Shown here: positions 1 through 64,000 of the stretch, piece by piece
Numbering within the stretch: the stretch's first letter is position 1
Layout: each line of letters begins with the position of its first letter
Assembly: GCA_045863235.1 (NCBI GenBank)
Contig: BTUM01000011.1
Coordinates: 61,968 to 125,967, forward strand
Length of the DNA stretch: 64,000 nt
Source of the DNA: Candidatus Xenobia bacterium
Lineage (GTDB): Bacteria; Vulcanimicrobiota; Xenobia; Xenobiales; QWHO01
Reading direction: 5' to 3'
Notes under the pieces: model-generated
Databases searched by the model: none
Seen by the model: only the letters and a program-made list of their open reading frames with translations
Told to the model about the DNA's origin: nothing
Made by a program: the position numbers and the translations under genes

Positions 1-1
1 T

Positions 2-370
2 CTGGACTACTTGCCTGTCGTAGTGGACTCGGTCGAGCGGAGAAGCTTGCGCAACAGTGCCCTGCGCCGCTGGGTGGACCAGGCGCGTCGAGAGCTTGGC
101 GAGAGACGGCAGCGTCGCAAGATTCCCCGCCCTCTGCGAGCGCCCCGAAGCTATCTGTTGAGACTCCAGGCGGTGGAGCACTGGGCTCAGGAGGAGCTGG
201 CCAACCTGAGCCAGGCTCTCGATCTCCTGGAGGCCTACTGCCGGGACTCGAAACCCGAGCGACTGGGGCTGGCGCGACGGCACTTCGACCTGGCCGTACG
301 CGACTTCGAGCAGTACCGGACGGTGCTGATGGACCTCTGCTCGGGCCCGGGCTGCTACGTGGCCGCCTGA
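2..370 (+). CDS. Hypothetical helical protein, probably 5'-truncated by the window edge
   Basis: Frame is open from base 2 to TGA at 368-370 with GC-rich codon usage; no recognisable motif. Confidence 0.55.
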   Translation: MDYLPVVVDSVERRSLRNSALRRWVDQARRELGERRQRRKIPRPLRAPRSYLLRLQAVEHWAQEELANLSQALDLLEAYCRDSKPERLGLARRHFDLAVRDFEQYRTVLMDLCSGPGCYVAA

Positions 371-448
371 TATGGCGGAATCAGGTCACGTTTTCTCCGA
401 CGGCCCACCTGGTCTGCAGACGCTCCTGGTGCCGCAAGACCGCAGACG

Positions 449-1732
449 TTGGAGGATGAAGGCCGCACCGGGACAAAGAGTACAAGCTGGATGAGAAAGC
501 TTCCCGGCCGAGGTTACTCGGCCGACTTCTGGAAGGCCTGCGTGATGAACCTGCTCTGCATGACGGGGCAGGCGGTCATGTTCTTGCTGACGCTCTACTT
601 CACTCACGCCGGAATGACCCGCTGGCAGGTGGGCACGACCGATGCCGTTTTCTGGATCATCTCGGTCTTGATCCAGCCCTGGCTGGGCCGGCGCCTCGAC
701 CGCTGGGGGAGGCGCGTCTTCTTCATCTGGGGCTCGTACCTGATGGTGGCCTCGATTCTGTGCTACATCTACCTGCCCGTGAGCCTGCCCCTGATGCTGC
801 TGGTGCGCACCCTGCACGGCCTGGGCTTCTCCTTCTTTTTCACCTCCACCTGGACCTGGGTCTCCGACCAGGCCCCTCCTCAGAAATTGACCGAGATGCT
901 GGGCATCTTTGGGGTGTCGGGCCTGCTGGCCGGGGCTTGCGGTCCGGTGCTGGCCGAGCAACTGAAGAACTACGGAGGTTTTCCGGCTGTCTTCTGGTCC
1001 GCCGCCGGCTTGATGCTGGCGGGTGCCCTGCTCTCCCACCTGGTGCACGAGCCGAAGGTGGTACCGCTGCTCAACGACCGCCGCAACTTCGGCTTTCTCC
1101 GCATGGCTTTCGCGGCCCGCATGCGCGGTTTGACCCTGGCCGCCGTCGCCATGGGCATGGCGATCGGCAGCGTCTTCTGCTTCATCGCTCCCTACATCGA
1201 GGCCAAGAAGCTCACAGGAATCAGCTACGTCTTCGTGTGCTACACCGTGGCCGCCGTGCTGACCCGGGTCTTCTCTGGCAAGCTGGCCACCCGGCTGGGC
1301 GCCTCCGGCACCATTCCGCTGGCCCTGCTGATGCAGGGGGGATCGCTGATCCTCTTCAGCTTTCTCAGCCCCACCGGTTGGCGGGCCCTGCCCCTGATGC
1401 TGGGCGCGGGGGCCGGGGCCGGTCTGTCCTACGGCATGATCTATCCCGCCCTTTCCACTCTGGCGGTCGAGCGCTCGGGCAGCCAGCGGGGCCTGGGGAT
1501 GAGCGTGGTGGCCTGTTTTGGCGATCTGGGGAGCGGAATTGGCGCACTGGGAGCCGGCGTTATCGCTCACTTTTTCCGCGACGACTGGATGTGGGTGAGC
1601 ATCGGGGTCGTGGTGGCCGCCATCGCGGTTCTCTTTATCTTGCTCGAAGGCCAGTGGCGCACCCGGCGACGCAAGCGCAGCCGCAGCTTGCAGCCTGCCC
1701 TGCGGCTGGTGGGCGAGCAGTTGTCGGGGTAG
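449..1732 (+). CDS. MFS transporter
   Basis: About 12 hydrophobic segments and MFS motif A (GRRLDRWGRR). The real start may be ATG 491. Confidence 0.9.
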   Translation: MEDEGRTGTKSTSWMRKLPGRGYSADFWKACVMNLLCMTGQAVMFLLTLYFTHAGMTRWQVGTTDAVFWIISVLIQPWLGRRLDRWGRRVFFIWGSYLMVASILCYIYLPVSLPLMLLVRTLHGLGFSFFFTSTWTWVSDQAPPQKLTEMLGIFGVSGLLAGACGPVLAEQLKNYGGFPAVFWSAAGLMLAGALLSHLVHEPKVVPLLNDRRNFGFLRMAFAARMRGLTLAAVAMGMAIGSVFCFIAPYIEAKKLTGISYVFVCYTVAAVLTRVFSGKLATRLGASGTIPLALLMQGGSLILFSFLSPTGWRALPLMLGAGAGAGLSYGMIYPALSTLAVERSGSQRGLGMSVVACFGDLGSGIGALGAGVIAHFFRDDWMWVSIGVVVAAIAVLFILLEGQWRTRRRKRSRSLQPALRLVGEQLSG

Positions 1733-1760
1733 GGTTTTTCTCTTTCGAGGCGAACCCCAG

Positions 1761-2501
1761 GTGATGCTGCGCTCGGCATTCGAGCTTCTGGTCCGGCCCA
1801 CCCACCCCCTGAAGCTTCACTTCTACATCGTCACGGGCTGTACCAGCGCCAATCTGCTGCTGGGTCTGCTGGCCCTGCTGGCGGTCATGGCCGGCTTTCC
1901 CGGAGTGGCCGCCTGGTGCCTTCTGGTGTGCGTGGTGCTCGATGCTGCCGACGGGGCCCTGGCCAAGTTCTGGAACGTGGCCACTCCTTTCGGTGCCCAG
2001 CTCGACTCGCTGGCCGACATGACCTCGTTCATCGTGGCCGGCTCGGTGCTGGCCTTCAGCTGGTTGGCTCCGCATGTGGCCCTGCCCCTGATCGGGGCGG
2101 CCAGCGGCCTGTGGCTCCTGACCGGAGCCTACCGCCTGGCCCGCTTCAACGTGACCGCCCCCGGACCGTATTTCACCGGCATCCCCACCACTTTCGTAAC
2201 GGCGGTGCTCTCAGGCACCTACCTGATCGCTCCCCACCTGACGCCCGTCTGGGGTGTGGCCCTGGTGGTCACGCTCTCGGTGCTGATGGTCAGTGTGTTT
2301 CCTTACCCGAAGCGTTGCCAGCTCAAGAAGGTGCCCATCTGGCTCTGGATCACGGTGGCTTCCGGCGGCGTGGTCGACTTCCACCGCACCCTGTCGCTGG
2401 TGGCCCTGGCCTACGTGCTCAGTGGCCCGCTGATCTGGGTCGCTCGGAAATATAGCGGGCGATGGGAGTCAACCCACCCACCACACGATCCCCCGGCTTG
2501 A
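1761..2501 (+). CDS. pssA: CDP-alcohol phosphatidyltransferase (phosphatidylserine synthase-like)
   Basis: Signature DAADGALAK...FGAQLDSLAD, plus RLARFN and FTGIP; adjacent to a psd domain. Confidence 0.85.
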   Translation: MMLRSAFELLVRPTHPLKLHFYIVTGCTSANLLLGLLALLAVMAGFPGVAAWCLLVCVVLDAADGALAKFWNVATPFGAQLDSLADMTSFIVAGSVLAFSWLAPHVALPLIGAASGLWLLTGAYRLARFNVTAPGPYFTGIPTTFVTAVLSGTYLIAPHLTPVWGVALVVTLSVLMVSVFPYPKRCQLKKVPIWLWITVASGGVVDFHRTLSLVALAYVLSGPLIWVARKYSGRWESTHPPHDPPA

Positions 2502-3771
2502 CCAGCACCTCCACCTGCCCGGCTTGCAGATAGACGTCGGTGCGCGAGCCGAAGCGGATCAGCCCGTAGCGCTCACCCTGGGCGAGCAGATCCCCCACCT
2601 GATACCAGTTGACGATGCGGCGGGCCAGTACCCCCACGCGCTGGGCCACGGCACAACGACCGTGCAGGCCTTCGAGGACCGTGAAGAGGCTGTGGTTGTG
2701 CTCGGCCACCGGTCGGAATGCGGGTGCGTGGCCCCCTGAGCGGCTGAAGATGTCCACCACCTTGCCGGCGATGGGGGCCCGGTTGATGTGCACGTCGTGC
2801 ACCCCCAGGAAGCTCGAGATGCGCAACCACTCCCCCTCTCCCAGGCGGGCGTCGGTCAGCCTCTCGATGGCCAGCACCTTGCCGTCGCAGGCCGAGTAGG
2901 CCAGCTCGGTATCCAGCCGCACCTCGCGGGCCGGGTCGCGTAGGAAGGCGCTGAAGGCCGTGGCCGCCGCCAGGGGTAGGGCGGACAGCGGAAGGCGCAT
3001 CGACTTCAAGAGCGCTGAGGCTGCGGTCAGGATGGCCGAGCCCTTGACCGCCTCGCGACTGAGCCCCCAGCCAAAGGGCAGGGCCACCCGGTGGCGGTCC
3101 TCCAGGGGGGCCAGGGAGAGCGCGCGCGAGGGTGGGCCCGAGGTGAAGCGCAGGTGTCGGATCCAGGCAGGAGGCAGGTTCCGCACCACGGTGCGCCGCG
3201 CGATCTGGTATTGCGAAAGATACTCGCTGATGACCCGATCCACGGCCCGGAAGCGCTCGGGGTACAGAGGCCCCATCAGGTGCTTGCGCAAACCCCGCAG
3301 GTAGGCATACTCAATGTAGCTCAGGATGCCGCCCGGCTTGAGCAACCGCCGGCAGCGCTCGAAGATGGCGCGCACCAGGTCGGGGGGGAGGATGGTGAAG
3401 GGGATGGAGCAGAGGATGTAGTCGTACTCCCCTTCTCCTTCCAACTCGCTGGCACTGACCGCTTGCAGAGTGATGCGCCCCCGCAGGGCCAGGAAGGCCG
3501 GCTCGGTCTCGATGCGGCGCTGCAGGAACTGCACGAAACCGGGATGGATCTCGCACAGTACCAGCTCGTCGTGGGGCCCGATACACGGCAGGATGTGGGT
3601 GGTGATGGCGCCCGTGCCGGCTCCCAGCTCCAGCACCTTCTTCGGGGTACGATGGCGGGCGCACTCTTCCGCCATCGCTCGAGCGGCGTAGCCCGAGGTG
3701 GGCGCGATGGCGCCGATGCTTACCTTGCCCCCGTTCTGGACCTGGTTGAGAAAGTGCAGGGTCTGGTTCAT
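2419..3771 (-). CDS. Fusion: phospholipid N-methyltransferase (PmtA/OlsG-like) plus phosphatidylserine decarboxylase
   Basis: N-terminal half has GAIAPTS, VLELGAGTG, CSIPF and RNLPPA; C-terminal half has FLRDPAR, DVHINRAP and GERYGLIRFGSRTDVYL (pyruvoyl self-cleavage GS). Start taken at ATG 3771. Confidence 0.88.
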   Translation of the reverse strand: MNQTLHFLNQVQNGGKVSIGAIAPTSGYAARAMAEECARHRTPKKVLELGAGTGAITTHILPCIGPHDELVLCEIHPGFVQFLQRRIETEPAFLALRGRITLQAVSASELEGEGEYDYILCSIPFTILPPDLVRAIFERCRRLLKPGGILSYIEYAYLRGLRKHLMGPLYPERFRAVDRVISEYLSQYQIARRTVVRNLPPAWIRHLRFTSGPPSRALSLAPLEDRHRVALPFGWGLSREAVKGSAILTAASALLKSMRLPLSALPLAAATAFSAFLRDPAREVRLDTELAYSACDGKVLAIERLTDARLGEGEWLRISSFLGVHDVHINRAPIAGKVVDIFSRSGGHAPAFRPVAEHNHSLFTVLEGLHGRCAVAQRVGVLARRIVNWYQVGDLLAQGERYGLIRFGSRTDVYLQAGQVEVLVKPGDRVVGGLTPIARYISERPRSAGH

Positions 3772-3839
3772 GGTCGAAAAGGGGGGGTTCTCGATGCGCC
3801 GGGCGGGGTCCTGTGCGAGCGGGGCCCTCATCTGGCCGG

Positions 3840-4775
3840 TCAGTAGAACACCGTGCGCGTCCGGTGGTAAGGTTTCTCGCCCGGCCAGGGGCGCTGTCCC
3901 TCGTTCCACAAAAACCAGTCGATCTCGTAGGCGCACAGATCCATCGCCCGGCGCAGCTCCTCCACGGCCCAGATCATGGCCGCGCGGATCTCCACTTCCA
4001 TCGGGTGGCCGGCCGGGATCTCGCGGCGGTTGTCCACCAGCCCGGCCAACTCGTCGGAGTAGACCAGCCCGCCCAGGGTGCGCAGAATCTGGGGGATCTT
4101 GTAGTCGGCGAAGGCGGTGAGCTGCTCGAGCCCGGTCAAAGCCCCCGGGCCCTGGCCCTGGAAGGTGCCGAACAGGTCCACGGCCAGGATCTGGGCCCGC
4201 TTCAAGAACCGCACCTCCGCCCCGTCGTAAGTGCAGACGTCGCGGAACGAGCTCAGCTCGCGTTCCACCAGTCGCACCAGCTCCACTGCAGAGCCCCCGG
4301 CCGCCTCCACCATGCGCTCGAACCGCCCTCCCCAGCGCTGGGAAAGGACCTGGCCGACCTCGCGGGCGTTGGCTACCCGCTCGTTCAGCATAGGAATCTC
4401 GCCCCGCCCGCGCAGCAGGTGGGCCATCTGCTCGCGGCTGACCTTAGCCAGCCAACCGGCCTCGAGCAGGGGAGCGCCTTCTTCCACGGCGCGGCGCAGA
4501 GCCACCGACAGGGCCTTGTAGCCATTGAAGCTCTGGCCCTGGTACTCCACCTCCCAGCGGGGCTGGTCGGGATCGGCCCAGAAGCAGAAGTTCAGCGCGT
4601 CCAGCACCAGCACGTAGTTGGCGTCGGCGTAGTGAATGGCGCTGTCCCATCCGGGCACGCCGAAGCCCGACTCCTTCCAGCGCTTCGCCAGGTCTTGCAA
4701 GACCCCGCTCTCGAGACGCACGTGGCGGGCCTTTTCGACGACGGTCAGGGTGGTTTCCAGCACTCCGAGGCTCAT
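3840..4775 (-). CDS. Queuosine salvage protein (Qng1/DUF2419 family)
   Basis: Motifs VLDALNFCFW, FLKRAQIL, LTAFADYKIPQILR, EVEIRA, IDWFLW and C-terminal YHRTRTVFY. Confidence 0.9.
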   Translation of the reverse strand: MSLGVLETTLTVVEKARHVRLESGVLQDLAKRWKESGFGVPGWDSAIHYADANYVLVLDALNFCFWADPDQPRWEVEYQGQSFNGYKALSVALRRAVEEGAPLLEAGWLAKVSREQMAHLLRGRGEIPMLNERVANAREVGQVLSQRWGGRFERMVEAAGGSAVELVRLVERELSSFRDVCTYDGAEVRFLKRAQILAVDLFGTFQGQGPGALTGLEQLTAFADYKIPQILRTLGGLVYSDELAGLVDNRREIPAGHPMEVEIRAAMIWAVEELRRAMDLCAYEIDWFLWNEGQRPWPGEKPYHRTRTVFY

Positions 4776-4854
4776 GGGCGGGATCATCGGGATGGCTGAA
4801 CCGATCTCCTGCGCCGAAGGACCCCCCCGCTCAGGCGGGGAACCACGCCCCGCC

Positions 4855-6660
4855 ATGCTGACCCTGCAAGATCGACGCGACGCTCTGGCCCAGTGGGCCT
4901 TCGATACCCGACCCATCCTGGGCCGTTTCCACCTCTGGCTGGAGGACGTGGAGACGGTGTGGACCCGGGGGCGCCCCACCCCGGACGACCCGCGCGAGAT
5001 GTCCTTCATCACCGGGCGCATCGAGCGCTCGTTGGCGATGACGGTGGCCGTCACGGCCCTGGGCACCCGCCTCTTCGGTCGCTTCGGCGAGGGCGCCGGG
5101 CAGGACAAGGCCGGGCTCAACCTGGTCAAGAAGGAGGCCGACGCCATCTCGGCCTACGCCATGAGCGAGAGTCTGTGGTATCTCACCCGCCACCTGCCCG
5201 AGAACCACGCCATCATGGTCTGCCTGGGCGAGGGCCTGATGCCCAAGGGGGGCGAGACGCCCGAGATGGGCTCGAACCCCAACCTCGGATTCGGGCGCGT
5301 CTATGCTCGCCCCGAGGTCGCCCGCTGGCTCGACGACCGGGTGGTGCGCCTGCTCAACGACCCGAGCTACGGCTGGGATGGCTTTTATGGAGAGATCAAG
5401 CGCTCGGGCCTGACCGTCTGGGGGGCGGCCATCGACACCCTGGAGAACACCTCGCGCTTTGCCCTGGGTCGCGAGTCGGGCACCATGACGGTGCTGCACG
5501 TGTTCAACCAGCCTCTTCACATCCTGCGCCCCTACGAGGGCTACATGGGCACCCTGATCCTGCCGCGCCAGGTAGTCGACCGGGCGGCCGAGCAGGCCAT
5601 TCTGGTGGACTACCGCACCCCCCGCGCCCGGGTGATGGAGGCCATCGAGCTGGCCTATCCGGGCATTCGGCGCGAGCACGTGCACGTCTGGACGCTGGGC
5701 GGCAAGAGCCGGGCCAGGCGCCTTTCGGGCCTGTGGGAGAGCTGGCGCGAGCTGGGCGTGCACCTGGTGGAGGAGGGCTGGAAGCTGCCCTCGGGGATGG
5801 AAGCCTTTACCGAGTCGGGGACCTACGGCCCCACTTACCAGGTGGGAACCTGGCAGGACGAGTCAGGCGCCACGCACCTGTTCCTGTGCGACGGCTACGC
5901 CGCCTCGGCCGAGGCGGTGCAGGCTGCCAGCCTGGCTCCCAAGCTGGGTCTGGAGGCCTCGCTCTGCGTTTTTACGTCTGCCTTCGAGCTGCCCTATGAC
6001 AGGGAGTTGCACGTGATGCACCTGGGCCACGACCTGGAGGCGGGCCTGGAGCGCCTCTTCGGGACCCAGCTCGAGCCGGCCCGGCTGAAAGCATATCGCG
6101 AGATGGTGCGGGAGGCCGAGGAGGCGGGCATTCCCCTCAACCGCCCCACCTTGCGCGCGGACGATTTCTTCCCCGAGAAGGGTTGGGAAGTGCTCGCCCT
6201 GGCCGGCTACATGGGCCCCGATCCATACTCGGGACTGCCCGGGGTGGAGCCGGTGGGGGAGGGGCGCTACCGGGTCACGGTGCGCCTGGGCTCGCTGCGC
6301 ACCGACAAGCGGGTCACCTTCACGCTACGCCTGATGGAGACTCTGGAGCAGAGCCGGCTGGTGTTCAGCCCGCTTCTCAACCGCTTCCTCAGCGGCGGAC
6401 AGGACTTCGAGACCCGGGCTGTCAAGATTTCCGACTCCGGGCGCATTCGAAACGAGCTGCAGACGCTGTGCGCCGAGGCCCTGGAGTTCCCTGGCCAGAA
6501 CCGCATGCGGGTCTACTTCGACCGCATCCCCGCCGCCGTCATCTCCCGGGAGCGGCAAGAGACCCTGCTCCGTGTGCTGCGTTGGTACCGAAAGCGTCAC
6601 CCTATCTGGTTCTCCTGGCTGGAGCTGGTGCCCCCCGAGGCCACCGAGCCGGAGACCTGA
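4855..6660 (+). CDS. Divergent, extended GlpX-like (class II FBPase/FIG superfamily) protein
   Basis: KKEADAISAYAM, CLGEG and AIDTLENT resemble the GlpX motifs K..AD...V.AM, IGEG and VDPLEGT; about 600 aa. Confidence 0.6.
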   Translation: MLTLQDRRDALAQWAFDTRPILGRFHLWLEDVETVWTRGRPTPDDPREMSFITGRIERSLAMTVAVTALGTRLFGRFGEGAGQDKAGLNLVKKEADAISAYAMSESLWYLTRHLPENHAIMVCLGEGLMPKGGETPEMGSNPNLGFGRVYARPEVARWLDDRVVRLLNDPSYGWDGFYGEIKRSGLTVWGAAIDTLENTSRFALGRESGTMTVLHVFNQPLHILRPYEGYMGTLILPRQVVDRAAEQAILVDYRTPRARVMEAIELAYPGIRREHVHVWTLGGKSRARRLSGLWESWRELGVHLVEEGWKLPSGMEAFTESGTYGPTYQVGTWQDESGATHLFLCDGYAASAEAVQAASLAPKLGLEASLCVFTSAFELPYDRELHVMHLGHDLEAGLERLFGTQLEPARLKAYREMVREAEEAGIPLNRPTLRADDFFPEKGWEVLALAGYMGPDPYSGLPGVEPVGEGRYRVTVRLGSLRTDKRVTFTLRLMETLEQSRLVFSPLLNRFLSGGQDFETRAVKISDSGRIRNELQTLCAEALEFPGQNRMRVYFDRIPAAVISRERQETLLRVLRWYRKRHPIWFSWLELVPPEATEPET

Positions 6661-7565
6661 CCCACGCGGGCCCAGCCGTGGCCCGGGTCCTCGGCTCGAT
6701 CCGGGTGCAGCAGGTGGGCCAGGATCTCCAGCCCGTCCAGAATGCGCGGCCCCGGTCGGTTGAAGAAGCTGGAGCCATCCACGGCAAACACCCGCTCTTG
6801 CCGGGCTGCCGGCAGGTCCGCGAAGCCAGGCCGCCCGGTCACCTCGGGAGCCAGCTCCAGAGTTTTTTCCAAACTGCAGCCGCAGGCCATCAGCACCACC
6901 ACCTCAGGCTCACGCTCGAGCACCAGCGACCACTCCACCGCCCGCGACTTCTGGCCGGGGCCGGTAAAGGGATCGTGCCCGCCAGCCAGCTCGATCATCC
7001 CGGGCACCCAGTGTCCGGCCATGTAGACCGGGTCCAGCCACTCCAGAGCCGCCACCACCGGTCGGTGGTCCACCCCGGCGCTGGTCAGGCGGACCTGCTC
7101 GAGGCGCTCGCCGAGCCGTTCCACCAGCTCGCGGGCTCGAGCGGGATGGCCGCACAGGGCACCCACGGTGAGGATGTTGTCCAGGATGTCCTCCACCGAG
7201 TGAGGGTCGAGCGAGACCACCCGCGGGGGAGGATCGAGCAGCCGGTCCAGGCGGCAAAGGCCGCGCGGCGTGACCGCGCAGACCTCGCACAGCGCCTGGG
7301 TCAGCACCAGCTGTGGGTGCAGCTCCCGGAGCACTTCCTCGTCCAGCGTGTAGATCTCGTGGCCGGCCCGCAGCGCCTGCGAGACGGCCTGGTCGATCTG
7401 CCGGCTGGAGAGCGGCTCGAGCTCGAGGGCGGCCCGGCTGGCGATGGGACGATCCAGCGCGCGCGGGGGATAATCGCACTCGTGGGTGACCGCCACCAGA
7501 AAGTCTTCCAGGCCCAGCGCGAACAAGATCTCGGTCGCGCTTGGCAAGAGCGAGCAGACCCGCAC
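6597..7565 (-). CDS. BtuF-like cobalamin/iron-siderophore binding protein
   Basis: SLLPSATEILFALG, VTHECDYP, LEWLDP, GHWVP, FNRPGPR; no signal peptide visible. Confidence 0.85.
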   Translation of the reverse strand: MRVCSLLPSATEILFALGLEDFLVAVTHECDYPPRALDRPIASRAALELEPLSSRQIDQAVSQALRAGHEIYTLDEEVLRELHPQLVLTQALCEVCAVTPRGLCRLDRLLDPPPRVVSLDPHSVEDILDNILTVGALCGHPARARELVERLGERLEQVRLTSAGVDHRPVVAALEWLDPVYMAGHWVPGMIELAGGHDPFTGPGQKSRAVEWSLVLEREPEVVVLMACGCSLEKTLELAPEVTGRPGFADLPAARQERVFAVDGSSFFNRPGPRILDGLEILAHLLHPDRAEDPGHGWARVGQVSGSVASGGTSSSQENQIG

Positions 7566-7569
7566 CGGT

Positions 7570-8400
7570 TCAGGCCGTCAGGAGAAAATCGGCCGAGACC
7601 ATGTAATGGTCGCTGCCCTGGCGGGCTTCCGGGAAGCGGTGCACCCGGGCCTCCTGGAACTCTTCCTTGAGGTTGTCCGAGTAGAGGATGAAGTCGATCG
7701 AGCGGCGAGGGGCGCCGGCCGGGTGGGTGTCGCGCTCCTTGAAGGGTTTGTCACCCAGGCTGTCTTTCACCTGACCCTCGCCCGGGGTGAGCATGGCCCG
7801 GATGGTGGGAGTGGGGGGAGTGTCGTTCATATCCCCCATCACGATCCGGAAGCGGTCCGGATCCTCGCGGTAGTCCTCGCGCAGCACGTTGCGGATCTGG
7901 CTGGCCTCCCCCAGGCGCTGGTCGTCGGCCGACTGGCCGCCACCATGAGACTTGAGATGGGCGGCGTAGAGATCGACCGTGGGGCCCTCGGGGAGCTGGA
8001 CGCTGACCTCGAGCAGATCACGCTTGAAGAAGCCCGGGCTGTTCTGATTGGGAACCGGGAAACGGTCCTCCTTGTGGCTCTCCACCCGGGTGATGGGATG
8101 CTTGGAGATGAAGGCCACGTCGATTCCCCGGTTGTCGTTGCCCTCCACCAGGACCACGTTGGGATACATCCCGGGCAGGTGCTCGTCGAGGAATTCCTGC
8201 AGCACCTCGACGTTCTCCACTTCCTGCAGGGCCACCACGTCGGCGTCCACGCGCCGAAGCGTATCGGCCACCACCTGGAGGGAACGCTCACTCTTGGGCT
8301 CCATGTCATCATCGTCCTTGTGGGGGTCGTTTACGTCGTCAAACATGTTCTCGACGTTGTACGTGCCCACGCGCAGGTGGACCGGAGAGGAGACGAGCAT
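7570..8400 (-). CDS. Endonuclease/exonuclease/phosphatase (EEP) family protein
   Basis: TYNVEN, LQEV, HLKS, GDMND, IDFIL and SDH motifs; GGAGG RBS upstream. Confidence 0.9.
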   Translation of the reverse strand: MLVSSPVHLRVGTYNVENMFDDVNDPHKDDDDMEPKSERSLQVVADTLRRVDADVVALQEVENVEVLQEFLDEHLPGMYPNVVLVEGNDNRGIDVAFISKHPITRVESHKEDRFPVPNQNSPGFFKRDLLEVSVQLPEGPTVDLYAAHLKSHGGGQSADDQRLGEASQIRNVLREDYREDPDRFRIVMGDMNDTPPTPTIRAMLTPGEGQVKDSLGDKPFKERDTHPAGAPRRSIDFILYSDNLKEEFQEARVHRFPEARQGSDHYMVSADFLLTA

Positions 8401-8648
8401 GGAAGGCACCTCCGGACAATGAAGATATGGACTTTTCTGGGGGTCAGCCTAATCCGAGAAGGGGGCAGAAAAGTTTGCCCTTATGTTACCGGAACGTGGG
8501 ACCCCGGAAAGGCCGTCAACACATTGCCAGGATCCCGGCCGGTTTGCGGCCGAACGTCCAGGATCGACCGTGGCTCAGTGGCTGGCCAGCAACCCCGGCC
8601 ACTTCGGCAGGCCGGCCGAGCTCTTTGAGAGCTTCGAGCACCGGGTCT

Positions 8649-9392
8649 TCATCGGGCCTCCCCGAACCAGTCCCTCAGAGGGCTGCCGGCGGGCAGCCTT
8701 ACTTTTAGCTGCCGGAACCATTGTGGGTCGCTCTGCTCCTCGGCGGCCCTGCGCAGGAGCGAGGCGAAGAATCCTTTCATCTCGGCCTCCAGCTCGGGGG
8801 GCATGGGGTGCTCCAGGAACTCGGCCAGAAAGACCATCACAGCCTGTACCTCAGCCCAGCGCTCGTTGGTGATGCCCAGGATACCGATCGCTCCCAGCCA
8901 CCGTCCCACCAGGCCGAAGGGCTTGACCACCTGGCTGGTTTCGGGGCCCATCACCTGGCACGTCAGGTCGTAGGCCTCTTGATAGGAGAATTTGAGCTGG
9001 TCGGCGGCCAGCTCCAGCGCCAGCTGGGCCCTGCCCAGGCGCATGGCGCAGTCCACCAGCTGGTCGGCCGGGGAAGGGTCCGGCAGCTGCTGGAAGAGCT
9101 CCAGGCCTTTCTCGAAATAGGCCATCGGCTCGAGCAGGCGGGGGAGGGCCGGGGTTGCCATCGAGCCCCCGCAGGGCGCGCCCGGGAGCGTCCAGCTGTT
9201 GGGAGCGGTCACCCGGGCCGTGGCCTGATAGTGGGACCAGAGCCGCGAGCGAGTGGGATCGGCTGCCGGGCCGGCCGCCTCCCAGCGAAGTCCGAGAACC
9301 GGGTCGGATTGCCATTGGATGAGGAGCGAGGGGTCTTCTGGTTGATGCACCCGCCAGCGCTTCCCGGGCCCGGGCTTACCTCCTCCCAGCAC
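8649..9392 (-). CDS. Hypothetical protein
   Basis: Fills the gap with a protein-like composition; start uncertain. Confidence 0.55.
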   Translation of the reverse strand: MLGGGKPGPGKRWRVHQPEDPSLLIQWQSDPVLGLRWEAAGPAADPTRSRLWSHYQATARVTAPNSWTLPGAPCGGSMATPALPRLLEPMAYFEKGLELFQQLPDPSPADQLVDCAMRLGRAQLALELAADQLKFSYQEAYDLTCQVMGPETSQVVKPFGLVGRWLGAIGILGITNERWAEVQAVMVFLAEFLEHPMPPELEAEMKGFFASLLRRAAEEQSDPQWFRQLKVRLPAGSPLRDWFGEAR

Positions 9393-9434
9393 CAGCCCAG
9401 AGGGAAGAATCTTTCAGGCCCGAACGCCACTGCC

Positions 9435-10367
9435 GTGAAAAAGGGCTTCTACAACCGCCATTCCCAACCTCAGGCCGGGGCCGCCGCCCAGGGGTTTGCC
9501 CTGTTCGAGCGGGCCGCCCGCGAGGTGCCGCTCGACGATCTCGTGGAGGTGGCCGACCTGGCTTGCTTCCACGGGGGCAACTCCATGGAGCCGATGCGCC
9601 GGGCCGTTTCCATTCTGCGCGAGCGCTCCCCCCGGGCCAGCATCGAGGTGACTCATACCGATCTGCCCACCAATGACTTCAACCCGGTTTTCGAGCTGCT
9701 CTCCGGCCCCGACAGCTATCTCGGGCCAGGAGTGCGGGCCTCGGTTCGGGCCGGCTCGTTCTACCAGCCTCTCTTCCGGCCCGGCAGCCAGAGCCTGATC
9801 TGGTGCTCGGCGGCCACCCACTGGCTCAGCCGGGTGCCGGCGCCGGCCCACCCGACTTACGCCGCCCAGTGGTACGAGCAGGCCCGTCAGGACTGGCAGG
9901 CCTGGGTCGACAGCCGGGCGGAGGAGCTACGCCCCGGGGGCCAGCTGGTCATGGTGGGCAGCGGAGCGGACAGCTTCGGTCGTACGGGGGCGGAAGGGCT
10001 GGTCAGTATGGTGCGCGATACCATGGCCGAGGTGCTGGGCCCTCGCCAGAAAGGTCGCCTGGCTCTGCCCACCTACCACCGCACCCTGCGCGAGTGGCTG
10101 GCTCCCCTGGGTCCCAGACTGAGCCTGAAGGAGGTGCTGGAGCCGCCCATGCCGGAGCCGTACTGGGAAGAGTACCAGCAGACCGGCAACCTGGAGGCTT
10201 ACGTCGACCGGGTGGTCGGGTTCGCCATCGCGGCCCTCAACCAGCCCCTTCTCAAGCGCCAGGGCGGCAAGGAGTTCGAGCAGCGCCTGCGCCAGCGGGT
10301 GCAGGCTCACCCCGACCTGGCCCGTCCTCGCTGGTGGCTGGTCGTGCTGCGCCTGGAGCGGGTATGA
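9435..10367 (+). CDS. SABATH-type SAM-dependent carboxyl methyltransferase (Methyltransf_7-like)
   Basis: FYNRHSQPQ, VADLAC..GGNS, DLPTNDFN..F, GSFY..LF and HWLSRVP; start taken at GTG 9435. Confidence 0.82.
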   Translation: MKKGFYNRHSQPQAGAAAQGFALFERAAREVPLDDLVEVADLACFHGGNSMEPMRRAVSILRERSPRASIEVTHTDLPTNDFNPVFELLSGPDSYLGPGVRASVRAGSFYQPLFRPGSQSLIWCSAATHWLSRVPAPAHPTYAAQWYEQARQDWQAWVDSRAEELRPGGQLVMVGSGADSFGRTGAEGLVSMVRDTMAEVLGPRQKGRLALPTYHRTLREWLAPLGPRLSLKEVLEPPMPEPYWEEYQQTGNLEAYVDRVVGFAIAALNQPLLKRQGGKEFEQRLRQRVQAHPDLARPRWWLVVLRLERV

Positions 10368-11755
10368 TCCGTCTTTTGCTGGTGCTCTTGCTGCTGGTCC
10401 CGGGACTGGCCTCGCCTCTCACCGAGCGCGATCCCAAGGCCTTTCCCTCCGACCTGAGGCCCCAGCTTGACCGGCTGCGCCAGGCAGCCCTGGAGAGCGA
10501 CTGGGCGTATCAGCGTCTGGCCCACCTGTGCAACAAGATCGGCCCGCGGCTTTCGGGCACGCCCCAGGCCGAGCGGGCGGTGGAGTACGTGGCCGCCGAG
10601 ATGCGATCGCTGGGGTTGGAGGTCACCCTGGAGGAGTGCCTGGTGACCCGCTGGGTGCGCGGCGTGGAGCGGGCCGAGCTGGTGGAGTACCCCGACCGCC
10701 CGGCCGGGGTCGAGCAGCAGCTGTCCCTGACGGCCCTGGGGGGCAGCCCGCCCACGCCTGAGCAGGGAATCACGGCGGAGATCGTGGTGGTGCGCGAGCT
10801 CGATGAGCTCGACCGGATGCCGGTGCGGGGCCGCATCGTGCTGGTGGATCATCCTTACGACGATCAGCTGGCGGCTCTGGGCGAGGGGGCGATGGCTTAC
10901 GGCCAGTGCGCCCGCATCCGTGTGGACGGCCCGGCTCGGGCCGCCAGGAACGGCGCCGTCGCATGTCTGGTCCGCTCGCTGGGGGGAGTCTCCTACCGCC
11001 TGCCCCACACCGGCGTGCTGGACTGGGAGGATGGTCCTCAGATCCCTGCCGCGGCCGTGAGCGAGGAGGATGCCGAGCTGATCGCATCGCTGGCTCGCGA
11101 AGGGCCGGTGTGGGTCCGCCTGAGGTTGGGCTGCCACGAGCTGGCGCCGGTCAAGAGCCACAACGTGATCGCCGATCTGAAGGGCAGCGAGTTGCCCGAG
11201 CAGGTGGTCATCGTCTCGGGCCACCTCGACTCCTGGGATCTGGGCACCGGAGCACTCGATGACGGGGTCGGCGTGGTGATGGCCATGCAGACGGCCCACC
11301 TGATCAAGAAGCTGGGCCTTCAGCCCCGCCGCACCCTGCGGGTGATCGCCTGGATGAACGAGGAGAACGGCACGGCCGGCTCCAAGGCATATTTCGCCAA
11401 CCACGAGAAGGACCTGGCCAACCACTATGCGGCCATCGAGAGCGATCTGGGCTGTGGACATCCCTACGGGTTCGGCTATCAGGGCGACCCGAAGCTGGCC
11501 GCGGTGCTGGCGCCGGTCGCCGAGGCCCTGCGTCCCATGGGAGCGGGGGCCATGCGCCAGCTCCCGGGCACGGGGGCCGACATCTCCCCTCTGACCCGAC
11601 GGGGCGTGCCCGGCTTTCACCCCCTGCTCGATAGCCGCACCTACTTCGACTACCACCACACCGCCGCCGACACGCTGGATAAGGTCAATCCGCGCTTTCT
11701 GCAAGAGAACTGCGCCGTGATGGCGGTGCTGGCCTACGCTTTGACCAGGCTCTAA
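10364..11755 (+). CDS. M28 family metallopeptidase (carboxypeptidase Q-like), secreted
   Basis: Signal peptide MIRLLLVLLLL; IGPRLSG, GHLDSWD.G.GA.DDG, NEE.G, ESD and YHHTAADT; ATGA overlap with the upstream stop. Confidence 0.92.
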   Translation: MIRLLLVLLLLVPGLASPLTERDPKAFPSDLRPQLDRLRQAALESDWAYQRLAHLCNKIGPRLSGTPQAERAVEYVAAEMRSLGLEVTLEECLVTRWVRGVERAELVEYPDRPAGVEQQLSLTALGGSPPTPEQGITAEIVVVRELDELDRMPVRGRIVLVDHPYDDQLAALGEGAMAYGQCARIRVDGPARAARNGAVACLVRSLGGVSYRLPHTGVLDWEDGPQIPAAAVSEEDAELIASLAREGPVWVRLRLGCHELAPVKSHNVIADLKGSELPEQVVIVSGHLDSWDLGTGALDDGVGVVMAMQTAHLIKKLGLQPRRTLRVIAWMNEENGTAGSKAYFANHEKDLANHYAAIESDLGCGHPYGFGYQGDPKLAAVLAPVAEALRPMGAGAMRQLPGTGADISPLTRRGVPGFHPLLDSRTYFDYHHTAADTLDKVNPRFLQENCAVMAVLAYALTRL

Positions 11756-11837
11756 AGTACAAGGCCTCTGGTCAACGGACGGGTGGCTTGAGCCCGGCTG
11801 GAGGAGATTCCCCCCGCGGCTGGGAACCGCCCCCAGC

Positions 11838-12815
11838 ATGAAACGCCTCGCACTCCTTCTTTTCGTCCTTCTTCTGGGCCTGGCCCGGGCCCAGAGCAAC
11901 AGCCCCGCCGCTGTGGTGGGCTCGGTCTCCGGTCCGGTCCGCACTTTGACCCTTCCGGCCGGGGGCGGCAAGCTTTCGGCCGCCACCCCGGGCAAGCTCA
12001 AGACCTTGCAGCAGGTCAATGCGGGCGTGTTCGTGCAGCTGGCTCAGGGAGGGAGCGTGACGCTGGCCTACACCTCCGACGGCCACCTCGAGCGCCTGAC
12101 CGGGCCGTGCGTCGTGCGGGTCGGGGCCGACGGGGGCCACCTGCTCAAAGGCGCCCAGAGCGCCTTGAAGGTGGAGAAGTCCCAGCTCGGCGCCGCTCTG
12201 CGTCCCGCCAGCCCGGCCCGGGTCAAGGTCGGTTCCGGCACCACGCTCTCGGTGACCAGCCAGGAAGGGATGCCCACCTTCAGCTTCACCACCAATCAAG
12301 CCGGTCCGTACCTGGTGACCGTGTTCCAGGGCAGCAACTCGCTGTGGAGCTCGGAGACGTCCAGTACCTCGGTACTCTACGACGGCCCCGTGCTCAGCCT
12401 GGACACCCCCTACGTGTGGCAACTGCAGGTGGGTAGCTCGGTGCTGGGAGCGATGCGCTTTGAGGTTCCTTCACACGGCGCCGCTCAGTCGCTGGGCCAG
12501 GCCCGGGCCGAAGTGCAGGCCGCGCCCGACGATGCGGCCCGCCAGGCTCTCTGGGCGGCTGCCCAGGACCAGCGGGGCAACCTGCCCCAGGCCGTGGACG
12601 CGGCCCAGACCGCACTCAAGAGCCAGCCGCAGGATGCGGCTTTGATGAATCGTCTTTCGGGCATGTTCCAGGAGATGGGTCAGGAGGCCGAAGCCCAGCG
12701 CTTCGAGGGCCAGGCCCGGATGTACGAGGACGTGGAGGGCCCCAGCGTGGACCCGGACGGGGACCTGATCTTCGGCGACTACATCAACGACCTGCCTGGA
12801 ATTTACGCCCCCTGA
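11838..12815 (+). CDS. Secreted hypothetical protein with beta-rich N-terminus and C-terminal TPR-like helices
   Basis: Signal peptide MKRLALLLFVLLLGLARA; TPR-like segment AVDAAQTALKSQPQDAA. Confidence 0.7.
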   Translation: MKRLALLLFVLLLGLARAQSNSPAAVVGSVSGPVRTLTLPAGGGKLSAATPGKLKTLQQVNAGVFVQLAQGGSVTLAYTSDGHLERLTGPCVVRVGADGGHLLKGAQSALKVEKSQLGAALRPASPARVKVGSGTTLSVTSQEGMPTFSFTTNQAGPYLVTVFQGSNSLWSSETSSTSVLYDGPVLSLDTPYVWQLQVGSSVLGAMRFEVPSHGAAQSLGQARAEVQAAPDDAARQALWAAAQDQRGNLPQAVDAAQTALKSQPQDAALMNRLSGMFQEMGQEAEAQRFEGQARMYEDVEGPSVDPDGDLIFGDYINDLPGIYAP

Positions 12816-12827
12816 TGTGAGCTGCAG

Positions 12828-13730
12828 TCAGGGCTCTCCTGCCTTGAGGGGCAGGATGGTCACGCTCAGGTCCATCCCCTGGTAAAGGTTGACGTGCACC
12901 TCGGCGCTGGGGAAGATCCAGACCGTGCGCTTGCGACTGACCAGCTCGTTCTCCAGGTCGTCATTTCCATCCGGCGGTCCGTACAGCGTGACGAAGAAGG
13001 CCTCGAGCTCGGAGAACTCCTCAGGCGAGCCGGAAGGGTACTGCTGAGGCCTTATGTAGAGCCCGTTCAGCTTGCCCGTTTCGGCGTTGAAGGGGAACAG
13101 CAGCGTGTAGGGCCGTTTGCCCAGGTAGTACTGCGGGATGCAGAACGGCACGTAGTTGCGCGGGTTGGCGTACTGGCCGCTGAAGGGCTTGAGCCGTTTG
13201 CCCAGCTTCTTCTGCACCTCTTGCTCGGTCATTCCCAGCTTGACGCCCTCCAGCCCGGTCACGTCGGTGGGCCGTTTGCCGGTGCCCGTCAGTGGCTTGG
13301 AGTCACCCATGGCGTCGGCCGCCTCGAGATACTCGCGGGCTCTGTTGGAGCTGGCCCCGCCCACCAGCTCGACCACTTTCTGGGCGTGAGGATAGGCTTT
13401 GGACTTCTTGCCGGGCATGGGGTCGAGGGTGGAGTAGCACAAGAACAGCTGCAGGTGTACCTCCGGGTCGTCCGGGGCGGCGGCCAGGGCTTTTTCGAGC
13501 GGCACCAGCGCTTGCTCGTGCTTGCCTCGAAGCGACAGATCGGTGCCTTCGCGCACCAGGGCGCTCACATCCACGGTGGGGGTGGGCGTCTCACTGGGAG
13601 TGGCCGAGACGGTGGCCGAGGTGACCGGGGCGGGAGTGGCCGTGGGGGTCACCGGCGGTGGGGGAGCCGGGGGAGAGGAGCAGCCCGAAACGAGCACCAG
13701 GAGACAGATCAGTCGAACCACAACCCCCAT
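12828..13730 (-). CDS. Lipoprotein with Pro/Thr linker and TPR repeat
   Basis: Lipobox LVSGC, PT-rich linker, TPR (ALVPLEKALAAAPDDPEVH). Confidence 0.75.
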   Translation of the reverse strand: MGVVVRLICLLVLVSGCSSPPAPPPPVTPTATPAPVTSATVSATPSETPTPTVDVSALVREGTDLSLRGKHEQALVPLEKALAAAPDDPEVHLQLFLCYSTLDPMPGKKSKAYPHAQKVVELVGGASSNRAREYLEAADAMGDSKPLTGTGKRPTDVTGLEGVKLGMTEQEVQKKLGKRLKPFSGQYANPRNYVPFCIPQYYLGKRPYTLLFPFNAETGKLNGLYIRPQQYPSGSPEEFSELEAFFVTLYGPPDGNDDLENELVSRKRTVWIFPSAEVHVNLYQGMDLSVTILPLKAGEP

Positions 13731-13743
13731 GGCGGGGCCTTCG

Positions 13744-14223
13744 TCATCGAAGCTTCTGGCGCCTCTTGAGCTGGACAGGTCCGACCTGGACGCTGGTCTC
13801 GGTCACTTCCAGACTGCCCCGACCGGGGGAGACCATGCGGTTGGCCAGCTCTCGGTCACGCCGGGCCTGATCAGCAAGCTCCTCGCGACGAAGCTGCATG
13901 CACCCCTGCAGCCAGCGCTTTTCACGCTCGCGATTTTGCATGCGCATGGCTCCGTAGGCGAAACCGAAACAGGCCACCGAAGCCGCCAGCGGCAGGCCGA
14001 TGGGTCCGAGCAGGCTCGCCACCGGCTTGAAGCCGAGCGCCAGCGAGCCGAAGGTCACCACGGAGGAGGCAGCCGCTGTCCAGGTCAGGGCTTCCTCCAC
14101 GTGGACGCCCCATCCGGTCAGGGAATCGTAGCGGTCCTGAAAGCGCTCGAGCAACGGGTCGGTGTGATTCTCGTGGGGCTCAACCGTGCGGATGGCCGGC
14201 ATGGCCAGGGCGCTGATCTGCAT
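13744..14223 (-). CDS. Orphan two-TM protein with C-terminal VxVGPVQLKRR motif
   Basis: 159 aa; hydrophobic hairpin followed by a coiled coil; C-terminal motif shared with the genes at 28339 and 31155. Confidence 0.75.
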   Translation of the reverse strand: MQISALAMPAIRTVEPHENHTDPLLERFQDRYDSLTGWGVHVEEALTWTAAASSVVTFGSLALGFKPVASLLGPIGLPLAASVACFGFAYGAMRMQNREREKRWLQGCMQLRREELADQARRDRELANRMVSPGRGSLEVTETSVQVGPVQLKRRQKLR

Positions 14224-14297
14224 GCCCTCAGCATGACCGATCCATCTGAAAAAGCTCTGATGAGCTTTCTTTCAGACCCCTGGTCTAAGCTGTGCTC
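14224..14297. promoter_or_regulatory. Divergent promoter pair, TTTCAG-N10-yAnnnT-N6-start on both strands, forming an imperfect palindrome
   Basis: Plus strand: TTTCAG 14270-14275, TAAGCT 14286-14291, GTG 14298. Minus strand: TTTCAG 14251-14246, CATGCT 14235-14230, ATG 14223. Confidence 0.65.
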
Positions 14298-15797
14298 GTG
14301 CAACTCCAGCAAGCTTCCGCCAGCTTTCGACCCGTGCCCACCCCACCGCCGGCCGGGCCCGAGAAGCGCATGAAGGACATCCACCTGGTGTCCCTGATCG
14401 ACGCCTCCGAGGAGGTGATCGAGCCGCTGGCCGTGGCCTGCGTCGAAAACCTGGAAAGCGCCCGCAGCAACTCGCCCAGCCAGCTGACCGGGGCCGTTTT
14501 CGTGCAGCGCAGCGGCACCAGCCCCGGGGCCAAGAAAATGAAGGCCACGCTGGCCTCCGTTGTTCCTCGGGCGGTGGGATTCGGGCTGGGAGTGGCGGCC
14601 GGTAGCTACCTGGTGGGCGGCCTCGTGGGCGCCGGAATCGGCGGCGCGGTCGGGCTGGCGGTGGGCTCCACCGTGGCCAACCGGCTCTTCGGCCGCACGC
14701 AGCTTCTGGCCCACATCCCCGACAACGGCTCCGAGCCGTTCTGGAAGGGCAGTCGTACTTACGAGCTGGGAGAGAACCGCAGCGATGCCATCGATTCCAA
14801 AATCGTAGCCGAAGACCCGGGAGCCCGCCAGCTCGACCCCAAAGCCATGGGAACTTTCCTGGGCACGGAGATGGCCGCCCATCCGGACAAGATGGCCGTG
14901 GCCCACGTGTTCGGACACGGGCTGGCCTACCGCCAGGCGGCCGGCCTCCAGTTCACCGCTTATCGCGAGATGCTCTCCCAGGCCACCACCCTGGCCGGTC
15001 GCCCCGTCGACCTGCTGTTGGTGGAGTCGTGCCTGTGCGGCAACCTCGAGAGCCTGCTGGCCACGGCCCCCTTCGCCCGCTATGCGGTGGTTTCCGAGGA
15101 AGTGGTCTCGGCTGGCGCCATCTCGCACGCCTTCAGTAAGGCGGTGGGAGCCGCTGCCGGTCACGAGGTGACCCCGGGTCAGCTGGGCCAGGCGGTGGTG
15201 CGCAGCAACCCCGAGACCGGGGTTCGAGACCTCTTCTCGTTCTTCTTCGGTCTGCCGCCCAGCAAAGACGAAATCTCGCTGGACGACACCCCCGAGCAGA
15301 TGGTCAAGAAGACCACAGCCGAAACTCTGGCCCTGGTCGACCTGGGCCAGGTGGAAGCGCTCGGCCAGGCGGTCGACCGGCTGGGCGGCGTGCTCAGTCA
15401 GGAAGTTCGCGACGGCCTCGCCCCGGCCATTCAGGCGGCTTCCGAGGAAGCCATACACACCGGGGGCGACCCCATGCTGGTAGTCGCCAAGCGCTCGCTG
15501 GCGGTAGGCGACCTGAACGTCTTCGTGAACTGTCTGGCTGAAATCTACGCTTCCGGTGTGCCTTCGCAGCGGCCCCGCGAGGTCTTGACCGCCCTGGGCG
15601 AGGTCAGCCGACAGCTCCAGAAGACCGTGGTGGAGGCCTCCATCAGTCCCCAGTTCGCCGATTCAGCCGGCCTCACGATACAGCTTCCCAGCCGCGACCT
15701 CACGGTGATCGACGGTCAGCACAGCGAGAGGCTCTCGGGTAGCGCCGCTCCTCCTAACTGGAAGGAGTTCGTACGGCTGGCCAGCTCGGCGATGTAA
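14298..15797 (+). CDS. Clostripain-like (C11, clan CD) cysteine peptidase with an inserted Gly-rich hydrophobic hairpin
   Basis: HVFGHG (His) and LLVESCLCGNLE (Cys) dyad, VVSEE, TLALVDL and GLTIQLP; Gly-zipper GFGLGVAAG...GAGIGGAVG. Confidence 0.72.
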   Translation: MQLQQASASFRPVPTPPPAGPEKRMKDIHLVSLIDASEEVIEPLAVACVENLESARSNSPSQLTGAVFVQRSGTSPGAKKMKATLASVVPRAVGFGLGVAAGSYLVGGLVGAGIGGAVGLAVGSTVANRLFGRTQLLAHIPDNGSEPFWKGSRTYELGENRSDAIDSKIVAEDPGARQLDPKAMGTFLGTEMAAHPDKMAVAHVFGHGLAYRQAAGLQFTAYREMLSQATTLAGRPVDLLLVESCLCGNLESLLATAPFARYAVVSEEVVSAGAISHAFSKAVGAAAGHEVTPGQLGQAVVRSNPETGVRDLFSFFFGLPPSKDEISLDDTPEQMVKKTTAETLALVDLGQVEALGQAVDRLGGVLSQEVRDGLAPAIQAASEEAIHTGGDPMLVVAKRSLAVGDLNVFVNCLAEIYASGVPSQRPREVLTALGEVSRQLQKTVVEASISPQFADSAGLTIQLPSRDLTVIDGQHSERLSGSAAPPNWKEFVRLASSAM

Positions 15798-15802
15798 GGC
15801 CC

Positions 15803-16690
15803 TTGCTCGCGCGTCTTCTGATTCTGCTCGCCTGTCTGGCCATCGCCTGCGGTCCGGACCGGCAACCAGCTCCGACCCCTTCGTCCTGGGTTGACGAAGC
15901 TCGCCAACTCGAGGAACCCGCAAGAGCGCTGATGACTTCTGAGCCCAGGCTCACGATCACTTCGGGCGACACGGTCAAGACCTTGACTCGCTCGCAGCTC
16001 CTGGCCCATCCCGCCATCCAGACGCTCTCGATTCTGGACGAGTCGGGCTATGAGGACCAGCAGATGACTTATCGAGCCATCCCCATGGCCGCCCTGATGG
16101 AAGGTCTGCAGGTACCCGGCGGGAGCGAGCTGGGCTATCAGACGCAGGACGGCTTTTCCTCGGGAGTGCAGGCCGCACTCGTGATGAACCAGGACCCGGG
16201 CCGCTCCATCGCTTACCTGGCGGTGGAGCCGCCCGACCAACCCTGGCCGCGTTTCGAAGGGCGCAACTATGGAGCCGGGCCCTTCTACATGGTCTGGGTA
16301 AACCCGCAACTGTCCGAGATCGGTCGCGAAGAGTGGCCGTTTCAGGTCACTTCGTTCACCGTTCGCCCCTCCACCGAGTCTCTTTACCCCGATCTCGTGC
16401 CTGACAGGAAGAACCAGGCTCTCTACCGCGGCTACAAGTCCTTCGTGCAGAACTGCTTTCCCTGCCACACGCTCGACGGGCACGGGACCGGCAAGCTCGG
16501 ACCTGACCTGAACGTGCCCATGAATCCGACTGACTACTTTCAGCCGGAGGTGCTCAAGAAGCTCATCCGAGACCCCCACTCGGTGCGCACCTGGGCCGAC
16601 ATGAAGATGGCCGGCTTCGACGAGAAGGAGCTCCCGGACGCTGAGCTCGAGGAATTGATCGGTTACCTCCGCTCGCGCAAGAAACGCTGA
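15803..16690 (+). CDS. Cytochrome c lipoprotein with N-terminal molybdopterin-oxidoreductase-like domain
   Basis: Lipobox AIAC; heme motif CFPCH, GPDLN and distal Met (KMAGF). Confidence 0.82.
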   Translation: MLARLLILLACLAIACGPDRQPAPTPSSWVDEARQLEEPARALMTSEPRLTITSGDTVKTLTRSQLLAHPAIQTLSILDESGYEDQQMTYRAIPMAALMEGLQVPGGSELGYQTQDGFSSGVQAALVMNQDPGRSIAYLAVEPPDQPWPRFEGRNYGAGPFYMVWVNPQLSEIGREEWPFQVTSFTVRPSTESLYPDLVPDRKNQALYRGYKSFVQNCFPCHTLDGHGTGKLGPDLNVPMNPTDYFQPEVLKKLIRDPHSVRTWADMKMAGFDEKELPDAELEELIGYLRSRKKR

Positions 16691-16716
16691 GCCGACAGGT
16701 CACACAGGTTGTGAGG

Positions 16717-17070
16717 CTACTGTCGCGGGCGCCCATCCGGACCATACTTGCTGTTGGCGTACTTGACGATCCAGTAGTCGTTGGTCTCCTTGTCGTGACC
16801 GGTCAGCTCCATCTCGTAGCTCCAGTCGTAGAACTGCTGGATGCGGAGCACCACGTTACGCTTCTCGGCAGGGATGCGCAGCGTGGCGTACTTGCCCTCA
16901 ATGTCGATCTCGATTCGTTTGTAGACCTGGTCCTTGGTCTTATTCTTGGCAGTCTTGGCCAGATAGAGCCCGTCCAGCGAGTTGTCGGTGTTCTCCAGCA
17001 CGCGCCCGGCCAACGCCGGCAGCGCGACCAGAAGCATCAGGAGGAGGGCAATACCCTTATAGTTCTTCAT
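16717..17070 (-). CDS. Small secreted hypothetical protein
   Basis: Signal peptide MKNYKGIALLLMLLVALPALA; GAGG RBS. Confidence 0.75.
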   Translation of the reverse strand: MKNYKGIALLLMLLVALPALAGRVLENTDNSLDGLYLAKTAKNKTKDQVYKRIEIDIEGKYATLRIPAEKRNVVLRIQQFYDWSYEMELTGHDKETNDYWIVKYANSKYGPDGRPRQ

Positions 17071-17232
17071 CGGCGGACACACCTCTGTGAATTTTATTCT
17101 AGAATAGATTCTCTGCCTCCTGGACGGTTCCTGGCCGGGATCCCGGCACAATCTGTTGGGCGTTGCGCGGCTGGAGTTTCCGGCCAGGCTCCTCAAAGCA
17201 GGTTTCCCGATCTTGGCGTAGTAGCCCCTGGT

Positions 17233-17610
17233 ATGTCAAGACTTCTGGTGCTGCTTTTGTTGCTGGTGACGGTAGGATGCTCGCGTCCGGCCGCCGGGGG
17301 AGGCGATCAGGCGGCTGAGGTACAGTTTACCGTCCAGGTGACGCCCGGTCCCGCCCGGGTGGGTGACAACCTGCTCCAGGTGGAGGTGTTCGGTGGCGAG
17401 CCGGCCCGGCTCGAGGTGGAAGCCAACATGTCCCACGCCGGGATGACTCCCGTCCTGGCCCCCCTGACCCGGGCCGAGGGCGCACGCTGGCAGGCCCCCC
17501 TCAAGCTCACCATGGCCGGCGACTGGTTCTTGATCCTTCGGGGTGAGATGAAGGACGGGCGCAAGATCGAGCGCCAGATCCCCCTGCCGGGGGTGGTGGC
17601 CTCCCCCTGA
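17233..17610 (+). CDS. YtkA/FixH-like lipoprotein
   Basis: Lipobox VTVGC; EANMSHAGM and LTMAGDW motifs. Confidence 0.8.
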   Translation: MSRLLVLLLLLVTVGCSRPAAGGGDQAAEVQFTVQVTPGPARVGDNLLQVEVFGGEPARLEVEANMSHAGMTPVLAPLTRAEGARWQAPLKLTMAGDWFLILRGEMKDGRKIERQIPLPGVVASP

Positions 17611-18929
17611 TCGGGCGCTTCTTTCGCTGGCGCCACGCCCGCACGGCCCTGCAGTTGCCGCTCTTCGCCCTGGCGCTGGCGATGATCTGGGACGGTTTGA
17701 CAGGGCCCCAGCTCGCCCCCAAGAACCTGGCCACGGTTCTGTCCTGGCTGCACTTTCGGGGGGTGGCCGTGGCCGTGCTGCTGGTGGCTGGCAACCTGTT
17801 CTGCATGGCCTGCCCCTTCATGCTGGTGCGCAACCTGGCCCGAAGGTTGGTGAAGCCGGCTCGCTCGTGGCCAGCCGGGCTGCGCAACAAGTACCTGGCG
17901 GCCCTGATCCTGGCCGCATACCTGTTCACCTACGAATGGCTGAACCTGTGGGAGAGCCCGCGGGCCACGGCCCTGGTGATCGTGTTCTACTTTGCCCTGG
18001 CTCTGACCCTGGATAGTCTGTTTCGGGGCGCGCCCTTCTGCAAGTACGTGTGCCCGTTGGGTCAGTTCAACTTCCTGTCCTCCACCATCTCGCCCCTCGA
18101 GGTGGGCGTGCGCGACCTGAGGCGCTGCCACGATTGCCAGACCAAGGACTGCATCAAGGGTCGGGGCGACATCCCTGGATGCGAGCTCGGGCTCTTTCAG
18201 GAAAAGAAGGTGGGTAATCTCGATTGCACCTTCTGTCTTGACTGCGTGCAGGCGTGTCCTTATGAGAACGTGGCCGTGCAGATCCGCCTGCCGGCGGCCG
18301 AGCTGGCCGACGACTCCTACCGCTCCAGCCTCGGTCACCTCTCGCGCCGGCCCGACCTGGCTCTGCTGATCGTGGTCTTCACGTTCGGGGCGCTGCTCAA
18401 CGTCTTCGGCATGATCTCGCCGGCCTACGCCCTGGCCTCCTGGCTGGGCTGGCGCTCGGACACGGCCTTCCTGATGGCTCTCTTCGCGGCCATGCTCGTG
18501 CTCGAGCCGCTCGCGCTGCTGGGGACGGCCGCTGCCCTCTCGCGCCTGCCTGGCCGCTCGCTGCCGCAGACTGCGGTGCGCTTCATGCCCTGTCTGGTGC
18601 CGCTGGCCTTCTCGGTGTGGCTGGCCCACTACTTCTTCCACTTCCTGACCGGCTTTTGGACCATCGTGCCCCTGGTGGAGCAATTCTTCAGGCCCGAGGT
18701 CAATTGGGTCGTGCCGCCACTCCTCTCGGGAGGCGAGCTGGTACCACTGGAGTATGCCCTGCTCGCGCTGGGGCTGGGGGGCAGCCTCTGGGTGGCCGGC
18801 CAGATCGCGCGGGCGGAAGGGCGGCCCCGCGCCGCCTGGCCCTGGTGGGTGGTGTGTGCCTTGCTGGCGGTGTCGGCGGTGTGGATGCTCTCGCAGCCCA
18901 TGGAGATGCGGGGCACCTTTCTCTCATGA
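17607..18929 (+). CDS. Membrane 4Fe-4S protein (FesM/NapH/NosR-like)
   Basis: CMACP, FCKYVCPLG, CHDCQTKDC, CTFCLDCVQACP and many TM helices. First canonical start is TTG 17655; proposed start is CTG 17607. Confidence 0.85.
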   Translation: MIGRFFRWRHARTALQLPLFALALAMIWDGLTGPQLAPKNLATVLSWLHFRGVAVAVLLVAGNLFCMACPFMLVRNLARRLVKPARSWPAGLRNKYLAALILAAYLFTYEWLNLWESPRATALVIVFYFALALTLDSLFRGAPFCKYVCPLGQFNFLSSTISPLEVGVRDLRRCHDCQTKDCIKGRGDIPGCELGLFQEKKVGNLDCTFCLDCVQACPYENVAVQIRLPAAELADDSYRSSLGHLSRRPDLALLIVVFTFGALLNVFGMISPAYALASWLGWRSDTAFLMALFAAMLVLEPLALLGTAAALSRLPGRSLPQTAVRFMPCLVPLAFSVWLAHYFFHFLTGFWTIVPLVEQFFRPEVNWVVPPLLSGGELVPLEYALLALGLGGSLWVAGQIARAEGRPRAAWPWWVVCALLAVSAVWMLSQPMEMRGTFLS

Positions 18930-19402
18930 GAGCCCTGCTGCTGTTCTTCTGCCTGCTGCTGCCGGCCGGGGCCCACATGGGGGCACCTTACGTGGTCTTG
19001 CTGGACGAGCCGTTCGGAGCCTACCGGGTCACGGTCTGGTCGGATCCGGACGTGGGCGAGGGCACCTTCTACCTGGTGGCCATGCAGGGCGAGCAGACGG
19101 CTGCGCCCCCTCCGGCCCGGCTCTGGGTGAGAGCCTTGAACGACACGGCCGAATTGGGCCCCTTCGAGACCAGGGCCGAGGAGTGGGGGAGGCGACCGTG
19201 CCAGGCCGCCCGGGTTCGATTCGACCGGGAAGGCGACTGGGAGGTGCGGCTCGAGTCGGAAGGCCACACGGCCCGGTTCCGGGTGCTGGTTACCCCGCCC
19301 GGGCCACCCTGGCTGTCGTGGGTGCTGGGATTGGGCCCGTGCATCCTGCTGGCGGCTCTGTGGGCATGGGGGGCTCGCCGGGCTCAGGCCAGACGTTCCT
19401 GA
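18926..19402 (+). CDS. Exported/membrane hypothetical protein of the Fe-S/YtkA operon
   Basis: ATGA overlap; signal peptide ending AGA-H; WSDPDVG motif; C-terminal TM segment. Confidence 0.75.
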   Translation: MRALLLFFCLLLPAGAHMGAPYVVLLDEPFGAYRVTVWSDPDVGEGTFYLVAMQGEQTAAPPPARLWVRALNDTAELGPFETRAEEWGRRPCQAARVRFDREGDWEVRLESEGHTARFRVLVTPPGPPWLSWVLGLGPCILLAALWAWGARRAQARRS

Positions 19403-20624
19403 CCCGCGAAGAGCTCGGCTCGGGAAGGCTCAGGCGCAGCTGCCGCAGGCGCAGGCCGTCGCCAAAGTCGCAGTCGATCGAGCCGCCCGCCCGGGGCGAA
19501 GCCCTCAACTCGGCCACCCGGCGCATGCGCTGGCGGGGCCTGGCGGGAGCGTTCTCGCTCGCGATCAGGGCCAGCAGCTTGCGGGCCGCCTCGTTGCCAG
19601 GCTCTTGCTCGAGGACGCCGTCCAGGCACTCCGCGGCCTTCTCGGCCTGGCCCTCGGCCTGGTAGGCCCGGGCCGCCGCCAGCCAGTGGGGGAGGGCCTC
19701 GCTGGGCTCGCCCAGCCGGGTCAGGGCGTCGGCCAGGCGGTGGGAGGCCAGCAGATCGCCCGGGCGAAGCTCCAGCCAGCGGCGATAAGCGAGCACCGCC
19801 TGGCCCAGCCAGCCGGCCTCGTAGCAGACCGAGGCCAGCCCGGCCAGGGCGTCGGGATGGTCCAGATCGTGCTGCAGCACCTGGCGGAACTCATAAGCAG
19901 CCCTGGCGTGCACCCCCTGGCGAGCGTAGAGCTGGCCCAGCTTGAGGCGAGCCAGAATCGAGTCGGGAGCCAGCAAGAGCTTGCGTTGGAGCACCTCGAT
20001 GGCTCGCTCGTCGCGTCCCAGCTCGATCATCCGGGTGGCGGCGCGGCGCAGGAAGGCCCGGGCTACCTGCACGTGGCCCTCGACCAGGTGCACCTCGGCC
20101 AGGGCCAGCACCAGCTCGGGCTCGTCGGGCATGCGATCGAGCGAGCGACGCAAGAGCTCAAGGGCGCGCTCGGAACGCCCTGACTCGACCGCCTGGCTGG
20201 CCAGCTCGCGGGCGTAAAGGATGGCTCGCTCTTCGTCGCGCAGCTCCAGTGCCAGGGCCAGAGCCGTCTCGCGCAGGTCGACGGCGGTAGGCTCCAGGCG
20301 CAGACAAGCTTCCACCACCGCCAGACCCAGCGGGCTCTTCTGCTCGGCCAGCAGGGCCAGCCAGCGTCGCCCCAGCTGCAGGCGCTCGCGCAGCTTGCCG
20401 CGTACCGCCAGAGCCCGGGCCAACTGGTTGAGGGCCACCCGATGATGGGGTTGGCTCTGCAGGATCTGGCGCGACACCCGTTCTACCTCGGCCCAGCGTC
20501 GCTGGCGGACCTGTCCGTCGAGCTCGGTCTCCAGCAGACCCAGGCTGCTCTCCCGGGGTCGCGTCAGCCCGGCCCGCACTCCCAGGCGGCGGGCGCGCTC
20601 GGAGCAGTGTTGAAGAAATTTCAC
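19290..20624 (-). CDS. Tetratricopeptide repeat protein
   Basis: Multiple TPR units (for example ARLKLGQLYARQG...AAYEFRQVLQHD). Confidence 0.8.
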   Translation of the reverse strand: MKFLQHCSERARRLGVRAGLTRPRESSLGLLETELDGQVRQRRWAEVERVSRQILQSQPHHRVALNQLARALAVRGKLRERLQLGRRWLALLAEQKSPLGLAVVEACLRLEPTAVDLRETALALALELRDEERAILYARELASQAVESGRSERALELLRRSLDRMPDEPELVLALAEVHLVEGHVQVARAFLRRAATRMIELGRDERAIEVLQRKLLLAPDSILARLKLGQLYARQGVHARAAYEFRQVLQHDLDHPDALAGLASVCYEAGWLGQAVLAYRRWLELRPGDLLASHRLADALTRLGEPSEALPHWLAAARAYQAEGQAEKAAECLDGVLEQEPGNEAARKLLALIASENAPARPRQRMRRVAELRASPRAGGSIDCDFGDGLRLRQLRLSLPEPSSSRVRNVWPEPGEPPMPTEPPAGCTGPIPAPTTARVARAG

Positions 20625-20683
20625 CTTCGGCCAGTTGGACGAACGGGCGGGAAAACCCTGCCGGGTGCTGAAATCATTCCAGC

Positions 20684-21739
20684 ATGCGCCGCCTCCTCGT
20701 CCTCCTGGTGCTGGCTCTGCTCCTGCCCGTCGCTGCCGAGACCACCTATTACCTGCGTCATCGGCCCATCAACGGAGTCCACGATTCGGGCGACCTCTGG
20801 GTGGCGGTCAGCGACCTGAGGCGCTATCTGCACGACGCCGAGGTGCGTCGGGTCAAGGTGGAGGGGGATCGCGTGCTGGTCGATCAGCGGCCGGTGGGCG
20901 GCGTGCGCGAGGAGATGGTGCCTTTCCTGGCCGTCACCCGGGCTCTGGGCTATCAGCAGCGGCCGAGCCCGGGGCTGGGTTTCATCGACCTGCTCGCGCC
21001 CGGCGACTCCTCCACCACGGCCGCCTCGCTGCGGCGAGGAGACTACCGCACCGCGGCCGACCGGTTGGAGATGGTGCTGGGCACGCTGCCCGAGTATCGC
21101 GATCCGGAAATGATGCGTCGGGTCAACACGATCGGTCAGCGCGTGGTGAAGGCCTCGCCCCTGTCCGAGTTGACCTGGAAGTTCGTGGTGGTGGACTCGG
21201 AAGAGCCTAACGCCGCCTGCACGGGCGAGGGGCACATCTTTGTCACCCGCGGATTGCTCGATCTCGGCTTCACCGACGACGAGCTGGCCGGCGTTCTCGG
21301 CCACGAGATTGCCCACGGGGTGCGTCGCCACTGTTTCCGCGTGGTGGAGCTGTTTCGTCAATACCTGGTCTTGCTCCGTGACGTGGACCGCTTTAAAGCC
21401 AGGGTGGCCGCTGCCCAGCGGGGCGAGTCGACTCTGGTCAGCGAGGCCAGCTTGGAGAGCGAGCGCAAGTCGCTCGAATCGCGCATGAACGCTCTGGTGG
21501 AGCGCATTCGCGACGAGCGGGTCTACGGGCGCCAGGATGAAGAAGAGGCCGACGTGCTCGGATTGCGTTACGCGGTCACGGCTGGCTACTCGCGCTCGGG
21601 CTTGAGCTCCGCCCTGGAGAAGCTGCACAAGTATCAATACCAGAATTTCGGCACCGCTGTGCTGGAAGATGACATGACTCATCCGCCCATTCCGCGTCGA
21701 CTCGAGATTCTGCGACGAGTTCAAGCAGGTTGGCGCTGA
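20684..21739 (+). CDS. M48 family metallopeptidase, secreted
   Basis: Signal peptide; PNA, ELAGVLGHEIAH, EEEAD and THP motifs. Confidence 0.9.
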   Translation: MRRLLVLLVLALLLPVAAETTYYLRHRPINGVHDSGDLWVAVSDLRRYLHDAEVRRVKVEGDRVLVDQRPVGGVREEMVPFLAVTRALGYQQRPSPGLGFIDLLAPGDSSTTAASLRRGDYRTAADRLEMVLGTLPEYRDPEMMRRVNTIGQRVVKASPLSELTWKFVVVDSEEPNAACTGEGHIFVTRGLLDLGFTDDELAGVLGHEIAHGVRRHCFRVVELFRQYLVLLRDVDRFKARVAAAQRGESTLVSEASLESERKSLESRMNALVERIRDERVYGRQDEEEADVLGLRYAVTAGYSRSGLSSALEKLHKYQYQNFGTAVLEDDMTHPPIPRRLEILRRVQAGWR

Positions 21740-21775
21740 CGTAGGGAAAGAGCCCCTGAGCTGCGAAGGGGGGGC

Positions 21776-22324
21776 TTGCCCATGGCCAGTGACCCGAACG
21801 AAGAATACGCCGTGATTGCCGCGGCTCTGCGCAAGCGATTCAAAGACCGCTCGACACGGCCTGCTCTGTCGCCAGAGTTCAGGCCGGCCAGGAATCTTCC
21901 TGAAGATCCGATGAGCGAGTTTCGCGATCTGCAGCGGCGTGGCTTCTTCCGCCGTATGTCGGACAAGACGTTCCAGGACTATGTGGAGAAGAACCGCACC
22001 GCTTCTCGGTTCGAGGCGGCTGCCCTGGCCGAGTTGTCCAGGCTGCCCCTGGTGGGGGAAGGCAATGAGGCCCGACATGGCGTGGTGCGAGTCACCCGGG
22101 TCGGCTTCAGCGATGACCAGGCCTTCGTCACCCTGGAGTATCATTTCGGACCGAGCGAGGAGCACGAGATCGGCTCCTTCCTGTTCCGGCGCCCCGCCCG
22201 GGGCACCTTGCGCTACAAGCCGGGTCGGGCCGCCTGGGTGCCGGTGGAGACCCTGTTCGTTCTCTCTGGCAATCCCGATGAGGCTTCTCGCGAGCCGATC
22301 GGGCAGCTCGAGCACCACTCCTGA
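21776..22324 (+). CDS. Hypothetical protein
   Basis: Co-oriented ORF filling the gap in the operon. Confidence 0.6.
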   Translation: MPMASDPNEEYAVIAAALRKRFKDRSTRPALSPEFRPARNLPEDPMSEFRDLQRRGFFRRMSDKTFQDYVEKNRTASRFEAAALAELSRLPLVGEGNEARHGVVRVTRVGFSDDQAFVTLEYHFGPSEEHEIGSFLFRRPARGTLRYKPGRAAWVPVETLFVLSGNPDEASREPIGQLEHHS

Positions 22325-22326
22325 CC

Positions 22327-23463
22327 TTGCGCCAGCATTTTCCCATCCTCGAGCGGGGGACGTATCTGGCCAGTCATTCCCTGGGAGCTGTTCCCCGCGC
22401 CACCGAGGAGGCACTGCGCGAGTACTATCGACTCTGGGCCGAGCGCGGCATCCTGGCCTGGGACGGCCCCTGGTGGGCGGCCGTGGAGGAATTCTCCAGC
22501 CGTATCGAGCGATTGTTGAAGGCCGCGCCCGGCACCGTGGTGCCGTTCCCCAATGCCACCCGGGGAATGGCCGCCGTGGCCAGCGCGCTCGACTTCTCGG
22601 GCCCGCGCAACAAGGTCATCATGACCGACCTCGAGTTCACCACCGCCTACCCTTTCTGGCGCAATCAAGAGCACCACGGCGCCCGTATCGTGGTGATCAG
22701 CTCGAGCGATGGGGTGAGCGTGCCGCTCGAGCGCCTGATCGAGGCCCTGGACGAGGAGACCTTGCTGGTCTTCACCAGTCATGTCTACTTTCGCTCCGGC
22801 GCGGTGCAGGATCTGGCCGCGCTGGCCCGGGCTGCGGCCGGCGTGGGCGCCTACTCGATGGGCGACGGCTACCAGGCGGCGGGTACGATCGAGGTCGACC
22901 TGGCTGCGCTGGGAGTCGATTTTTACGTCGGGGGCTGCCACAAATGGCTGTGCGGCGGACCCGGGGCCGGCTATCTCTACTGCCGCCCGGATCGCATCCA
23001 GGGCCTGCGTCCTCGGCTGACAGGCTGGTTCGGGCTCCAGGAGCCTTTCGAGTATGAGCCCGGACACGGGGTGGGCAAGGTGCACGACGGAGTCTACCGC
23101 TTCCTGGACGGGACCCCCAATATCCCGGGCCTCTATGCTGCCCGCGAGGGGCTGAGGCTGGTCGAAGAGGTGGGTCTGGCCCGCATCCGCAGCCACTCCC
23201 TGCGGCTGACCGATCGGATCGTCGAGGGGGCTGACCGGTTGGGCTTCACGGTGCGCACTCCCCGTGAGCACGCGCAGCGCGGGGGGATGATCTGCCTGGA
23301 CTTCCCGGGCTCGCGCCAGGCCTGCGATGCCCTGGTGGCCGCTGGAGTCACGGTGGACTGGAGGCCTGACTGCGGACTGCGGGTCTCGCCACACTTCTAC
23401 AACGACGAAAGCGACCTCGAGCGCTTCTTCGAGCTCTTGCCTCAGGGGAGCCTGACCACTTGA
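22327..23463 (+). CDS. Class V PLP aminotransferase (kynureninase-like)
   Basis: YLASHSLG, DGYQAAG, GGCHKWLCGGPG (PLP lysine) and LRVSPHFYN. Confidence 0.85.
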   Translation: MRQHFPILERGTYLASHSLGAVPRATEEALREYYRLWAERGILAWDGPWWAAVEEFSSRIERLLKAAPGTVVPFPNATRGMAAVASALDFSGPRNKVIMTDLEFTTAYPFWRNQEHHGARIVVISSSDGVSVPLERLIEALDEETLLVFTSHVYFRSGAVQDLAALARAAAGVGAYSMGDGYQAAGTIEVDLAALGVDFYVGGCHKWLCGGPGAGYLYCRPDRIQGLRPRLTGWFGLQEPFEYEPGHGVGKVHDGVYRFLDGTPNIPGLYAAREGLRLVEEVGLARIRSHSLRLTDRIVEGADRLGFTVRTPREHAQRGGMICLDFPGSRQACDALVAAGVTVDWRPDCGLRVSPHFYNDESDLERFFELLPQGSLTT

Positions 23464-23476
23464 GCTTTCCGCTCGC

Positions 23477-23920
23477 TTATTCGAGGACGGAAGTATGATC
23501 GTGCAGGATCTTCCAGCCTGAGTCGGTCTTGACCATCACCAGGCTGAAGATCCCTCCCATGCCTGGTTTGTCGGGCTGATCGGGCCATTTGAGGTGCCAT
23601 CTGCCGATCAGCAAAAGGTGCTTTTCGCCCAGCGGCTCGATCTTGACGGCTTCGAACCCCAACTGGCCCATGGTTTTCTTGTTGGAGCCGTAGCGGTCGA
23701 GGTAGCGCTTGCGGATGGCGTCATACCCCTGCGTGATCTTGCCGCTGGAGGTGAAGATCAGGTCGTCGGACTCGACGTAGGCCTTCAGGAAGGCCTCCAG
23801 ATCGCCCCGATTCCAGGCTTGCTGCTGCTCGAGCAGGACCCCCCAGGCGGGGTGGACCTGGTTGGCCCGGGCGGCGGGGCAGAGGAGTAGGAGCAGGGTC
23901 AGAATCGAAAGGGCTCTCAT
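23477..23920 (-). CDS. Secreted NTF2-like (DUF4440/YybH) protein
   Basis: Signal peptide; QQQAWNRGDLEAF and GWKILHDHTS. Confidence 0.85.
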   Translation of the reverse strand: MRALSILTLLLLLCPAARANQVHPAWGVLLEQQQAWNRGDLEAFLKAYVESDDLIFTSSGKITQGYDAIRKRYLDRYGSNKKTMGQLGFEAVKIEPLGEKHLLLIGRWHLKWPDQPDKPGMGGIFSLVMVKTDSGWKILHDHTSVLE

Positions 23921-24656
23921 GGTCGAGGCTGGTTCGCGGGGCCCCGGGGACAATCCCCCGCACGTTCTGATCACTGCCGGCGCCCCCTGGAAAGGCTCGC
24001 TGAAGGCCTTGCTGCCGGTGGCCGGAGAGAACCTGCTGGATCGGGTGCTGAAGGCTGCCCGAGGCCTGGGGGCGCCTGTGGTGCTGGTGGGCGGGCCTGC
24101 GAGCTACGCCGACCGGGTGGAGGTGTGGCTGCCCGATGCCGGAGGAGGGGCCGAGAACTTCTTGCAGGGTCTGACGAGCGTTCGAGCGGGCTCGGCCTGC
24201 CTCTTCTGCGCCTCCGACCTGCCCTTCGTCACCAGCTCGGCCTTGAGGGACTTCCTGCAGGCTGCCGAGCCGGAGGCGGTGCTCAATTACGGGGTCACCC
24301 CGCGCCGGGAGTTCCTGGCCAGCTATCCGGCCGCCCGGCGGCGTTTCGTGCCTCTGCGCGAGGGCGCCTACACGGGAGCAGGGGTGTTCTTGCTGCAACC
24401 GGAGGGAACCCTGGCCATCGCCGAGACCGTGCGACGCGTCTTCGCCTCGCGCAAGAACACCCTGCGCATCGCCTGGATGCTGGGCTGGCGCTTTCTCTGG
24501 GGGCGCTTGACCGGCTCTTTGACGCTGTCAGGCCTGGAAGCTCGCGCCAGCGAAGTCACCGGGGTGAGCTGTCGAGCCGTGCCGGCTCCGGCCAGCCTGG
24601 CCTACGACGTGGACGACGAGCGCGACTATCGCTACGCGCTGGACCTGCTGCGGTAA
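23919..24656 (+). CDS. MobA-like nucleotidyltransferase
   Basis: ITAG...KALLP, SDLPF and DVD motifs. Confidence 0.8.
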   Translation: MVEAGSRGPGDNPPHVLITAGAPWKGSLKALLPVAGENLLDRVLKAARGLGAPVVLVGGPASYADRVEVWLPDAGGGAENFLQGLTSVRAGSACLFCASDLPFVTSSALRDFLQAAEPEAVLNYGVTPRREFLASYPAARRRFVPLREGAYTGAGVFLLQPEGTLAIAETVRRVFASRKNTLRIAWMLGWRFLWGRLTGSLTLSGLEARASEVTGVSCRAVPAPASLAYDVDDERDYRYALDLLR

Positions 24657-24842
24657 TCAGCGGCGACAGGAGCGGTCGATCATCCTTGGGCCCATCCCCA
24701 ACCAGGCCCCGCTCAGGGTGCCGGCCAGGAGCCCGAGTCCGATGACGAGGCTTCCGGCCAAGACTCCCACCGCCACCAGGATGAGCCCGGCGAGCAGCAG
24801 CAGCAACTGACCCAGGAGCCTGGTCGAAAGCGTTGTTGGCAC
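24657..24842 (-). CDS. Small two-TM membrane protein
   Basis: 61 aa, hydrophobic; AAGGAG RBS upstream of the GTG. Confidence 0.65.
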   Translation of the reverse strand: MPTTLSTRLLGQLLLLLAGLILVAVGVLAGSLVIGLGLLAGTLSGAWLGMGPRMIDRSCRR

Positions 24843-25030
24843 GGCGGACTCCTTTTGAGAACTCGACTTGATGCTCTATCGCGACGGGCGGCTCCCGGGT
24901 TAAGGTGTGTTATGTTATCGGGATGTGAGCAAGTTGTTGACAAATTTTGAACTTGCCCGTCCTGTATGCGTTTGGTCTGTCGAAAAGCGCGCTGAATTCG
25001 TGTCCGAATATTCTGCGGGTGCCCGGCTCC

Positions 25031-25079
25031 GAGGTCCGGCCGCAAACCCCCTGGTGGTGGCGGCCTGCGGCCGGACCTC
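25031..25079. terminator. 14-bp GC-rich hairpin downstream of yceI; also a member of a REP-like repeat
   Basis: GAGGTCCGGCCGCA (25031-25044) and TGCGGCCGGACCTC (25066-25079) form a perfect inverted repeat; no U-tract. Confidence 0.6.
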
Positions 25080-25087
25080 TCGTCGGG

Positions 25088-25672
25088 TTACTCGTGACCG
25101 GCTTCGACCAGGATTCGGATGTTCACCTCGTCGCCCAGCACGCTGCCGCCCTTGTCCAGGGCGCGGTTCCAGACCAGACCGAATTCCTTGCGGTCAATGG
25201 TGAACTCGGTGCGGAAGCCGATCAGCTCGCTGCCGGGCTTGGGCCCCGGAGTGGTGCCCAGGATGGTGACCGGAACGGTGATGGCTTTGGTGACCCCGTG
25301 GATGGTCAGCTCGCCCACCACGTCAAGCTGTTCCTTGCCGCGCGGGATGACTTTCTTGCTCACGAACGAGAGCGTGGGGTACTTGTCGACATTGAAGAAG
25401 TCGGGGCTGCGCAGGTGGTCGTCGCGCTTGTCGTTGTCGGTATCGATGCTCTTGGCCTGGATGGTGAAGTTGACCGAGGACGCGGCCGGATTGGCGGCAT
25501 CGTAGTCGATGTTGCCCACGAACTCGCGGAAGCGACCCTCCACGTAGCTCACGAAGTGGCGGATGGAAAAGACGACGTTGGAGTGGGCTGAGTCGACCTC
25601 GTAGACCTTTGCCAGGGCTGCCTGGGGCAGCAACAGAGCCACCGCAAATGCGGTCAAGATTGCTTTCTTCAT
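25088..25672 (-). CDS. yceI: YceI family protein
   Basis: Signal peptide; VDSAHS.V.F.I.H, SIDT...RD.HLRS.DFF, G.LTIHGVTK and IDRKEFG. Confidence 0.92.
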   Translation of the reverse strand: MKKAILTAFAVALLLPQAALAKVYEVDSAHSNVVFSIRHFVSYVEGRFREFVGNIDYDAANPAASSVNFTIQAKSIDTDNDKRDDHLRSPDFFNVDKYPTLSFVSKKVIPRGKEQLDVVGELTIHGVTKAITVPVTILGTTPGPKPGSELIGFRTEFTIDRKEFGLVWNRALDKGGSVLGDEVNIRILVEAGHE

Positions 25673-25784
25673 CGCTTTGTCGACCTTCTTTCCGGGAATA
25701 TAGTTTAAGGTCAAATCATTTTCGGACCCGGTCGGGACTTTCCTTCCGGGGGGGATCGGGCCCAAACTTTCAGAAGGCTGGGCG

Positions 25785-27227
25785 ATGCAGCCCGCCGAGT
25801 TTCGCCGCCAGGCCCATCTTCTGGCCGACTGGATCGCTGATTACCTGGAGGGGTCCGAGCACTACCCGGTGCTCTCTCAGGTCAAGCCCGGGGCCATCCG
25901 GGCCCAGTTGCCCACGGCCCCACCTGCCACCGGCGAGCCCATGGGGGCCATCTGGGAAGACTTCCAGCGCATCCTCATGCCCGGTCTGACCCACTGGAAC
26001 CATCCCGCCTTCTTTGCCTACTTCTCCATCAGCGCCAGTCCACCGGGGGTGCTGGCCGAGTTCCTGTCGGCGGCGCTCAACCAGCAGGCCATGCTCTGGC
26101 GCACCTCTCCGGCCGCCACCGAGCTCGAGCAGGTCACTCTGGGTTGGCTGCGCGACCTGATCGGCCTGCCCGAGCCTTTTGAGGGCGTCATCTATGACAC
26201 TGCCTCCATCTCCACCCTGCACGCCCTGGCCGCAGCCCGCGAGCGGCTGAGCCGCGACATCCGAGTCAGAGGGCTGTCAGGCCAGCCTCCCATCACGGTT
26301 TACTGCAGCCAGGACACCCACTCCTCGGTGGACAAAGCTGTGATCCTGCTCGGGCTCGGGCACGAGTGGCTGCGCAAGATCCCCACCGACGAGAGCTTCC
26401 GGATGAGGCCCGAATTGCTGCAGGAGGCGATCGACCGGGACAAAGCCGCGGGCTGTCTGCCCATGGCCGTGGTGGCCACGGCCGGCACCACCTCGACGAG
26501 CAGCGTGGACCCCATCGCGGCTGTGGCCGACATCTCCCAGCGCGAGGGATTGTGGCTGCACGTGGACGCCGCTTATGCCGGCCCGGCCGCCATTTGCCCC
26601 GAGTACCGTTGGATTCTGGAAGGGGCCGAGCGGGCCGACTCGCTCACGCTCAATCCCCACAAGTGGTTGTTCGTGCCTTTCGACCTCAGCGTGCTCTACG
26701 TACGCGACCTGCACACATTGAAGGCGGCCTTCTCGCTCATCCCCGAGTACCTGCGCACCGAGGAGGAGACGCTCAATTTGATGGACACGGGAATCCAGCT
26801 CGGACGACGATTTCGCAGCTTGAAGCTGTGGTTCATCATGCGCAGCTACGGGGTGGAAGGTCTGCAGGCCATGATCCGCCAGGCCTGCGAGCTGGCCCGC
26901 CATTTCGCCCGGCGTGTGGAGGAGCATCCCCACTTCGAGCTGCTGGCACCGGTGCCGCTCAGCCTGGTCTGCTTTCGCGCCTGTCCGCCCGGTGTCGAGG
27001 ATCTGGATACCCTCAACGAGGAGCTGATGCAGACCCTGAACGCCAGCGGGGAGGCGTTTTTGTCCCATACCCGTCTGGGGGGCAAGCTGGCCCTGCGCCT
27101 GGCCGTGGGTCACATGGGCACGCGTCACCAGCACGTCGACCGGGTCTTCGAGCTGCTGGAGGGATATCTGGCTGCGAGAGGAAATTCGGGGTCGCACTCA
27201 ACCCAGCAAAGGAGCTTGTCTCAGTGA
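25785..27227 (+). CDS. Group II PLP-dependent (aromatic) amino acid decarboxylase
   Basis: [34 protein letters not shown] and [11 protein letters not shown]. Confidence 0.92.
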
Positions 27228-28210
27228 AAGCACCGGTCCGTGTCACCGTTACCGGCGCCGCCGGCCAGATCGGCTACGCCATCTTATTCCGCATCGCCAG
27301 CGGAGCCATGCTCGGCCAAGACCAGCCGGTCATCCTGCAGCTCCTGGAGATCACCCCGGCCCTCAAGGCCCTCCAGGGCGTGGTCATGGAGCTTGACGAC
27401 TGCGCTTTCCCGCTGCTGCACGGCGTGGTCACCACCGACGACCCCAACGTCGCTTTCGCCGATGCCGATTATGCCATTCTCGTGGGAGGGATCCCCCGTA
27501 AACCCGGCATGGAGCGCTCGGACTTGCTGGCCGCCAACGGAGGCATCTTCGGGCCCCAGGGGCAGGCCCTCTCCAACCACGCTCGCAAGACCGTGAAGGT
27601 CCTGGTGGTGGGCAACCCGGCCAACACCAACTGCCTGATCGCCTATTCCAATGCTCCCAACCTCTCGCCCCGCCAGTTCACCGCCATGATGCGGCTGGAC
27701 CACAACCGGGCTATCTCCCAACTGGGCCAGAAGCTGGGCAAGCCGGTCACGGCCATCAAGAAGATGACCATCTGGGGCAACCACAGCACCACCCAGTATC
27801 CCGACCTCTTCCACTGCGAAGTGGAAGGCAAGCAGGCGGCCGCCCTGGTCAACGACCAGGAGTGGATCGAGAAGACCTTCATTCCCAAAGTTGCCAAGCG
27901 CGGCGCCGAAGTGCTGGAGGCCCGGGGCTTCTCCTCGGCCGCTTCGGCTGCGAACGCCGCCATCGATCACATGCGCAACTGGGCCCTGGGCACCCCCGAG
28001 GGGGACTGGGTCAGCGTGGCCCTGCCCTCCGACGGAAGCTACGGGATCCAGGAGGGTCTGGTCTACGGCTTCCCCTGCGTGTGCAAGGACGGCGAGTTCT
28101 CCATTGTCCAGGGGCTGGAGATCGACGACTTCTCCCGAGCCAGGATGAAGGCGACCGAGAAGGAGCTCGCTGAGGAGCGCGCCGCGGTCAAGGAGCTGGT
28201 GCTGATCTAG
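27224..28210 (+). CDS. mdh: Malate dehydrogenase
   Basis: [34 protein letters not shown] and IWGNHS; AAAGGAG RBS, GTGA overlap. Confidence 0.97.
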
Positions 28211-28214
28211 AAGC

Positions 28215-28250
28215 GCAGCCGGAACCCCACTGACAGGGTTTTCCGGCTGC
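28215..28250 (+). terminator. Hairpin downstream of mdh
   Basis: GCAGCCGGAA/TTCCGGCTGC 10-bp stem starting 5 nt after the stop codon. Confidence 0.6.
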
Positions 28251-28270
28251 CCGACGCCCGCAGTATCCAA

Positions 28271-28293
28271 CAGGGGGTTTGCGGCCGGACCTC
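28271..28293 (-). repeat. REP-like dispersed repeat copy
   Basis: Exact 23-nt reverse complement of 25031-25053; a related copy lies at 8541-8563. Confidence 0.75.
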
Positions 28294-28338
28294 CAGGAAT
28301 TCCGAGGGGCCCGGATTGGCGCTGTCGAACCTGCAAAG

Positions 28339-31077
28339 GTGAGACTCAACCCGATCGACCCGGGAATCAGTATCGTCTCCGCCTCCACGCGACCCTCGGT
28401 CACGGCCAGCCAGAGCCCGGTGCCGGTCGATGAGGTGGCGCTGGGAGCGTCGACTCCTCCGGCCCCTCCTCAGGTGGCGCCCGGCGGTCTTGGCAGCGCC
28501 ATGCGGGCGGCGGCCTCCTTGCTGGGGCTGGCCGGACCGGCCCTGGAGGCGCCTGTCCGGGAGCCCGATCCACTTGCCGAGGCCCTGGTCGGCCTGGAGC
28601 GCTTTTCCAACAAGAAAGGCTACGGTATCGACCGTGACGAGGCCCTTCGGCTCCTGCAGCAGGGTCAGGAGATCTATCTCGAGGGCAGCGGGGTCAAGGG
28701 GACCGATGAGGCCTGGCTTTACCTCTACCTGATCGGGAAGTCGGGTGCCGACCGGGTGGCCGACCCGGAGCTTGCTCGTGGCCTGAAAGCCCTGGTGGAC
28801 GGGAAGGTCTACGGCCCGGACAACTGGGACATCAAGCCCTTCAAAGCCATCCTGCATTATCGCGAGCTGGCCGAGAAGCCAGGCAAGACGCTCGAGTTGT
28901 TTCTGCGCCACGGCACGGACCGCGAGCACGTGGCCCTGCCCCTGGGTCGCTTCGGGCTCAGCGACCTGCGAGCCGATGAGCTGGGCCAGCGCATCGCAGA
29001 CAGCCTGGAGGCGTCGGCGCAGCTGGGGCGGTCGGTGCGCTATTACGAGGCTTCGGATCACTGGCAACGGATCCACGACCCGGCCCGCCAGCACGCCGGC
29101 CGCTCGCTCCAGGAGCGAGTCGCGGTGTCGACCGCGCTCGATCGCAAGGGGGAGCTCTACGACCCCCTGCTCGCGCTGGCTCGCGATCTTCCCGACAAAA
29201 AGGTGGTCGATTGGGCCGGCCAGCTGGCCGCTCTACCCCTGGAGAAAGCCCTGCAGGCCATCGGCCACCTGCGCCAGGTGCCCCCCGAGGTCTATCTCAA
29301 CTGCCTGCGCCAGCACTCCGACCCCGAGGTGGCCCTGCAGCTGACCCGTCTGCGCCAGAACCCCGAGCAGGAGCAAGCCTACCAGTTGCTCTCCGACAAG
29401 CTCTCCCTGCGCCGCGAGGTCCGCTCCCGGCTTCTACAAGTCTGGGCCGGGGTGGATGGGCAGGTCGATGTCTTCCGGCTGCAGACCGAGCGTCCCCGGG
29501 GCGAGTTCTTCGCGAATCTGTGGAGCTCGGTTCCTCGTCAGGATCACGAGCGATTTCTGCGCTACCCTGCCGACCAGGAGCTGGCCTTCCAATCGCTGTT
29601 GAAGGCCGATGCCGCGGTGACGGCACGGGGCTCCGAGCACGTCGAGGGGCGTCTGCAGGCCTGGCTGGGCTGGTACAGCCGTCTGGACAAGAGCCGGGGG
29701 GGCGAGCAGGCGACCGCCCTGCTGCAGTCCTGGCCCACGGCCGAGGTCACCCCGCGGGACGCGCGCGATTTCGCCCAGGTGCTCGCCCATCATCGAGGCG
29801 ACATCCTGGCCAGCCAGCTGGCCTGGGCTGACCTTGCCCGCTCGCCCTCCCGGGACCTGGCCATCGCCTTGCACCAGCTGGACGCACGCCAGGAGGAGCA
29901 GACCATGACCCGTCTGGGCCTGGCTGAGCCCGAGCGGGCAGCGAGCCTGCGTTTCCTGGCCGAAGCCGGGGTCGGGCTCGAGCCCTCTCTGGACGCACTG
30001 GAGCTGCTCTCGCGCCAGCAACGGCCTCTGGACGAGCTGGCCGCGGAGTATCTCGAGCTGCGCTCCGGGCTGGGCGATCGCCGGGCCTGCTCGGCTCTGC
30101 GCCAGGCCTTCGAGCACGGCCCGCGGGCGTCCGAGTCACTGGTTCGGGCTCTCAAGGTGACCCGCGACCTGCCTGCCGCCCTGGCCCTTCTCCCCGCTCT
30201 GGAACGGCCCGAGCCGGGGCGGGAGGAGCGGCTGGCCAACCTGGAGCTTTCCGGCCGCCTGGGGGTTCCCGAGGCCGCCTCGCTCTTGCTCGAGAGCGGG
30301 CTCGATGAGGCCGGTCGCCACGCTCTGGAGCAGGCCATGAGCGCGGAGGTCTCCGGCTCGGCCCTGACCAGGTTGGAGGACTATCTGGGGCGCCAGGCTC
30401 AGCCTTCCGAGTCGCCCGTGGTGCGGTTTGCCAGGGGGGGTGAGCTTCTGACTCGCACGCTGGGTGCCGAGCAGGCCGCCAGCGAGCTGGCCCGACGCCT
30501 GGCCTCGGCCTACGGTGGGGAGTGGGGCGAGCAGGCTCGGGCCCTGCTGGGGACCGGCACCGAGTTCGCCCGTCACCTGCCCGGCCCGGAGGAGCTGCGG
30601 GCCGCCACCCCTCTGTTACAGCAGCTGGCCGGTCGGCCGGTGAAGGACTTCGTCGAGCTGACCGCTCCGGTCGGCCAGGAAAGCTTGAAGGAGCGTTGCC
30701 AGGCGGCCGCCCGCTGGCTCCAGGCGGGGGGGGACGTGAGCTCGTGGTGCGCGCTGACAGCCCGGGGCGAGCTGCCGCTGGAGGCTGGTCTCGAGCTGAA
30801 GGCCCAGGTCTCGGTCTGGGATCCAAGTCAGGTGGCGCCGGCCATCGAGCTCGTCCATCGCATGCAGCGGCGGGGCGAGCTCGAAGGAGACTTCAGCCAG
30901 GCCAGCAGCGCCTTCCTGGGAGCGCTGGGCCGCCTCAGCACTCAGAGTTTCTTACAGGGCTTCGACTTGCAGGCGGTGACCGTCGAGATGCGCCAGCCGG
31001 CTCCCATGGAAAGCTCGCTGCGCGACGGGCCGATGGCGGTCACCCTGCCCGGAGTGCGACTGCGCAAACGCGGTTGA
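28339..31077 (+). CDS. Large alpha-helical orphan protein with C-terminal VTLPGVRLRKR motif
   Basis: About 910 aa; Pro/Ser-rich disordered N-terminus and no signal peptide; start taken at GTG 28339. Confidence 0.75.
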   Translation: MRLNPIDPGISIVSASTRPSVTASQSPVPVDEVALGASTPPAPPQVAPGGLGSAMRAAASLLGLAGPALEAPVREPDPLAEALVGLERFSNKKGYGIDRDEALRLLQQGQEIYLEGSGVKGTDEAWLYLYLIGKSGADRVADPELARGLKALVDGKVYGPDNWDIKPFKAILHYRELAEKPGKTLELFLRHGTDREHVALPLGRFGLSDLRADELGQRIADSLEASAQLGRSVRYYEASDHWQRIHDPARQHAGRSLQERVAVSTALDRKGELYDPLLALARDLPDKKVVDWAGQLAALPLEKALQAIGHLRQVPPEVYLNCLRQHSDPEVALQLTRLRQNPEQEQAYQLLSDKLSLRREVRSRLLQVWAGVDGQVDVFRLQTERPRGEFFANLWSSVPRQDHERFLRYPADQELAFQSLLKADAAVTARGSEHVEGRLQAWLGWYSRLDKSRGGEQATALLQSWPTAEVTPRDARDFAQVLAHHRGDILASQLAWADLARSPSRDLAIALHQLDARQEEQTMTRLGLAEPERAASLRFLAEAGVGLEPSLDALELLSRQQRPLDELAAEYLELRSGLGDRRACSALRQAFEHGPRASESLVRALKVTRDLPAALALLPALERPEPGREERLANLELSGRLGVPEAASLLLESGLDEAGRHALEQAMSAEVSGSALTRLEDYLGRQAQPSESPVVRFARGGELLTRTLGAEQAASELARRLASAYGGEWGEQARALLGTGTEFARHLPGPEELRAATPLLQQLAGRPVKDFVELTAPVGQESLKERCQAAARWLQAGGDVSSWCALTARGELPLEAGLELKAQVSVWDPSQVAPAIELVHRMQRRGELEGDFSQASSAFLGALGRLSTQSFLQGFDLQAVTVEMRQPAPMESSLRDGPMAVTLPGVRLRKRG

Positions 31078-31119
31078 CAGCTCTTCATGGGGTGGAAGCT
31101 TCGCCTTTCCTCGCCTGGT

Positions 31120-31154
31120 AGCTTTCTTTCAGCGCCCTCAGTTACCCTCGAGCC
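31120..31154 (+). promoter_or_regulatory. AGCTTTCTTTCAG-N10-TACCCT-N6-ATG putative leaderless promoter
   Basis: The 13-mer is identical to 14263-14275, with the same spacing to the -10 box and start codon. Confidence 0.65.
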
Positions 31155-31805
31155 ATGCAGCTCTCGGCTCTGCCATGTCCGGCCAGCAACCTCCGTCAGG
31201 TGGCCCACGACCTTTGCGTCCCGAGCCCGCCGCCTCCGCCGCCCGGGCCTTCCGATGAGCTGCTGGCGGCGCGTGCCCGCGAGCCCTTCCTGAGGGCCGG
31301 CCGTGGGCTGCGAAACCTGGCTGTGGGGGCCGGCGCGGTGTTCCTGCCTGGCTTTGCGGGCAAGGCCTGTGGGGCCGTGGTTGGCGCCATGGGGGCCGGG
31401 GTCACGATCGGCGGGGTGGCGGGAGTGCTGGTCGCGATACCATGCTTGCTCCTGGCGAAACAGAACAGGAACTGGCCTGTGATGATGGCGATCGGAGTGG
31501 CTGTTACGGGTTTTGTGGCTGGAACGATCGCCGGCGGTTATCTCGGGTACCAGCTGGGCGGCGAGGGCCTGAGCCTTTCGAGCGCCGCCCTGGCGGCCTC
31601 GGCCTTGTTGATGAATACCCAGAGCTCCAAGCTCAAGCGTCTGGAGGGGGAGCACGCTGCTCGAGTCGAGTCCAACAAGGCTCTCCACAGCGGCGAGAAG
31701 GCGCGCGAGGACAAGCCTCTGGAGGCTCCTTCGGCCATCGAGCGGATCGGGGATCTGGTCCTGGTGGGCGGCATCCGCCTGCCTCAGCGACGCAAAGTTT
31801 CCTAG
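31155..31805 (+). CDS. Orphan Gly-zipper membrane protein with C-terminal VLVGGIRLPQRR motif
   Basis: MQLSAL N-terminus, poly-Pro stretch, three to four Gly-rich hydrophobic segments. Confidence 0.75.
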   Translation: MQLSALPCPASNLRQVAHDLCVPSPPPPPPGPSDELLAARAREPFLRAGRGLRNLAVGAGAVFLPGFAGKACGAVVGAMGAGVTIGGVAGVLVAIPCLLLAKQNRNWPVMMAIGVAVTGFVAGTIAGGYLGYQLGGEGLSLSSAALAASALLMNTQSSKLKRLEGEHAARVESNKALHSGEKAREDKPLEAPSAIERIGDLVLVGGIRLPQRRKVS

Positions 31806-31868
31806 AAAGCGACAGAGGAGATTTCCAGCAGCGTCGTCCGATCGTCTTGCTGGCTCATGGGTTGCGGT

Positions 31869-31908
31869 TTGACCGCTGCACCCTCTTTGTGTTACTGATT
31901 GTAGCACA
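31869..31908 (+). promoter_or_regulatory. Toxin-antitoxin promoter/operator
   Basis: TTGACC -35-like box; imperfect inverted repeat TGTGTTAC-N5-GTAGCACA (31888-31908) directly before the AGGAGG RBS. Confidence 0.55.
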
Positions 31909-31920
31909 GGAGGTGTTCCT

Positions 31921-32175
31921 ATGGAGCGATCCACAGTTCGGCGCAGCTTCGCCCTGCCGCGCGTCCTCATCGAGGAGGCGCTGGCCGCGGCGCCCCCCGG
32001 TCTGCAGAATAATCTGAACAGCCTGGTCAAAGAGGCCTTGCGCGAATACATCGCTCATCGGCGAGAGGCGGATTTCGCCCGGGCCATGGCCGACATGGCC
32101 AGGGACCCGGAAATTCTCCGTGAATGCAACCGCATCGAGAGAGAGTTTCAAGCTGCCGAGAGCGACGGTCTGTAG
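31921..32175 (+). CDS. Antitoxin (RHH-like) of a MazF/PemK module
   Basis: 84 aa, directly upstream of the toxin; LVKEALREYI helix and acidic C-terminus. Confidence 0.8.
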   Translation: MERSTVRRSFALPRVLIEEALAAAPPGLQNNLNSLVKEALREYIAHRREADFARAMADMARDPEILRECNRIEREFQAAESDGL

Positions 32176-32520
32176 ATGCCGCGGCGGGGAGAGATCCATT
32201 GGGCCAGGCTCGATCCGGTGCAGGGGCGAGAGCAGTCAGGCCGACGACCGGTCCTCGTCGTCTCGTCTGACGCGATCAACACGCAACCTCTCGTGGTGAC
32301 AGTCGTCGTGGGCACCGATAGCGCTCATGTAACGCGAGACTACCCCACCAACGTCCGAGTCCCGACGGCCGAGTCCGGCCTCCCCAAGGACACGGTCTTC
32401 CTCTGCTTCCAACTCCGTTCCCTGGACCCGAGCCGTCTGGAGGGCCTCGCAGGTCGTTTGCCGCAGTCTCGGATGGGCGAGGTCGACCAGGCTCTCCGCT
32501 GCACTCTCGGCCTCAAGTAA
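32176..32520 (+). CDS. mazF: Type II toxin, PemK/MazF endoribonuclease
   Basis: RGEI.WA.LDP..G.EQ.G.RP.LVVS and QLRSLD..RL. Confidence 0.92.
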   Translation: MPRRGEIHWARLDPVQGREQSGRRPVLVVSSDAINTQPLVVTVVVGTDSAHVTRDYPTNVRVPTAESGLPKDTVFLCFQLRSLDPSRLEGLAGRLPQSRMGEVDQALRCTLGLK

Positions 32521-32579
32521 ATTCCAGCGGGCCCGCAAGCCTGGAGGTCTCACCGGCCCCTGAGAGGGAACACCTGGAC

Positions 32580-33662
32580 GTGGACAGCTGGGTACAAGCA
32601 GCCATGCAGGCCGAGGACTACGCCTCGGCCCTGACCTGCGCCCGGGCCATGCGAGCCACGGTCCAGGGCGAGCAGCTGCACTGGGCCGTCTGGAAGGAAG
32701 CCCAGTGCCTGCAGAAACTGGGCCAGCACGAAGAGCTGCTGCAACTGGCTGCCAGCGCCGACCCCGGCAAGTACGGGGGACGGCTGTACTCGCTGGCCGC
32801 CGAGCTGACCCGGGGCGAGCCGCGCTTCGACCGCTTCGCCGCCCTGGCCGCCCGGGCCACCGAAGACCTGGACTGGCTGCGCCAGGCCTGGGCTCAGCAG
32901 CCCGGTCCCGAGCTGGCCTGCCAGCGCGTCGAGCTGGGCCTGAGCCAGCAAGAGCCCGAGGAGGCCTTTGCCGGCCACCTGGGCCTGCTTGAGCTGGCCG
33001 AAGAGCGGCAGGATCGCAACCTGGCCTGCCTGGCCTGGCAGCTGATGGACGAGCTCAAGAAGGTGTGCTATCCGGCCGACTACTTGCACGAGCTGGTCTC
33101 GCGCTGGGAGCGCCTCGCCAGCCTGCTGGCCCCGGCCGAGCGCCAGGCCTGGGAGGAGGGCCGCAAGGCCTACCAGGCCGGGGCGGCCGGCGAGCAGGCC
33201 CTGTTCGAGCAACTGCTCCTCCTGGGCGTCAGCCCGGACGCTTGCGACGTGGCCGGGCGCACGGCCGTCTTTGGGGCCGCCATGACCGGGGCCGTCGGCA
33301 TGCTGGAGTGGCTGCGCGAGCACCGGGCCGACCTGGACCGCCCCAACTACCAGCTGCTCAGCCCTCTGATGGCGGCTGTGATGGAAGGCAAGATCGAGGT
33401 GGTGGAGCTGCTCTTGCCCCGCCATGCCAGGGTGGACCGCCGCGGCCCTGAGGGCAACACCGCGCTGCACTTCGCGGTCTCCCGGAACCGGCTCGAGATC
33501 GCTGAGATCCTGGTGCGTCGGGGTGCCAACCCGGCTCTGGCCAACCAGCAGGGCCAGACCCCTCGCTCGCTGGCCGAGGCGGGCGACAACGAGGAGCTGC
33601 ACAGGCTCTTGCGCCCGGCTCCTGGAGGGCTGTTGGGCGGGCTGCTACGCCGGAAGAGCTAA
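32580..33662 (+). CDS. Ankyrin-repeat protein
   Basis: C-terminal ANK repeats (GRTAVFGAA, SPLMAA, GNTALHFAV, GQTP). Confidence 0.88.
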   Translation: MDSWVQAAMQAEDYASALTCARAMRATVQGEQLHWAVWKEAQCLQKLGQHEELLQLAASADPGKYGGRLYSLAAELTRGEPRFDRFAALAARATEDLDWLRQAWAQQPGPELACQRVELGLSQQEPEEAFAGHLGLLELAEERQDRNLACLAWQLMDELKKVCYPADYLHELVSRWERLASLLAPAERQAWEEGRKAYQAGAAGEQALFEQLLLLGVSPDACDVAGRTAVFGAAMTGAVGMLEWLREHRADLDRPNYQLLSPLMAAVMEGKIEVVELLLPRHARVDRRGPEGNTALHFAVSRNRLEIAEILVRRGANPALANQQGQTPRSLAEAGDNEELHRLLRPAPGGLLGGLLRRKS

Positions 33663-33663
33663 A

Positions 33664-35740
33664 TCAATGGATCAAGAACGGGCTTTCGGGCAACTCCACC
33701 CGGCCGCGCAGGTCCAGCACCAGGTGGTCTTTCTGGGGACGCGGGCGCAACTCGGCGCTCTGCTCCTGCAGGGCCAGCAGAAAGCTTAACACGCCCCAGG
33801 TCGTCGGGCTGCGACCAGCGCACCACCAGGCGACGCTCCCAGGCGGGCTCGCTCTCACCGCGCAGGGCCCGCACCAGGGCCGTCCGGGTGGAGGGGAAGA
33901 CAGCTCGAGCGGCGTTTTGCACCGGCTCGGGGGTCAGGATGGGCATCAATTCGTTGGCCCTGGGCCGGTAAGAGACTTCCTCCAGCGCCAGCGGCTCGGG
34001 CCAGGGCCAGCCGGCCACGAAGGCTGGGAACTCTCGCTCGGGAGCGCGCAGCAGCCAGGTTGCCACCAGCAAAGACCAGGCCAGCCCGCCCGGATAGCCG
34101 AAGGCCTGGCCGTAGAGCCGCTCCTGGCGGGCCCAGGCGCGCACCTCGGCCCACTTGCGGCGAGCCCGGGGCAGACAGAACCGGCGGTCCACCGCCTGCA
34201 GCAGAGCTCGGGTGTGGACGAGGGCCGAAGCGTCGGTGGTCAGATCCACCCCGTCTACCTCCAACCGCGGGGGTTCGAGCTCCCAGCGCCAGTCGGCCCC
34301 GGCCCAACACGGACTGCACCCGGGTGAGCAGTGGCTCGGATGGCAGCGAGGTCGAGTAGACCGCATCGCAGTCCTCGCTCTCCAGGCCCAGGGCCTGCGA
34401 GCCCACCAGCCACAGCTTGCCCGGAGCCACGGCCTGGCAAGCCTGGCTCAGCCAGGCTGGCGGGGTCGGGGGCTTGAGTGCCAGGCTGCGTCGCGAGCTG
34501 AGGGGCTGGCCGGCAAGCATGTGCACGCTCTCGACTTGAAAGCTGACCGGCACGAGCTCGCTCAACCCCGGCGGTCGCTGGCCTCGGGCTACTGTCAGGT
34601 GGGGTATTCCCGGCGCGCCGCCCACGCGCTCCTGGAGGCGCTGCATCGGCTCAGGATCCGATGGCCCGATCCACCAGACCCTGTCGTCGAATGAGCCGAC
34701 CCGGTCGAGCCTCAGCTCAAAGGGCTCGAGATCGGCCAGCCGGGCTTCGAGCCAGGTCGCTTCGCTCTCGAAGGCCTCCTCGGGCACGAAGCCAAAGCGC
34801 AGGGTCAGGTGGGGCATCCAGCGGTCGGGCCGCTTCCAGCGCTGCAGCGGGGGCCACAGCTCGCGAGGGGGCACCACCACCAGGGCTGTCTGGCGGGTCA
34901 GGCTCTCATCGGCCTGCAGGCGTACCACCAGACCGCAATGGTCCGAGCCGTCGTGTTCGAGCAGAGAGCTGCGGCGATGGGGGAAGGCGCCTCGGACCAG
35001 CACGTGATCGAGCTGCCGGACCGTCCGAAGGTGGGCCCTCGATGAGCCAGCTCGAAGCCTTCCTGGGGCCAGGAGGTCAGCTCCTCCGGCTCGGCGTTGA
35101 GGTCTCCGAGCACCAGGGCGGGGCCGGCGCCCAGGTGGGCCGTGAGCTCCTCCCACCGCTCTCGGCGCTTCTCGACCGCCCGGGGCTGGCGATCGGAGGT
35201 GAAGTGGGCCGCGGCTACCCGCAGACCACTCTCGAGCTCGACCACCACGCTGCGCTCATCCTGGTACAGCACCTGGCGTATCGGCTGACGGCAGGCCAGC
35301 ACCACCGAGCCTGAGCCCAGGCGACGCAGGCCTTCCAGCTCAAATCCAAGGTCGGGAGCCACCTCCTGCAAGGCCACCAGGTCGGCCTGGTGGCGGGCGA
35401 TCACTTCCAGCAGAGGTCCAATTCGTCGGTGCCGGTCGCCCTCGCGCTCCGAAGCCATCAGGTTCCAGGTGAGGACGGTCAGAGTTGGCGGGAGGGTGGG
35501 GGAGGAGGCGGGGCCGCTGGCCCGCAGGGTGTCCAGGCCTTGTTGGCGGTCCCAGACCGGGCCCGCAGGGCCCCGGATGCGCCAGACGCGATGCCACGGA
35601 ATGTCGCCCTCGGGGACGAAGTCGATCAGGGCGATCGCTTTGGTGGATCCGCCCCGCTCGCGAACCTCGAGCTGATAGTCCCCCGCTTGCAGCCGAGGAT
35701 CCCAGAGGATCTGGTGATAGACCTCCCGGCTGGTGCGCAC
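33664..35740 (-). pseudogene. Frameshifted RNA end-repair protein: MJ1316/DUF504 + EEP + 2H phosphoesterase + poly(A)-polymerase-like NTase
   Basis: RTSREVYHQILWD...IPWHRV; TWNL, LQEV, GDLN, LDHV and SDH; two PHLT motifs; GS..G...DCD; WARQ..LYG..FGYPGG..W and WPWP. The domains lie in four frame segments. Confidence 0.8.
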
Positions 35741-35747
35741 CCGACGG

Positions 35748-36293
35748 TTAAGGCGAGGATTCCAGGACGGGGCGGACCCGATCGCTGAAGACGTAGCCCA
35801 CCTTGCCCCGGGCGTCGATGACATGGAGCCAGCGCTTTTCGGACAGCACCTCGCGCACGTCCCGCTGGCCCGCTCCGGGAGCTTCCAGCACCACCACGCA
35901 CTCGTTTCGGGCGAGCTGGGCGACCACCGGAGAGTCGGTGCCCGGTCCCTGGCGCAAGTTGAGATAGCCGTCCCGGTCAGTGACCGCCACCGGGTAGTAG
36001 GCCCGCGAGCCCACCTTCTTGAGCCGCGAGCGGTGGGCATAGCCCCAGATCCCTCGTGGGGTGCAGACCCGGGCCCACTCTTCTTCGATGAACTGGCGTA
36101 CGAAGAAGTGCTCGCCGGTGTGCAGCTTGTCTACGACCGCTGACTTGCCATCGGCCGAGGCGCGCACGTTGGTATAACCGTCTTTGTCCTGGATGACGGC
36201 CACGAACGTGGTGGCCAGGTCGTCGACCGGCCCGTCCTGGGCCAGGGCGGGGGCGATGAACAGCAGTGAAACCAGCACGATCAGGCGAAGCAT
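35748..36293 (-). CDS. Secreted protein with two bacterial SH3 domains
   Basis: Signal peptide; two repeats of D.DGY.N(V/L)R...S.VV..L..(G/N)E...W..V....G..GY. Confidence 0.85.
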   Translation of the reverse strand: MLRLIVLVSLLFIAPALAQDGPVDDLATTFVAVIQDKDGYTNVRASADGKSAVVDKLHTGEHFFVRQFIEEEWARVCTPRGIWGYAHRSRLKKVGSRAYYPVAVTDRDGYLNLRQGPGTDSPVVAQLARNECVVVLEAPGAGQRDVREVLSEKRWLHVIDARGKVGYVFSDRVRPVLESSP

Positions 36294-37059
36294 GAGCGGC
36301 CGTTCGAGCGCCGCCGAGGAGACCCCTGTGCGATTTCGTGCCTTTCCCCAGTTCAATCAGCCCGGCCTGGCCGAGGTGGCTGGCTCCAAGAGCCGACTGA
36401 GCGCCTCCACTTTGCGCCATTTTGCCTCCAAGCGCATGGCCGACAGACTGGCTCGGGCCCTGGGCGAGGTGGGCGGGTTCCCCATCAAGGAGCTGGTGGA
36501 ATCCTTCGAGTTTTTCGAGCGGGTCCGAAGTTCTTTACGCGTGCCGGTGGTCGCCGACCTGATGTGCGGCCACGGCCTGGTGGGCGCTCTCTTCGCGGTC
36601 TTCGAGCCGAAGGTGGAGCAGGTGCTGCTGGTGGACCACCGTCGCCCGTCCAACCATGATGCGTTGCTCGAGGGCCTGGGCCGGGTGGCCTCCTGGGCCC
36701 CGTCCCGGCTGCGCTACCTGGAGGGAACTCTGGAGGTCTGTGCCGCTGAGCCGATCGGGGCGGTGGTGGCGGTGCACGCCTGCGGTCAGCGCACCGATGC
36801 CTGTCTTGATCTGGCTCTGGAGCGGGGCGCTCAGGTGGCCGTCATGCCTTGCTGCTACGGTCCGCCCCGGGAGGCCTCCCCGGCCCTGATGGCCGGGTTG
36901 GGACCTGAGCTGGCCACTGACGTGGCCCGCACCTACCGGCTGGAGAAGGCAGGCTATCGGGTGCGCTGGCGAGCCATCCCCCCTGAGATCACGCCCATGG
37001 GCCGCATCCTCCTGGCTCAGAACCCGTCGCCTTTACAGAACGGTTCGTCTTCGGTATAG
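36292..37059 (+). CDS. SAM-dependent methyltransferase (Methyltransf_32-like)
   Basis: VADLMCGHG, HACG..TD..L and VMPCCY; alternative start GTG 36328. Confidence 0.8.
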   Translation: MSGRSSAAEETPVRFRAFPQFNQPGLAEVAGSKSRLSASTLRHFASKRMADRLARALGEVGGFPIKELVESFEFFERVRSSLRVPVVADLMCGHGLVGALFAVFEPKVEQVLLVDHRRPSNHDALLEGLGRVASWAPSRLRYLEGTLEVCAAEPIGAVVAVHACGQRTDACLDLALERGAQVAVMPCCYGPPREASPALMAGLGPELATDVARTYRLEKAGYRVRWRAIPPEITPMGRILLAQNPSPLQNGSSSV

Positions 37060-37124
37060 TTAAAGTTGGCCCGATCTCTTTTTGGCTGTGCATTTCTTAA
37101 CTTGCGCCATGATGGAGGTAGCTC

Positions 37125-38747
37125 TTGGATCCCATCACGAACCCGAACTTCGTCCCCACCTTCAACGCCAATCCATTCCCTGGCGTTGCCGCGACTCCAG
37201 GTGACCTGGGCGGTCTCGTCCAGTCGGTCATCGGGATGGGGAACCAGAGCCAGGCGCTGATCAATGCCCTGGCCACCGGGCAGATCCCTGAGAACCTGTT
37301 CGCCGGGGTCGAGGGGATGGGAATTCAGATCCCCAAGCCTCCCCGCATGGACCTCTTCATGGCCTACACCAACCTGCAGGCCGCCCACCAGCAGGAGGAA
37401 ACCGCGCTGGGGGATCGGATCAAGTCCAATGCCAATGATCTGGTCGACGCATTCTACAAGAGCCACCATCTGGAGTTCGACGGCAACGGCAATCCGCGCG
37501 TGGCCGATCCGCCGGCCACCGTGACCGCCAACCAGGTCGATCTGGCCGGGCCGGCCCAGGAAGCCGACGCGGCCGCGGCCGCGCTCAACCAGGCCACCGC
37601 TCAGAGTAATTCGGCCGATGCGGCTGCCGCCCGGGCCGCGGCCGACCTGGCAGCCGCCAACCAGAGGGTGACGGCGGCCACCAATGCCAGTCGTTCCGCT
37701 CAGACCACCCAGACCGGAGCGCGGACCAGCCTGGCCGACGCGACCGCTGCGGCAGCCGACGCCCGCACTTCGGCCGACGCCCTGGCCGCGGCTGCAGCCA
37801 CCGACCCCAATGGGATCGTTCCCAACAGCAATCCTCCGATCACCAACGCTCAGGCTGCCGCCCAGGCAGCCGCGGACGTCGTCGCCGCCGACCAGGCAGT
37901 GGCCGATGCCCAGGCGGATCTCGCCGCTGCCGACGCAGCGACGGCAGCGGCTGCGGCCGAGCTGGCCGCCGCTCAGGCAGCCGCCGCCCAGGCTTCAGCG
38001 GCCAGCACCTCGGCCGCCAGCGCGGCCGCCGCCGCCTCCGCCGCCGCCGTCAGCGCCGAGAATCGGGTCAGTGCCGCCAACGCGGCCGTGACCGCCGCCC
38101 AGCAGCAAGCCCAGATCGAGGCCAACACGGCCGAGATCCAGAACCTGAACAACCAGATCTCCGCCCAGGAAACCTTCGAGCAGCGCCAGCAGCGTCTCGA
38201 GTGGCAGGGACGCCAGGAGGAAGCCACCCGCGCCTCCTTCGAGCCCCAGCGCCAGGCGCTTCAGGCCCGCCAGCAGCAGATGCTGGCTCAGGTCCAGGCC
38301 ACCGGACGTCAGGATCCCCAGTTGATGGAGCAGCTCCAGCAGGAGGAGGCCGATCTCAACACCCGCATCGAGAAGGCCGTGATCTTGTCGAAGCTGCCTC
38401 CCGGTGCCGCTCAGGCCCCGGCCGACAGCCCGCTCGGGCAGCTCTATGCCCAGGTTCAGAACGATTTCAGCCAGTTTGACCAGCTGCGCGCGAGCAATCG
38501 GGCCGAGCTCGAGAACAGCGAGGCCGGCCGCGAGATCCGTCGCTTCCTGGCCGAGTCCAGGGCCTTCACGGCCAGCCTGCCCACTCGTGAGCAGGCTTTC
38601 GACCCCAATGCGATGCGGGCTTTCGCCCAGCGCATGGGGCTGACGATCGATGCACCTCAGCTGGGGGTCAATCTCGGGGCTCCGACCCTCCCCACCCAGC
38701 AGCCCAACTTCCTGGCCGACCTGGGGATCGAGCCGCCGCCCGTTTAG
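37125..38747 (+). CDS. Ala/Gln-rich long coiled-coil orphan protein
   Basis: GGAGG RBS before TTG; long Ala-rich heptad region followed by a Gln-rich coiled coil; no signal peptide. Confidence 0.75.
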   Translation: MDPITNPNFVPTFNANPFPGVAATPGDLGGLVQSVIGMGNQSQALINALATGQIPENLFAGVEGMGIQIPKPPRMDLFMAYTNLQAAHQQEETALGDRIKSNANDLVDAFYKSHHLEFDGNGNPRVADPPATVTANQVDLAGPAQEADAAAAALNQATAQSNSADAAAARAAADLAAANQRVTAATNASRSAQTTQTGARTSLADATAAAADARTSADALAAAAATDPNGIVPNSNPPITNAQAAAQAAADVVAADQAVADAQADLAAADAATAAAAAELAAAQAAAAQASAASTSAASAAAAASAAAVSAENRVSAANAAVTAAQQQAQIEANTAEIQNLNNQISAQETFEQRQQRLEWQGRQEEATRASFEPQRQALQARQQQMLAQVQATGRQDPQLMEQLQQEEADLNTRIEKAVILSKLPPGAAQAPADSPLGQLYAQVQNDFSQFDQLRASNRAELENSEAGREIRRFLAESRAFTASLPTREQAFDPNAMRAFAQRMGLTIDAPQLGVNLGAPTLPTQQPNFLADLGIEPPPV

Positions 38748-38768
38748 CTGCGGGAGCCGCGCGTCTGG

Positions 38769-39428
38769 TTATTCCACGAAGGTCGCGATCTGCTCGAGCG
38801 GCTTGCGGTCGATATCGGGAACCTGGCATCCCTCGGCCGGATAGCCCACCACCAGGAGCAGGAAGGGGCGCTCGTTGGGCGGGCGTCCCAGCATCGTCTT
38901 AAGGAAGTTCATCGGGCTGGGGGTGTGGGTCAGGGTGGCCAGTCCGCAGTGATGCAGGGCGGCAATCAGCATGCCGGTGGCGATGCCCACCGATTCGGTG
39001 ACGTAGTAGTTCTTGGCCTTCTCCTGCTCGCCGAGACTGTAGCTCTGGGCAAAGATTGCGATCAGGCAGGAGGCTTCTTCTAGAAATGGCTTGTCGGCAT
39101 CGGTTCCCAGCGGCTCCAGCGCCTCCAGCCACTCCTTGGGGGCGCGTCCTCCATAAAACTCCCGCTCCTCAGCCTCGGCGGCGGCGCGAAGCTCCTTGCG
39201 GGTGGCCGGGTCGGTCACCACTACGAAGTGCCAGGGCTGTCGATTGGCCCCGCTGGGAGCGCTGCTGGCGGCCAGCAGGCATTGCTCGATGATCGCGCGA
39301 GGCACCGGGTGGGCGCTGAAGTGGCGAACGGTGCGACGGCGGCTCAGCTCCTGGTGGATCTCCAGGGCTCGCCGGCGCATCTCCTCCTCGGGATACTGGC
39401 GATACTCGCTGTAGGGGCGCTGGCGCAC
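38769..39428 (-). CDS. Nitroreductase family, iodotyrosine-deiodinase (IYD)-like
   Basis: [34 protein letters not shown]...KPFL, ESVGIA and THTPSPM; start uncertain. Confidence 0.85.
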
Positions 39429-39501
39429 GACAAGCCGAGTTCTGGTCCAGGTGGGGTCGATCCTCCGAGGGGATCTTCCGGTTGGAGCGAACCCCCCGAC
39501 C

Positions 39502-40125
39502 ATGCGAAGTTTCTTGCTCTGTCTCGTGATCGGGGTCGCCTGCGGCTGCGGCCAGCCTTCCTCTCAGCCCGAGCCCTATGTCTCGGCCACCATGATCGAC
39601 GTTTCCGCCGTCAGAGGGTCGGCCAGCCCCACCAGCATCCCGGACGACATCGAGCCGGACCAGGTCGACCCGGATAGGCTGGACGGGCCGCTCGTCCCGG
39701 CCGGAGAAGCGCCCAACTCGACCTCCCGTCCCATCGCCTGGCCCGAGGGGCCTTTGAAGCTGGATTCCAACGATGTGCTGGAGTTTACCAAGAGCCAGGG
39801 TGGGGTAGCCGGCACCGACTTCACGACACTGCGCATATGCGGCGACGGTACGGTCAAGCTCACCAGCGGCCGGGCTGGCGGACCAGGAGGCCGGTCCAGC
39901 GAGAGTGCCGGAAAGATGGACGCCAAGACGACCAGCCAGCTTTTCGAAGAGATTCGGTCGAGTGGACTGCTCGACTCCACCGACGAGCACACCCGTCAGT
40001 CACATTACAGCGTGGATGGGACCGTGGACGAGGTCAAGATCTCGGTGGGCGTCTCGCCCGGTTCGGCTCGCCATTCCTCGATCGAAGCCCTGATCGAGCC
40101 GGCGCGTAAGAGCCTCAAACCCTGA
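39502..40125 (+). CDS. Lipoprotein, hypothetical
   Basis: [16 protein letters not shown] lipobox; [10 protein letters not shown] segment. Confidence 0.7.
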
Positions 40126-40139
40126 CCCGCGACCAGCAT

Positions 40140-41147
40140 TCATGGCCCTCGATGGATAGGCGGTCGCGGTTGGGTGGGTTTCTGCACGAAGGTTCTCACC
40201 AGCCAGTCTTTCCAGAAGGCCCAAACGGCCGCCCGGTCCTGGGCGGCGCTGGTGCGAGGATGGTGCAGCACGGCCAGCAGTCCGGCGTTCAGGCTGCGGG
40301 TCTGGTGATCGGGGGGTAGCTCGGACTCGCGCAGGGCCACCTCCAGGTCGTAGCGCAGCGCGGCCGCATCCGAATAGCGATCCTCAGGCTTGAGCTGCAG
40401 GCAGCGCTGCACCGCCTTCTCCAGGGTGGGCGGCACTTTCTGGAATGTCGAGAGAGCCGGGAACTTGAAATTGTAGCTCTGAGGGTCGGCCTTGCTCAGC
40501 ATGTGAAACATCGTCGAGCCCACCGCGTAGAGATCGCTCCGGGGGGTGGTCTGGCCGTGGCCGTACTGCTCCGGGGCGCAGAAGCCCGGGGTGCCCAGGT
40601 CTTGCGTGTCCTTGGCCGACTCGGGGCGATGGTGTCGGGCGATGCCGAAGTCGATGAAGTAGACCTTGCCCTCGGGGGTCAGGATCAAATTGGAGGGCTT
40701 GAGGTCGCGGAAGACGATGGGGGGCGTGCGCCGGTGCAGGTACTCCAGCACGTGGGTGACCTGGAGCGCGATGGGGATGGCCTCGGCCGGCAGCAGAGGA
40801 CGGTTGGTCGCGCTCAGGATCTCGTCCAGGGGCTGGCCGGGGATGAACTCCATGCCCAGGTAGTAGCGCGCACCAGCGGCGGAGGGCTCCTCGAAGAAGT
40901 CCACCACCCGGGGCAGCCCGGGGTGGTCGAGCGAGGCCAGGATCTCGGCCTCGCGGCGAAAGAGGGCCACGTTCATGTCCCGATCGGGCTCGGGCAGGGC
41001 GGGGGTATCCAGCTCCTTGAGAGCCCACACCGCTCCCGTCAGGTGCTGGTCGCGCACCAGGTAGACCGCGCCCATGGCGCCCTGGCCGAGACAGGTGAGG
41101 ACCTCGTAGCGGTTGTGCAGGACCTCTCCCGGGGCGCGGCTGGACAC
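40140..41147 (-). CDS. Hanks-type Ser/Thr protein kinase
   Basis: LGQGAMGAVY, ALKE, FRDLKPSN, IDFG, GTPGFCAPEQ and SDLYAVG. Confidence 0.95.
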   Translation of the reverse strand: MSSRAPGEVLHNRYEVLTCLGQGAMGAVYLVRDQHLTGAVWALKELDTPALPEPDRDMNVALFRREAEILASLDHPGLPRVVDFFEEPSAAGARYYLGMEFIPGQPLDEILSATNRPLLPAEAIPIALQVTHVLEYLHRRTPPIVFRDLKPSNLILTPEGKVYFIDFGIARHHRPESAKDTQDLGTPGFCAPEQYGHGQTTPRSDLYAVGSTMFHMLSKADPQSYNFKFPALSTFQKVPPTLEKAVQRCLQLKPEDRYSDAAALRYDLEVALRESELPPDHQTRSLNAGLLAVLHHPRTSAAQDRAAVWAFWKDWLVRTFVQKPTQPRPPIHRGP

Positions 41148-41244
41148 GGCCTATCCTGTTGGCCCCGGGGAAACTCTGTTCCTGCAGGGGACCGGCCCGG
41201 CAGCACGAAGCTGCGGCCACGATTAATATCTCGGAGCGACGGCA

Positions 41245-41843
<599 letters not shown>

Positions 41844-41847
<4 letters not shown>

Positions 41848-42881
41848 GCCAAGCACTCCAGGAAACCCCCTTCATGCGGGCCTGCCGACGAGAGCCGGCG
41901 GCCCGCACTCCGATCTGGCTCATGCGCCAGGCCGGTCGCTACATGCCCGAGTACCGCGAGTTACGCAGCCGGGTCAGCTTTCTGGAGCTGTGCAAATCGC
42001 CCGATCTGGCCACCCAGGTGACCGTCGAGGCCCGCGAAAAGTTGGGCGTGGACGCGGCCATCCTCTTCTCCGACATCCTCACCGTGGTCGAGCCATTGGG
42101 CTTCAAGCTCGAGTTCACGAAGGGGGAGGGGCCCAGCATCGATCCTCCCCTGCGCTCGCCCGACGGGGTGGACCGCCTGCGCCGGCCTGATCCGGCTGAG
42201 CTCGAGTACGTCTATGCCGCCTGTCGGCAGATCCGCCGGGAGCTGCCCGCCGACATCCCCCTCATCGGCTTTGCCGGCGCTCCCTTCACCATCGCCAGCT
42301 ACCTGATCGAGGGCGGTCCCTCGAAGAACTTCGAGCACACAAAGCTTTTCATGCTCAACTCTCCTCAGGGCTGGCACGAACTGCTCGGCCGCATCGCCGA
42401 CCTGACCTCGAGCTATCTCAACCGTCAGATCGAAGCGGGCTGTCAGGCCGTTCAGCTGTTCGACTCCTGGGTGGGCTGCCTGTCTCCCGAGCTCTACCGC
42501 GAGTTCGTGCTGCCCCACAGCGCGCGCATTTTCACTTCGCTGCCCAAAGAGGTGCCCCAGATTCACTTCGGACGCGGCACCGGCCAGTTGCTCGAGCTCT
42601 GCCATGCAGCCGGAGGCAGCGTGATCGGGGTGGACTACATGACCAGCCTGGAGGCCGCCTTCGAGCGTCTGGGCGAGGTGGCCGCCCTGCAGGGCAACCT
42701 CGATCCGGTGGTGCTTCTGGCCGACCGCAAGGTGATTCGCCAGCGGCTCGAGCTCTTGCTGCGCCAGGTAGGTGGGCGTCCCGGTCACATCTTCAATCTG
42801 GGCCACGGCCTTCTGCCCACCACTCCGGTGGACAACGTGCGCTTTCTGGTGGACGAGGTCCACCGCCTGACGAGTCGGTGA
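41844..42881 (+). CDS. hemE: Uroporphyrinogen decarboxylase
   Basis: [45 protein letters not shown] and HIFNLGHG. First ATG is 41874; proposed start is CTG 41844. Confidence 0.95.
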
Positions 42882-44248
42882 AGCTGGCCGTTGTGGGCGG
42901 GGGCCTGAGCGGCCTGGCGGCGGCTTATTTCGCCCGGCAGAAGGCCGAGGTCACCCTGTTCGAGCGCTCCGATCGGCCCGGTGGGGTGATCCAGACCCAC
43001 CGCCAGGGGGATCTGACCCTGGAGGCGGGGCCTGACTCCATATTGCGCAGCAAGCCCGAGGCGCTCGAGCTGTGCCGCGAGCTGGGCCTGGAGGACCAGA
43101 TCGTTTCCACGACCGGCGCGGGGGGGGCGCTGGTGGTCAAGGAGGACCGGCTCTATCCCATTCCGGACGGCTTTCGCTTGATGGCTCCAGGCCGCGTGCT
43201 GCCCTTCCTGCTCAGTCCGGTGATGAGCTGGGCCGGCAAGCTGCGCATGGCCCTGGACCTGATGCTTCCGCCCAGCGACCTGGACGACCCTTCCCTGTCC
43301 GAGTTCGTGACCGCTCGCCTGGGGCGCGAGGCCTACGAGAGGCTGGCCCAGCCCCTGATCGGCGGTATCTACGGGGCCGACCCCGAGCGTCTGAGCCTGG
43401 CCGCCACCCAGCCCAGCTTCCTCGAGCTGGCTCAGCGTCACGGCAGCCTGCTGCGGGGCCTGTGGAAGGAGGGCCAGGCGGCCCGCGGCGACAGTGGCGC
43501 GCGCTACAGCCTGTTTTTCAACTTTCGGGGAGGCACCCAGACTCTGATCGATCGCCTGGTGGAAGCCGTCGGGCCTGCATTGCAGCTCAACTCCTCCGTT
43601 GAGGGCCTCAAGCGCGCCGAGGAGGGGGGGTGGCAGCTCACTGTCGACGAGGAGCCGCGCCATTTCGACGCTGTCATCCTGGCCATCCCTGCCTACGCCC
43701 AGGCGGCCCTGGTGCAAAGGTGGGACCGACGACTGGGCGAGGCCCTCTGGTCGGTGCCTTACAGCCACAGTGTCACGGTCAACCTGGTCTACGACCGGAG
43801 CCAGCTCAAGCGCAAGCTGAAGGCCTTCGGCTTCGTGGTGCCCCGCATCGAGAACTGGTTCTTGCTGGCTTGCACCTTCAGCAGCCTCAAGTGGCCCGGT
43901 CGGGCACCCAAGGATAAACTGCTCCTGCGCGGATACCTGGGCGGGGCCCTGGGCTCGAGCATCCTGGCCTGGGACGACGCTGAGACGGTGGAGACCGTGC
44001 ACCGCGAGCTGAGCTTCCTGCTCAATTTGGAGGGAGAGCCTGAGCAAAGCCTGGTCAGCCGCTATCGCGACGCCATGCCGGCTTACTGCGTCGGTCACGG
44101 CGAGGTGCTCGAGCGGGTGGCCGAGCGCTTGAAACGCTCTCCCACGCTGGCGCTGGCCGGCAATGGCCTGCACGGGGTGGGCATCCCCGATTGCATCGCT
44201 ACCGCCCGTCGCTCGGTGGAGCGAGTGACCGGGAACTTTTCCGCCTGA
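42878..44248 (+). CDS. hemG: Protoporphyrinogen/coproporphyrinogen oxidase (HemY type)
   Basis: VVGGGLSGL, EAGPDS, GGIYGADP..LS and GVGIPDCI; follows hemE. Confidence 0.93.
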   Translation: MKLAVVGGGLSGLAAAYFARQKAEVTLFERSDRPGGVIQTHRQGDLTLEAGPDSILRSKPEALELCRELGLEDQIVSTTGAGGALVVKEDRLYPIPDGFRLMAPGRVLPFLLSPVMSWAGKLRMALDLMLPPSDLDDPSLSEFVTARLGREAYERLAQPLIGGIYGADPERLSLAATQPSFLELAQRHGSLLRGLWKEGQAARGDSGARYSLFFNFRGGTQTLIDRLVEAVGPALQLNSSVEGLKRAEEGGWQLTVDEEPRHFDAVILAIPAYAQAALVQRWDRRLGEALWSVPYSHSVTVNLVYDRSQLKRKLKAFGFVVPRIENWFLLACTFSSLKWPGRAPKDKLLLRGYLGGALGSSILAWDDAETVETVHRELSFLLNLEGEPEQSLVSRYRDAMPAYCVGHGEVLERVAERLKRSPTLALAGNGLHGVGIPDCIATARRSVERVTGNFSA

Positions 44249-44288
44249 CGCGAAAGTCGGAACCTTCCGGTCCGCTCGGCCGGTCTTA
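44232..44288 (+). promoter_or_regulatory. Tandem ECF sigma-type promoters
   Basis: GGAACTT (44232)-N17-GTCGG and GGAACCT (44259)-N17-GTCTT, upstream of the ECF sigma gene. Confidence 0.55.
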
Positions 44289-44314
44289 TCAGCGCCCGAG
44301 GGAGGCTCGAACCC

Positions 44315-44893
44315 GTTCACCAGCACGACTTTGAGGAAGTCTATCAGGAGCAGGCTGACTATGTGTACAACCTGGCCTATCGACTGTGCGGCTCCAAGAG
44401 CGACGCTGACGACGTCTTCCAGGACGCCTTCCTGCGGGTTTACCGTTTCTTGCCCGGCTTCCGCGGCGATTCTCTGCGAGGCTGGCTGCGACGCATCGTG
44501 ATGAACGCTTTTCACGACTCGCGTCAGAAGGTGCGCCGGCTGGTTCCGGTGGAGGAGCCCGCTCAGGCCGACCTGGCCGACCTGCGCCAGGAGCCCGGAC
44601 AACTGCTCGAGGATCAGGGCCTGGACGCGCGCCTGGAGCGCGCTCTGAAGCGGCTGCCGGATGAGCACCGCAGCATTCTCATCTTGCGGGCCATCGACGA
44701 CCTGGCCTACGAGGACCTGGCCCTGGCCCTGGAAGTGCCCGTCGGTACGGTGCGCTCGCGCCTTTCGCGGGCCCGGGCGGCCCTGCGAAAGCTCCTGGAG
44801 GAAGAGCAGACGGCCACCCCTCCGACCGGGAGCCGGGGTAGCAAGCCTGGCCTGTTGTCACTTCTCTTCAGGAGGGTGCTGCAATGGGCCTGA
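44315..44893 (+). CDS. ECF RNA polymerase sigma factor
   Basis: VYNLAYRLCG...ADDVFQDAF, WLRRI..N and LAYEDLA..L..P.GTVRSRLSRAR. First canonical start is GTG 44363, but sigma-like sequence extends upstream. Confidence 0.9.
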   Translation, partial: VHQHDFEEVYQEQADYVYNLAYRLCGSKSDADDVFQDAFLRVYRFLPGFRGDSLRGWLRRIVMNAFHDSRQKVRRLVPVEEPAQADLADLRQEPGQLLEDQGLDARLERALKRLPDEHRSILILRAIDDLAYEDLALALEVPVGTVRSRLSRARAALRKLLEEEQTATPPTGSRGSKPGLLSLLFRRVLQWA

Positions 44894-45594
44894 GCGAGCG
44901 AGAGCAGGAGCTGGTGTCGGCCCTGCTCGACGGCGTCCTGGAGGGCGAGGAGCTGCGCGAGGCCGAGCAACTGATCGCTGACTCAACCGAGGCCAGTCGC
45001 CTGTTGGAGGACTACCGCAGTGACCTCAAGCGCCTGCAGTCGCTTCCCCGGTTGAAGGCCGAGCCGCGCCACCGCGTTCGGCTGCTGGCCGCCCGCCGCC
45101 CCCAGGTCTCTCCCTGGCTGAAGGCGGCCGTGGTCACGCTGCTGATCGGAGGAGCGGTCTTTATCTGGCTCAACCGGCCCCCCGGCCAACGACCGCTGGC
45201 CCTCTTCCCTCGCCTGGAGGCGCGCCTGCATCCGGGCGAGCGACCGCTGGCTCACAAGGTCGAAAAGCTCACCGGGCGCTTTGCCCATCGCGTCACGGCC
45301 TTCACGTTGCGCCTGGATGGCGTGAATGGCAAGACCAGCTCGGCCCATCTGAAGCTGAGCTACGATTTCGACGGTGACGGTCGGTTCGACCGCCAGGAGA
45401 GCTACTTCTTCGCCTGTGACGCCGAGCAGGGTTGGCAGACCTTCACTCAGGACGCCGCCCGGGTCGTGGCCTCGGGCGACCCGATGCGCGACTTCACGGG
45501 TGGCCAGGTGCACGCCGAGCTGTCCTGTGACCACCCGGAAAACCCCTTGCTGGCCGACCTGTCCGAGGTCGTGCTGCCTCACGAAAGCCCTTAA
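44884..45594 (+). CDS. Anti-sigma factor, single TM with extracytoplasmic domain
   Basis: ELVSALLDG.L...E anti-sigma N-terminus; TM segment AAVVTLLIGGAVFIW; overlaps the sigma gene. Confidence 0.8.
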   Translation: MGLSEREQELVSALLDGVLEGEELREAEQLIADSTEASRLLEDYRSDLKRLQSLPRLKAEPRHRVRLLAARRPQVSPWLKAAVVTLLIGGAVFIWLNRPPGQRPLALFPRLEARLHPGERPLAHKVEKLTGRFAHRVTAFTLRLDGVNGKTSSAHLKLSYDFDGDGRFDRQESYFFACDAEQGWQTFTQDAARVVASGDPMRDFTGGQVHAELSCDHPENPLLADLSEVVLPHESP

Positions 45595-45738
45595 CGCAAG
45601 ACTCTCGATCTTGCACTCTGGAACGCGGTGCCGGCTCATGTCGCGTCTTCGGTCGCTCAATGCGCTCCACTTTGGTTTCGCTGGCTCCTGAGTCGCCCGT
45701 GCGTCTCTGAAAGAATTTTTATGCTACCTATTTTGGTG

Positions 45739-45768
45739 TTGACAGCATATTATTCTTTGATATAGAAT
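45739..45768 (+). promoter_or_regulatory. Sigma70 promoter overlapped by an Lrp-type site
   Basis: TTGACA-N18-TAGAAT; CAGCATATTATTCTT at 45743-45757. Confidence 0.7.
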
Positions 45769-45780
45769 CATGGTAGTTCT

Positions 45781-46263
45781 ATGAGCTACGAGTTGGACGA
45801 TATCGATCAAAAGATCCTGCAGTTGCTGCAGCAGGATGGGCGGATGACCAACGCGGCCCTGGCCGAGGCGGTCGGGCTCACGCCTACCCCCATGCTGCAA
45901 CGGTTGCGCAAGCTCGAGCAGAAGGGCGTCATCACCGGCTATCGGGCGGTGATCGACGCCCGGGCGGTCGCTCGGGCCACGATGGCTCTTTTGCACGTGC
46001 AGCTCACCGAGCACAGGCTCGAGAACCATCGACGCTTCGTTCACGAGGCTTGTCAGATGCCAGAGGTGCTCGAAGTGCACCACGTGGCCGGGGAGGATGA
46101 CTTCATCCTCAAGGTCGCCGTGGAGGACATCGCCGCCTACGAGCATTTTCTGCTCGACAGGCTCAACCAGGTTCCCGGCATCGACCGGGTGTGCACCACC
46201 TTCATCCTGAGCACCTCGAAGGATGAAGGCATCTCGCCGCTTGGGGGGCTGAAAGGAGGATGA
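45781..46263 (+). CDS. Lrp/AsnC transcriptional regulator
   Basis: LDDID.KIL..LQ.DGRMTN..LA..VGL HTH and RAM domain (AGEDDFILKV). Confidence 0.95.
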   Translation: MSYELDDIDQKILQLLQQDGRMTNAALAEAVGLTPTPMLQRLRKLEQKGVITGYRAVIDARAVARATMALLHVQLTEHRLENHRRFVHEACQMPEVLEVHHVAGEDDFILKVAVEDIAAYEHFLLDRLNQVPGIDRVCTTFILSTSKDEGISPLGGLKGG

Positions 46264-46269
46264 GCTGCC

Positions 46270-46881
46270 ATGACCTTTGTAGCCTTCGGATTGCTCTGCT
46301 TCTCGTCGCTGGTGACCATCATCGATCCCATCGCGGCAGCGCCCATCTTCCTCAGCCTGACGCGCAGCCACTCGACGGTTGAGCGCCGGGCGATCGCCCT
46401 GCGCGCCTGTCTCATCGCGCTCTTATTGCTGGCGGTTTTCGCCGTGGCCGGCAGCGCCATCCTCAAGCTCTTCGGAGTGACCCTGCACGCTTTCCGGATC
46501 GCCGGAGGGCTCTTGTTCTTCTCCACCGGGGCCGCCATGCTGGCCGGCAAGGCCCATGCCCAGGGCTCCAGCGAAGGGGGCACCGACCTGGCCATCGTGC
46601 CTCTGGCCATGCCCGTCATTTGCGGCCCCGGGGCCCTGAGCACGGTCATGCTGCTGATGGGTCAGGCTCCGACCCCGGCCCACGTGCTGGCCTTCTTCCT
46701 GGCCCTGGTGCTGGCCGTCGTCTTCACCTGGGTCTGCCTGCTGGTGGCCCCGGCCGCCCTGCGCCTGGTCGGCAGGAGCGGTGTTGAGGTGGCCACCCAG
46801 GTGATGGGCCTCATCTTGTGCGTGCTGGGCGTGCAGTTCATCGTGGACGGGATCAAGCCGTTGTTGTTGGAGCTTCTCTAG
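46270..46881 (+). CDS. MarC family membrane protein
   Basis: IIDP...PIF, AFRIAGG and IVPLAMP.I.GPGA. Confidence 0.92.
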   Translation: MTFVAFGLLCFSSLVTIIDPIAAAPIFLSLTRSHSTVERRAIALRACLIALLLLAVFAVAGSAILKLFGVTLHAFRIAGGLLFFSTGAAMLAGKAHAQGSSEGGTDLAIVPLAMPVICGPGALSTVMLLMGQAPTPAHVLAFFLALVLAVVFTWVCLLVAPAALRLVGRSGVEVATQVMGLILCVLGVQFIVDGIKPLLLELL

Positions 46882-46904
46882 AAGTAACGGACACTGATCG
46901 CTGC

Positions 46905-46946
46905 GCGCAGAAGTTCCGCGGCAAGTCACGTGCCCGACTTCTGCGC
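46905..46946. terminator. Hairpin downstream of the MarC gene
   Basis: GCGCAGAAGT/ACTTCTGCGC 10-bp perfect stem; no U-tract. Confidence 0.5.
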
Positions 46947-46961
46947 ATCACTCTAGGATAT

Positions 46962-46990
46962 TTTCAGCCCGGCGGAGTATTCTCCAGGAC
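46962..46990 (+). promoter_or_regulatory. TTTCAG-N10-TATTCT-N7-GTG putative leaderless promoter
   Basis: Same architecture as the sites at 14.2 kb and 31.1 kb. Confidence 0.6.
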
Positions 46991-49900
46991 GTGGATCCTT
47001 TGATCGGCACATCCGGCCTTCGTTCCAGCAACTGGACCGCCAGTTTGCCCCAGGCCGCCCATGAGAAGGCCAAAGAGAGCGCCGTATCGGGGCCAACCCA
47101 TGACCGGGCCCTGATCGGCGGTCTGCGCCTCAAGCAGCGCCAGGCCCCCGCGCCGCCTCCGCAGCCCGCCCCTCCGCCTGAGCCAGGGCCGGTTACCAGG
47201 GCGGTCAGCCAGCTCGCCGATCTCGGCCTCAAGATCCTGCCCGGCGCCGACGAGAAGATCGTCAAGTCATTCTCGGAGAAGTACGAAGCCCTGGTTCGTA
47301 TCGGGGCTCCCTACACGATGGTCGTCTCGGTGCAAGATCAGGCCGAGCTGGAGGCCTACACGCGCCTTCGCACCGGAAAGGAGACTCCCGGGAGCGAGCT
47401 GTCTCAGACCCACTCCAAGCTGCACGAGCTCGATGGGCAGGGAGTTTCGTTCTATTTCGAGCGAGCCACCGGTCCCTTGATGGGCAAGCTTCCGCTCGAG
47501 GGCCCCAAAGCCTGGCTGCGCACCGATGCGGCCGGGGCCGCCATCCTGCTCGCCCGGGGCGAGTCGCTGCGACTGCTCGGAGCTGACGGCCAGGACCAGA
47601 AGCTTGATTCGGCCGCCAGCCTGGACGGATCGAAGCTGACCGGCTCGGCCCAGAAGAAGGACGTGCGCGAGCTGCTCGACTTCCTCGAGAGCCTGGGCAA
47701 GGTCGAAGCCGACTTCCCTCTCGATGAGAACATCCTGGCCAGCGACTACGAGACCCAGTACTGGAATCACCAGAAGATGGCGCTCACCAGCGGAATGGTC
47801 GAGCGTCCCCAGAATTCAGACTTCCAGGCCCGGCGCAAGATGCTGGGCGACCTGGCCGAAGGGGGCGAGGTCAATCTCACCCTGCCAGGCCTGACCCGCC
47901 CGGTGCCTGTCAATCAAGAGCAGGCGGAGGCCATTCGGACCTTCTTCACCAACGCCCAGCCCCGCGATTTTGACTTCTTCGAGGCCTATCAGGCCTTCAA
48001 CGCGAGCGGGGGTAAGATCTTCGCCCGCCAGCTTCACGGTGACGCACGCGGACAACTCGTGGAGAGCAAGCATCCCATCGCCGCCCTGGTCAACCTGACC
48101 GCCGGAGGCGAGTGCGTGCTGCTCGACAGCCAGGGTAACCTGACCGGCGTCAAGGATCTGGATAGTTTCTCGATCCTCGCCTTCGGGCAGAGCGAGCCGC
48201 CCGGTTTTCGGACCGACGTAGAGGCGCTGGAGAAGACCGGTTTCACCGCCTATCGAGCCAAGAAGGCCGATGCCAACGGAACCGTCAGCGAGTGGGACGT
48301 GCCCGGACCGGCCGGGCTGTTGCGCGAGCTGAGCCAGAACCGGGCGGTGCTGGTGCGCAAGGACGACGGCACTCAGAGCGACAAAGTGATCTACGGCCTG
48401 GAGCAGTTCCGGCAGTATGCCAGGGCTCAGGCCAATGCGGCCGACCCGGCTGCCCCGCCGCCCCCACCCCGGGTCGACCCGACCACCCCCAAGGACAATC
48501 TGGTGCTGGTTTACTACTCGGCACTGCATAACTCAGATGGGCCCCTCGGAGTCTACGACGACTACGCCTACAAGCTTCAGGAGATGGGCTCGTCGGCCGA
48601 CCGGGACCTGGTGGTCTTGCGCAGCGACCGCAGCTTCAAGGAGAACCTGCGCGTCGATTATGCCCAGCCCGGTCGTTTCGAGCCGGTGGCTCGCCTGGGC
48701 AAGAGCGAGATGCTCTCCGATGCCGACTTGCTGGAAGACTTCATCTACGAGTCGGTGAAGCGGCATCCCGACGACAAGAAGATTCGCCTGGTCATGCTCG
48801 GACACGGCAGCGCCGACCAGGGTGTGATGGATGACTTCCTGGCGCAGCCGGACGGCTCGGTGAAGGCCGAGCGCATTCCCGTGGACGATCTGGCCGGGGC
48901 CATCCAATCGGCTCTGGACCGCATCGAGCGAGAGACCGGCAAGCGTCCGGTGATCGACAACCTGATCTTGAACAGCTGCTTGATGGGCAACGCCTCCGTA
49001 TTGCAGGCCCTGGCCGAGACGGGCGACGTCAGGGCGCTCTCGGCCTCGCCCGAGCTGATGCTCGACTCCTTCCCGGCCGAGGCCATCACCAGCTTGAAAG
49101 GCGACCAGGACGCCAAAGAGTACGCCCGCCAGCTGGTGGACATCTACAAGGACGCCGGAGCCTTCCCGGGCGGACGAGACAACCGCGTCAACGCCCTGGT
49201 CTACGGCTCCTATGACTGCGATCCGGCCAAAGCGGCCACCTTCAAGACCGCTCTCAAGGACTTCTTCTCGGCCTGCACGGCCCGCCCTGACCTGATCGGC
49301 TACGTGCGCGAGAACATCGAAGACTGCCCGGGCTACAACATCCACCCCACCGGTGGGCCCGGTCCGGGTTTCGACAACCGCGACCTCATCCAGGTTGCCC
49401 GGCGCATCCAGGGCGACGCCCGCATCGCTGACAAGGCCATCAAGCAGGCCTGCGGCGACCTGATCGAGGCCACGAAGGCTCAGGTCATCGCCCAGCGGGG
49501 CGAGGCCGACTACGCCGACCGTGAAGGCCCGAGCTTCTTCTTCCCGACCGAAAGGCATCGGTTCGACCCTTCCCGGCCTCCAACCGCCCTGCTGCGCGAT
49601 ACGGGCTGGTCTGACTTTATGACCATGGTGCAGGCCGCCGGGCCGCGCACCCAGGCTCACGAGCAGGCGCTCAAGCAGCTCTATGAGGCGCAGGGCGAAA
49701 GCCTGGTCGAGATGGTCATGGGCCTCAAGCCCTTCAACCCGACCGGACAGGCCATGCTCGAGCAGCAGTTCGTGAGCAAGCTGGAAAAGCCGGTCCAGGT
49801 CAGCCGCCTGCGGCAGGGCCTGAGCACCGCCCTGAAGACCGTCGCCGGCGCGCTCGGCGGCGCGCTGGGATTCGTGGTCTGTGCCGCAGCCGGGTTGCCG

Positions 49901-50317
49901 GCCGGTGCAGTTGCCGGGGCGGTGGGTGGTCTACGCGGCCATTCGCTCGACGATCCGGCTGGCAAGACGCCGACCCTGCCTGGCCAGAGCTCTCCCCCCG
50001 CCGGCCAGGGGCCGGCCGGTCCCGTGTCCAGCGCGGCCCTGGGCGACGGAACGGTGCTTCAATTGAAGCGAGAGAACAAGGGGGTCGCCCATTCCGTGCT
50101 CATGGCCTCGCTCGAGGGCGTGGGTACAGTCACCAACAAAGCGGTCAGTTATCGCTATGGCAGACTGGCCGGACTCCTGGCCGGCCTGCCCACCGGCCTG
50201 GTGGGCGGGGCAGCCACGGGAAGCATCGGGATGGGGGCAGTCGGCGCCGTAGCGGGCTGGCAACTCGGGCAGAAGCTGGTCGACTGGCTGCTGCCCGACC
50301 GTCCCCCCCGGGGTTAG
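46991..50317 (+). CDS. Large multidomain protein with clostripain-like (C11) peptidase domain and C-terminal Gly-zipper hydrophobic segments
   Basis: LVMLGHGS (His), LILNSCLMG (Cys), SASPE and YGSYD; C-terminal GALGGALG...GLVGGAATG; no signal peptide. Confidence 0.75.
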   Translation: MDPLIGTSGLRSSNWTASLPQAAHEKAKESAVSGPTHDRALIGGLRLKQRQAPAPPPQPAPPPEPGPVTRAVSQLADLGLKILPGADEKIVKSFSEKYEALVRIGAPYTMVVSVQDQAELEAYTRLRTGKETPGSELSQTHSKLHELDGQGVSFYFERATGPLMGKLPLEGPKAWLRTDAAGAAILLARGESLRLLGADGQDQKLDSAASLDGSKLTGSAQKKDVRELLDFLESLGKVEADFPLDENILASDYETQYWNHQKMALTSGMVERPQNSDFQARRKMLGDLAEGGEVNLTLPGLTRPVPVNQEQAEAIRTFFTNAQPRDFDFFEAYQAFNASGGKIFARQLHGDARGQLVESKHPIAALVNLTAGGECVLLDSQGNLTGVKDLDSFSILAFGQSEPPGFRTDVEALEKTGFTAYRAKKADANGTVSEWDVPGPAGLLRELSQNRAVLVRKDDGTQSDKVIYGLEQFRQYARAQANAADPAAPPPPPRVDPTTPKDNLVLVYYSALHNSDGPLGVYDDYAYKLQEMGSSADRDLVVLRSDRSFKENLRVDYAQPGRFEPVARLGKSEMLSDADLLEDFIYESVKRHPDDKKIRLVMLGHGSADQGVMDDFLAQPDGSVKAERIPVDDLAGAIQSALDRIERETGKRPVIDNLILNSCLMGNASVLQALAETGDVRALSASPELMLDSFPAEAITSLKGDQDAKEYARQLVDIYKDAGAFPGGRDNRVNALVYGSYDCDPAKAATFKTALKDFFSACTARPDLIGYVRENIEDCPGYNIHPTGGPGPGFDNRDLIQVARRIQGDARIADKAIKQACGDLIEATKAQVIAQRGEADYADREGPSFFFPTERHRFDPSRPPTALLRDTGWSDFMTMVQAAGPRTQAHEQALKQLYEAQGESLVEMVMGLKPFNPTGQAMLEQQFVSKLEKPVQVSRLRQGLSTALKTVAGALGGALGFVVCAAAGLPAGAVAGAVGGLRGHSLDDPAGKTPTLPGQSSPPAGQGPAGPVSSAALGDGTVLQLKRENKGVAHSVLMASLEGVGTVTNKAVSYRYGRLAGLLAGLPTGLVGGAATGSIGMGAVGAVAGWQLGQKLVDWLLPDRPPRG

Positions 50318-50449
50318 CCAGGGCGGCGTTGCCGGGTCCCGGCCGCCGCATTTACGCCGTGAGGCGGTGGGGAGCGCTTGATACCGTCAGATGGCCACAG
50401 GCTCCGCCGCGCGGAGGACCAATCCCGGCCGTTTGCCGAAAGGGTTATC

Positions 50450-51955
50450 ATGAACCTCTTGGTAGAGCCGGCCGCTCACCTGGATTTCCTTGCTGCTCTG
50501 CTACCAGGACATACCTTGAATGGCCTGGGGGATGCCCGGGCGGCCCTGTTTTGCCTGGACAGTGGCTCAGCCGAGGAGCTCGAACGCCTGCACCAGTTTT
50601 GTCGTATCCGGCCGACTACGGCCGTGATCGTCGTGGCTCCCGAGCTGAGCGGCGTTGCCCTGGCGAGCCTGCGTGCAAAGGTGAAGAAGAACGGGGCCCA
50701 GGAGGCCCTGACCAGGGCCGAGCTTCCCGTCCACCTTCCCCGCGCACTCGATTACGCGCTCGAGCGTGCAAGCTTGCTGGGTGAACTGGATAGCTGGCGC
50801 CATTCCGAGGACGTGGCCGAGGCGGCCAACAAGCGCGCATCCCAGGTCCTGGCCATGGTGAGTCATGAGATTCGCGGGCGCATGACCGTGATTAACTTCA
50901 TGTCCACCCTGGCAGTGGACGAGCGCACCAAAGAGGAGCGCCGCAGCGAGTGCCTGCGGGTGCTCAAGGAATCCTCCGAATCCCTCCAGTCACTGCTCAA
51001 TGACCTGCTCGACCACGCCAAGCTACTTGAGGGCGAGCTGACTCTGTCCCCCATCGACTTCAACCTGCGCAATCTGCTTGAAAATACGGTGAGCGGCTTT
51101 CGAATCCTGGCCGAGAGCAAAGGGGTCGAGGTGCGCGTGGAGGTCAGCTCGGCCGTGCCCGACTCGTTGATCGGCGACCCCGGTCGCCTGCGCCAGATCC
51201 TCGTCAATCTCCTGGGCAACGCGCTCAAGTTTACCAGCCAGGGGTCGGTGATTCTGAGGGTGGAGCCTGGCGTGCGTTTTTCAGTGAGCGACACCGGAGT
51301 GGGCATCCCCAAACACCTTCATGAGCGCGTCTTCAAGCCCTACGCCCAGGCCGAGCATTCCACGGCACGCAAGTATGGCGGCACCGGACTGGGGCTGACT
51401 ATCGCTTCACGGCTCGTCGAGCTGATGGGCGGTAAGCTCGAGCTTGACAGCGAGCCGGGACGGGGCACCACTTTCTTCTTTACGGCTCAACTCGAGCCTC
51501 ACCCCACTGACCACCCCTCCGTGATCGAGCAGGTCGACCTGGCTGGCCTGCCGGTCCTGGTGGTGGACAGCCACGCACACAGTCAGCGGCACAGCCTGAG
51601 AGCTTTGACCGAGGCTGGAGTGGAGGTCGTAGCGGTCGATGACGGCCATCAGGCCCTTGATCGACTGCGCGAGAAGCACTTCAGGGTGGCCCTCGTTGAC
51701 ATGGTGCTGCCGGACGGGGACGGGTTTCAACTGGCTGAAGAGATTCGGGCTCTGGGCGATGAGACCCGGGTCGTGCTGCTCACTTCGGCTGGCCAGCGCG
51801 GCGACGCAGCTCGCTGTCTCGCGTTGGGTGTAGCAGGATATCTGACCCGCCCGGTTGAGCCAGAAGACCTGCTCGACGCAGTGCGCCTCGTGGAGGCCGG
51901 ATCACGCACCTTGGTGACTCGTCACACTCTCCGGGAGGCGCGTGAGTGCAGCTGA
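50450..51955 (+). CDS. Hybrid histidine kinase (receiver-like N-terminus, HisKA, HATPase, receiver)
   Basis: SHEIR, GDPGRLRQILVNLLGNALKFT, DTGVG and GGTGLGL; C-terminal receiver with DMVLP. Confidence 0.92.
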   Translation: MNLLVEPAAHLDFLAALLPGHTLNGLGDARAALFCLDSGSAEELERLHQFCRIRPTTAVIVVAPELSGVALASLRAKVKKNGAQEALTRAELPVHLPRALDYALERASLLGELDSWRHSEDVAEAANKRASQVLAMVSHEIRGRMTVINFMSTLAVDERTKEERRSECLRVLKESSESLQSLLNDLLDHAKLLEGELTLSPIDFNLRNLLENTVSGFRILAESKGVEVRVEVSSAVPDSLIGDPGRLRQILVNLLGNALKFTSQGSVILRVEPGVRFSVSDTGVGIPKHLHERVFKPYAQAEHSTARKYGGTGLGLTIASRLVELMGGKLELDSEPGRGTTFFFTAQLEPHPTDHPSVIEQVDLAGLPVLVVDSHAHSQRHSLRALTEAGVEVVAVDDGHQALDRLREKHFRVALVDMVLPDGDGFQLAEEIRALGDETRVVLLTSAGQRGDAARCLALGVAGYLTRPVEPEDLLDAVRLVEAGSRTLVTRHTLREARECS

Positions 51956-52015
51956 CGTGATAAGCGCCAAACCCTGCGCCCGGCGGTAAGCGGCGCCCCG
52001 GGACAAGCAGAAAGA

Positions 52016-52717
52016 CTACCCCGCAAGCCTCAAGCTCAGGCGTTCACGCATTTGCTTCAGCGCTCGCGTGTGCAGCTGCGAGACCCGCGGCTCGGACACC
52101 CTGAGCCGGACGGAGATCTCTTTCATCGGTACGTTCTCGAGGTAATACCAGGTCACAATCTGACGCTCACGCTCGGGCAGTTGCGCGATCGTCTTGGCTA
52201 ACTCGCGCTCCGACTCGGCGCGTTCGAACTCGGTTTCCACGCAGACGACGTCGGCCAGTTGCCGGGCCGGGCTGCCGTCCGGCCGTTCGGCATCGAACGA
52301 CTGGAGGAAGCTGCTGGCCAGATCCTGGCGGCGCCGGTCCACCTCTGCCGGGCTCAATCCAAGCTGCTCGCCCAACTCGCTGTTGTCGGGTTGACGACCG
52401 AGCTGTTGCAGCAGTTTCTCGTCCGCTCTCACCAGGTCATGGCAGCGGCGGCGGCCCGGACGACTCATCCAGTCCTGAGCCCGCAGCGAGTCCAGCATGC
52501 TGCCCCGTATCCGTGAGGAGGCAAATCGCATGAGTGATCCGCCCCGGGCGGGGTCAAAGCGACGCTCGGCCTCGAGCAGGCCCACGTAACCATCCTGGAC
52601 CAGATCCTCCCGGTCCAGCCCGCAGGGCAGGTGCCGGGCCAGCTTGCGAGCCATTCCCTCGACCATGGGAGCGAAGTGGAGCAGGGTCTGGTTGGTCTCG
52701 GTCTGGAGCACGCTCAT
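52016..52717 (-). CDS. FliA/WhiG-family sigma factor (sigma28-like)
   Basis: DLVQ.G..GL..A..RFDP, RIRGSMLDSLR..DW and MKEI...L.VSE.RVSQLH; GAGGAGG RBS. Confidence 0.92.
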   Translation of the reverse strand: MSVLQTETNQTLLHFAPMVEGMARKLARHLPCGLDREDLVQDGYVGLLEAERRFDPARGGSLMRFASSRIRGSMLDSLRAQDWMSRPGRRRCHDLVRADEKLLQQLGRQPDNSELGEQLGLSPAEVDRRRQDLASSFLQSFDAERPDGSPARQLADVVCVETEFERAESERELAKTIAQLPERERQIVTWYYLENVPMKEISVRLRVSEPRVSQLHTRALKQMRERLSLRLAG

Positions 52718-52815
52718 GGCGGTGACCTCCTCGAATTCGTTCTCATGAGCTTGCATTGACTGTCCCGTGGCCGGGCACTTGTGCCCGGGTCCAACTGGAG
52801 GGCTGGCCCGGGGAG

Positions 52816-52833
52816 GGTAGGGAGATCCCTACC
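52816..52833. promoter_or_regulatory. Perfect palindrome between divergent sigma genes
   Basis: GGTAGGGA-GA-TCCCTACC. Confidence 0.55.
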
Positions 52834-52927
52834 AGAGTGGGGGGAGAGCCTGCGAGAGGAGGCAGGAGGTGCCCGATGTCACCGTACCCCGCAGGCGCGT
52901 ATCCTGAGGTCAGGAGGTGAACGACCG

Positions 52928-53611
52928 ATGAAGCCCTGCTGGAGTCTGAAGACCGATGCCTGCGCCACCTGCCCTCTGCGATACCTCAAGAGTGTCGCCG
53001 GGACGTGCTGCCGCGCCGCCCGACCCACTGACGAGTTGCGCGCTCTGCAGCTCGACCTGCTCGACCGGGCGCGCCGCCAGGAGCCTGCCGCGATCGACGA
53101 GCTGATGGCCGGGTACGGCTGGTTGGTCGAGCACATCAGCCGAGGCTACTTTCTCCCAGGTGCAGAGCGCGAGGACCTGCTCCAGGAAGGCCGTCTGGGT
53201 CTGTGGGAGGCCGTCTGCAGCTTTGACGCGGCTTACGGTCGACCGCTGGGAGTGCACATCGCCATGCAGGTGCGCAACCGCATCCTGCAGGCCGTGCGCA
53301 CGGCCACTCGAAAAAAACACTCTCTGCTCAGCGAGGCTACCCCGCTTGAGGGTCTGCAGAGCCCGCCCGGCTCGGAGGATGGCGAACCTACCGTCGTGCT
53401 CACCGAGGATCTGGTTCGCAGGCTCAGCCACCACTTGCACGAGCGGCTCTCGGGCCTGGAGCTCAGTGCCCTGGCAAGCCGCCTGGGGGCAGGTTCCGTG
53501 GAGGACGTGGCGCGCCGCCAGCAGGTTTCCTCGCGCCAGGTGGAAAACGCTCTGTTCCGCGCCAGGCAAAAGGCAAGACAGGCCTTGATGCAACTCGGGC
53601 AAGCCGTCTGA
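52928..53611 (+). CDS. SigH (Firmicute sigma-H)-like sigma factor with Cys-rich N-terminal extension
   Basis: YFLPGAEREDLLQEG..GL..A...FD, AVRTATRKKH.LL and VENALFRA; AGGAGGTG RBS. Confidence 0.85.
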   Translation: MKPCWSLKTDACATCPLRYLKSVAGTCCRAARPTDELRALQLDLLDRARRQEPAAIDELMAGYGWLVEHISRGYFLPGAEREDLLQEGRLGLWEAVCSFDAAYGRPLGVHIAMQVRNRILQAVRTATRKKHSLLSEATPLEGLQSPPGSEDGEPTVVLTEDLVRRLSHHLHERLSGLELSALASRLGAGSVEDVARRQQVSSRQVENALFRARQKARQALMQLGQAV

Positions 53612-53624
53612 GAGGAGATAGACC

Positions 53625-54125
53625 GTGAATCTCGAGGATCTACCCGATCAGGCCGTGCTCCTGGATGCCTCGGGGCAGGTCGTGACGGTCAACCGACTCT
53701 GGACCGAGGCCGCCGGTCGCTATCAAGGCCTCGGGGTGAGGCCGGCTCCTGGAGAGAGCTATCTCGAGGCCCTGCGGGGACCAGACCCGAGCCTGCTTGA
53801 AGCGGTCGAAAGCGTCCTGAGCGGTCGGGCCACCCGCGCGACCTTGGAATATAGCTGCTTTGAGGAGCTCGAGCGTCGCCACTTCATGGCCCTGATCTGG
53901 CGGCTTGGAGAGGAAACCGTCGCCCTCCACCAGGATGTCACTCCGGCTGTGTCCCGGCGTCGTCGCTGGGCTCACGAGGTGAACAATAGCCTGACCGCGC
54001 TCATGTGCTACTTGAGCCTGGGCATGCCGATGCTGGACCCGGGGTCGGCCGCCCGCGAGCACCTGGTCCCGGCCGAGGAAGCCGCCCGCCAGCTGCTCGA
54101 CCTGGTCAACCAGCGCCCCAACTGA
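53625..54125 (+). CDS. PAS plus HisKA(DHp)-only protein, no ATPase domain
   Basis: LLDASG.V..VN..W PAS fold ending HQDVT, then WAHEVNNSL; ends at 166 aa; AGGAGA RBS. Confidence 0.72.
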   Translation: MNLEDLPDQAVLLDASGQVVTVNRLWTEAAGRYQGLGVRPAPGESYLEALRGPDPSLLEAVESVLSGRATRATLEYSCFEELERRHFMALIWRLGEETVALHQDVTPAVSRRRRWAHEVNNSLTALMCYLSLGMPMLDPGSAAREHLVPAEEAARQLLDLVNQRPN

Positions 54126-54143
54126 GGGGAGTGACGGAACCGA

Positions 54144-55205
54144 TCAGGAGAGGCTGGCGCGAATCTCGATGAGTGCGGGCAGCGAAGACATGAACGCGTC
54201 CACCACCATGCTATCGAAATGCTTGCCGCGACAGCGCTCGAGCTCGGCCACCGCTTCCTCGACGGGCCAGGCTGCCTTGTAGGGCCGGGGGGAGACCAGC
54301 GCGTCGAACACGTCGCAGACGGCCACGATGCGGCCGTGTAGCGGGATGGCCTCGCCGGAAAGGCGGGCCGGGTAGCCGTTGCCATCCCACTTCTCGTGGT
54401 GGGTCCGGGCGATCACCTCGGCCGCCTGAAGCAAGGGAACGTCGCTGCCGGACAGGATGGCGGCTCCGATCAATGTGTGGGTCTTGATGACCTCGAACTC
54501 CTCGGGCTCGAGCTTGCCAGGCTTGAGCAGGATGGAATCGGGAATGCCCACTTTGCCGATGTCATGCAGGGGGCTGGCCAGGCGAACCAACTCGCACTCC
54601 TCGGGGTCGAGACCGAGCCGTGAGGCGACGATCCCGGCATACTCGCCCAACCGCCGGGTATGATGGCCCGTGTCGTCGTCGCGGTACTCGCAGGCCAGGC
54701 CCAGGCGTTTGAGGATCTCGTGGTGAGCCCGGATGATCTCGCCGGAGCGACGCAGCACCTCCTGCTCGAGTGTCTCGCGCTCGTGCTCGGTACGCACGTA
54801 GAGGCGTCGAATCTGGAGCATGTTGCGCACTCGGGCCACCACCTCGACCGGCAGAAAAGGCTTGGCCAGAAAGTCGCGTGCGCCGGCAGTCAGGGCTCGC
54901 ACCCTCTCAGAAGGATCGTTCATGCCCGTCAATACCAGGATCGGTGCGTAGCCGTCGGGCTCGAGCTCGGTCCAGGTCTGCATGAGCTCTTCCCCGCTCA
55001 GGCCCGGCATGGACAGGTCGAGAACCACCGCATCAGGGTTGTAAATCTGGTAGAGGTCGCGGGCCTGAAAGGGGTCACTGATGCCGAGCACGTTGCGAAA
55101 GCCGGCCCGGTGGAGAATGTCAGTGAGCAGCTTGACCAGAGATTCGTCGTCATCCACAACCAGGACACGTCCGTTCTGGTCATCACCAGCTTGAATCGCC
55201 AACAT
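54144..55205 (-). CDS. Response regulator with HD-GYP phosphodiesterase domain (RpfG-like)
   Basis: Receiver (VVDD, LDLSMP, KP); TGHH, LHDIGK, HHEKWDGNGYP and DVFDAL. Confidence 0.95.
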   Translation of the reverse strand: MLAIQAGDDQNGRVLVVDDDESLVKLLTDILHRAGFRNVLGISDPFQARDLYQIYNPDAVVLDLSMPGLSGEELMQTWTELEPDGYAPILVLTGMNDPSERVRALTAGARDFLAKPFLPVEVVARVRNMLQIRRLYVRTEHERETLEQEVLRRSGEIIRAHHEILKRLGLACEYRDDDTGHHTRRLGEYAGIVASRLGLDPEECELVRLASPLHDIGKVGIPDSILLKPGKLEPEEFEVIKTHTLIGAAILSGSDVPLLQAAEVIARTHHEKWDGNGYPARLSGEAIPLHGRIVAVCDVFDALVSPRPYKAAWPVEEAVAELERCRGKHFDSMVVDAFMSSLPALIEIRASLS

Positions 55206-55233
55206 CACACACCTCCTCAAGAATGCTCGCTCA

Positions 55234-57510
55234 TCACGTCGCACATTGCAGACAGTGACTCACCGCGTCCAGGACTTGTTGGGGTACGTATGGTTTCGGC
55301 AGAAAGTGGACCCCCTCAACTTCGTCATCAGAGTGGGCCAGTTCCTCGCGACTGTAGCCTGACGTGAGCAGAACCCGCAGGTCGGGGCGGTCTGCCCGCA
55401 GCACTCTGGCCAGCTGGCGCCCGGACAGATTGCCGGGCATCACCAGATCGGTGAGAAGGAGCTGAATCTCCTCGCGATGCTGCTGCCAGACCCGAAGGGC
55501 GGCTGGCCCCGAGTCTGCTCCCAGCACTCGGTGGCCCGCGCGGGTCAAGATGCGCGTAATCAAGGAGCGAACGCGCTCGTCATCCTCGACGAGAAGGATG
55601 GTGTTGGCCCCATCGGTGGGGGTGGTGGCTTCGGGAGCGTGGGCCGAGGATGCGAGCATGGTGACCTGCCTTGCAGGCGACGGGGAGCTGGCGGTCAGGG
55701 CCGGGAGATGGACCTCGAACGTGCTGCCCTGGCCCGGTTTGCTCGTAACCAGCATGAAGCCCTCGTGCTGCTTCACGATGCCGTAGACGCTGGCCAGGCC
55801 CAGGCCGGTGCCGCGACCGACCTCCTTGGTCGTGAAGAAGGGCTCGAAGATATGCTCGAGGTGCTCGGGGGAGATGCCCGTCCCGCTGTCCTGGACCCGA
55901 ATGACCACGTAGATGCCGGACCGGGCTCCCGAATGCCCTGCCGCTTGCTCTTTGTCCAGCTCGACCAGGCCGGTCGCCAGAGTCAACCGTCCCCCTCCCG
56001 GCATTGCATCGCGGGCATTCACTGCCAGGTTCAAGACGATCTGGTCGATCATCGAGCGATCAGCCCGCACCGGGGGAAGGTCGCCGGCCAGCTGCAGCAC
56101 GATCTCAACGGTTTCTCCCAGGGTTCTCTCAAGCAACCCGGAAAGCTCTTTCAGCACATTCGAGATGTCCAACTCCACCGGTTCGATGAGCTGGCGTCGT
56201 CCGAACATGAGCAGCTGACGGATGAGCTGGGCGGCCATGTGCGAGGCCTGCAGGGCCTCGCGCAGCAGGTCGGAATCTTCCGCCTTGATCGTCGGGGAGT
56301 GCCCGGCGATGGCGAGGTTGCCCTGAATGACCGTCAACAGGTTGTTGAAGTCGTGGGCCACTCCTCCGGCAAGCTGGCCGATTGCCTCCATCTTCTCGGC
56401 CTGGCGAAGGCGGTCTTCCAGGGCTCGATTGATCTCCTCGGACTTCTTCAAGTCGGTCACGTCGAGCACGAATCCCACCACTCGCTCGGGGCGACCGGAG
56501 GCATCGCAGGAAGGGCGCCCGGCGCGATTGGAGAGCCAGCGCACCTCCCCGCAGGCCAGCACGACCCGAAACTCGCTCTCGCTGGCCTGTCTGGAGCTCA
56601 TCGCATTCCGGGCTTGGAAGCCGACCCGCTCGCGGTCCTCAGGGTGCACGAGATCGGTGAGGAATTCGAGGGACGGGGGGGATTCGGTCAGCTTCAGGAG
56701 CTTGAGCAACTCGGCCGACAAGTAGAAGCTCCCCTCTTCGAGGTTCCACTCCCACACCCCCATGCGGGCTTCCGAGAGGGCCAGATGAAAGCGCTCGTTG
56801 ACCTCCTGGAGAGCCTCCTGGGCCATCTTGACCGGCGTGATGTCAGTGGCCACGCCCGCCACCCGATATACCTGGCCCGACTCGTCATGCACGGCAAAGG
56901 CCCGGTCGCGAAGCCACCGCACCTCGCCGTCTGGTCGCACGATGCGATAGATCTCATCGTAGTCACCCGATGCCTGACGCTGCACGGCCAGCTCGATGCG
57001 GTCACGGTCCTCGGGGTGTACCAGGTCCAGCCAGGAGCGAGGAGATGCGAGCAAGCTGGACACGGCCTGACCCCAGATAGCCTCGTAGGCGGGGCTGACG
57101 TAGAGCATCTGCTCCTTGCTCACGTCGGTCAGCCAGAACACCTCCCCCACGTTCTCCGCCAGCTGGCGAAAACGAGCCTCGGCCTCGCGAACGACGGCCT
57201 CGGCCTCCTCGCGCTGGCTGATCTCGCGCCGCCAGCGCGCTTCCATGGCGCCCACCGTGAAATAGAGCAACAAGCTGGTGAGCCAGACGAAGCCGAACCC
57301 CTTCCAGGTCTGCATGGATGCCTCCAACTCAGGGCTCTCGAACCCCTTGACCAGCCAGTCGGAGCAGGCGATATAGGCAGTCGCCGCCAGAAAGTAGACC
57401 ACCGCCAGTCGGGCCGCAGCGTACTTCCCGAATCGGGCAGAGCTGGTGAAGGAGTTCTTCCTCGTCGAGCCCATGAAAGTGTGGATCACCGCGCCGTCAG
57501 TGGGCGACAT
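55234..57510 (-). CDS. Membrane hybrid sensor kinase (two TM, two PAS, HisKA/HATPase, receiver)
   Basis: [36 protein letters not shown]; receiver TDLVMP. Confidence 0.95.
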
Positions 57511-57556
57511 TGCTTGCGCATGCCTTCCAGTCTAGACCAGGGGTCTCAACCGGCAA

Positions 57557-58243
57557 TCAACGTTTGACGGCCAGAACCAACCAGTCCTGATCGGCGTAAG
57601 TGCGGCCGAGCTCGACCGTCTCGAAGCCACTGGCTTCGAGAAGACCGCGTAGCTCCTGGGGCCCGAAGAAATGATAAGTGCGCTGGCGGGCCCGGGACAA
57701 GATGGCAAAGTTGAAGAGCAGCACCAGGACCAGGGCTGGCAAGAGAGCCAGAAAACGGGCCCGGTGGCGCCAGCCGCGAGCCAGCTGATCGGTGACCAGC
57801 GCGCCCAGACGGAACTCGGAGGCGGGCGTGGCCAGCACCAGGCGCCCACCAGGCTTCATCACGCGGCCCAACTCGCCCAGCGTGAAGGCAGGCCGGGGCA
57901 GGCTATAGAGAACGTTGGAGGAAACGATGGCGTCGAACCACTGGTCGGGAAAGGGGAGCGGGCCATCAAGGTCGACCAGGGCCAGTTCCGCCCAACGCCC
58001 GCGCCTGGCTGCGCGCTCGAGCATGGCCGCGCTGGCATCCAGCCCTGTAACCCGGGCGGTGGGGCAACTTTCCTGCACTGCCCGGGTCACCTGACCCGTG
58101 CCGCACCCGGCGTCCAGAATGTGTTGCAGGCTGCAGGGGGCGAGACGGTCGACGAGGTCACGAACCAGCTCGCGATAGGGCTCGAGCTGGCACAGCGAGT
58201 CATACACCCGGGCGTAGGCGCTCCAGAAACCAGGCCAGGACAA
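57557..58243 (-). CDS. Class I SAM-dependent methyltransferase
   Basis: ILDAGCGTG, GLDAS..ML, LPFPD..FD and RVMKPGG; start taken at TTG 58243. Confidence 0.88.
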   Translation of the reverse strand: MSWPGFWSAYARVYDSLCQLEPYRELVRDLVDRLAPCSLQHILDAGCGTGQVTRAVQESCPTARVTGLDASAAMLERAARRGRWAELALVDLDGPLPFPDQWFDAIVSSNVLYSLPRPAFTLGELGRVMKPGGRLVLATPASEFRLGALVTDQLARGWRHRARFLALLPALVLVLLFNFAILSRARQRTYHFFGPQELRGLLEASGFETVELGRTYADQDWLVLAVKR

Positions 58244-58339
58244 ACAGGCGTTCCCTTCTGTTGATTGGGGCGTCTTGACGCGGCGTTGAGGGGTATCGGC
58301 TAGGGTAAGCGGGTGAAAACCCAGCCGGGAGGCCCGACG

Positions 58340-60025
58340 ATGACTCCTCCACCCGAAGTCGCCCGAATCGCACTTTGCATCCGCGAGCTGAACGAAATTG
58401 AGCTGCCTCAGTACTTCGCTCTGCGCCGGGAGGTCTACGCTCGCTCGGGCTACCTTCCTGCCGGGGGGTCGGGTCTGGACGTGGATCCCTTCGACTGGCG
58501 TTGCCGTTTCCTGGGAGCCTTCCTGGACACCGGGGAAAGCCAGCGCCTGATAGGGGGAGCACGATTGATCACCGAGTCTCCCGGGCCCCTCTCTGAGGCC
58601 GTCGAAGGATTGGCCGGCCCAGACCTGACGCGCGCCGAGAGCGGTTTTTTTGCCGAGCGGATCTTCCAATTCCGGCCTCAGCTGGAAAGGCGCCTGTACC
58701 CGGGTCAGCGACTGGTGGAGTTCGGGCGCACGGTCTGCCGCGAGGAGTACCGCAGCTTCGGGGTGGGCAAGGCCCTGGTGCTCGGGTTGCACGGCCTGGC
58801 ACTGAACCTGGGGGCGGCGTACGGCATCGCCTGCGCACCCGCTCACCTGGTTTCCTTTTACACGAGGCTGGGTGGCATGGTGCTCAACCAGGCTGCCACC
58901 TTACACCAGGACCTGACAGTCAAAGCGGTTCCCTTGCTCGTTGACCTGACCCGGGCCGCCAGCGCCTCGCTGGAGGCCCACGAAGCAGCTCGCCGGCTCC
59001 GCGCCGGAGGGATGCTCACCCTGATGGGCGACCCGGGCCAGTTGCGCCCCCGGGGGGAAGAGCCGGTTTGCCTCCTGCGCAACGACCTGTCCCCCCAGGA
59101 CGTCCCCTACGACTGGACATCGCCCGAGCTGACCCTGAGTCATCTGAGTCACCCCGTCAATCTGCACGACGAGACGCTGCGCGACGGGCTGCAGTCAGCC
59201 TCGGTGCGCCACCCGGACATCGTGGGCAAGCTGGAGATCTTGCACGCCATCGCCGATCTGGGCGTGGGCAGCGCCAACCTGGGCATGCCCGGGGCAGGAG
59301 GAAAGGTGGCCGCCGACGTGCTGCGGCTGGCCGAGGAGATTGCCGAGCAGAACCTGCCGCTGGTGCCCTGCTGCGCTGCGCGCACCTGCCAGGCCGATCT
59401 CGACCCGCTGCTCACCATCCTCGACCGCACCGGAGTACGCCTGGAAGTCGGGCTCTTCCTGGGCTCGAGCCGCATCCGCCAACTGGCCGAGGGATGGGAC
59501 CTGGACCACCTTCTGCGCCTGACCGAGGAGTGGGTGGGCTATGCAGCGGATCGGGGGCTCGAGGTCATGTTCGTGACCGAGGACACCTGCCGAGCCGATC
59601 CCGAGCACCTGCGTCGGCTGTACAGCACCGCCGTTGACCGGGGGGCACGTCGAATCTGCGCCACCGACACCGTCGGGTGCGCCAGTCCTTACGGGGTAAC
59701 CGCCCTGATTCGATCTCTGCGCTTGATGGTCGGGCCCCGAGTGGCCATCGACTGGCACGGCCATGGTGATCGGGGGCTGGGAGTGCCCAACAGCCTGGCG
59801 GCCCTGCTTGCTGGAGCTGATCGCGTGCACGCCACCGCGTTAGGTATCGGCGAGCGCTGTGGCAACACCCCCATGGAGCTGATGCTGCTGCATCGAGCCC
59901 GGCACACAGGGCAACCCTGGGTGGCCGAACGAGTGCAAGGCTACTTGAACACCGTTGCCCGCGAGCTGGAGCTGGAGAGCCCGCCTGCGTGGCTATCCCC
60001 CGAACTGGAGGTGCTCCCGGTTTGA
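58340..60025 (+). CDS. Fusion: LuxI/FeeM-like GNAT acyltransferase plus DRE-TIM (LeuA/homocitrate synthase-like) catalytic barrel
   Basis: N-terminus LRREVY...D.DPFD...IGGARLI...VEFGR...FYTRLG; C-terminus HDETLRDGLQ, EDT.RA, DTVG, WHGHGDRGL and GIGERCGN; GGGAGG RBS. Confidence 0.85.
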   Translation: MTPPPEVARIALCIRELNEIELPQYFALRREVYARSGYLPAGGSGLDVDPFDWRCRFLGAFLDTGESQRLIGGARLITESPGPLSEAVEGLAGPDLTRAESGFFAERIFQFRPQLERRLYPGQRLVEFGRTVCREEYRSFGVGKALVLGLHGLALNLGAAYGIACAPAHLVSFYTRLGGMVLNQAATLHQDLTVKAVPLLVDLTRAASASLEAHEAARRLRAGGMLTLMGDPGQLRPRGEEPVCLLRNDLSPQDVPYDWTSPELTLSHLSHPVNLHDETLRDGLQSASVRHPDIVGKLEILHAIADLGVGSANLGMPGAGGKVAADVLRLAEEIAEQNLPLVPCCAARTCQADLDPLLTILDRTGVRLEVGLFLGSSRIRQLAEGWDLDHLLRLTEEWVGYAADRGLEVMFVTEDTCRADPEHLRRLYSTAVDRGARRICATDTVGCASPYGVTALIRSLRLMVGPRVAIDWHGHGDRGLGVPNSLAALLAGADRVHATALGIGERCGNTPMELMLLHRARHTGQPWVAERVQGYLNTVARELELESPPAWLSPELEVLPV

Positions 60026-61062
60026 TACCCTTCGAATGCAATCGCCCGGTACTGTTGGAAGACTGCACCCTGGCCCTGACGCAACTCGACCGCGAGCAGC
60101 AGCTCGATCACCTGGCCAACCTGGCGCTTCTCGGGGTTGGACGGGTTGAGCTGAAGCCGGGGCCAGATCTGGCCGTACTGGTGGAGGAGTGCGCCGAGCT
60201 GGGACTGACCGCGGTGGTCTGCCTGGCGAACGCGGCCGCCCTGGAAGAAACCCTGATGCCGGGGCTCGAGGTGCGGGTGAGTCCGGCGCTGCTGCCGACA
60301 GCCCGGGAGCGGCAACTGCCCTGCTGGCTGGTGCTGTCCGGGGCGGGGCAGATCTCTCCGGCTGCCCTGGCCCGGGAGTTGACGAGGGCCCGCGACCACC
60401 AGGTGCTGGGGGTCTGCATGCAGGACGAGCTGGGCGTGGCTACCCCCGATGGGGTGTTCCGCCTGGGCGCTTTCTGCCGCAACGCCCAGGAGGCCCTGGG
60501 AATGCAGATCGAGATTCTCTGGAGCCAGCGCGATACAGAAGGAACAGGGATCTACGGAGCGCTGCAAGCCCTGCGCTCGGGTCTGAGCGGCGTGCGCTGC
60601 GCCGGCCTGGGGCTGGGGGGCATGATCGCTCTCGACACGCTCTTGCTCAACCTGGTGCTGGAAGGGCTCTGGTCCGGCCCCACCGAGGCTCTCAAGACCT
60701 GCTGCGCCCACCTGGTGGAAAGCCTGGACCTGCGGCTGCCGGCCAACTATCCCCTGGCTGGCCGGGACGCCTTCTGCACTTCCACAGGCGTGCATGCCCG
60801 GGCGATGCAGAAGGCGCTCCAGATGGGCCAGCCGGCACTGGCGGACCAGGTCTACAGCGTGGTGGCTCCGGGGCGATTCGGCTTCTCTCACCGCATCGAG
60901 GTAGGCCCCTTGTCGGGGCGCTCCAACGTGGAGTGCTGGCTGATGGAGCGCGGACTGAGCGCGTCGCCCAAGACGGTCGGTCGGATTTTGGAGAGGGCCA
61001 AGGCCCACTATCGTTCCCTGGACGATCAGGAGATTCTCGCCCTGCTGGAGGACCGCTCATGA
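60022..61062 (+). CDS. Degenerate DRE-TIM barrel plus LeuA-type C-terminal helical subdomain
   Basis: Catalytic motifs lost (EDCTLAL, no HxH); retains NYPLAGRDAF.TSTGVHA, VYS.V.P..FG and IEVGPLSGRSNV; TTGA overlap. Confidence 0.78.
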   Translation: MIPFECNRPVLLEDCTLALTQLDREQQLDHLANLALLGVGRVELKPGPDLAVLVEECAELGLTAVVCLANAAALEETLMPGLEVRVSPALLPTARERQLPCWLVLSGAGQISPAALARELTRARDHQVLGVCMQDELGVATPDGVFRLGAFCRNAQEALGMQIEILWSQRDTEGTGIYGALQALRSGLSGVRCAGLGLGGMIALDTLLLNLVLEGLWSGPTEALKTCCAHLVESLDLRLPANYPLAGRDAFCTSTGVHARAMQKALQMGQPALADQVYSVVAPGRFGFSHRIEVGPLSGRSNVECWLMERGLSASPKTVGRILERAKAHYRSLDDQEILALLEDRS

Positions 61063-62045
61063 CCCCTGCCAACCTTCTGCGCACTCGCTTTGGCTACATC
61101 GCCGCCCGAGCCATTGGAGTGGCGGTCGAGCTCGACCTGTTTACCCGGATGGCGGAGGGTAAGGCCAGCCTGCACGAGTTGTGCCTGGCGACTCGCTCTT
61201 CCGAGCGAGGCCTGCGCGCCCTGCTCAAGGCTCTGGTTCCGCTGGACCTGGTGCGCGAGGACCGTCCTGGCCATTTTCAGACCAGCCCGGAATCGGAGCG
61301 CTACCTGGTCAGCCACTCCCCCCACTACCTGGGAGGAATGATTCGTCAAGCCGACCGGCTCTGGGAGCGCTGGGGCCGGCTGGGCGAGGCGGTGCGCAGC
61401 GGACTTCCCCCCGAGGCCGGTATCGAGTCGAATGAAGATGACGGGAGGTTCTTCTCGGAGTTCGTGCAGGGGCTCTACAACCTGAACGCTCCCGCCGCCC
61501 GCGAGCTGGCCCGTGAGCTGGCCCGCTTCGAGCCAGCGCGGGTGCTGGACGTTGGAGCCGGGAGCGCGGTCTGGAGCCTGGCATTGGTGGCCGAGCGCCC
61601 GGCCACGCTGGTCACCGCGCTGGACCGCGAGCGGGTGCTCGAGCAGGTGACCCGAGCTTACGTGCGCGAGCACGGGGCCGAGAATTATTATAGTTTTCTT
61701 GCTGGCGACCTGCGCGAGTCGGAGCTTGAGCCGGAAGGTTACGACCTGGTCATCCTGGGCCACGTGCTCCACTCGGAGGGGAGGGAGGGCTCGCGAAGGC
61801 TGCTCGCGCGAGCCTTTCGTGCCCTGCGCCCGGGAGGGGCTCTGGCCGTGGCCGAGGTGGTGCCCGATGCCGAGCAGTCTGATGTTTATTCCTGGCTCTT
61901 CGGGCTTCACATGCTGCTGCTTACGACCGAGGGCGACGTGTTCGAGGCCTCCGAGCTGGAGGCCCTGGTGGGCGAGGCGGGCTTCGGCGCCCTGCGCTGG
62001 CCGGAGTTGCCCGGGCCCTACGCGGTGCTGCTGGCGCGGCGCTGA
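61059..62045 (+). CDS. O-methyltransferase (Methyltransf_2 with dimerisation domain)
   Basis: AVELDLF, RVLDVGAGSA, FLAGD, GHVLH and ALRPGG; ATGA overlap. Confidence 0.92.
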   Translation: MTPANLLRTRFGYIAARAIGVAVELDLFTRMAEGKASLHELCLATRSSERGLRALLKALVPLDLVREDRPGHFQTSPESERYLVSHSPHYLGGMIRQADRLWERWGRLGEAVRSGLPPEAGIESNEDDGRFFSEFVQGLYNLNAPAARELARELARFEPARVLDVGAGSAVWSLALVAERPATLVTALDRERVLEQVTRAYVREHGAENYYSFLAGDLRESELEPEGYDLVILGHVLHSEGREGSRRLLARAFRALRPGGALAVAEVVPDAEQSDVYSWLFGLHMLLLTTEGDVFEASELEALVGEAGFGALRWPELPGPYAVLLARR

Positions 62046-62049
62046 AACA

Positions 62050-63999
62050 TCAGGACACGTTCACCGGGAGGCGGCCAGTCGCCGCGGGCTCGGGTGGCTC
62101 CAGGCCCGTGGCCTCGAGCCAGGCTCGACGGAAGCGCTCCGACTCGCGCAGTGACCCGGCAAGGTCGCCCAGGTGGTTGAGACACTCGAGCATGCTCCCG
62201 GAAGCCTTCTGGTCGAGGGGCTCGAGCGCGAGGAGCCGGCGATAGCGGGCGACCGCCTCGCCAGGTCGTCCCTCGTGACGATCTTGCTCGGCCAGGAACG
62301 TCAGCAGCTCGCGGAACCGATCGCGCAGCTCCTGGCGACGCTCGCTGATGAAATCGAGGTAGAGATCGTGGGCCAGAAAGTCACCGGTGTAGAGCCGCTC
62401 GGCCCGCAGCATGCGGGCGGTGGCTCGCTCGCGATCCCCTTGCTTGCTGGCCTGCCAGCCTTCCTGCACCAGGCGCTCGAACTCCATCACGTCATAATCG
62501 ACCAGCCCGTTCAGGTCGAGCCGGTAGCCGGTGGCGGTGCGCTCGAGCTCGATGCGATCGCCGGCCACGCTTCGGAACATGCGGCGCAGCAAGGAAACGT
62601 GCTGGGCCAGGCTGTGGCGCGAGCGGTCGGCCGGATAGTCAGGCCAGAAGCACTCCAGGGCCTGGTCGGTAACGATCGTGAGGTCTCGCGAGCAGAGGAT
62701 GTACTTCAGCAACTGAGCCAGCAACGAGCGCTTCAAGTCGGTAAGTTTCTGCGGCATTCCATCGGCGATGATCTCGAGCCCCCCGAAGGCCCGGATGGAG
62801 ACGCTCCCGATGGGTCCCAAACTGCGTTGGAGGGCGTAACCAGCGGCCTCCCGCACGGTGCGAGCGGGGTCGCCCTGCACCAGGCGTCGGAGGATGCGCT
62901 CGGCCCGAGGAGAGCTGAGGCTGCCCAGTAGCACGGCCGCCTGGCGGCGCAGTGTGTATCGCGGCTCGTCGAGCACCGGCTCGATCTGGTCCAGAACGCA
63001 GTCACCCATGGACTGGAGGATCCCGATGGCAGACTGGCGGTGCTCGGCCAGTTCGGTGGCCTGCAAGAGAAGTCCCACCGACAGTTGCCAGGGATCGCTG
63101 CGCCAGAAGTCCTCGTAGCCGTGCTCGCGCATGAGCGTGAGGGCCCGTTCCAGGGAAGGACCGGGACCGGGCTGGGCTGCGGCCAGGACCATGTGGGCCT
63201 TCATCTCCCAGTAGCTCGAGCGGGCCTGCGCGGCCAGGCCGAGAGCCCGCTCCAGATAACAGGCCGAAGGCTCGAGCTGGCCTGAGCGAAGCTCCAGGTA
63301 ACCCAGCGCGCACAGGCACTCGGGCGCATACAGGCCGTAGCCATTGAGGTCGAGCACACGCAGCATCTCCTCGCCAGCCACCCGGGCCTGCTCGGTGGCC
63401 CCGGTCAGCAGGGAGAGGAGCATGCGATTGCGGTAGTACCAGGGCTTGAACTGGGCTGGAACGTGGTTCTCGGAGATGCTGGCCAGCAGGCGGGCGGCCT
63501 GGGCCAGCTCATTGCGCTCCAGGCAGACCATGGCTCTCAGGTTCTCGAACCCCTTGGCGACGTAGACGTGCCCGGCGCGATTTGCATTGACCCAGACATC
63601 CTCCACCAGTTCTCCGGCCGTCGAGAGCTGGCCCGCCATAATCAGCACCAGGGCTTTGTTCATAGCCAGCTGGTAGATGACCAGAGCCCAGTTTTTGCGC
63701 CGAAAGAACTCGATTCCCTCGCCCAGTACGGCCAGCGCCTCGGAGAAATTCCCCTGAGGGAAATGATAGGCGAACCCGTAGGCCAGGCAGGCCCAGGAAA
63801 TGGCGCGCGGGTGGCTGCACGCCCAGGCCAGGGCGTGGCTTTCGGCCATGAGGAAGTAGCCGCGCTCGAAGTCGCGGCCCGAATAGACCAGGGTGGCCCC
63901 AAGCAGGGAGCCCAAGATCGAGCGCATGGCGTTGTCGGAGGGCCCGCATTTCTGATGCGTGTCAAGAGAGAGACTGCGGAGGCCGTAACCACGCGAGTT
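62050..63999 (-). CDS. Large TPR/HEAT plus winged-HTH/BTAD (SARP-like) transcriptional regulator, 5'-truncated
   Basis: IRAFGGL, FWPD, GYRL....DYDV.EFE and LYTGDFL BTAD motifs; frame is open to the window edge. Confidence 0.85.
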   Translation of the reverse strand, partial: NSRGYGLRSLSLDTHQKCGPSDNAMRSILGSLLGATLVYSGRDFERGYFLMAESHALAWACSHPRAISWACLAYGFAYHFPQGNFSEALAVLGEGIEFFRRKNWALVIYQLAMNKALVLIMAGQLSTAGELVEDVWVNANRAGHVYVAKGFENLRAMVCLERNELAQAARLLASISENHVPAQFKPWYYRNRMLLSLLTGATEQARVAGEEMLRVLDLNGYGLYAPECLCALGYLELRSGQLEPSACYLERALGLAAQARSSYWEMKAHMVLAAAQPGPGPSLERALTLMREHGYEDFWRSDPWQLSVGLLLQATELAEHRQSAIGILQSMGDCVLDQIEPVLDEPRYTLRRQAAVLLGSLSSPRAERILRRLVQGDPARTVREAAGYALQRSLGPIGSVSIRAFGGLEIIADGMPQKLTDLKRSLLAQLLKYILCSRDLTIVTDQALECFWPDYPADRSRHSLAQHVSLLRRMFRSVAGDRIELERTATGYRLDLNGLVDYDVMEFERLVQEGWQASKQGDRERATARMLRAERLYTGDFLAHDLYLDFISERRQELRDRFRELLTFLAEQDRHEGRPGEAVARYRRLLALEPLDQKASGSMLECLNHLGDLAGSLRESERFRRAWLEATGLEPPEPAATGRLPVNVS

Positions 64000-64000
64000 T

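Follow-up and report, generated by a model that had tools for sequence, protein, structure and literature searches.

The cassette and its described relatives

Two groups of described synthases share their fold with the acyltransferase (GNAT) studied here. The first comprises FeeM and the other type I N-acyl amino acid synthases (PF21926, PDB 2g0b); FeeM has the active-site residues Tyr27, Tyr32 and Glu94 (PMC9654057, Table 1), methyltransferase and ThiF genes recur as neighbours in the wider family, and NasY clusters are attributed to stieleriacine and thalassotalic acid producers in excerpts of PMC12479983. The second comprises the LuxI/LuxR systems, above all the CoA-dependent BjaI, MesI and RpaI, in which the regulator adjoins the synthase and a box lies in the synthase promoter, as in our cassette, and in which the substrate of RpaI is an aryl acyl-CoA (title of PDB entry 6wn0). 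The LuxI homologues paired with sensor kinases in CPR (Bernard et al. 2020; parts of PMC7567580) also adjoin their sensor, as here, and have aromatic substitutions at F29/W35 that parallel those of the GNAT.

The DRE-TIM genes of the cassette have a counterpart in split synthases. NifV-alpha corresponds to the N-terminal and NifV-omega to the C-terminal part of one such synthase. These are two adjacent genes for the homocitrate synthase of clostridia, a DRE-TIM enzyme (excerpts of PMC6429469), an arrangement also seen in our cassette. The cassette pair shares the DRE helix, the HxH metal site, Glu, Thr and the lid His/Tyr with HphA, IPMS, HCS, CimA and MAMS. The lid His is essential in MAMS, where H388A is inactive (PMC11532901), and the C-terminal domain acts on the neighbouring monomer (PMC8468904).

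The window, that is, the whole stretch of 64,000 nucleotides that was analysed, contains all five open reading frames of the cluster proposed in the initial annotation. A class I SAM methyltransferase (P0004, 57557-58243, minus strand, Pfam Methyltransf_11) is divergent from the GNAT gene, as had been described and as is the case in 7 of the 10 genomes with a GNAT. The GNAT gene is here a fusion, P0001 (58340-60025, plus strand), which encodes an N-terminal FeeM/LuxI-fold N-acyltransferase domain (58340..59014) and a C-terminal DRE-TIM barrel, the A half (59156..60025). It is followed on the plus strand by a degenerate DRE-TIM B half (P0002, 60022-61062) and a dimerisation-domain O/N/S-methyltransferase (P0003, 61059-62045, Pfam Methyltransf_2 and Dimerisation), with the reported TTGA and ATGA overlaps both present. 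Contigs from RNA runs of three studies span the operon, but they span the flanking genes too and may be DNA.

P0001 scores 38.1 bits with Pfam FeeM (cut-off 27) and 133.8 bits with HMGL-like (cut-off 29). The structure model of the GNAT domain (pLDDT 92.4) has FeeM as its best match (Z 16.9, rmsd 2.8, 170 aligned), followed by TofI (Z 15.6) and RpaI (Z 15.3), with TofI, RpaI and LasI in the range Z 14.8-15.6; Foldseek places the CoA-dependent MesI and BjaI on top. All nine genome GNATs have the same eight residues R29, Y33, Y38, D49, D52, R75, E127 and R130. Six of them, R29, D49, D52, R75, E127 and R130, correspond to the Arg/Asp/Asp/Arg/Glu/Arg charge network of the LuxI type, while Y33, Y38 and E127 correspond to the FeeM active site when mapped by motif and not by superposition. 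The identity to FeeM is 17%, and Arg130 is LuxI-like where FeeM has Gln97 by the same motif mapping. PF00765 (LuxI) gave no match at E 0.1, and the Phe/Trp pair that binds SAM (Phe27/Trp33 in LasI) is replaced by Tyr33/Tyr38. A simple pattern found no ACP motif in 11 cassette loci, although a housekeeping ACP could serve. Unlike the FeeM type, this GNAT is fused to a DRE-TIM half and has a dedicated STAND-SARP regulator; unlike LuxI/LuxR, the regulator is not LuxR and a methylase lies beside the synthase; and unlike in the CPR pairs, the sensor is a one-component activator of the cytoplasm, for which an operator is predicted, and a precursor module is present. No description of this architecture was found in the open-access literature, supplements aside. 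A full HMMER scan gave 1,355 GNAT homologues at E 0.001, and a word-index search gave three short ones.

The conserved core consists of the GNAT and a convergent regulator of about 1,120 residues, found together in 10 of 10 GNAT genomes, 5 of which come from one genus and most of which are kin, and usually of the methylase. Of 40 genomes of the order, 8 have an orthologue of the regulator; these are exactly the ones with the GNAT, and the regulator is always adjacent to it. It is also convergent in G041 and G046. The GNAT and the regulator are thus inherited together and adjacent, with a conserved box, and their co-location is far beyond chance. Co-location in other genomes was a check named in the initial annotation, and the idea of a regulated small-molecule cassette free of PKS/NRPS genes gains from it. 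In G025, the flanking genes, a methyltransferase remnant and a box are kept, with no GNAT or regulator match. Given that a metagenome scan for fusion loci returned the unfused parent gene at 80 of 80 loci, the cassette context rests on the 10 genomes.

The two methyltransferases differ in their association with this core. Outside the phylum, the P0004 subfamily has a GNAT adjacent or fused in 16 of 50 loci (two of them weak) and none in the other 34, compared with 0 of 29 loci of generic methyltransferases, and P0004 is therefore predicted to be a tailoring enzyme of a subfamily tied to FeeM/LuxI-like GNATs. The G023 cassette has no methyltransferase of this type, and a B12 radical-SAM gene takes the methylase position in G041 and beside one GNAT of G046. 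Two RNA-run contigs have little or no cover at 57674-58007 within this gene, which is a weak hint at most. P0003, whose closest solved proteins are RedM, MfnG, DsyB and ASMT, had been counted as part of the architecture, but it is absent from the cassette loci of 9 of 9 relatives. It has a 42% paralogue on contig C25, its family occurs unlinked in 18 of 44 genomes of the class, and it stands at the same place in contigs from other samples of this species. It is a species-level addition outside the conserved cassette.

The paired DRE-TIM genes and their probable substrate

The A barrel of P0001, aligned to homocitrate synthases, retains R281, D282, Q285, E414, T444, H473 and H475, matches the fold of 6ktq (rmsd 1.8) and ends before the C-terminal lid. 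P0002, which had been called a dead partner and scores only 16.4 bits with HMGL-like, has lost the metal and keto-acid residues, but it holds the lid residues His258 and Tyr278 that the fused barrel lacks. The DRE helix, HxH, Glu and Thr of a DRE-TIM Claisen enzyme are thus found in P0001 only, and the lid His/Tyr in P0002 only. The His that a few fused A proteins seem to have at the lid position of the alignment belongs to a misaligned C-terminal tail. All 15 housekeeping pairs examined combine a barrel-intact, lid-less protein with a barrel-dead, lid-intact one, and of the seven cassette pairs three are intact in both halves and four dead in both, so that the halves decay together. Among the 80 metagenome loci of the unfused parent family none has two copies, and the lid motif lies within the same open reading frame in 79.

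The predicted complex of the P0001 barrel with P0002 scores 0.89, a mark that 51 of 78 solved complexes attain and 2 of 108 mismatches; the best control scores 0.00. At least 95% of contacts are the same between runs, the partner has a pLDDT of at least 87, and residues 258 and 276-280 lie in the interface. This score may pass through resemblance to solved DRE-TIM homodimers. Nonetheless, the models and residues argue strongly for P0002 as a predicted partner subunit of the A barrel, lending His258 and Tyr278 across the dimer. The pair differs from NifV-alpha/omega in subfamily and pocket and in having one half fused to an acyltransferase; given the different subfamily and pocket, the two splits are presumably independent in origin.

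In a quick IQ-TREE tree, cassette A and B nest inside the Xenobia A and B clades; the tree left out the degenerate fusions P0130, P0131 and P0139 and the G013 and G023 cassette barrels, had seven truncated partner pieces swapped for whole genes, and did not include the short G013 and G023 cassette partners. The cassette pair is a duplicate of the housekeeping pair, and it is accessory, the GNAT being unfused in three genomes. As a duplicate it would only boost precursor supply, which would account for its repeated loss.

The pocket of the A barrel is non-polar (A346/M410/V412/C440). At the position of A346, IPMS has Leu and HCS has His, but the benzylmalate synthase HphA likewise has Ala, and in HphA this position, A73, is the one that matters most for selectivity by mutation (PMC12961565). 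The two enzymes thus have Ala in common there, one identity among the four positions of the HphA pocket (A73/D157/A159/M186) in a mapping made without aligning HphA itself, while M410, V412 and C440 differ. The His/Arg/Thr-Ser pocket in which homocitrate synthase takes 2-oxoglutarate is replaced by A346/M410/V412, and the Leu/Glu/Ser/Asn set of LeuA by Ala/Met/Val/Cys, with a best LeuA score of 139.9 against the NCBIfam 517 bits. The pair also differs from HphA, IPMS, HCS, CimA and MAMS in falling below all NCBIfam cut-offs, in its own Met/Val/Cys pocket and in the division of functions over two paralogous genes. A role as Re-citrate or homocitrate synthase was rejected, given four Si-citrate-synthase matches and LysA in the host and a pocket without basic residues; no LysX was found above the cut-off.

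Operons of the parent family contain IOR, a PaaK-like ligase, LeuC/D/B and genes similar to benzoyl-CoA and 4-hydroxybenzoyl-CoA reductases, the Bcr and Hcr matches being below NCBIfam cut-offs. Aromatic neighbours occur in a minority of the 80 parent loci, 40 of which are shorter than 6 kb (IOR-alpha in 7 and PaaK-like in 3, counts that have no background control). The host agrees with this setting in having LysA and a LeuB operon with beta-oxidation genes and in giving no match to IlvC, IlvH or IlvD. The pocket residues and the neighbours together favour elongation of aryl-pyruvates, an activity that may belong to a widespread LeuA-like family now carrying the isopropylmalate synthase annotation. 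No description of a benzylmalate route to benzoyl-CoA was found in the open-access literature, supplements aside; in Desulfococcus multivorans, excerpts of PMC5109826 describe the step from phenylacetate/phenylpyruvate to benzoyl-CoA as unclear and report IOR, CoA ligase, dehydrogenase, hydratase and thiolase as induced.

The regulator and its predicted box

The protein encoded at 62050..63948 on the minus strand had been annotated as a convergent BTAD regulator. The convergence stands, but it is not a plain BTAD protein; the window holds the 3' part, from about residue 480 onward, of a MalT-type STAND regulator of about 1,120 residues (Pfam BTAD, TPR_MalT, HEAT and wHTH). Its 5' part occupies the end of contig C2 (G000:C2:252454-253923). 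The architecture is MalT-type STAND ATPase-TPR-HEAT-wHTH-BTAD. The N-terminus resembles the ATPase-arm-TPR part of MalT (profile E 9e-79) and the C-terminus the wHTH-BTAD of AfsR/EmbR-type SARPs (AfsR E 4e-21, EmbR E 2e-16). The protein reaches 259.6 of the 537 bits of the MalT equivalog, over the N-terminal 553 residues only, and differs from MalT by having the SARP module in place of the LuxR HTH; unlike in Streptomyces SARPs, this module is C-terminal. The TPR block is conserved, with invariant aromatic and polar residues.

At the break in the regulator gene, both contig ends bear the ends of a multicopy IS-like element, which interrupts the gene at a TGC core (63946-63948). The right end occupies 63949..64000 on the minus strand and its tail recurs at 5 other contig ends, while the matching C2 tail recurs at 8 others. 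A junction promoter can be read from the ends: if they met in a circle, 17 bp would separate the TTGACA of the right end from the TATGAT of the left. The body of the element was not found in the assembly, contigs of four runs did not resolve the junction in the regulator, and the IS110 transposases of the genome are not linked to these ends.

Upstream of the operon, at 58261..58306 on the plus strand, a predicted activator box and -10 element common to relatives comprise three TTGA half-sites (58261, 58275 and 58286, with a spacing of 11 bp between the second and the third) and, after them, a -10-like TAnnnT hexamer (58301-58306). Nine of the 10 genomes have the tandem 11-bp TTGA repeat at a fixed distance from such a hexamer upstream of their GNAT, G046 having no convincing box, and in 6 genomes it is on both divergent promoters. 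An 11-bp direct repeat overlapping the -35 region is the classical SARP site (parts of PMC5930380 and PMC10972967), and in those 9 genomes the predicted box has this form; its CGTTGA also resembles the CGTT(T/C)ATCG of AfsR in excerpts of PMC10972967. Reading the box as an ordinary sigma-70 -35 element was rejected, given that the hexamer is 26 and 15 nt away from the half-site starts. No sigma-70 promoter for the operon emerged from a consensus scan.

The pattern was derived from the same upstream regions, the repeat being spotted by eye and then tested; it arose in at most 1 of 2000 shuffles per region. A plain k-mer search of the upstream regions, with the start for this genome 33 nt off, showed no gain over shuffles. 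Cassette-related loci contain 19 sites in 209 kb and other loci none in 174 kb, and outside the defining set sites occur before the G041 regulator, beside the G017 regulator, on the C2 side and before a kinase. The kinase site (57529..57560, minus strand) is one of 10 strict matches in the 8.36-Mb genome and ranks 5 genome-wide with a matrix trained without this genome, while the GNAT box of this genome ranks 39 of 173 when the matrix is built from the other genomes. Two alternative repeat spacings gave 13 and 23 genome matches, compared with these 10, and the median of 41 controls was 1. The genes downstream of the kinase site, a PAS-PAS hybrid histidine kinase (55234-57510, minus strand) and a REC-HD (HD-GYP-like) response regulator (54144-55244, minus strand), are candidate outputs of the regulator that are not conserved there in relatives. 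At least seven other BTAD proteins of the genome might also bind the box.

Probable product, possible role and alternative readings

Our preferred reading, held at just short of an even chance, is that the MalT/SARP hybrid switches on the GNAT and methyltransferase through tandem TTGA repeats, that a methylated N-acyl amide feeds back as a signal, and that the DRE-TIM heterodimer supplies an aromatic block. The P0001 barrel would bind the metal and the 2-oxo acid, with His258 and Tyr278 of P0002 completing one active site per A/B pair. The pair may then join acetyl-CoA to a 2-oxo acid that is bulky and non-polar, phenylpyruvate being the likeliest, giving 2-benzylmalate, and the LeuD-C fusion and LeuB of the host would finish the elongation to 2-oxo-4-phenylbutyrate. 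This could become homophenylalanine, an amine acceptor, or 3-phenylpropionyl/cinnamoyl-CoA, an acyl donor. The GNAT would form the amide, which the class I methyltransferase may methylate, and P0003 would add a further methyl group in this species. The least supported step is the sensing of the product by the TPR region, in a positive loop like that of LuxI/LuxR, a loop that in this assembly is probably broken by the IS-like insertion. The most likely product is thus a methylated N-acyl amide with an aromatic part and not an acylated alkylmalate, and we infer its role as a signal; the possible signal cluster of the initial annotation is therefore plausible as a signal system, while its chemistry is probably wrong.

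The same chemistry could operate without a signal loop, the regulator sensing an unrelated cue and the N-acyl amino acid being an antimicrobial, a surfactant or a membrane aminolipid. This we consider unlikely, though it agrees with excerpts describing long-chain N-acyl amino acids of FeeM-type synthases as antibiotics and surfactants (PMC12479983), NAMEs as resembling AHLs yet taking no part in AHL signalling (PMC11580390) and SARPs as ordinary pathway activators (PMC10972967), and with the conserved hydrophobic helix of P0004 (a hydrophobic stretch at residues 164-182), which suggests a lipid-like substrate. The boxes before the G041 regulator and the kinase/HD-domain operon nonetheless suit a signalling output, and the conserved TPR block argues in the same direction, as does the same enzyme pair lying next to sensor kinases in other phyla (parts of PMC7567580).

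A rather improbable alternative makes the A/B pair an additional isopropylmalate synthase that elongates aliphatic chains, with a branched acyl-CoA as the GNAT substrate, like the isovaleryl-CoA of BjaI. The DRE-TIM genes are the only LeuA-like genes of the host, their family is named 2-isopropylmalate synthase in databases, a LeuD-C fusion and a LeuB above the NCBIfam cut-off are present, and Foldseek ranks MesI and BjaI first. The pocket, however, lacks the IPMS residue set (PMC12961565), the 97.6% complete host has no match to IlvC, IlvH or IlvD, and G025 has both a canonical leu operon and the pair.

It is more improbable still that the pair is mainly a metabolite sensor or scaffold gating the fused GNAT, with catalysis optional. 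Dead, full-length, in-frame fusions do persist in 4 of 7 genomes and in 5 of 16 further database proteins, and the dead barrel of G004 retains 79% identity with an intact relative; but three of the four dead cases have a partner reduced to 182-306 residues and GNATs that stand alone are nested within the fused ones, as in decay towards loss, while the six cluster members of this species keep all catalytic residues.

That the GNAT acylates an alkylmalate/citrate-type product of its fused DRE-TIM half, with both methyltransferases acting on it, is very hard to sustain: domain fusion (present in 7 genomes, with 16 or more other proteins besides) and translational coupling favour it, but the GNAT keeps its catalytic residues where the DRE-TIM half is absent (G017, G041, G046) or dead (G004, G013, G019, G023), that is, in 7 of 10 genomes, so that the DRE-TIM product is not its obligatory acceptor, 22 of the 31 closest GNAT representatives have at most 309 residues (some may be fragments), its fold neighbours are N-acyltransferases and the O-methyltransferase is not conserved.

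Extended further, the preferred reading would make the cassette a new quorum-sensing class in Xenobia, in which a FeeM/LuxI-fold synthase makes a methylated N-acyl amide with a homologated aryl part, a fused heterodimeric benzylmalate synthase feeds it and a cytoplasmic MalT-SARP reader also controls kinase/c-di-GMP genes. The parent enzyme would mark an unrecognised degradation of Phe/Tyr, with one-carbon elongation first, then decarboxylation, and beta-oxidation leading to benzoyl-CoA. We regard this wider picture as doubtful.

An unannotated locus of an almost uncultured phylum thus yields three separate testable predictions. The first concerns a synthase, of a signal or an aminolipid, that comes with its one-component regulator and a predicted operator; to our knowledge, most orphan FeeM-like genes have neither. 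The second, the predicted natural half-site heterodimer, offers a clean way into the trans-acting His/Tyr lid of DRE-TIM enzymes, and is a reminder for annotation that LeuA paralogues which look dead in this way can be essential subunits. The third is the possible elongation of aryl-pyruvates by the LeuA-like family. The host was found in activated sludge and wastewater in 18 runs of 14 studies, one of which is possibly the source, and signalling has effects on floc and biofilm behaviour there.

Layout and conservation of the cassette

Three genes on the plus strand form an operon with TTGA and ATGA overlaps: the GNAT::DRE-TIM fusion P0001 (58340-60025; Pfam FeeM and HMGL-like), its DRE-TIM partner P0002 (60022-61062; HMGL-like/HCS_D2, sub-threshold) and the O-methyltransferase P0003 (61059-62045; Methyltransf_2 and Dimerisation). 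Together with the divergent class I methyltransferase P0004 (57557-58243, minus strand) and the convergent regulator P0005, this confirms the arrangement described in the initial annotation. The regulator, named there for its BTAD domain, does match BTAD in Pfam, but it is present only as a fragment, which also matches TPR_MalT, HEAT and wHTH; its full-length orthologues have a MalT-like N-terminus with invariant Walker A and B motifs and an AfsR/EmbR-like C-terminus. The GC and GC3 of the cassette genes match those of the adjacent kinase gene. By its named homologues, the host belongs to Vulcanimicrobiota/Xenobia. DNA of the window was found in sludge and wastewater sequencing runs. RNA runs of three studies also yield contigs that span the operon (e.g., 58328-60544 and 60528-62733), but these extend over its flanks too and may stem from DNA. 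A dense signalling island occupies 50378-57510, with a hybrid kinase, FliA-like and ECF-like sigma factors, a small PAS/HisKA protein, a REC-HD regulator and a PAS hybrid kinase.

The window ends with its contig, C11, and the regulator gene is split, with its first ~480 codons at the end of contig C2 and the remainder from 63948 on C11. The sequence at the two breaks recurs around a TGC core at other contig ends (8 for C2, 5 for C11), and the element ends carry a -35 and a -10 which, were the element to circularise, would be separated by 17 bp. The interruption is an IS-like insertion, and the putative element is probably of the IS110 type. This multicopy element, with its TGC core and junction-type promoter, is found at the starts of C11 and C33 and at the ends of C6, C9, C20, C55, C72, C85, C112, C113, C123, C147 and C165; C11 and C33 have a variant left end, which borders on a sequence similar to a tRNA T-loop.

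The GNAT-domain profile matches 10 of 401 genomes of the phylum, and in all ten a convergent regulator of ~1,100-1,150 aa faces a GNAT (in G046, one of two paralogues), which bears out the co-location of cassette genes in relatives. With a threshold of E<1e-60, 8 of 40 genomes of the order hold a regulator orthologue, the same eight that have the GNAT. In 7/10 GNAT genomes, a P0004-type methyltransferase lies divergently beside the GNAT; a B12 radical-SAM gene sits in its position in G041 and precedes one GNAT in G046, and neither accompanies the GNAT of G023. The DRE-TIM pair is present in seven of the ten. Given this distribution, the GNAT, the regulator and the methylase constitute the core, and the rest is accessory. 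The O-methyltransferase has to be removed from the architecture first described, being missing from the cassette loci of all nine relatives; P0003 is a copy of a family that occurs unlinked in 18 of 44 genomes of the class. At the G025 locus, neither GNAT nor regulator was found; a methyltransferase remnant is kept, and the flanking genes match those of G013. The locus is a real, conserved and regulated cassette. Its new features are a cytoplasmic STAND-SARP partner with a predicted operator and a fused half-enzyme, as judged from a literature search that covered papers outside their supplements.

Four genomes, all from a single genus, encode a protein of ~175 aa beside the cassette (L023:11924-12460, L024:7708-8244, L027:13415-13939 and L028:2225-2746); the two copies scanned have no Pfam match, and a predicted activator box lies upstream of its gene in G017 and G023. 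In G031, the regulator occurs in two tandem copies (L023:1217-8084), the second as two adjacent matches with a possible frameshift.

The probable split synthase and its proposed substrate

The initial annotation regarded P0002 as a dead DRE-TIM partner. This description cannot be kept: its barrel residues are gone, but it retains a lid with His258 and Tyr278, aligning with the lid of Thermus homocitrate synthase, which the P0001 barrel is without. P0001 has the complete set of barrel residues (R281, D282, Q285, E414, T444, H473, H475) and ends ahead of the C-terminal lid. In MAMS, His388, the equivalent of the lid His, is described as needed for activity and as stacking on Tyr399 (PMC11532901), and the C-terminal domain is described as completing the CoA site of the adjacent monomer (PMC8468904).

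The host also carries a housekeeping pair of barrel (A) and lid (B) halves (G000:C49:33148-35549; L040:9149-11553), with orthologues in 14 relatives, and one whole, single-gene copy on C51. In all 15 housekeeping pairs examined, a set that leaves G031 aside, the barrel of A is intact and its lid His absent, and B combines a dead barrel with a G-x-His...Tyr lid. Among the cassette pairs, three are intact in both halves and four have lost both barrel and lid residues; at least two genera with doubly decayed pairs hold intact copies as well. In a quick tree all A halves group together (SH-aLRT 97), as do all B halves (98), and the cassette copies lie inside each group, which indicates that the cassette pair arose by duplication of the housekeeping pair. 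In 80 metagenome loci of the DRE-TIM family, half of them shorter than 6 kb, none has two copies, and in 79 a single ORF contains both the barrel and the lid motif. Division of a housekeeping LeuA-like tandem into barrel-only and lid-only subunits is seen in several Xenobia families, and other lineages have a single gene.

The complex model of the P0001 barrel with P0002 scores 0.89, against 0.00 for the best of three controls. Of 78 solved complexes, 51 attain this mark, as do 2 of 108 mismatches; solved DRE-TIM homodimers resemble the model, so the score may reflect likeness. The runs share at least 95% of contacts, the partner pLDDT is at least 87, and His258 and residues 276-280 of P0002 are at the interface. 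We are highly confident that the A and B halves form a heterodimer, with P0002 as a subunit. A homocitrate synthase whose parts are presumably divided between two genes provides a precedent. The gene names nifV-omega and nifV-alpha appear in PMC6429469.

The selectivity positions are given as A73/D157/A159/M186 in HphA, His/Arg/Thr/Ser in HCS and Leu/Glu/Ser/Asn in IPMS (PMC12961565). P0001 has A346/M410/V412/C440 at the four mapped positions, and A346 is the HphA residue at the position that mutation is reported to mark as most important (PMC12961565). As read from sequence, the predicted pocket is roomy and non-polar; its Ala-Met-Val is common to housekeeping A halves and the parent family of unfused relatives. 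In C51-type paralogues, Ser/Thr replaces Met410; such a paralogue is coupled to 4-hydroxybenzoyl-CoA-reductase-like genes, and that of G019 adjoins a benzoyl-CoA-reductase-like cluster, both by matches below the cut-offs. The C51 enzyme would be expected to favour the 4-hydroxy substrate. Raw counts at 80 parent-family loci are 7 for IOR-alpha, 3 for a PaaK-like ligase, 3 for LeuC/D and 13 for a LeuB/IDH-like gene, and two loci annotated gene by gene hold IOR, LeuC/D, CoA ligases and genes like those of the benzoyl-CoA pathway. The host genome contains a LeuD-C fusion, LysA, prephenate dehydratase, a Bcr-like cluster, and LeuB followed by 3-hydroxyacyl-CoA dehydrogenase, crotonase and thiolase; IlvC, IlvH and IlvD were looked for there and not found. 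We give slightly better than even chances to the A/B pair elongating an aryl-pyruvate to an aryl precursor; elongation of an aliphatic substrate by the same pair is a possible alternative to this aryl route.

The DRE-TIM family is accompanied by IOR, PaaK-like ligase, LeuBCD, beta-oxidation and (4-hydroxy)benzoyl-CoA-reductase-like genes at G000:C51:8794-13762 (L041:5794-10762), L032, L165, L216, G000:C32:15942-19988 and G000:C41:63683-70523. Together they may constitute a route, so far unrecognised, that degrades Phe/Tyr through elongation by one carbon.

The acyltransferase and its methyltransferase

The model of GNAT residues 1-227 (pLDDT 92.4) has FeeM as its best structural match (Z 16.9, rmsd 2.8, 170 aligned), followed by TofI, RpaI and LasI; Foldseek places CoA-dependent MesI and BjaI at the top and FeeM after them. 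From family knowledge we take the GNAT to be an amide-forming enzyme, and the cassette product is likely an N-acyl amide. R29, Y33, Y38, D49, D52, R75, E127 and R130 are unchanged in the nine genome copies, and D52, R75, E127 and R130 are kept in 50/50 wider homologues. By motif mapping to reported residues (PMC9654057), the Tyr/Tyr pair resembles FeeM and the ExxR resembles LuxI; PF00765 gives no match to the GNAT. Among the 31 closest 50%-cluster representatives, 22 have at most 309 aa, and the branching of some stand-alone GNATs among fusions in a quick tree indicates secondary loss.

Outside the phylum, the P0004 subfamily adjoins or is fused with a FeeM/LuxI-like GNAT in 16 of 50 loci (two of them weak), compared with none of 29 loci of generic methyltransferases. 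Fusions to ThiF are also seen. The GNAT fusions come from two Patescibacteria and one Methanosarcinales archaeon, and the ThiF fusions from two other bacteria (together L085:5890-7260, L090:5962-7254, L103:3510-4862, L102 and L106). In G046, ThiF-family, B12 radical-SAM and FeeM-like genes occur together, and two additional FeeM-like genes are present, one of which precedes a ThiF-like match (L030:1588-5822, L221:6064-7631, L222:4803-6253); the group is similar to acyl-oxazolone/N-acyl tyrosine clusters. A large set of proteins of 340-450 aa (P0157, P0158, P0166, P0172 and similar) has a C-terminal FeeM-like domain, and their N-terminal part of 120-190 aa has no Pfam match in the seven scanned.

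The regulator and its predicted activator box

The pattern T(T/G)GA-N7-(T/C/A)TGA-N11-(T/C)AnnnT lies upstream of the GNAT in 9/10 genomes, and on the divergent strand too in six, as counted in the same upstream regions from which it was derived; in the window the predicted box is at 58275-58306, and transcription of the operon would begin shortly after 58306. SARP promoters have an 8-nt gap to the -10, which the predicted box fits. The classical SARP site is described as an 11-bp repeat over the -35 region (PMC5930380, PMC10972967). Shuffling a region recovers the pattern no more than once in 2000 trials. Cassette-related loci hold 19 sites in 209 kb; the other loci taken from the same genomes have none in 174 kb, and other phyla give 3 in 527 kb. 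The whole host genome has 33 matches and, for the strict form, ten. Three of the ten strict matches belong to the cassette locus: one upstream of the GNAT, one at 57529-57560 ahead of the operon of the PAS hybrid kinase and HD-domain protein, and one on the C2 side. Speaking against the box, two other spacings give 13 and 23 matches, compared with ten; the host GNAT box ranks 39th of 173; and the host has other BTAD proteins besides the regulator. Activation of the GNAT promoter by the regulator is very probable. By analogy to MalT, the TPR region may bind a ligand, and it is tentatively suggested, at somewhat less than even chances, that the regulator senses the cassette product.

The remaining strict boxes of the host genome, C1:202657(+), C1:215593(-), C15:73599(+), C15:41(-), C16:48822(-), C101:25909(+) and C137:200(-), mark possible regulon members; several are at contig ends or before genes of unknown kind.

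What the first reader, a model, noticed from the sequence alone, without database searches (positions are those of the whole stretch)
58340..61062. Complementarily split LeuA-like synthase, predicted obligate heterodimer with a pseudoenzyme
Seen: gene 1 has all the barrel catalytic motifs (DETLRDG, HGH, GERCGN) but stops just after the barrel. Gene 2 has a barrel stripped of these motifs but keeps the post-barrel subdomain (AF.TSTGVHA...VY...GPLSGRSN). Known: in LeuA and homocitrate synthase dimers this subdomain, with its His, reaches over to complete the partner's active site. Inference: duplication followed by reciprocal loss, giving one active site per heterodimer and possibly a remodelled substrate pocket.
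Basis: partly seen in the sequence, partly recalled or inferred. Interest (0 to 1): 0.8.

Follow-up and report, generated by a model that had tools for sequence, protein, structure and literature searches.

The report
Synthase split into two complementary subunits
A normally self-pairing metabolic enzyme has been duplicated into two damaged copies that most likely work only together, one supplying the catalytic barrel and the other the lid that completes it; a similar split is known from nitrogen-fixing clostridia, but here it arose separately and was reused inside an undescribed, possibly signalling, gene cassette.

Summary
The split is real. Gene 1 (58340-60025) keeps all barrel catalytic residues and stops before the lid subdomain. 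Gene 2 (60022-61062) folds as a full TIM barrel without those residues but keeps the lid His258/Tyr278. The pair models as a complex (score 0.90, best control 0.02; likeness to solved dimers may explain the pass). The split is lineage-wide: 16 of 44 genomes of this class (Ca. Eremiobacterota) carry a core split pair; 7 also carry this GNAT-fused copy, facing a MalT-like regulator. In 4 of 8 fused loci both chains lost their catalytic residues together. A symmetric Arg-Asn interface contact is halved reciprocally in the fused copies. Clostridial NifV-alpha/omega has the same architecture, from a separate origin. Verdict: a new variant of a known kind. An obligate heteromer is likely (0.8); substrate (a hydrophobic 2-oxo acid) and the cassette's role (signal synthesis) are inferred only.

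The parts
58340..59023 (+). Gene 1, N-terminal GNAT domain (residues ~10-228), FeeM/LuxI-like fold, with an R-x-x-G-x-G loop (RSFGVG, residues 138-143)
   Evidence: Pfam FeeM E 1.7e-9 and Acetyltransf_5; model aligns to FeeM 2g0b Z 16.8 (rmsd 2.6, 173 aligned), TofI 3p2h Z 15.4, YjcF 1q2y Z 15.2; loop
59024..59149 (+). Gene 1, flexible linker; most relatives carry C-x4-C-x3-H-x-H here, this copy does not
   Evidence: pLDDT < 50 at 231-270; motif in 16 of 21 fused proteins, absent in window, L071, G023, P0018, P0020
59150..60025 (+). Gene 1, catalytic DRE-TIM barrel (subunit 'A'): R281, D282, E414, H473, H475, E505, R506, N509, interface R478; no post-barrel lid subdomain
   Evidence: fold match 6ktq Z 37.8
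60022..60726 (+). Gene 2, dead TIM barrel (subunit 'B', residues 1-235): metal and catalytic residues lost, interface N210 kept
60727..61062 (+). Gene 2, post-barrel subdomains I/II with His258 (GVH, 60787-60795), Tyr278 and GPLSGRSN
   Evidence: Pfam HCS_D2 247-329, E 0.0023, below cut-off; His258 and Tyr278 are in the modelled interface
61059..62045 (+). O-methyltransferase (dimerisation + Methyltransf_2), ATGA-coupled to gene 2; seen in 2 of 8 fused loci only (window, L071)
57557..58243 (-). Divergent class I SAM methyltransferase (likely TTG start at 58243), single copy in the genome; orthologue divergent from the GNAT in 6 of 11 cassettes
62050..64000 (-). Convergent MalT-like STAND/TPR/HEAT/BTAD regulator, C-terminal half (the N-terminal half lies at the end of contig C2); single copy in the genome
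   Evidence: present facing the GNAT operon in 11 of 12 GNAT loci, the 12th ends at a contig edge

Best explanation
Genes 1 and 2 encode the two subunits of a LeuA/homocitrate-synthase-type Claisen condensing enzyme whose ancestor was a homodimer. In such dimers the lid subdomain of one chain caps the active site of the other. After a tandem duplication in an ancestor of this bacterial class, copy A lost its lid and copy B lost its barrel chemistry, leaving an A-B complex with one composite site: metal, 2-oxo acid and general-base Glu from A, His/Tyr lid and acetyl-CoA-capping subdomain from B. That split operon was duplicated again and A was fused behind a FeeM/LuxI-fold acyltransferase inside a cassette of GNAT + convergent MalT-like regulator +/- methyltransferase. 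Shown: the sequence anatomy, fold, selection, distribution and trees. Modelled: the A-B interface. Inferred: that the complex is obligate and active; that it condenses acetyl-CoA with a hydrophobic 2-oxo acid; that the genome's fused LeuD-LeuC-like isomerase and LeuB-like dehydrogenase finish a one-carbon elongation; and (weakest, about 0.4) that the GNAT and methyltransferases turn the product into a small signal read by the regulator.
For: Complementarity: 16 of 16 core pairs have A with 8 of 8 catalytic residues and no lid His, B with the His/Tyr and a dead barrel; every A is followed directly by a B. In 11 of these 16 genomes no intact family member was found. Graded loss: core A runs from 400 aa (degenerate lid still present) to 309 aa, core B from 416 to 328 aa. 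Coupled loss: of 8 fused pairs, 4 keep both A catalysis (7-8 of 8 residues) and B His, 4 lost both. Interface: R226 and N266 (intact numbering) are both kept in 52 of 52 intact proteins, 16 of 16 core A and 15-16 of 16 core B, but fused A keeps only the Arg (20 of 21; Asn 0 of 21) and fused B only the Asn (7 of 8; Arg 0 of 8); R478 of gene 1 with N210 of gene 2 is the lowest-error contact of the model. Complex score 0.90, best of 3 controls 0.02, mark reached by 116 of 157 solved and 2 of 215 mismatched pairs, runs agree in at least 93% of contacts, partner pLDDT at least 88; His258 and Tyr278 of gene 2 and 501-508 of gene 1 are in the interface. Literature passages: accessory domain caps the other chain's site and truncation impairs activity (PMC9860122); subdomain I lies at the partner's active centre (PMC8276798). 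Pathway partner: fused isomerase orthologue in 14 of 16 pair-bearing genomes, 0 of 28 others; an intact family member sits in an operon with such an isomerase and dehydrogenase in a Streptomyces NRPS/PKS cluster.
Against: No biochemistry. The complex pass may come from likeness to solved LeuA/HCS dimers, my own alignments and an Mn ion were outside the calibration, and homodimer or cross-pair controls were not run; the output gave no His-to-metal distance. The coupled-loss count rests on 8 related loci: only 2 independent contrasts, both concordant, sign test p 0.5 (the partner trait was entered equal to the first, as read). The Arg-Asn test was chosen after seeing the model. This genome also holds a core B and an intact paralogue that could serve as partners. 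Catalysis is dispensable in the cassette: lost 6 times among 20 fused proteins and the whole pair is absent from 3 GNAT-regulator cassettes (L072, L073, L075). Single origin of all A (support 80) and all B (94) is not starred, and an earlier tree with long branches did not recover it.
Confidence: 0.8

Rival explanations
1. The two chains do pair, but in this cassette the module is a ligand-sensing or scaffolding unit (2-oxo acid or acetyl-CoA sensor) that controls the fused GNAT or the MalT-like regulator, and turnover matters little even in the window's copy.
For: 4 of 8 fused pairs lost catalytic residues in both chains yet keep open frames of 528-559 and 224-364 aa; 6 separate losses among 20 fused A versus 0 among 16 core A; the core pair with the same five pocket residues is already present in all 7 genomes, so a second catalyst looks redundant. 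Enzymes that bind and control MalT are recalled from memory, not from a call.
Against: The window's copy keeps 8 of 8 catalytic residues and the His/Tyr under dN/dS 0.06-0.10; 15 of 21 fused A keep at least 7 of 8; the dead copies may simply be decaying, and in G017 the pair is gone while GNAT, methyltransferase and regulator stay.
Confidence: 0.2
2. Gene 1 is active without gene 2 (as a homodimer or monomer); gene 2 is an optional regulator.
For: Gene 1 has every barrel residue; no activity was measured.
Against: It lacks the whole accessory subdomain whose truncation impairs IPMS enzymes (PMC9860122 passage); it lacks the interface Asn kept in 52 of 52 intact chains; no A without an adjacent B was seen in 44 genomes.
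Confidence: 0.07
3. Gene 1 takes its lid from the core B (contig C49) or from the intact paralogue (C51), and gene 2 is a relic.
For: Both exist in this genome and keep His, Tyr and the interface Asn.
Against: Gene 2 is translationally coupled to gene 1 and under purifying selection, strongest in the lid; its His is kept only where the neighbouring A is intact.
Confidence: 0.05
4. The stop between the genes is an assembly error or a recent pseudogenising event.
For: None found.
Against: Junction bridged in 4 of 4 runs; same junction in L071; gene 2 begins with its own second barrel, so removing the stop would not rebuild a single-chain enzyme; same layout in 24 loci.
Confidence: 0.01

Closest known systems
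Clostridial NifV-alpha / NifV-omega (two-gene homocitrate synthase)
   Same: Adjacent, overlapping genes; one is a barrel with DTTLRDG, HAH, GERTGN that ends after the barrel (265 aa, Pfam HMGL-like only), the other a dead barrel with the lid (315 aa, Pfam HCS_D2 only, ESGIH) in C. butyricum. Listed as homocitrate synthase subunits omega and alpha in PMC12342839 (passage) and as nifV1/nifV2 in PMC5027557 (passage). The 1991 C. pasteurianum paper is recalled, not held.
   Different: Other subfamily and separate origin (NifV rows form the outgroup side, 99*); gene order reversed (omega first); no nif context; hydrophobic, not 2-oxoglutarate-type pocket; GNAT fusion; graded intermediates and doubly dead copies exist here.
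Intact single-chain 'LeuA family protein' of Acidobacteriota, Myxococcota, Gemmatimonadota (IYDWN...DETLRDGLQSPSV subfamily)
   Same: Direct parent family: about 55-60% identity over the barrel, same pocket consensus A/M/V/C/H.
   Different: Single chain with barrel and lid: 75 of 80 loci intact, 3 cut by contig ends, 2 frameshifted, none a tandem split pair. Substrate of this subfamily is not established by anything I read.
LeuA (IPMS), homocitrate synthase, HphA and MAM synthases (DRE-TIM Claisen condensing enzymes)
   Same: Fold (Z 33-38), catalytic motifs, cross-subunit lid.
   Different: Homodimers. Pocket residues IPMS L/E/S/N/E, HCS H/R/T/S/H, HphA A/D/A/M/S (PMC12961565 passages) against A/M/V/C/H here (mapped through). 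No NCBIfam cut-off reached (best 140 bits); no LeuA regulatory domain.
FeeM N-acyl amino acid synthase and LuxI-type acyl-homoserine lactone synthases
   Same: Fold of the gene 1 N-terminal domain (FeeM Z 16.8, TofI Z 15.4); Pfam FeeM above cut-off; convergent synthase-regulator layout resembles some luxI/luxR pairs (recalled).
   Different: 17% and 12% identity only; keeps the CoA-type R/Q-x-x-G-x-G loop that carrier-protein-dependent GNATs replace (PMC11685415 passage); partner is a ~1,120-aa STAND/BTAD protein, not LuxR; no Autoind_synth hit at E 0.1.
Enzyme/prozyme heteromers such as trypanosomatid deoxyhypusine synthase and AdoMetDC
   Same: A dead paralogue is needed for activity (search listings and abstract starts only: PMC3663545; PMC5201418).
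   Different: Here the dead chain is predicted to donate catalytic residues directly, and the live chain is itself incomplete.

Membership tests
DRE-TIM LeuA/HCS-type condensing enzyme (A+B together) | TIM barrel with D-x-T-L-R-D-G, H-x-H metal ligands, G-E-R-x-G-N and the E-D general-base motif | tested here: met
   gene 1, 8 of 8 residues; fold Z 37.8 to 6ktq
DRE-TIM LeuA/HCS-type condensing enzyme (A+B together) | Post-barrel subdomain with G-x-H His and Tyr reaching the partner's site | tested here: met
   gene 2 His258, Tyr278 present and in the modelled interface; His-metal distance not reported
DRE-TIM LeuA/HCS-type condensing enzyme (A+B together) | Acetyl-CoA-dependent condensation activity | not testable with these tools
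   needs a CoA-release assay
2-isopropylmalate synthase LeuA proper | IPMS pocket (L/E/S/N/E), curated cut-off, regulatory domain or leu/ilv context | tested here: not met
   pocket A/M/V/C/H; 140 bits against cut-off 517; KARI (IlvC) found in 2 of 44 class genomes, not in G000
Homocitrate synthase (Lys20/LysS/NifV) | His and Arg that bind the 2-oxoglutarate C5 carboxylate; AAA-lysine or nif context | tested here: not met
   Ala346 and Met410 at those places; LysX below cut-off in 5 of 5 genomes, DapA present in 5 of 5; no nif gene in the neighbourhood
HphA benzylmalate synthase | Pocket A73/D157/A159/M186/S242 and HphB/HphCD partners | tested here: inconclusive
   Ala at the A73 place matches, the other four differ; a fused isomerase co-occurs; no HphA sequence was compared
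NifV-alpha/omega-type split synthase | Lid-less live barrel plus dead barrel with lid, adjacent genes | tested here: met
NifV-alpha/omega-type split synthase | Descent from NifV and nif-cluster location | tested here: not met
   trees place A and B inside the IYDWN subfamily; no nif genes nearby
[quoted passage not shown]
   Pfam PF21926 38.1 bits, cut-off 27; Z 16.8
FeeM-type N-acyl amino acid synthase | Acyl-carrier-protein donor, altered P-loop | tested here: inconclusive
   a CoA-type R/Q-x-x-G-x-G loop is kept in most copies; donor not testable
LuxI acyl-homoserine lactone synthase | Autoind_synth profile and LuxR partner | tested here: not met
   no PF00765 hit at E 0.1; neighbour is STAND/BTAD; fold similarity only (Z 15.4)

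The most novel reading that the evidence does not exclude
The cassette is an undescribed cell-signalling circuit of this bacterial class: a FeeM/LuxI-fold acyltransferase makes a signal read by a MalT-like STAND/BTAD activator, the fused split synthase builds a chain-elongated (homo-amino-acid-type) part of that signal, and in several lineages the heterodimer has been converted, both chains at once, into an all-dead metabolite sensor. The family would then hold a complete natural series: homodimer, tandem pair with full-length degenerate halves, trimmed obligate heterodimer, heterodimer with an asymmetric interface, dead sensor, loss.
Probability: 0.25. Interest if true: 0.8.

Novelty: new variant of a known kind. 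Interest (0 to 1): 0.6.

Why it matters
How homodimers become obligate heterodimers by complementary loss is an open question usually studied by simulation or ancestral reconstruction. Here living genomes hold the intermediates (intact chain, full-length degenerate pair, trimmed pair, pair with a halved interface contact), often in one genome, with a simple CoA-release assay to test each step. It would also give a one-site version of the LeuA/HCS dimer for asking what the lid His does, show that annotation pipelines mislabel dead subunits as 2-isopropylmalate synthase, and point to an unstudied GNAT-STAND cassette in activated-sludge Eremiobacterota.

Tried and rejected
Assembly error or frameshift: rejected. 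Remodelled pocket: rejected at five positions. Homocitrate synthase for lysine: rejected. Re-citrate synthase standing in for a missing citrate synthase: Si-type citrate synthase found in 5 of 5 genomes. De novo leucine synthesis: IlvC found in only 2 of 44 genomes, and G025 has a canonical leu operon beside the core pair; elongation of valine-derived ketoisovalerate is not excluded. The PRK03437-type dehydrogenase tracks the pair less well (over cut-off in 11 of 44, not in the six g4 genomes at E 1e-90). Split pairs outside the class: none among 80 loci or 35 Myxococcota loci (30 with all five motifs, 5 missing only the first pattern, of which 3 read DESLRDG and 2 were not resolved); that search used a stricter first look and 401 sampled genomes, so B-type proteins named Myxococcota stay without a shown partner. 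Gene 2 alone finds only 3 homologues by word search. The metagenome scan gave 1 locus. Promoter/terminator scan: nothing above chance. RNA-library contigs cover the pair but do not show transcription. First barrel tree was an unfinished careful run returned as a quick tree with long branches and did not group the A chains; the reduced trees left out the two most degenerate fused pairs (G013, G023), near-duplicate core rows and, for A, the NifV/LeuA outgroup. Literature searches for a description of this split found none: (open-licence library only; supplements not searched). The 1991 NifV paper and the T. thermophilus HCS structure paper could not be opened. Earlier scan findings: nothing relevant.
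Full report
OBSERVATION. The region holds three coupled genes on the + strand: gene 1 (58340-60025, 561 aa), gene 2 (60022-61062, 346 aa, TTG start overlapping the stop, GGAGG upstream) and an O-methyltransferase (61059-62045). Gene 1 has DETLRDG, TED, HGH and GERCGN and ends about 50 residues later without the AF..GxH lid motif. Gene 2 has none of the barrel motifs but keeps AFCTSTGVHA, VY and GPLSGRSN. Its AlphaFold2 model is a complete eight-stranded barrel plus lid (pLDDT 91.4, pTM 0.87) closest to MAM1, homocitrate synthase and IPMS structures (TM up to 0.79 to 6ktq). The junction is bridged by contigs of 4 of 4 runs laid, from 4 studies, and dN/dS against a close relative is 0.06-0.20 in all parts.

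THE SPLIT IS INHERITED AND LINEAGE-WIDE. The same genome has a second complementary pair on contig C49 (A 395 aa, full length but with the lid His replaced; B 406 aa, dead barrel, TGVH intact) and an intact single-chain paralogue on C51. Homologues from related genomes are named Ca. Eremiobacteraeota; class Xenobia is my inference. Of 44 class genomes, 16 carry this core pair, always A directly followed by B, and 28 have no family member in these searches. All 16 core A have 8 of 8 catalytic residues and no lid His; all 16 core B have His and Tyr and a dead barrel. Lengths form a series, A 400 to 309 aa and B 416 to 328 aa. An intact paralogue was found in 5 of the 16. Four genomes of other classes in the phylum have a single intact chain, as do 75 of 80 loci from other phyla, with 3 cut and 2 frameshifted. 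In reduced trees all B chains form one side of a branch (94) and all A chains likewise (80), with fused A a starred group (97): one origin followed by duplication of the split operon is not rejected, not proven. Of 150 cluster representatives found with the B profile, 49 scored as B-type, about six of them fragments; three of the 18 B-type proteins first looked up are named Myxococcota, so further independent splits are possible but unconfirmed.

EVIDENCE FOR A HETEROMER. In IPMS the accessory domain of one chain caps the active site of the other and truncation impairs activity (PMC9860122, passages); in homocitrate synthase subdomain I lies at the partner's active centre, with His292/Tyr303 in the T. 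thermophilus enzyme (PMC8276798, passages). The catalytic role of the Glu-His dyad is recalled. The model of gene 1 residues 255-561 with gene 2 and Mn scored 0.90 against a best control of 0.02 (mark reached by 116 of 157 solved and 2 of 215 mismatched pairs; runs agree in at least 93% of contacts; partner pLDDT at least 88). His258 and Tyr278 of gene 2 and the GERCG stretch of gene 1 are in the interface. Like dimers are solved, so this shows likeness, not binding. Two sequence patterns are independent of that memory. First, among 8 fused loci the B His is kept in the 4 whose A keeps 7-8 of 8 catalytic residues and lost in the 4 whose A is dead; this is only 2 independent contrasts (p 0.5), though each dead A has intact relatives on the tree, and two more concordant pairs are hinted by equal contig lengths (P0021/P0157, P0018/P0192). 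Second, the model's tightest contact, gene 1 R478 with gene 2 N210, joins two residues that are both kept in 52 of 52 intact chains and almost all core chains, whereas fused A keeps only the Arg (20 of 21, Asn 0 of 21) and fused B only the Asn (7 of 8, Arg 0 of 8). This test was chosen after seeing the model. It predicts that homodimers of either chain lose both copies of the contact.

SUBSTRATE AND PATHWAY. Using the five pocket positions defined for HphA, IPMS and HCS (PMC12961565, passages), mapped through the phmmer alignments, gene 1 has A346/M410/V412/C440/H497, the consensus of intact members. The pocket is not remodelled, lacks the His/Arg of homocitrate synthase and has Ala where IPMS has Leu: a hydrophobic 2-oxo acid, perhaps larger than ketoisovalerate (inference). 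The genome has no canonical LeuA among its HMGL hits, but has a fused LeuD-LeuC-like isomerase and a LeuB-like dehydrogenase. The isomerase orthologue occurs in 14 of 16 pair-bearing genomes and 0 of 28 others (kin are not independent). IlvC was found in 2 of 44. An intact relative lies in an operon with such an isomerase and dehydrogenase inside a Streptomyces NRPS/PKS cluster. So the family does one-carbon 2-oxo-acid elongation of an unknown substrate.

THE CASSETTE. The GNAT was found in 10 of 401 phylum genomes. In 11 of 12 GNAT loci it faces a ~1,120-aa STAND/TPR/HEAT/BTAD regulator (the 12th ends at a contig edge); 6 of these 11 have the same divergent methyltransferase; 8 have the fused split synthase; 3 have the GNAT alone. 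GNAT, methyltransferase and regulator are single-copy in this genome. Catalysis was lost 6 times among 20 fused proteins, never among 16 core A, and the GNAT-only copy of G017 is sister to the most decayed pair. The stable core is therefore GNAT plus regulator, and the synthase an accessory. The GNAT keeps a CoA-type loop, unlike carrier-dependent FeeM. A signal synthase with its receptor is the likeliest reading (about 0.4), by analogy only.

WHAT IS KNOWN. Clostridia encode homocitrate synthase as NifV-omega and NifV-alpha (PMC12342839 table passage; PMC5027557 passage; the 1991 report is recalled and was not held). The C. butyricum pair shows the same anatomy: a 265-aa live barrel and a 315-aa dead barrel with the lid. 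Trees keep it apart from this family. The principle is thus in print at the gene level. I found no description of this split, the fusion or the cassette in seven searches of the open library; subscription papers and supplements were not seen.

VERDICT. Real, conserved, and best explained as an obligate A-B heteromer with one composite active site (0.8). A new variant of a known kind, made more interesting by the living evolutionary series, the reciprocally halved interface contact and the unstudied GNAT-STAND cassette. Interest 0.6.

Noticed in passing
L001:9149-11553 (G000 contig C49): Core split pair in the same genome at an earlier stage: both chains full length, A with a degenerate lid, B with a dead barrel; GTGA overlap.
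   Followed up: yes
L002:4794-9762 (G000 C51) and L026: An intact paralogue with a different pocket (A/S-T/V/V-I/H) follows xanthine-dehydrogenase-family molybdoenzyme genes; in L026 an enoyl-CoA hydratase, Zn dehydrogenase and 2-hydroxyglutaryl-CoA-dehydratase-like genes are adjacent, resembling an aroyl-CoA pathway.
   Followed up: partly
window 59024-59149 and fused homologues: A C-x4-C-x3-H-x-H motif, a possible zinc site, lies between GNAT and barrel in 16 of 21 fused proteins but is broken in the window's copy.
   Followed up: partly
L072, L073, L074, L075: GNAT-only cassettes with the same regulator; in L073 and L074 a B12-dependent radical SAM gene takes the place of the methyltransferase.
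   Followed up: partly
L004, L005, L009 upstream of the GNAT gene: A ~178-aa divergent gene without a Pfam hit plus a lone receiver-domain gene replace the methyltransferase; L004 has two regulator copies in tandem.
   Followed up: no
P0224, P0228, P0250 and related: Dead-barrel, lid-intact proteins named from Myxococcota; partners not located.
   Followed up: partly
L083:6192-15944 (Streptomyces sp. KN37 plasmid): NRPS/PKS cluster with two crotonyl-CoA carboxylase/reductases, an intact family member, fused isomerase, dehydrogenase, acyl-AMP ligase and FabH: a possible way to learn the family's substrate.
   Followed up: no
window 52016-53611: Two divergent sigma-70-family genes (FliA-like on -, a region-2-only hit on +), next to two hybrid histidine kinases and an HD-GYP response regulator (50378-57510).
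   Followed up: no
window 46991-50317: 1,108-aa protein with no Pfam hit at E 1e-5; its middle part has HG and CLM motifs that recall clostripain-type peptidases (recalled, untested).
   Followed up: no
window 58405-58621: Two runs carry a strain allele with about 35 substitutions and a compensated one-base insertion/deletion confined to the GNAT region, suggesting recombination there.
   Followed up: no
window 62050-64000 and G000 contig C2 end: The regulator gene is broken across the contig ends C11 and C2, which are therefore probably adjacent.
   Followed up: partly
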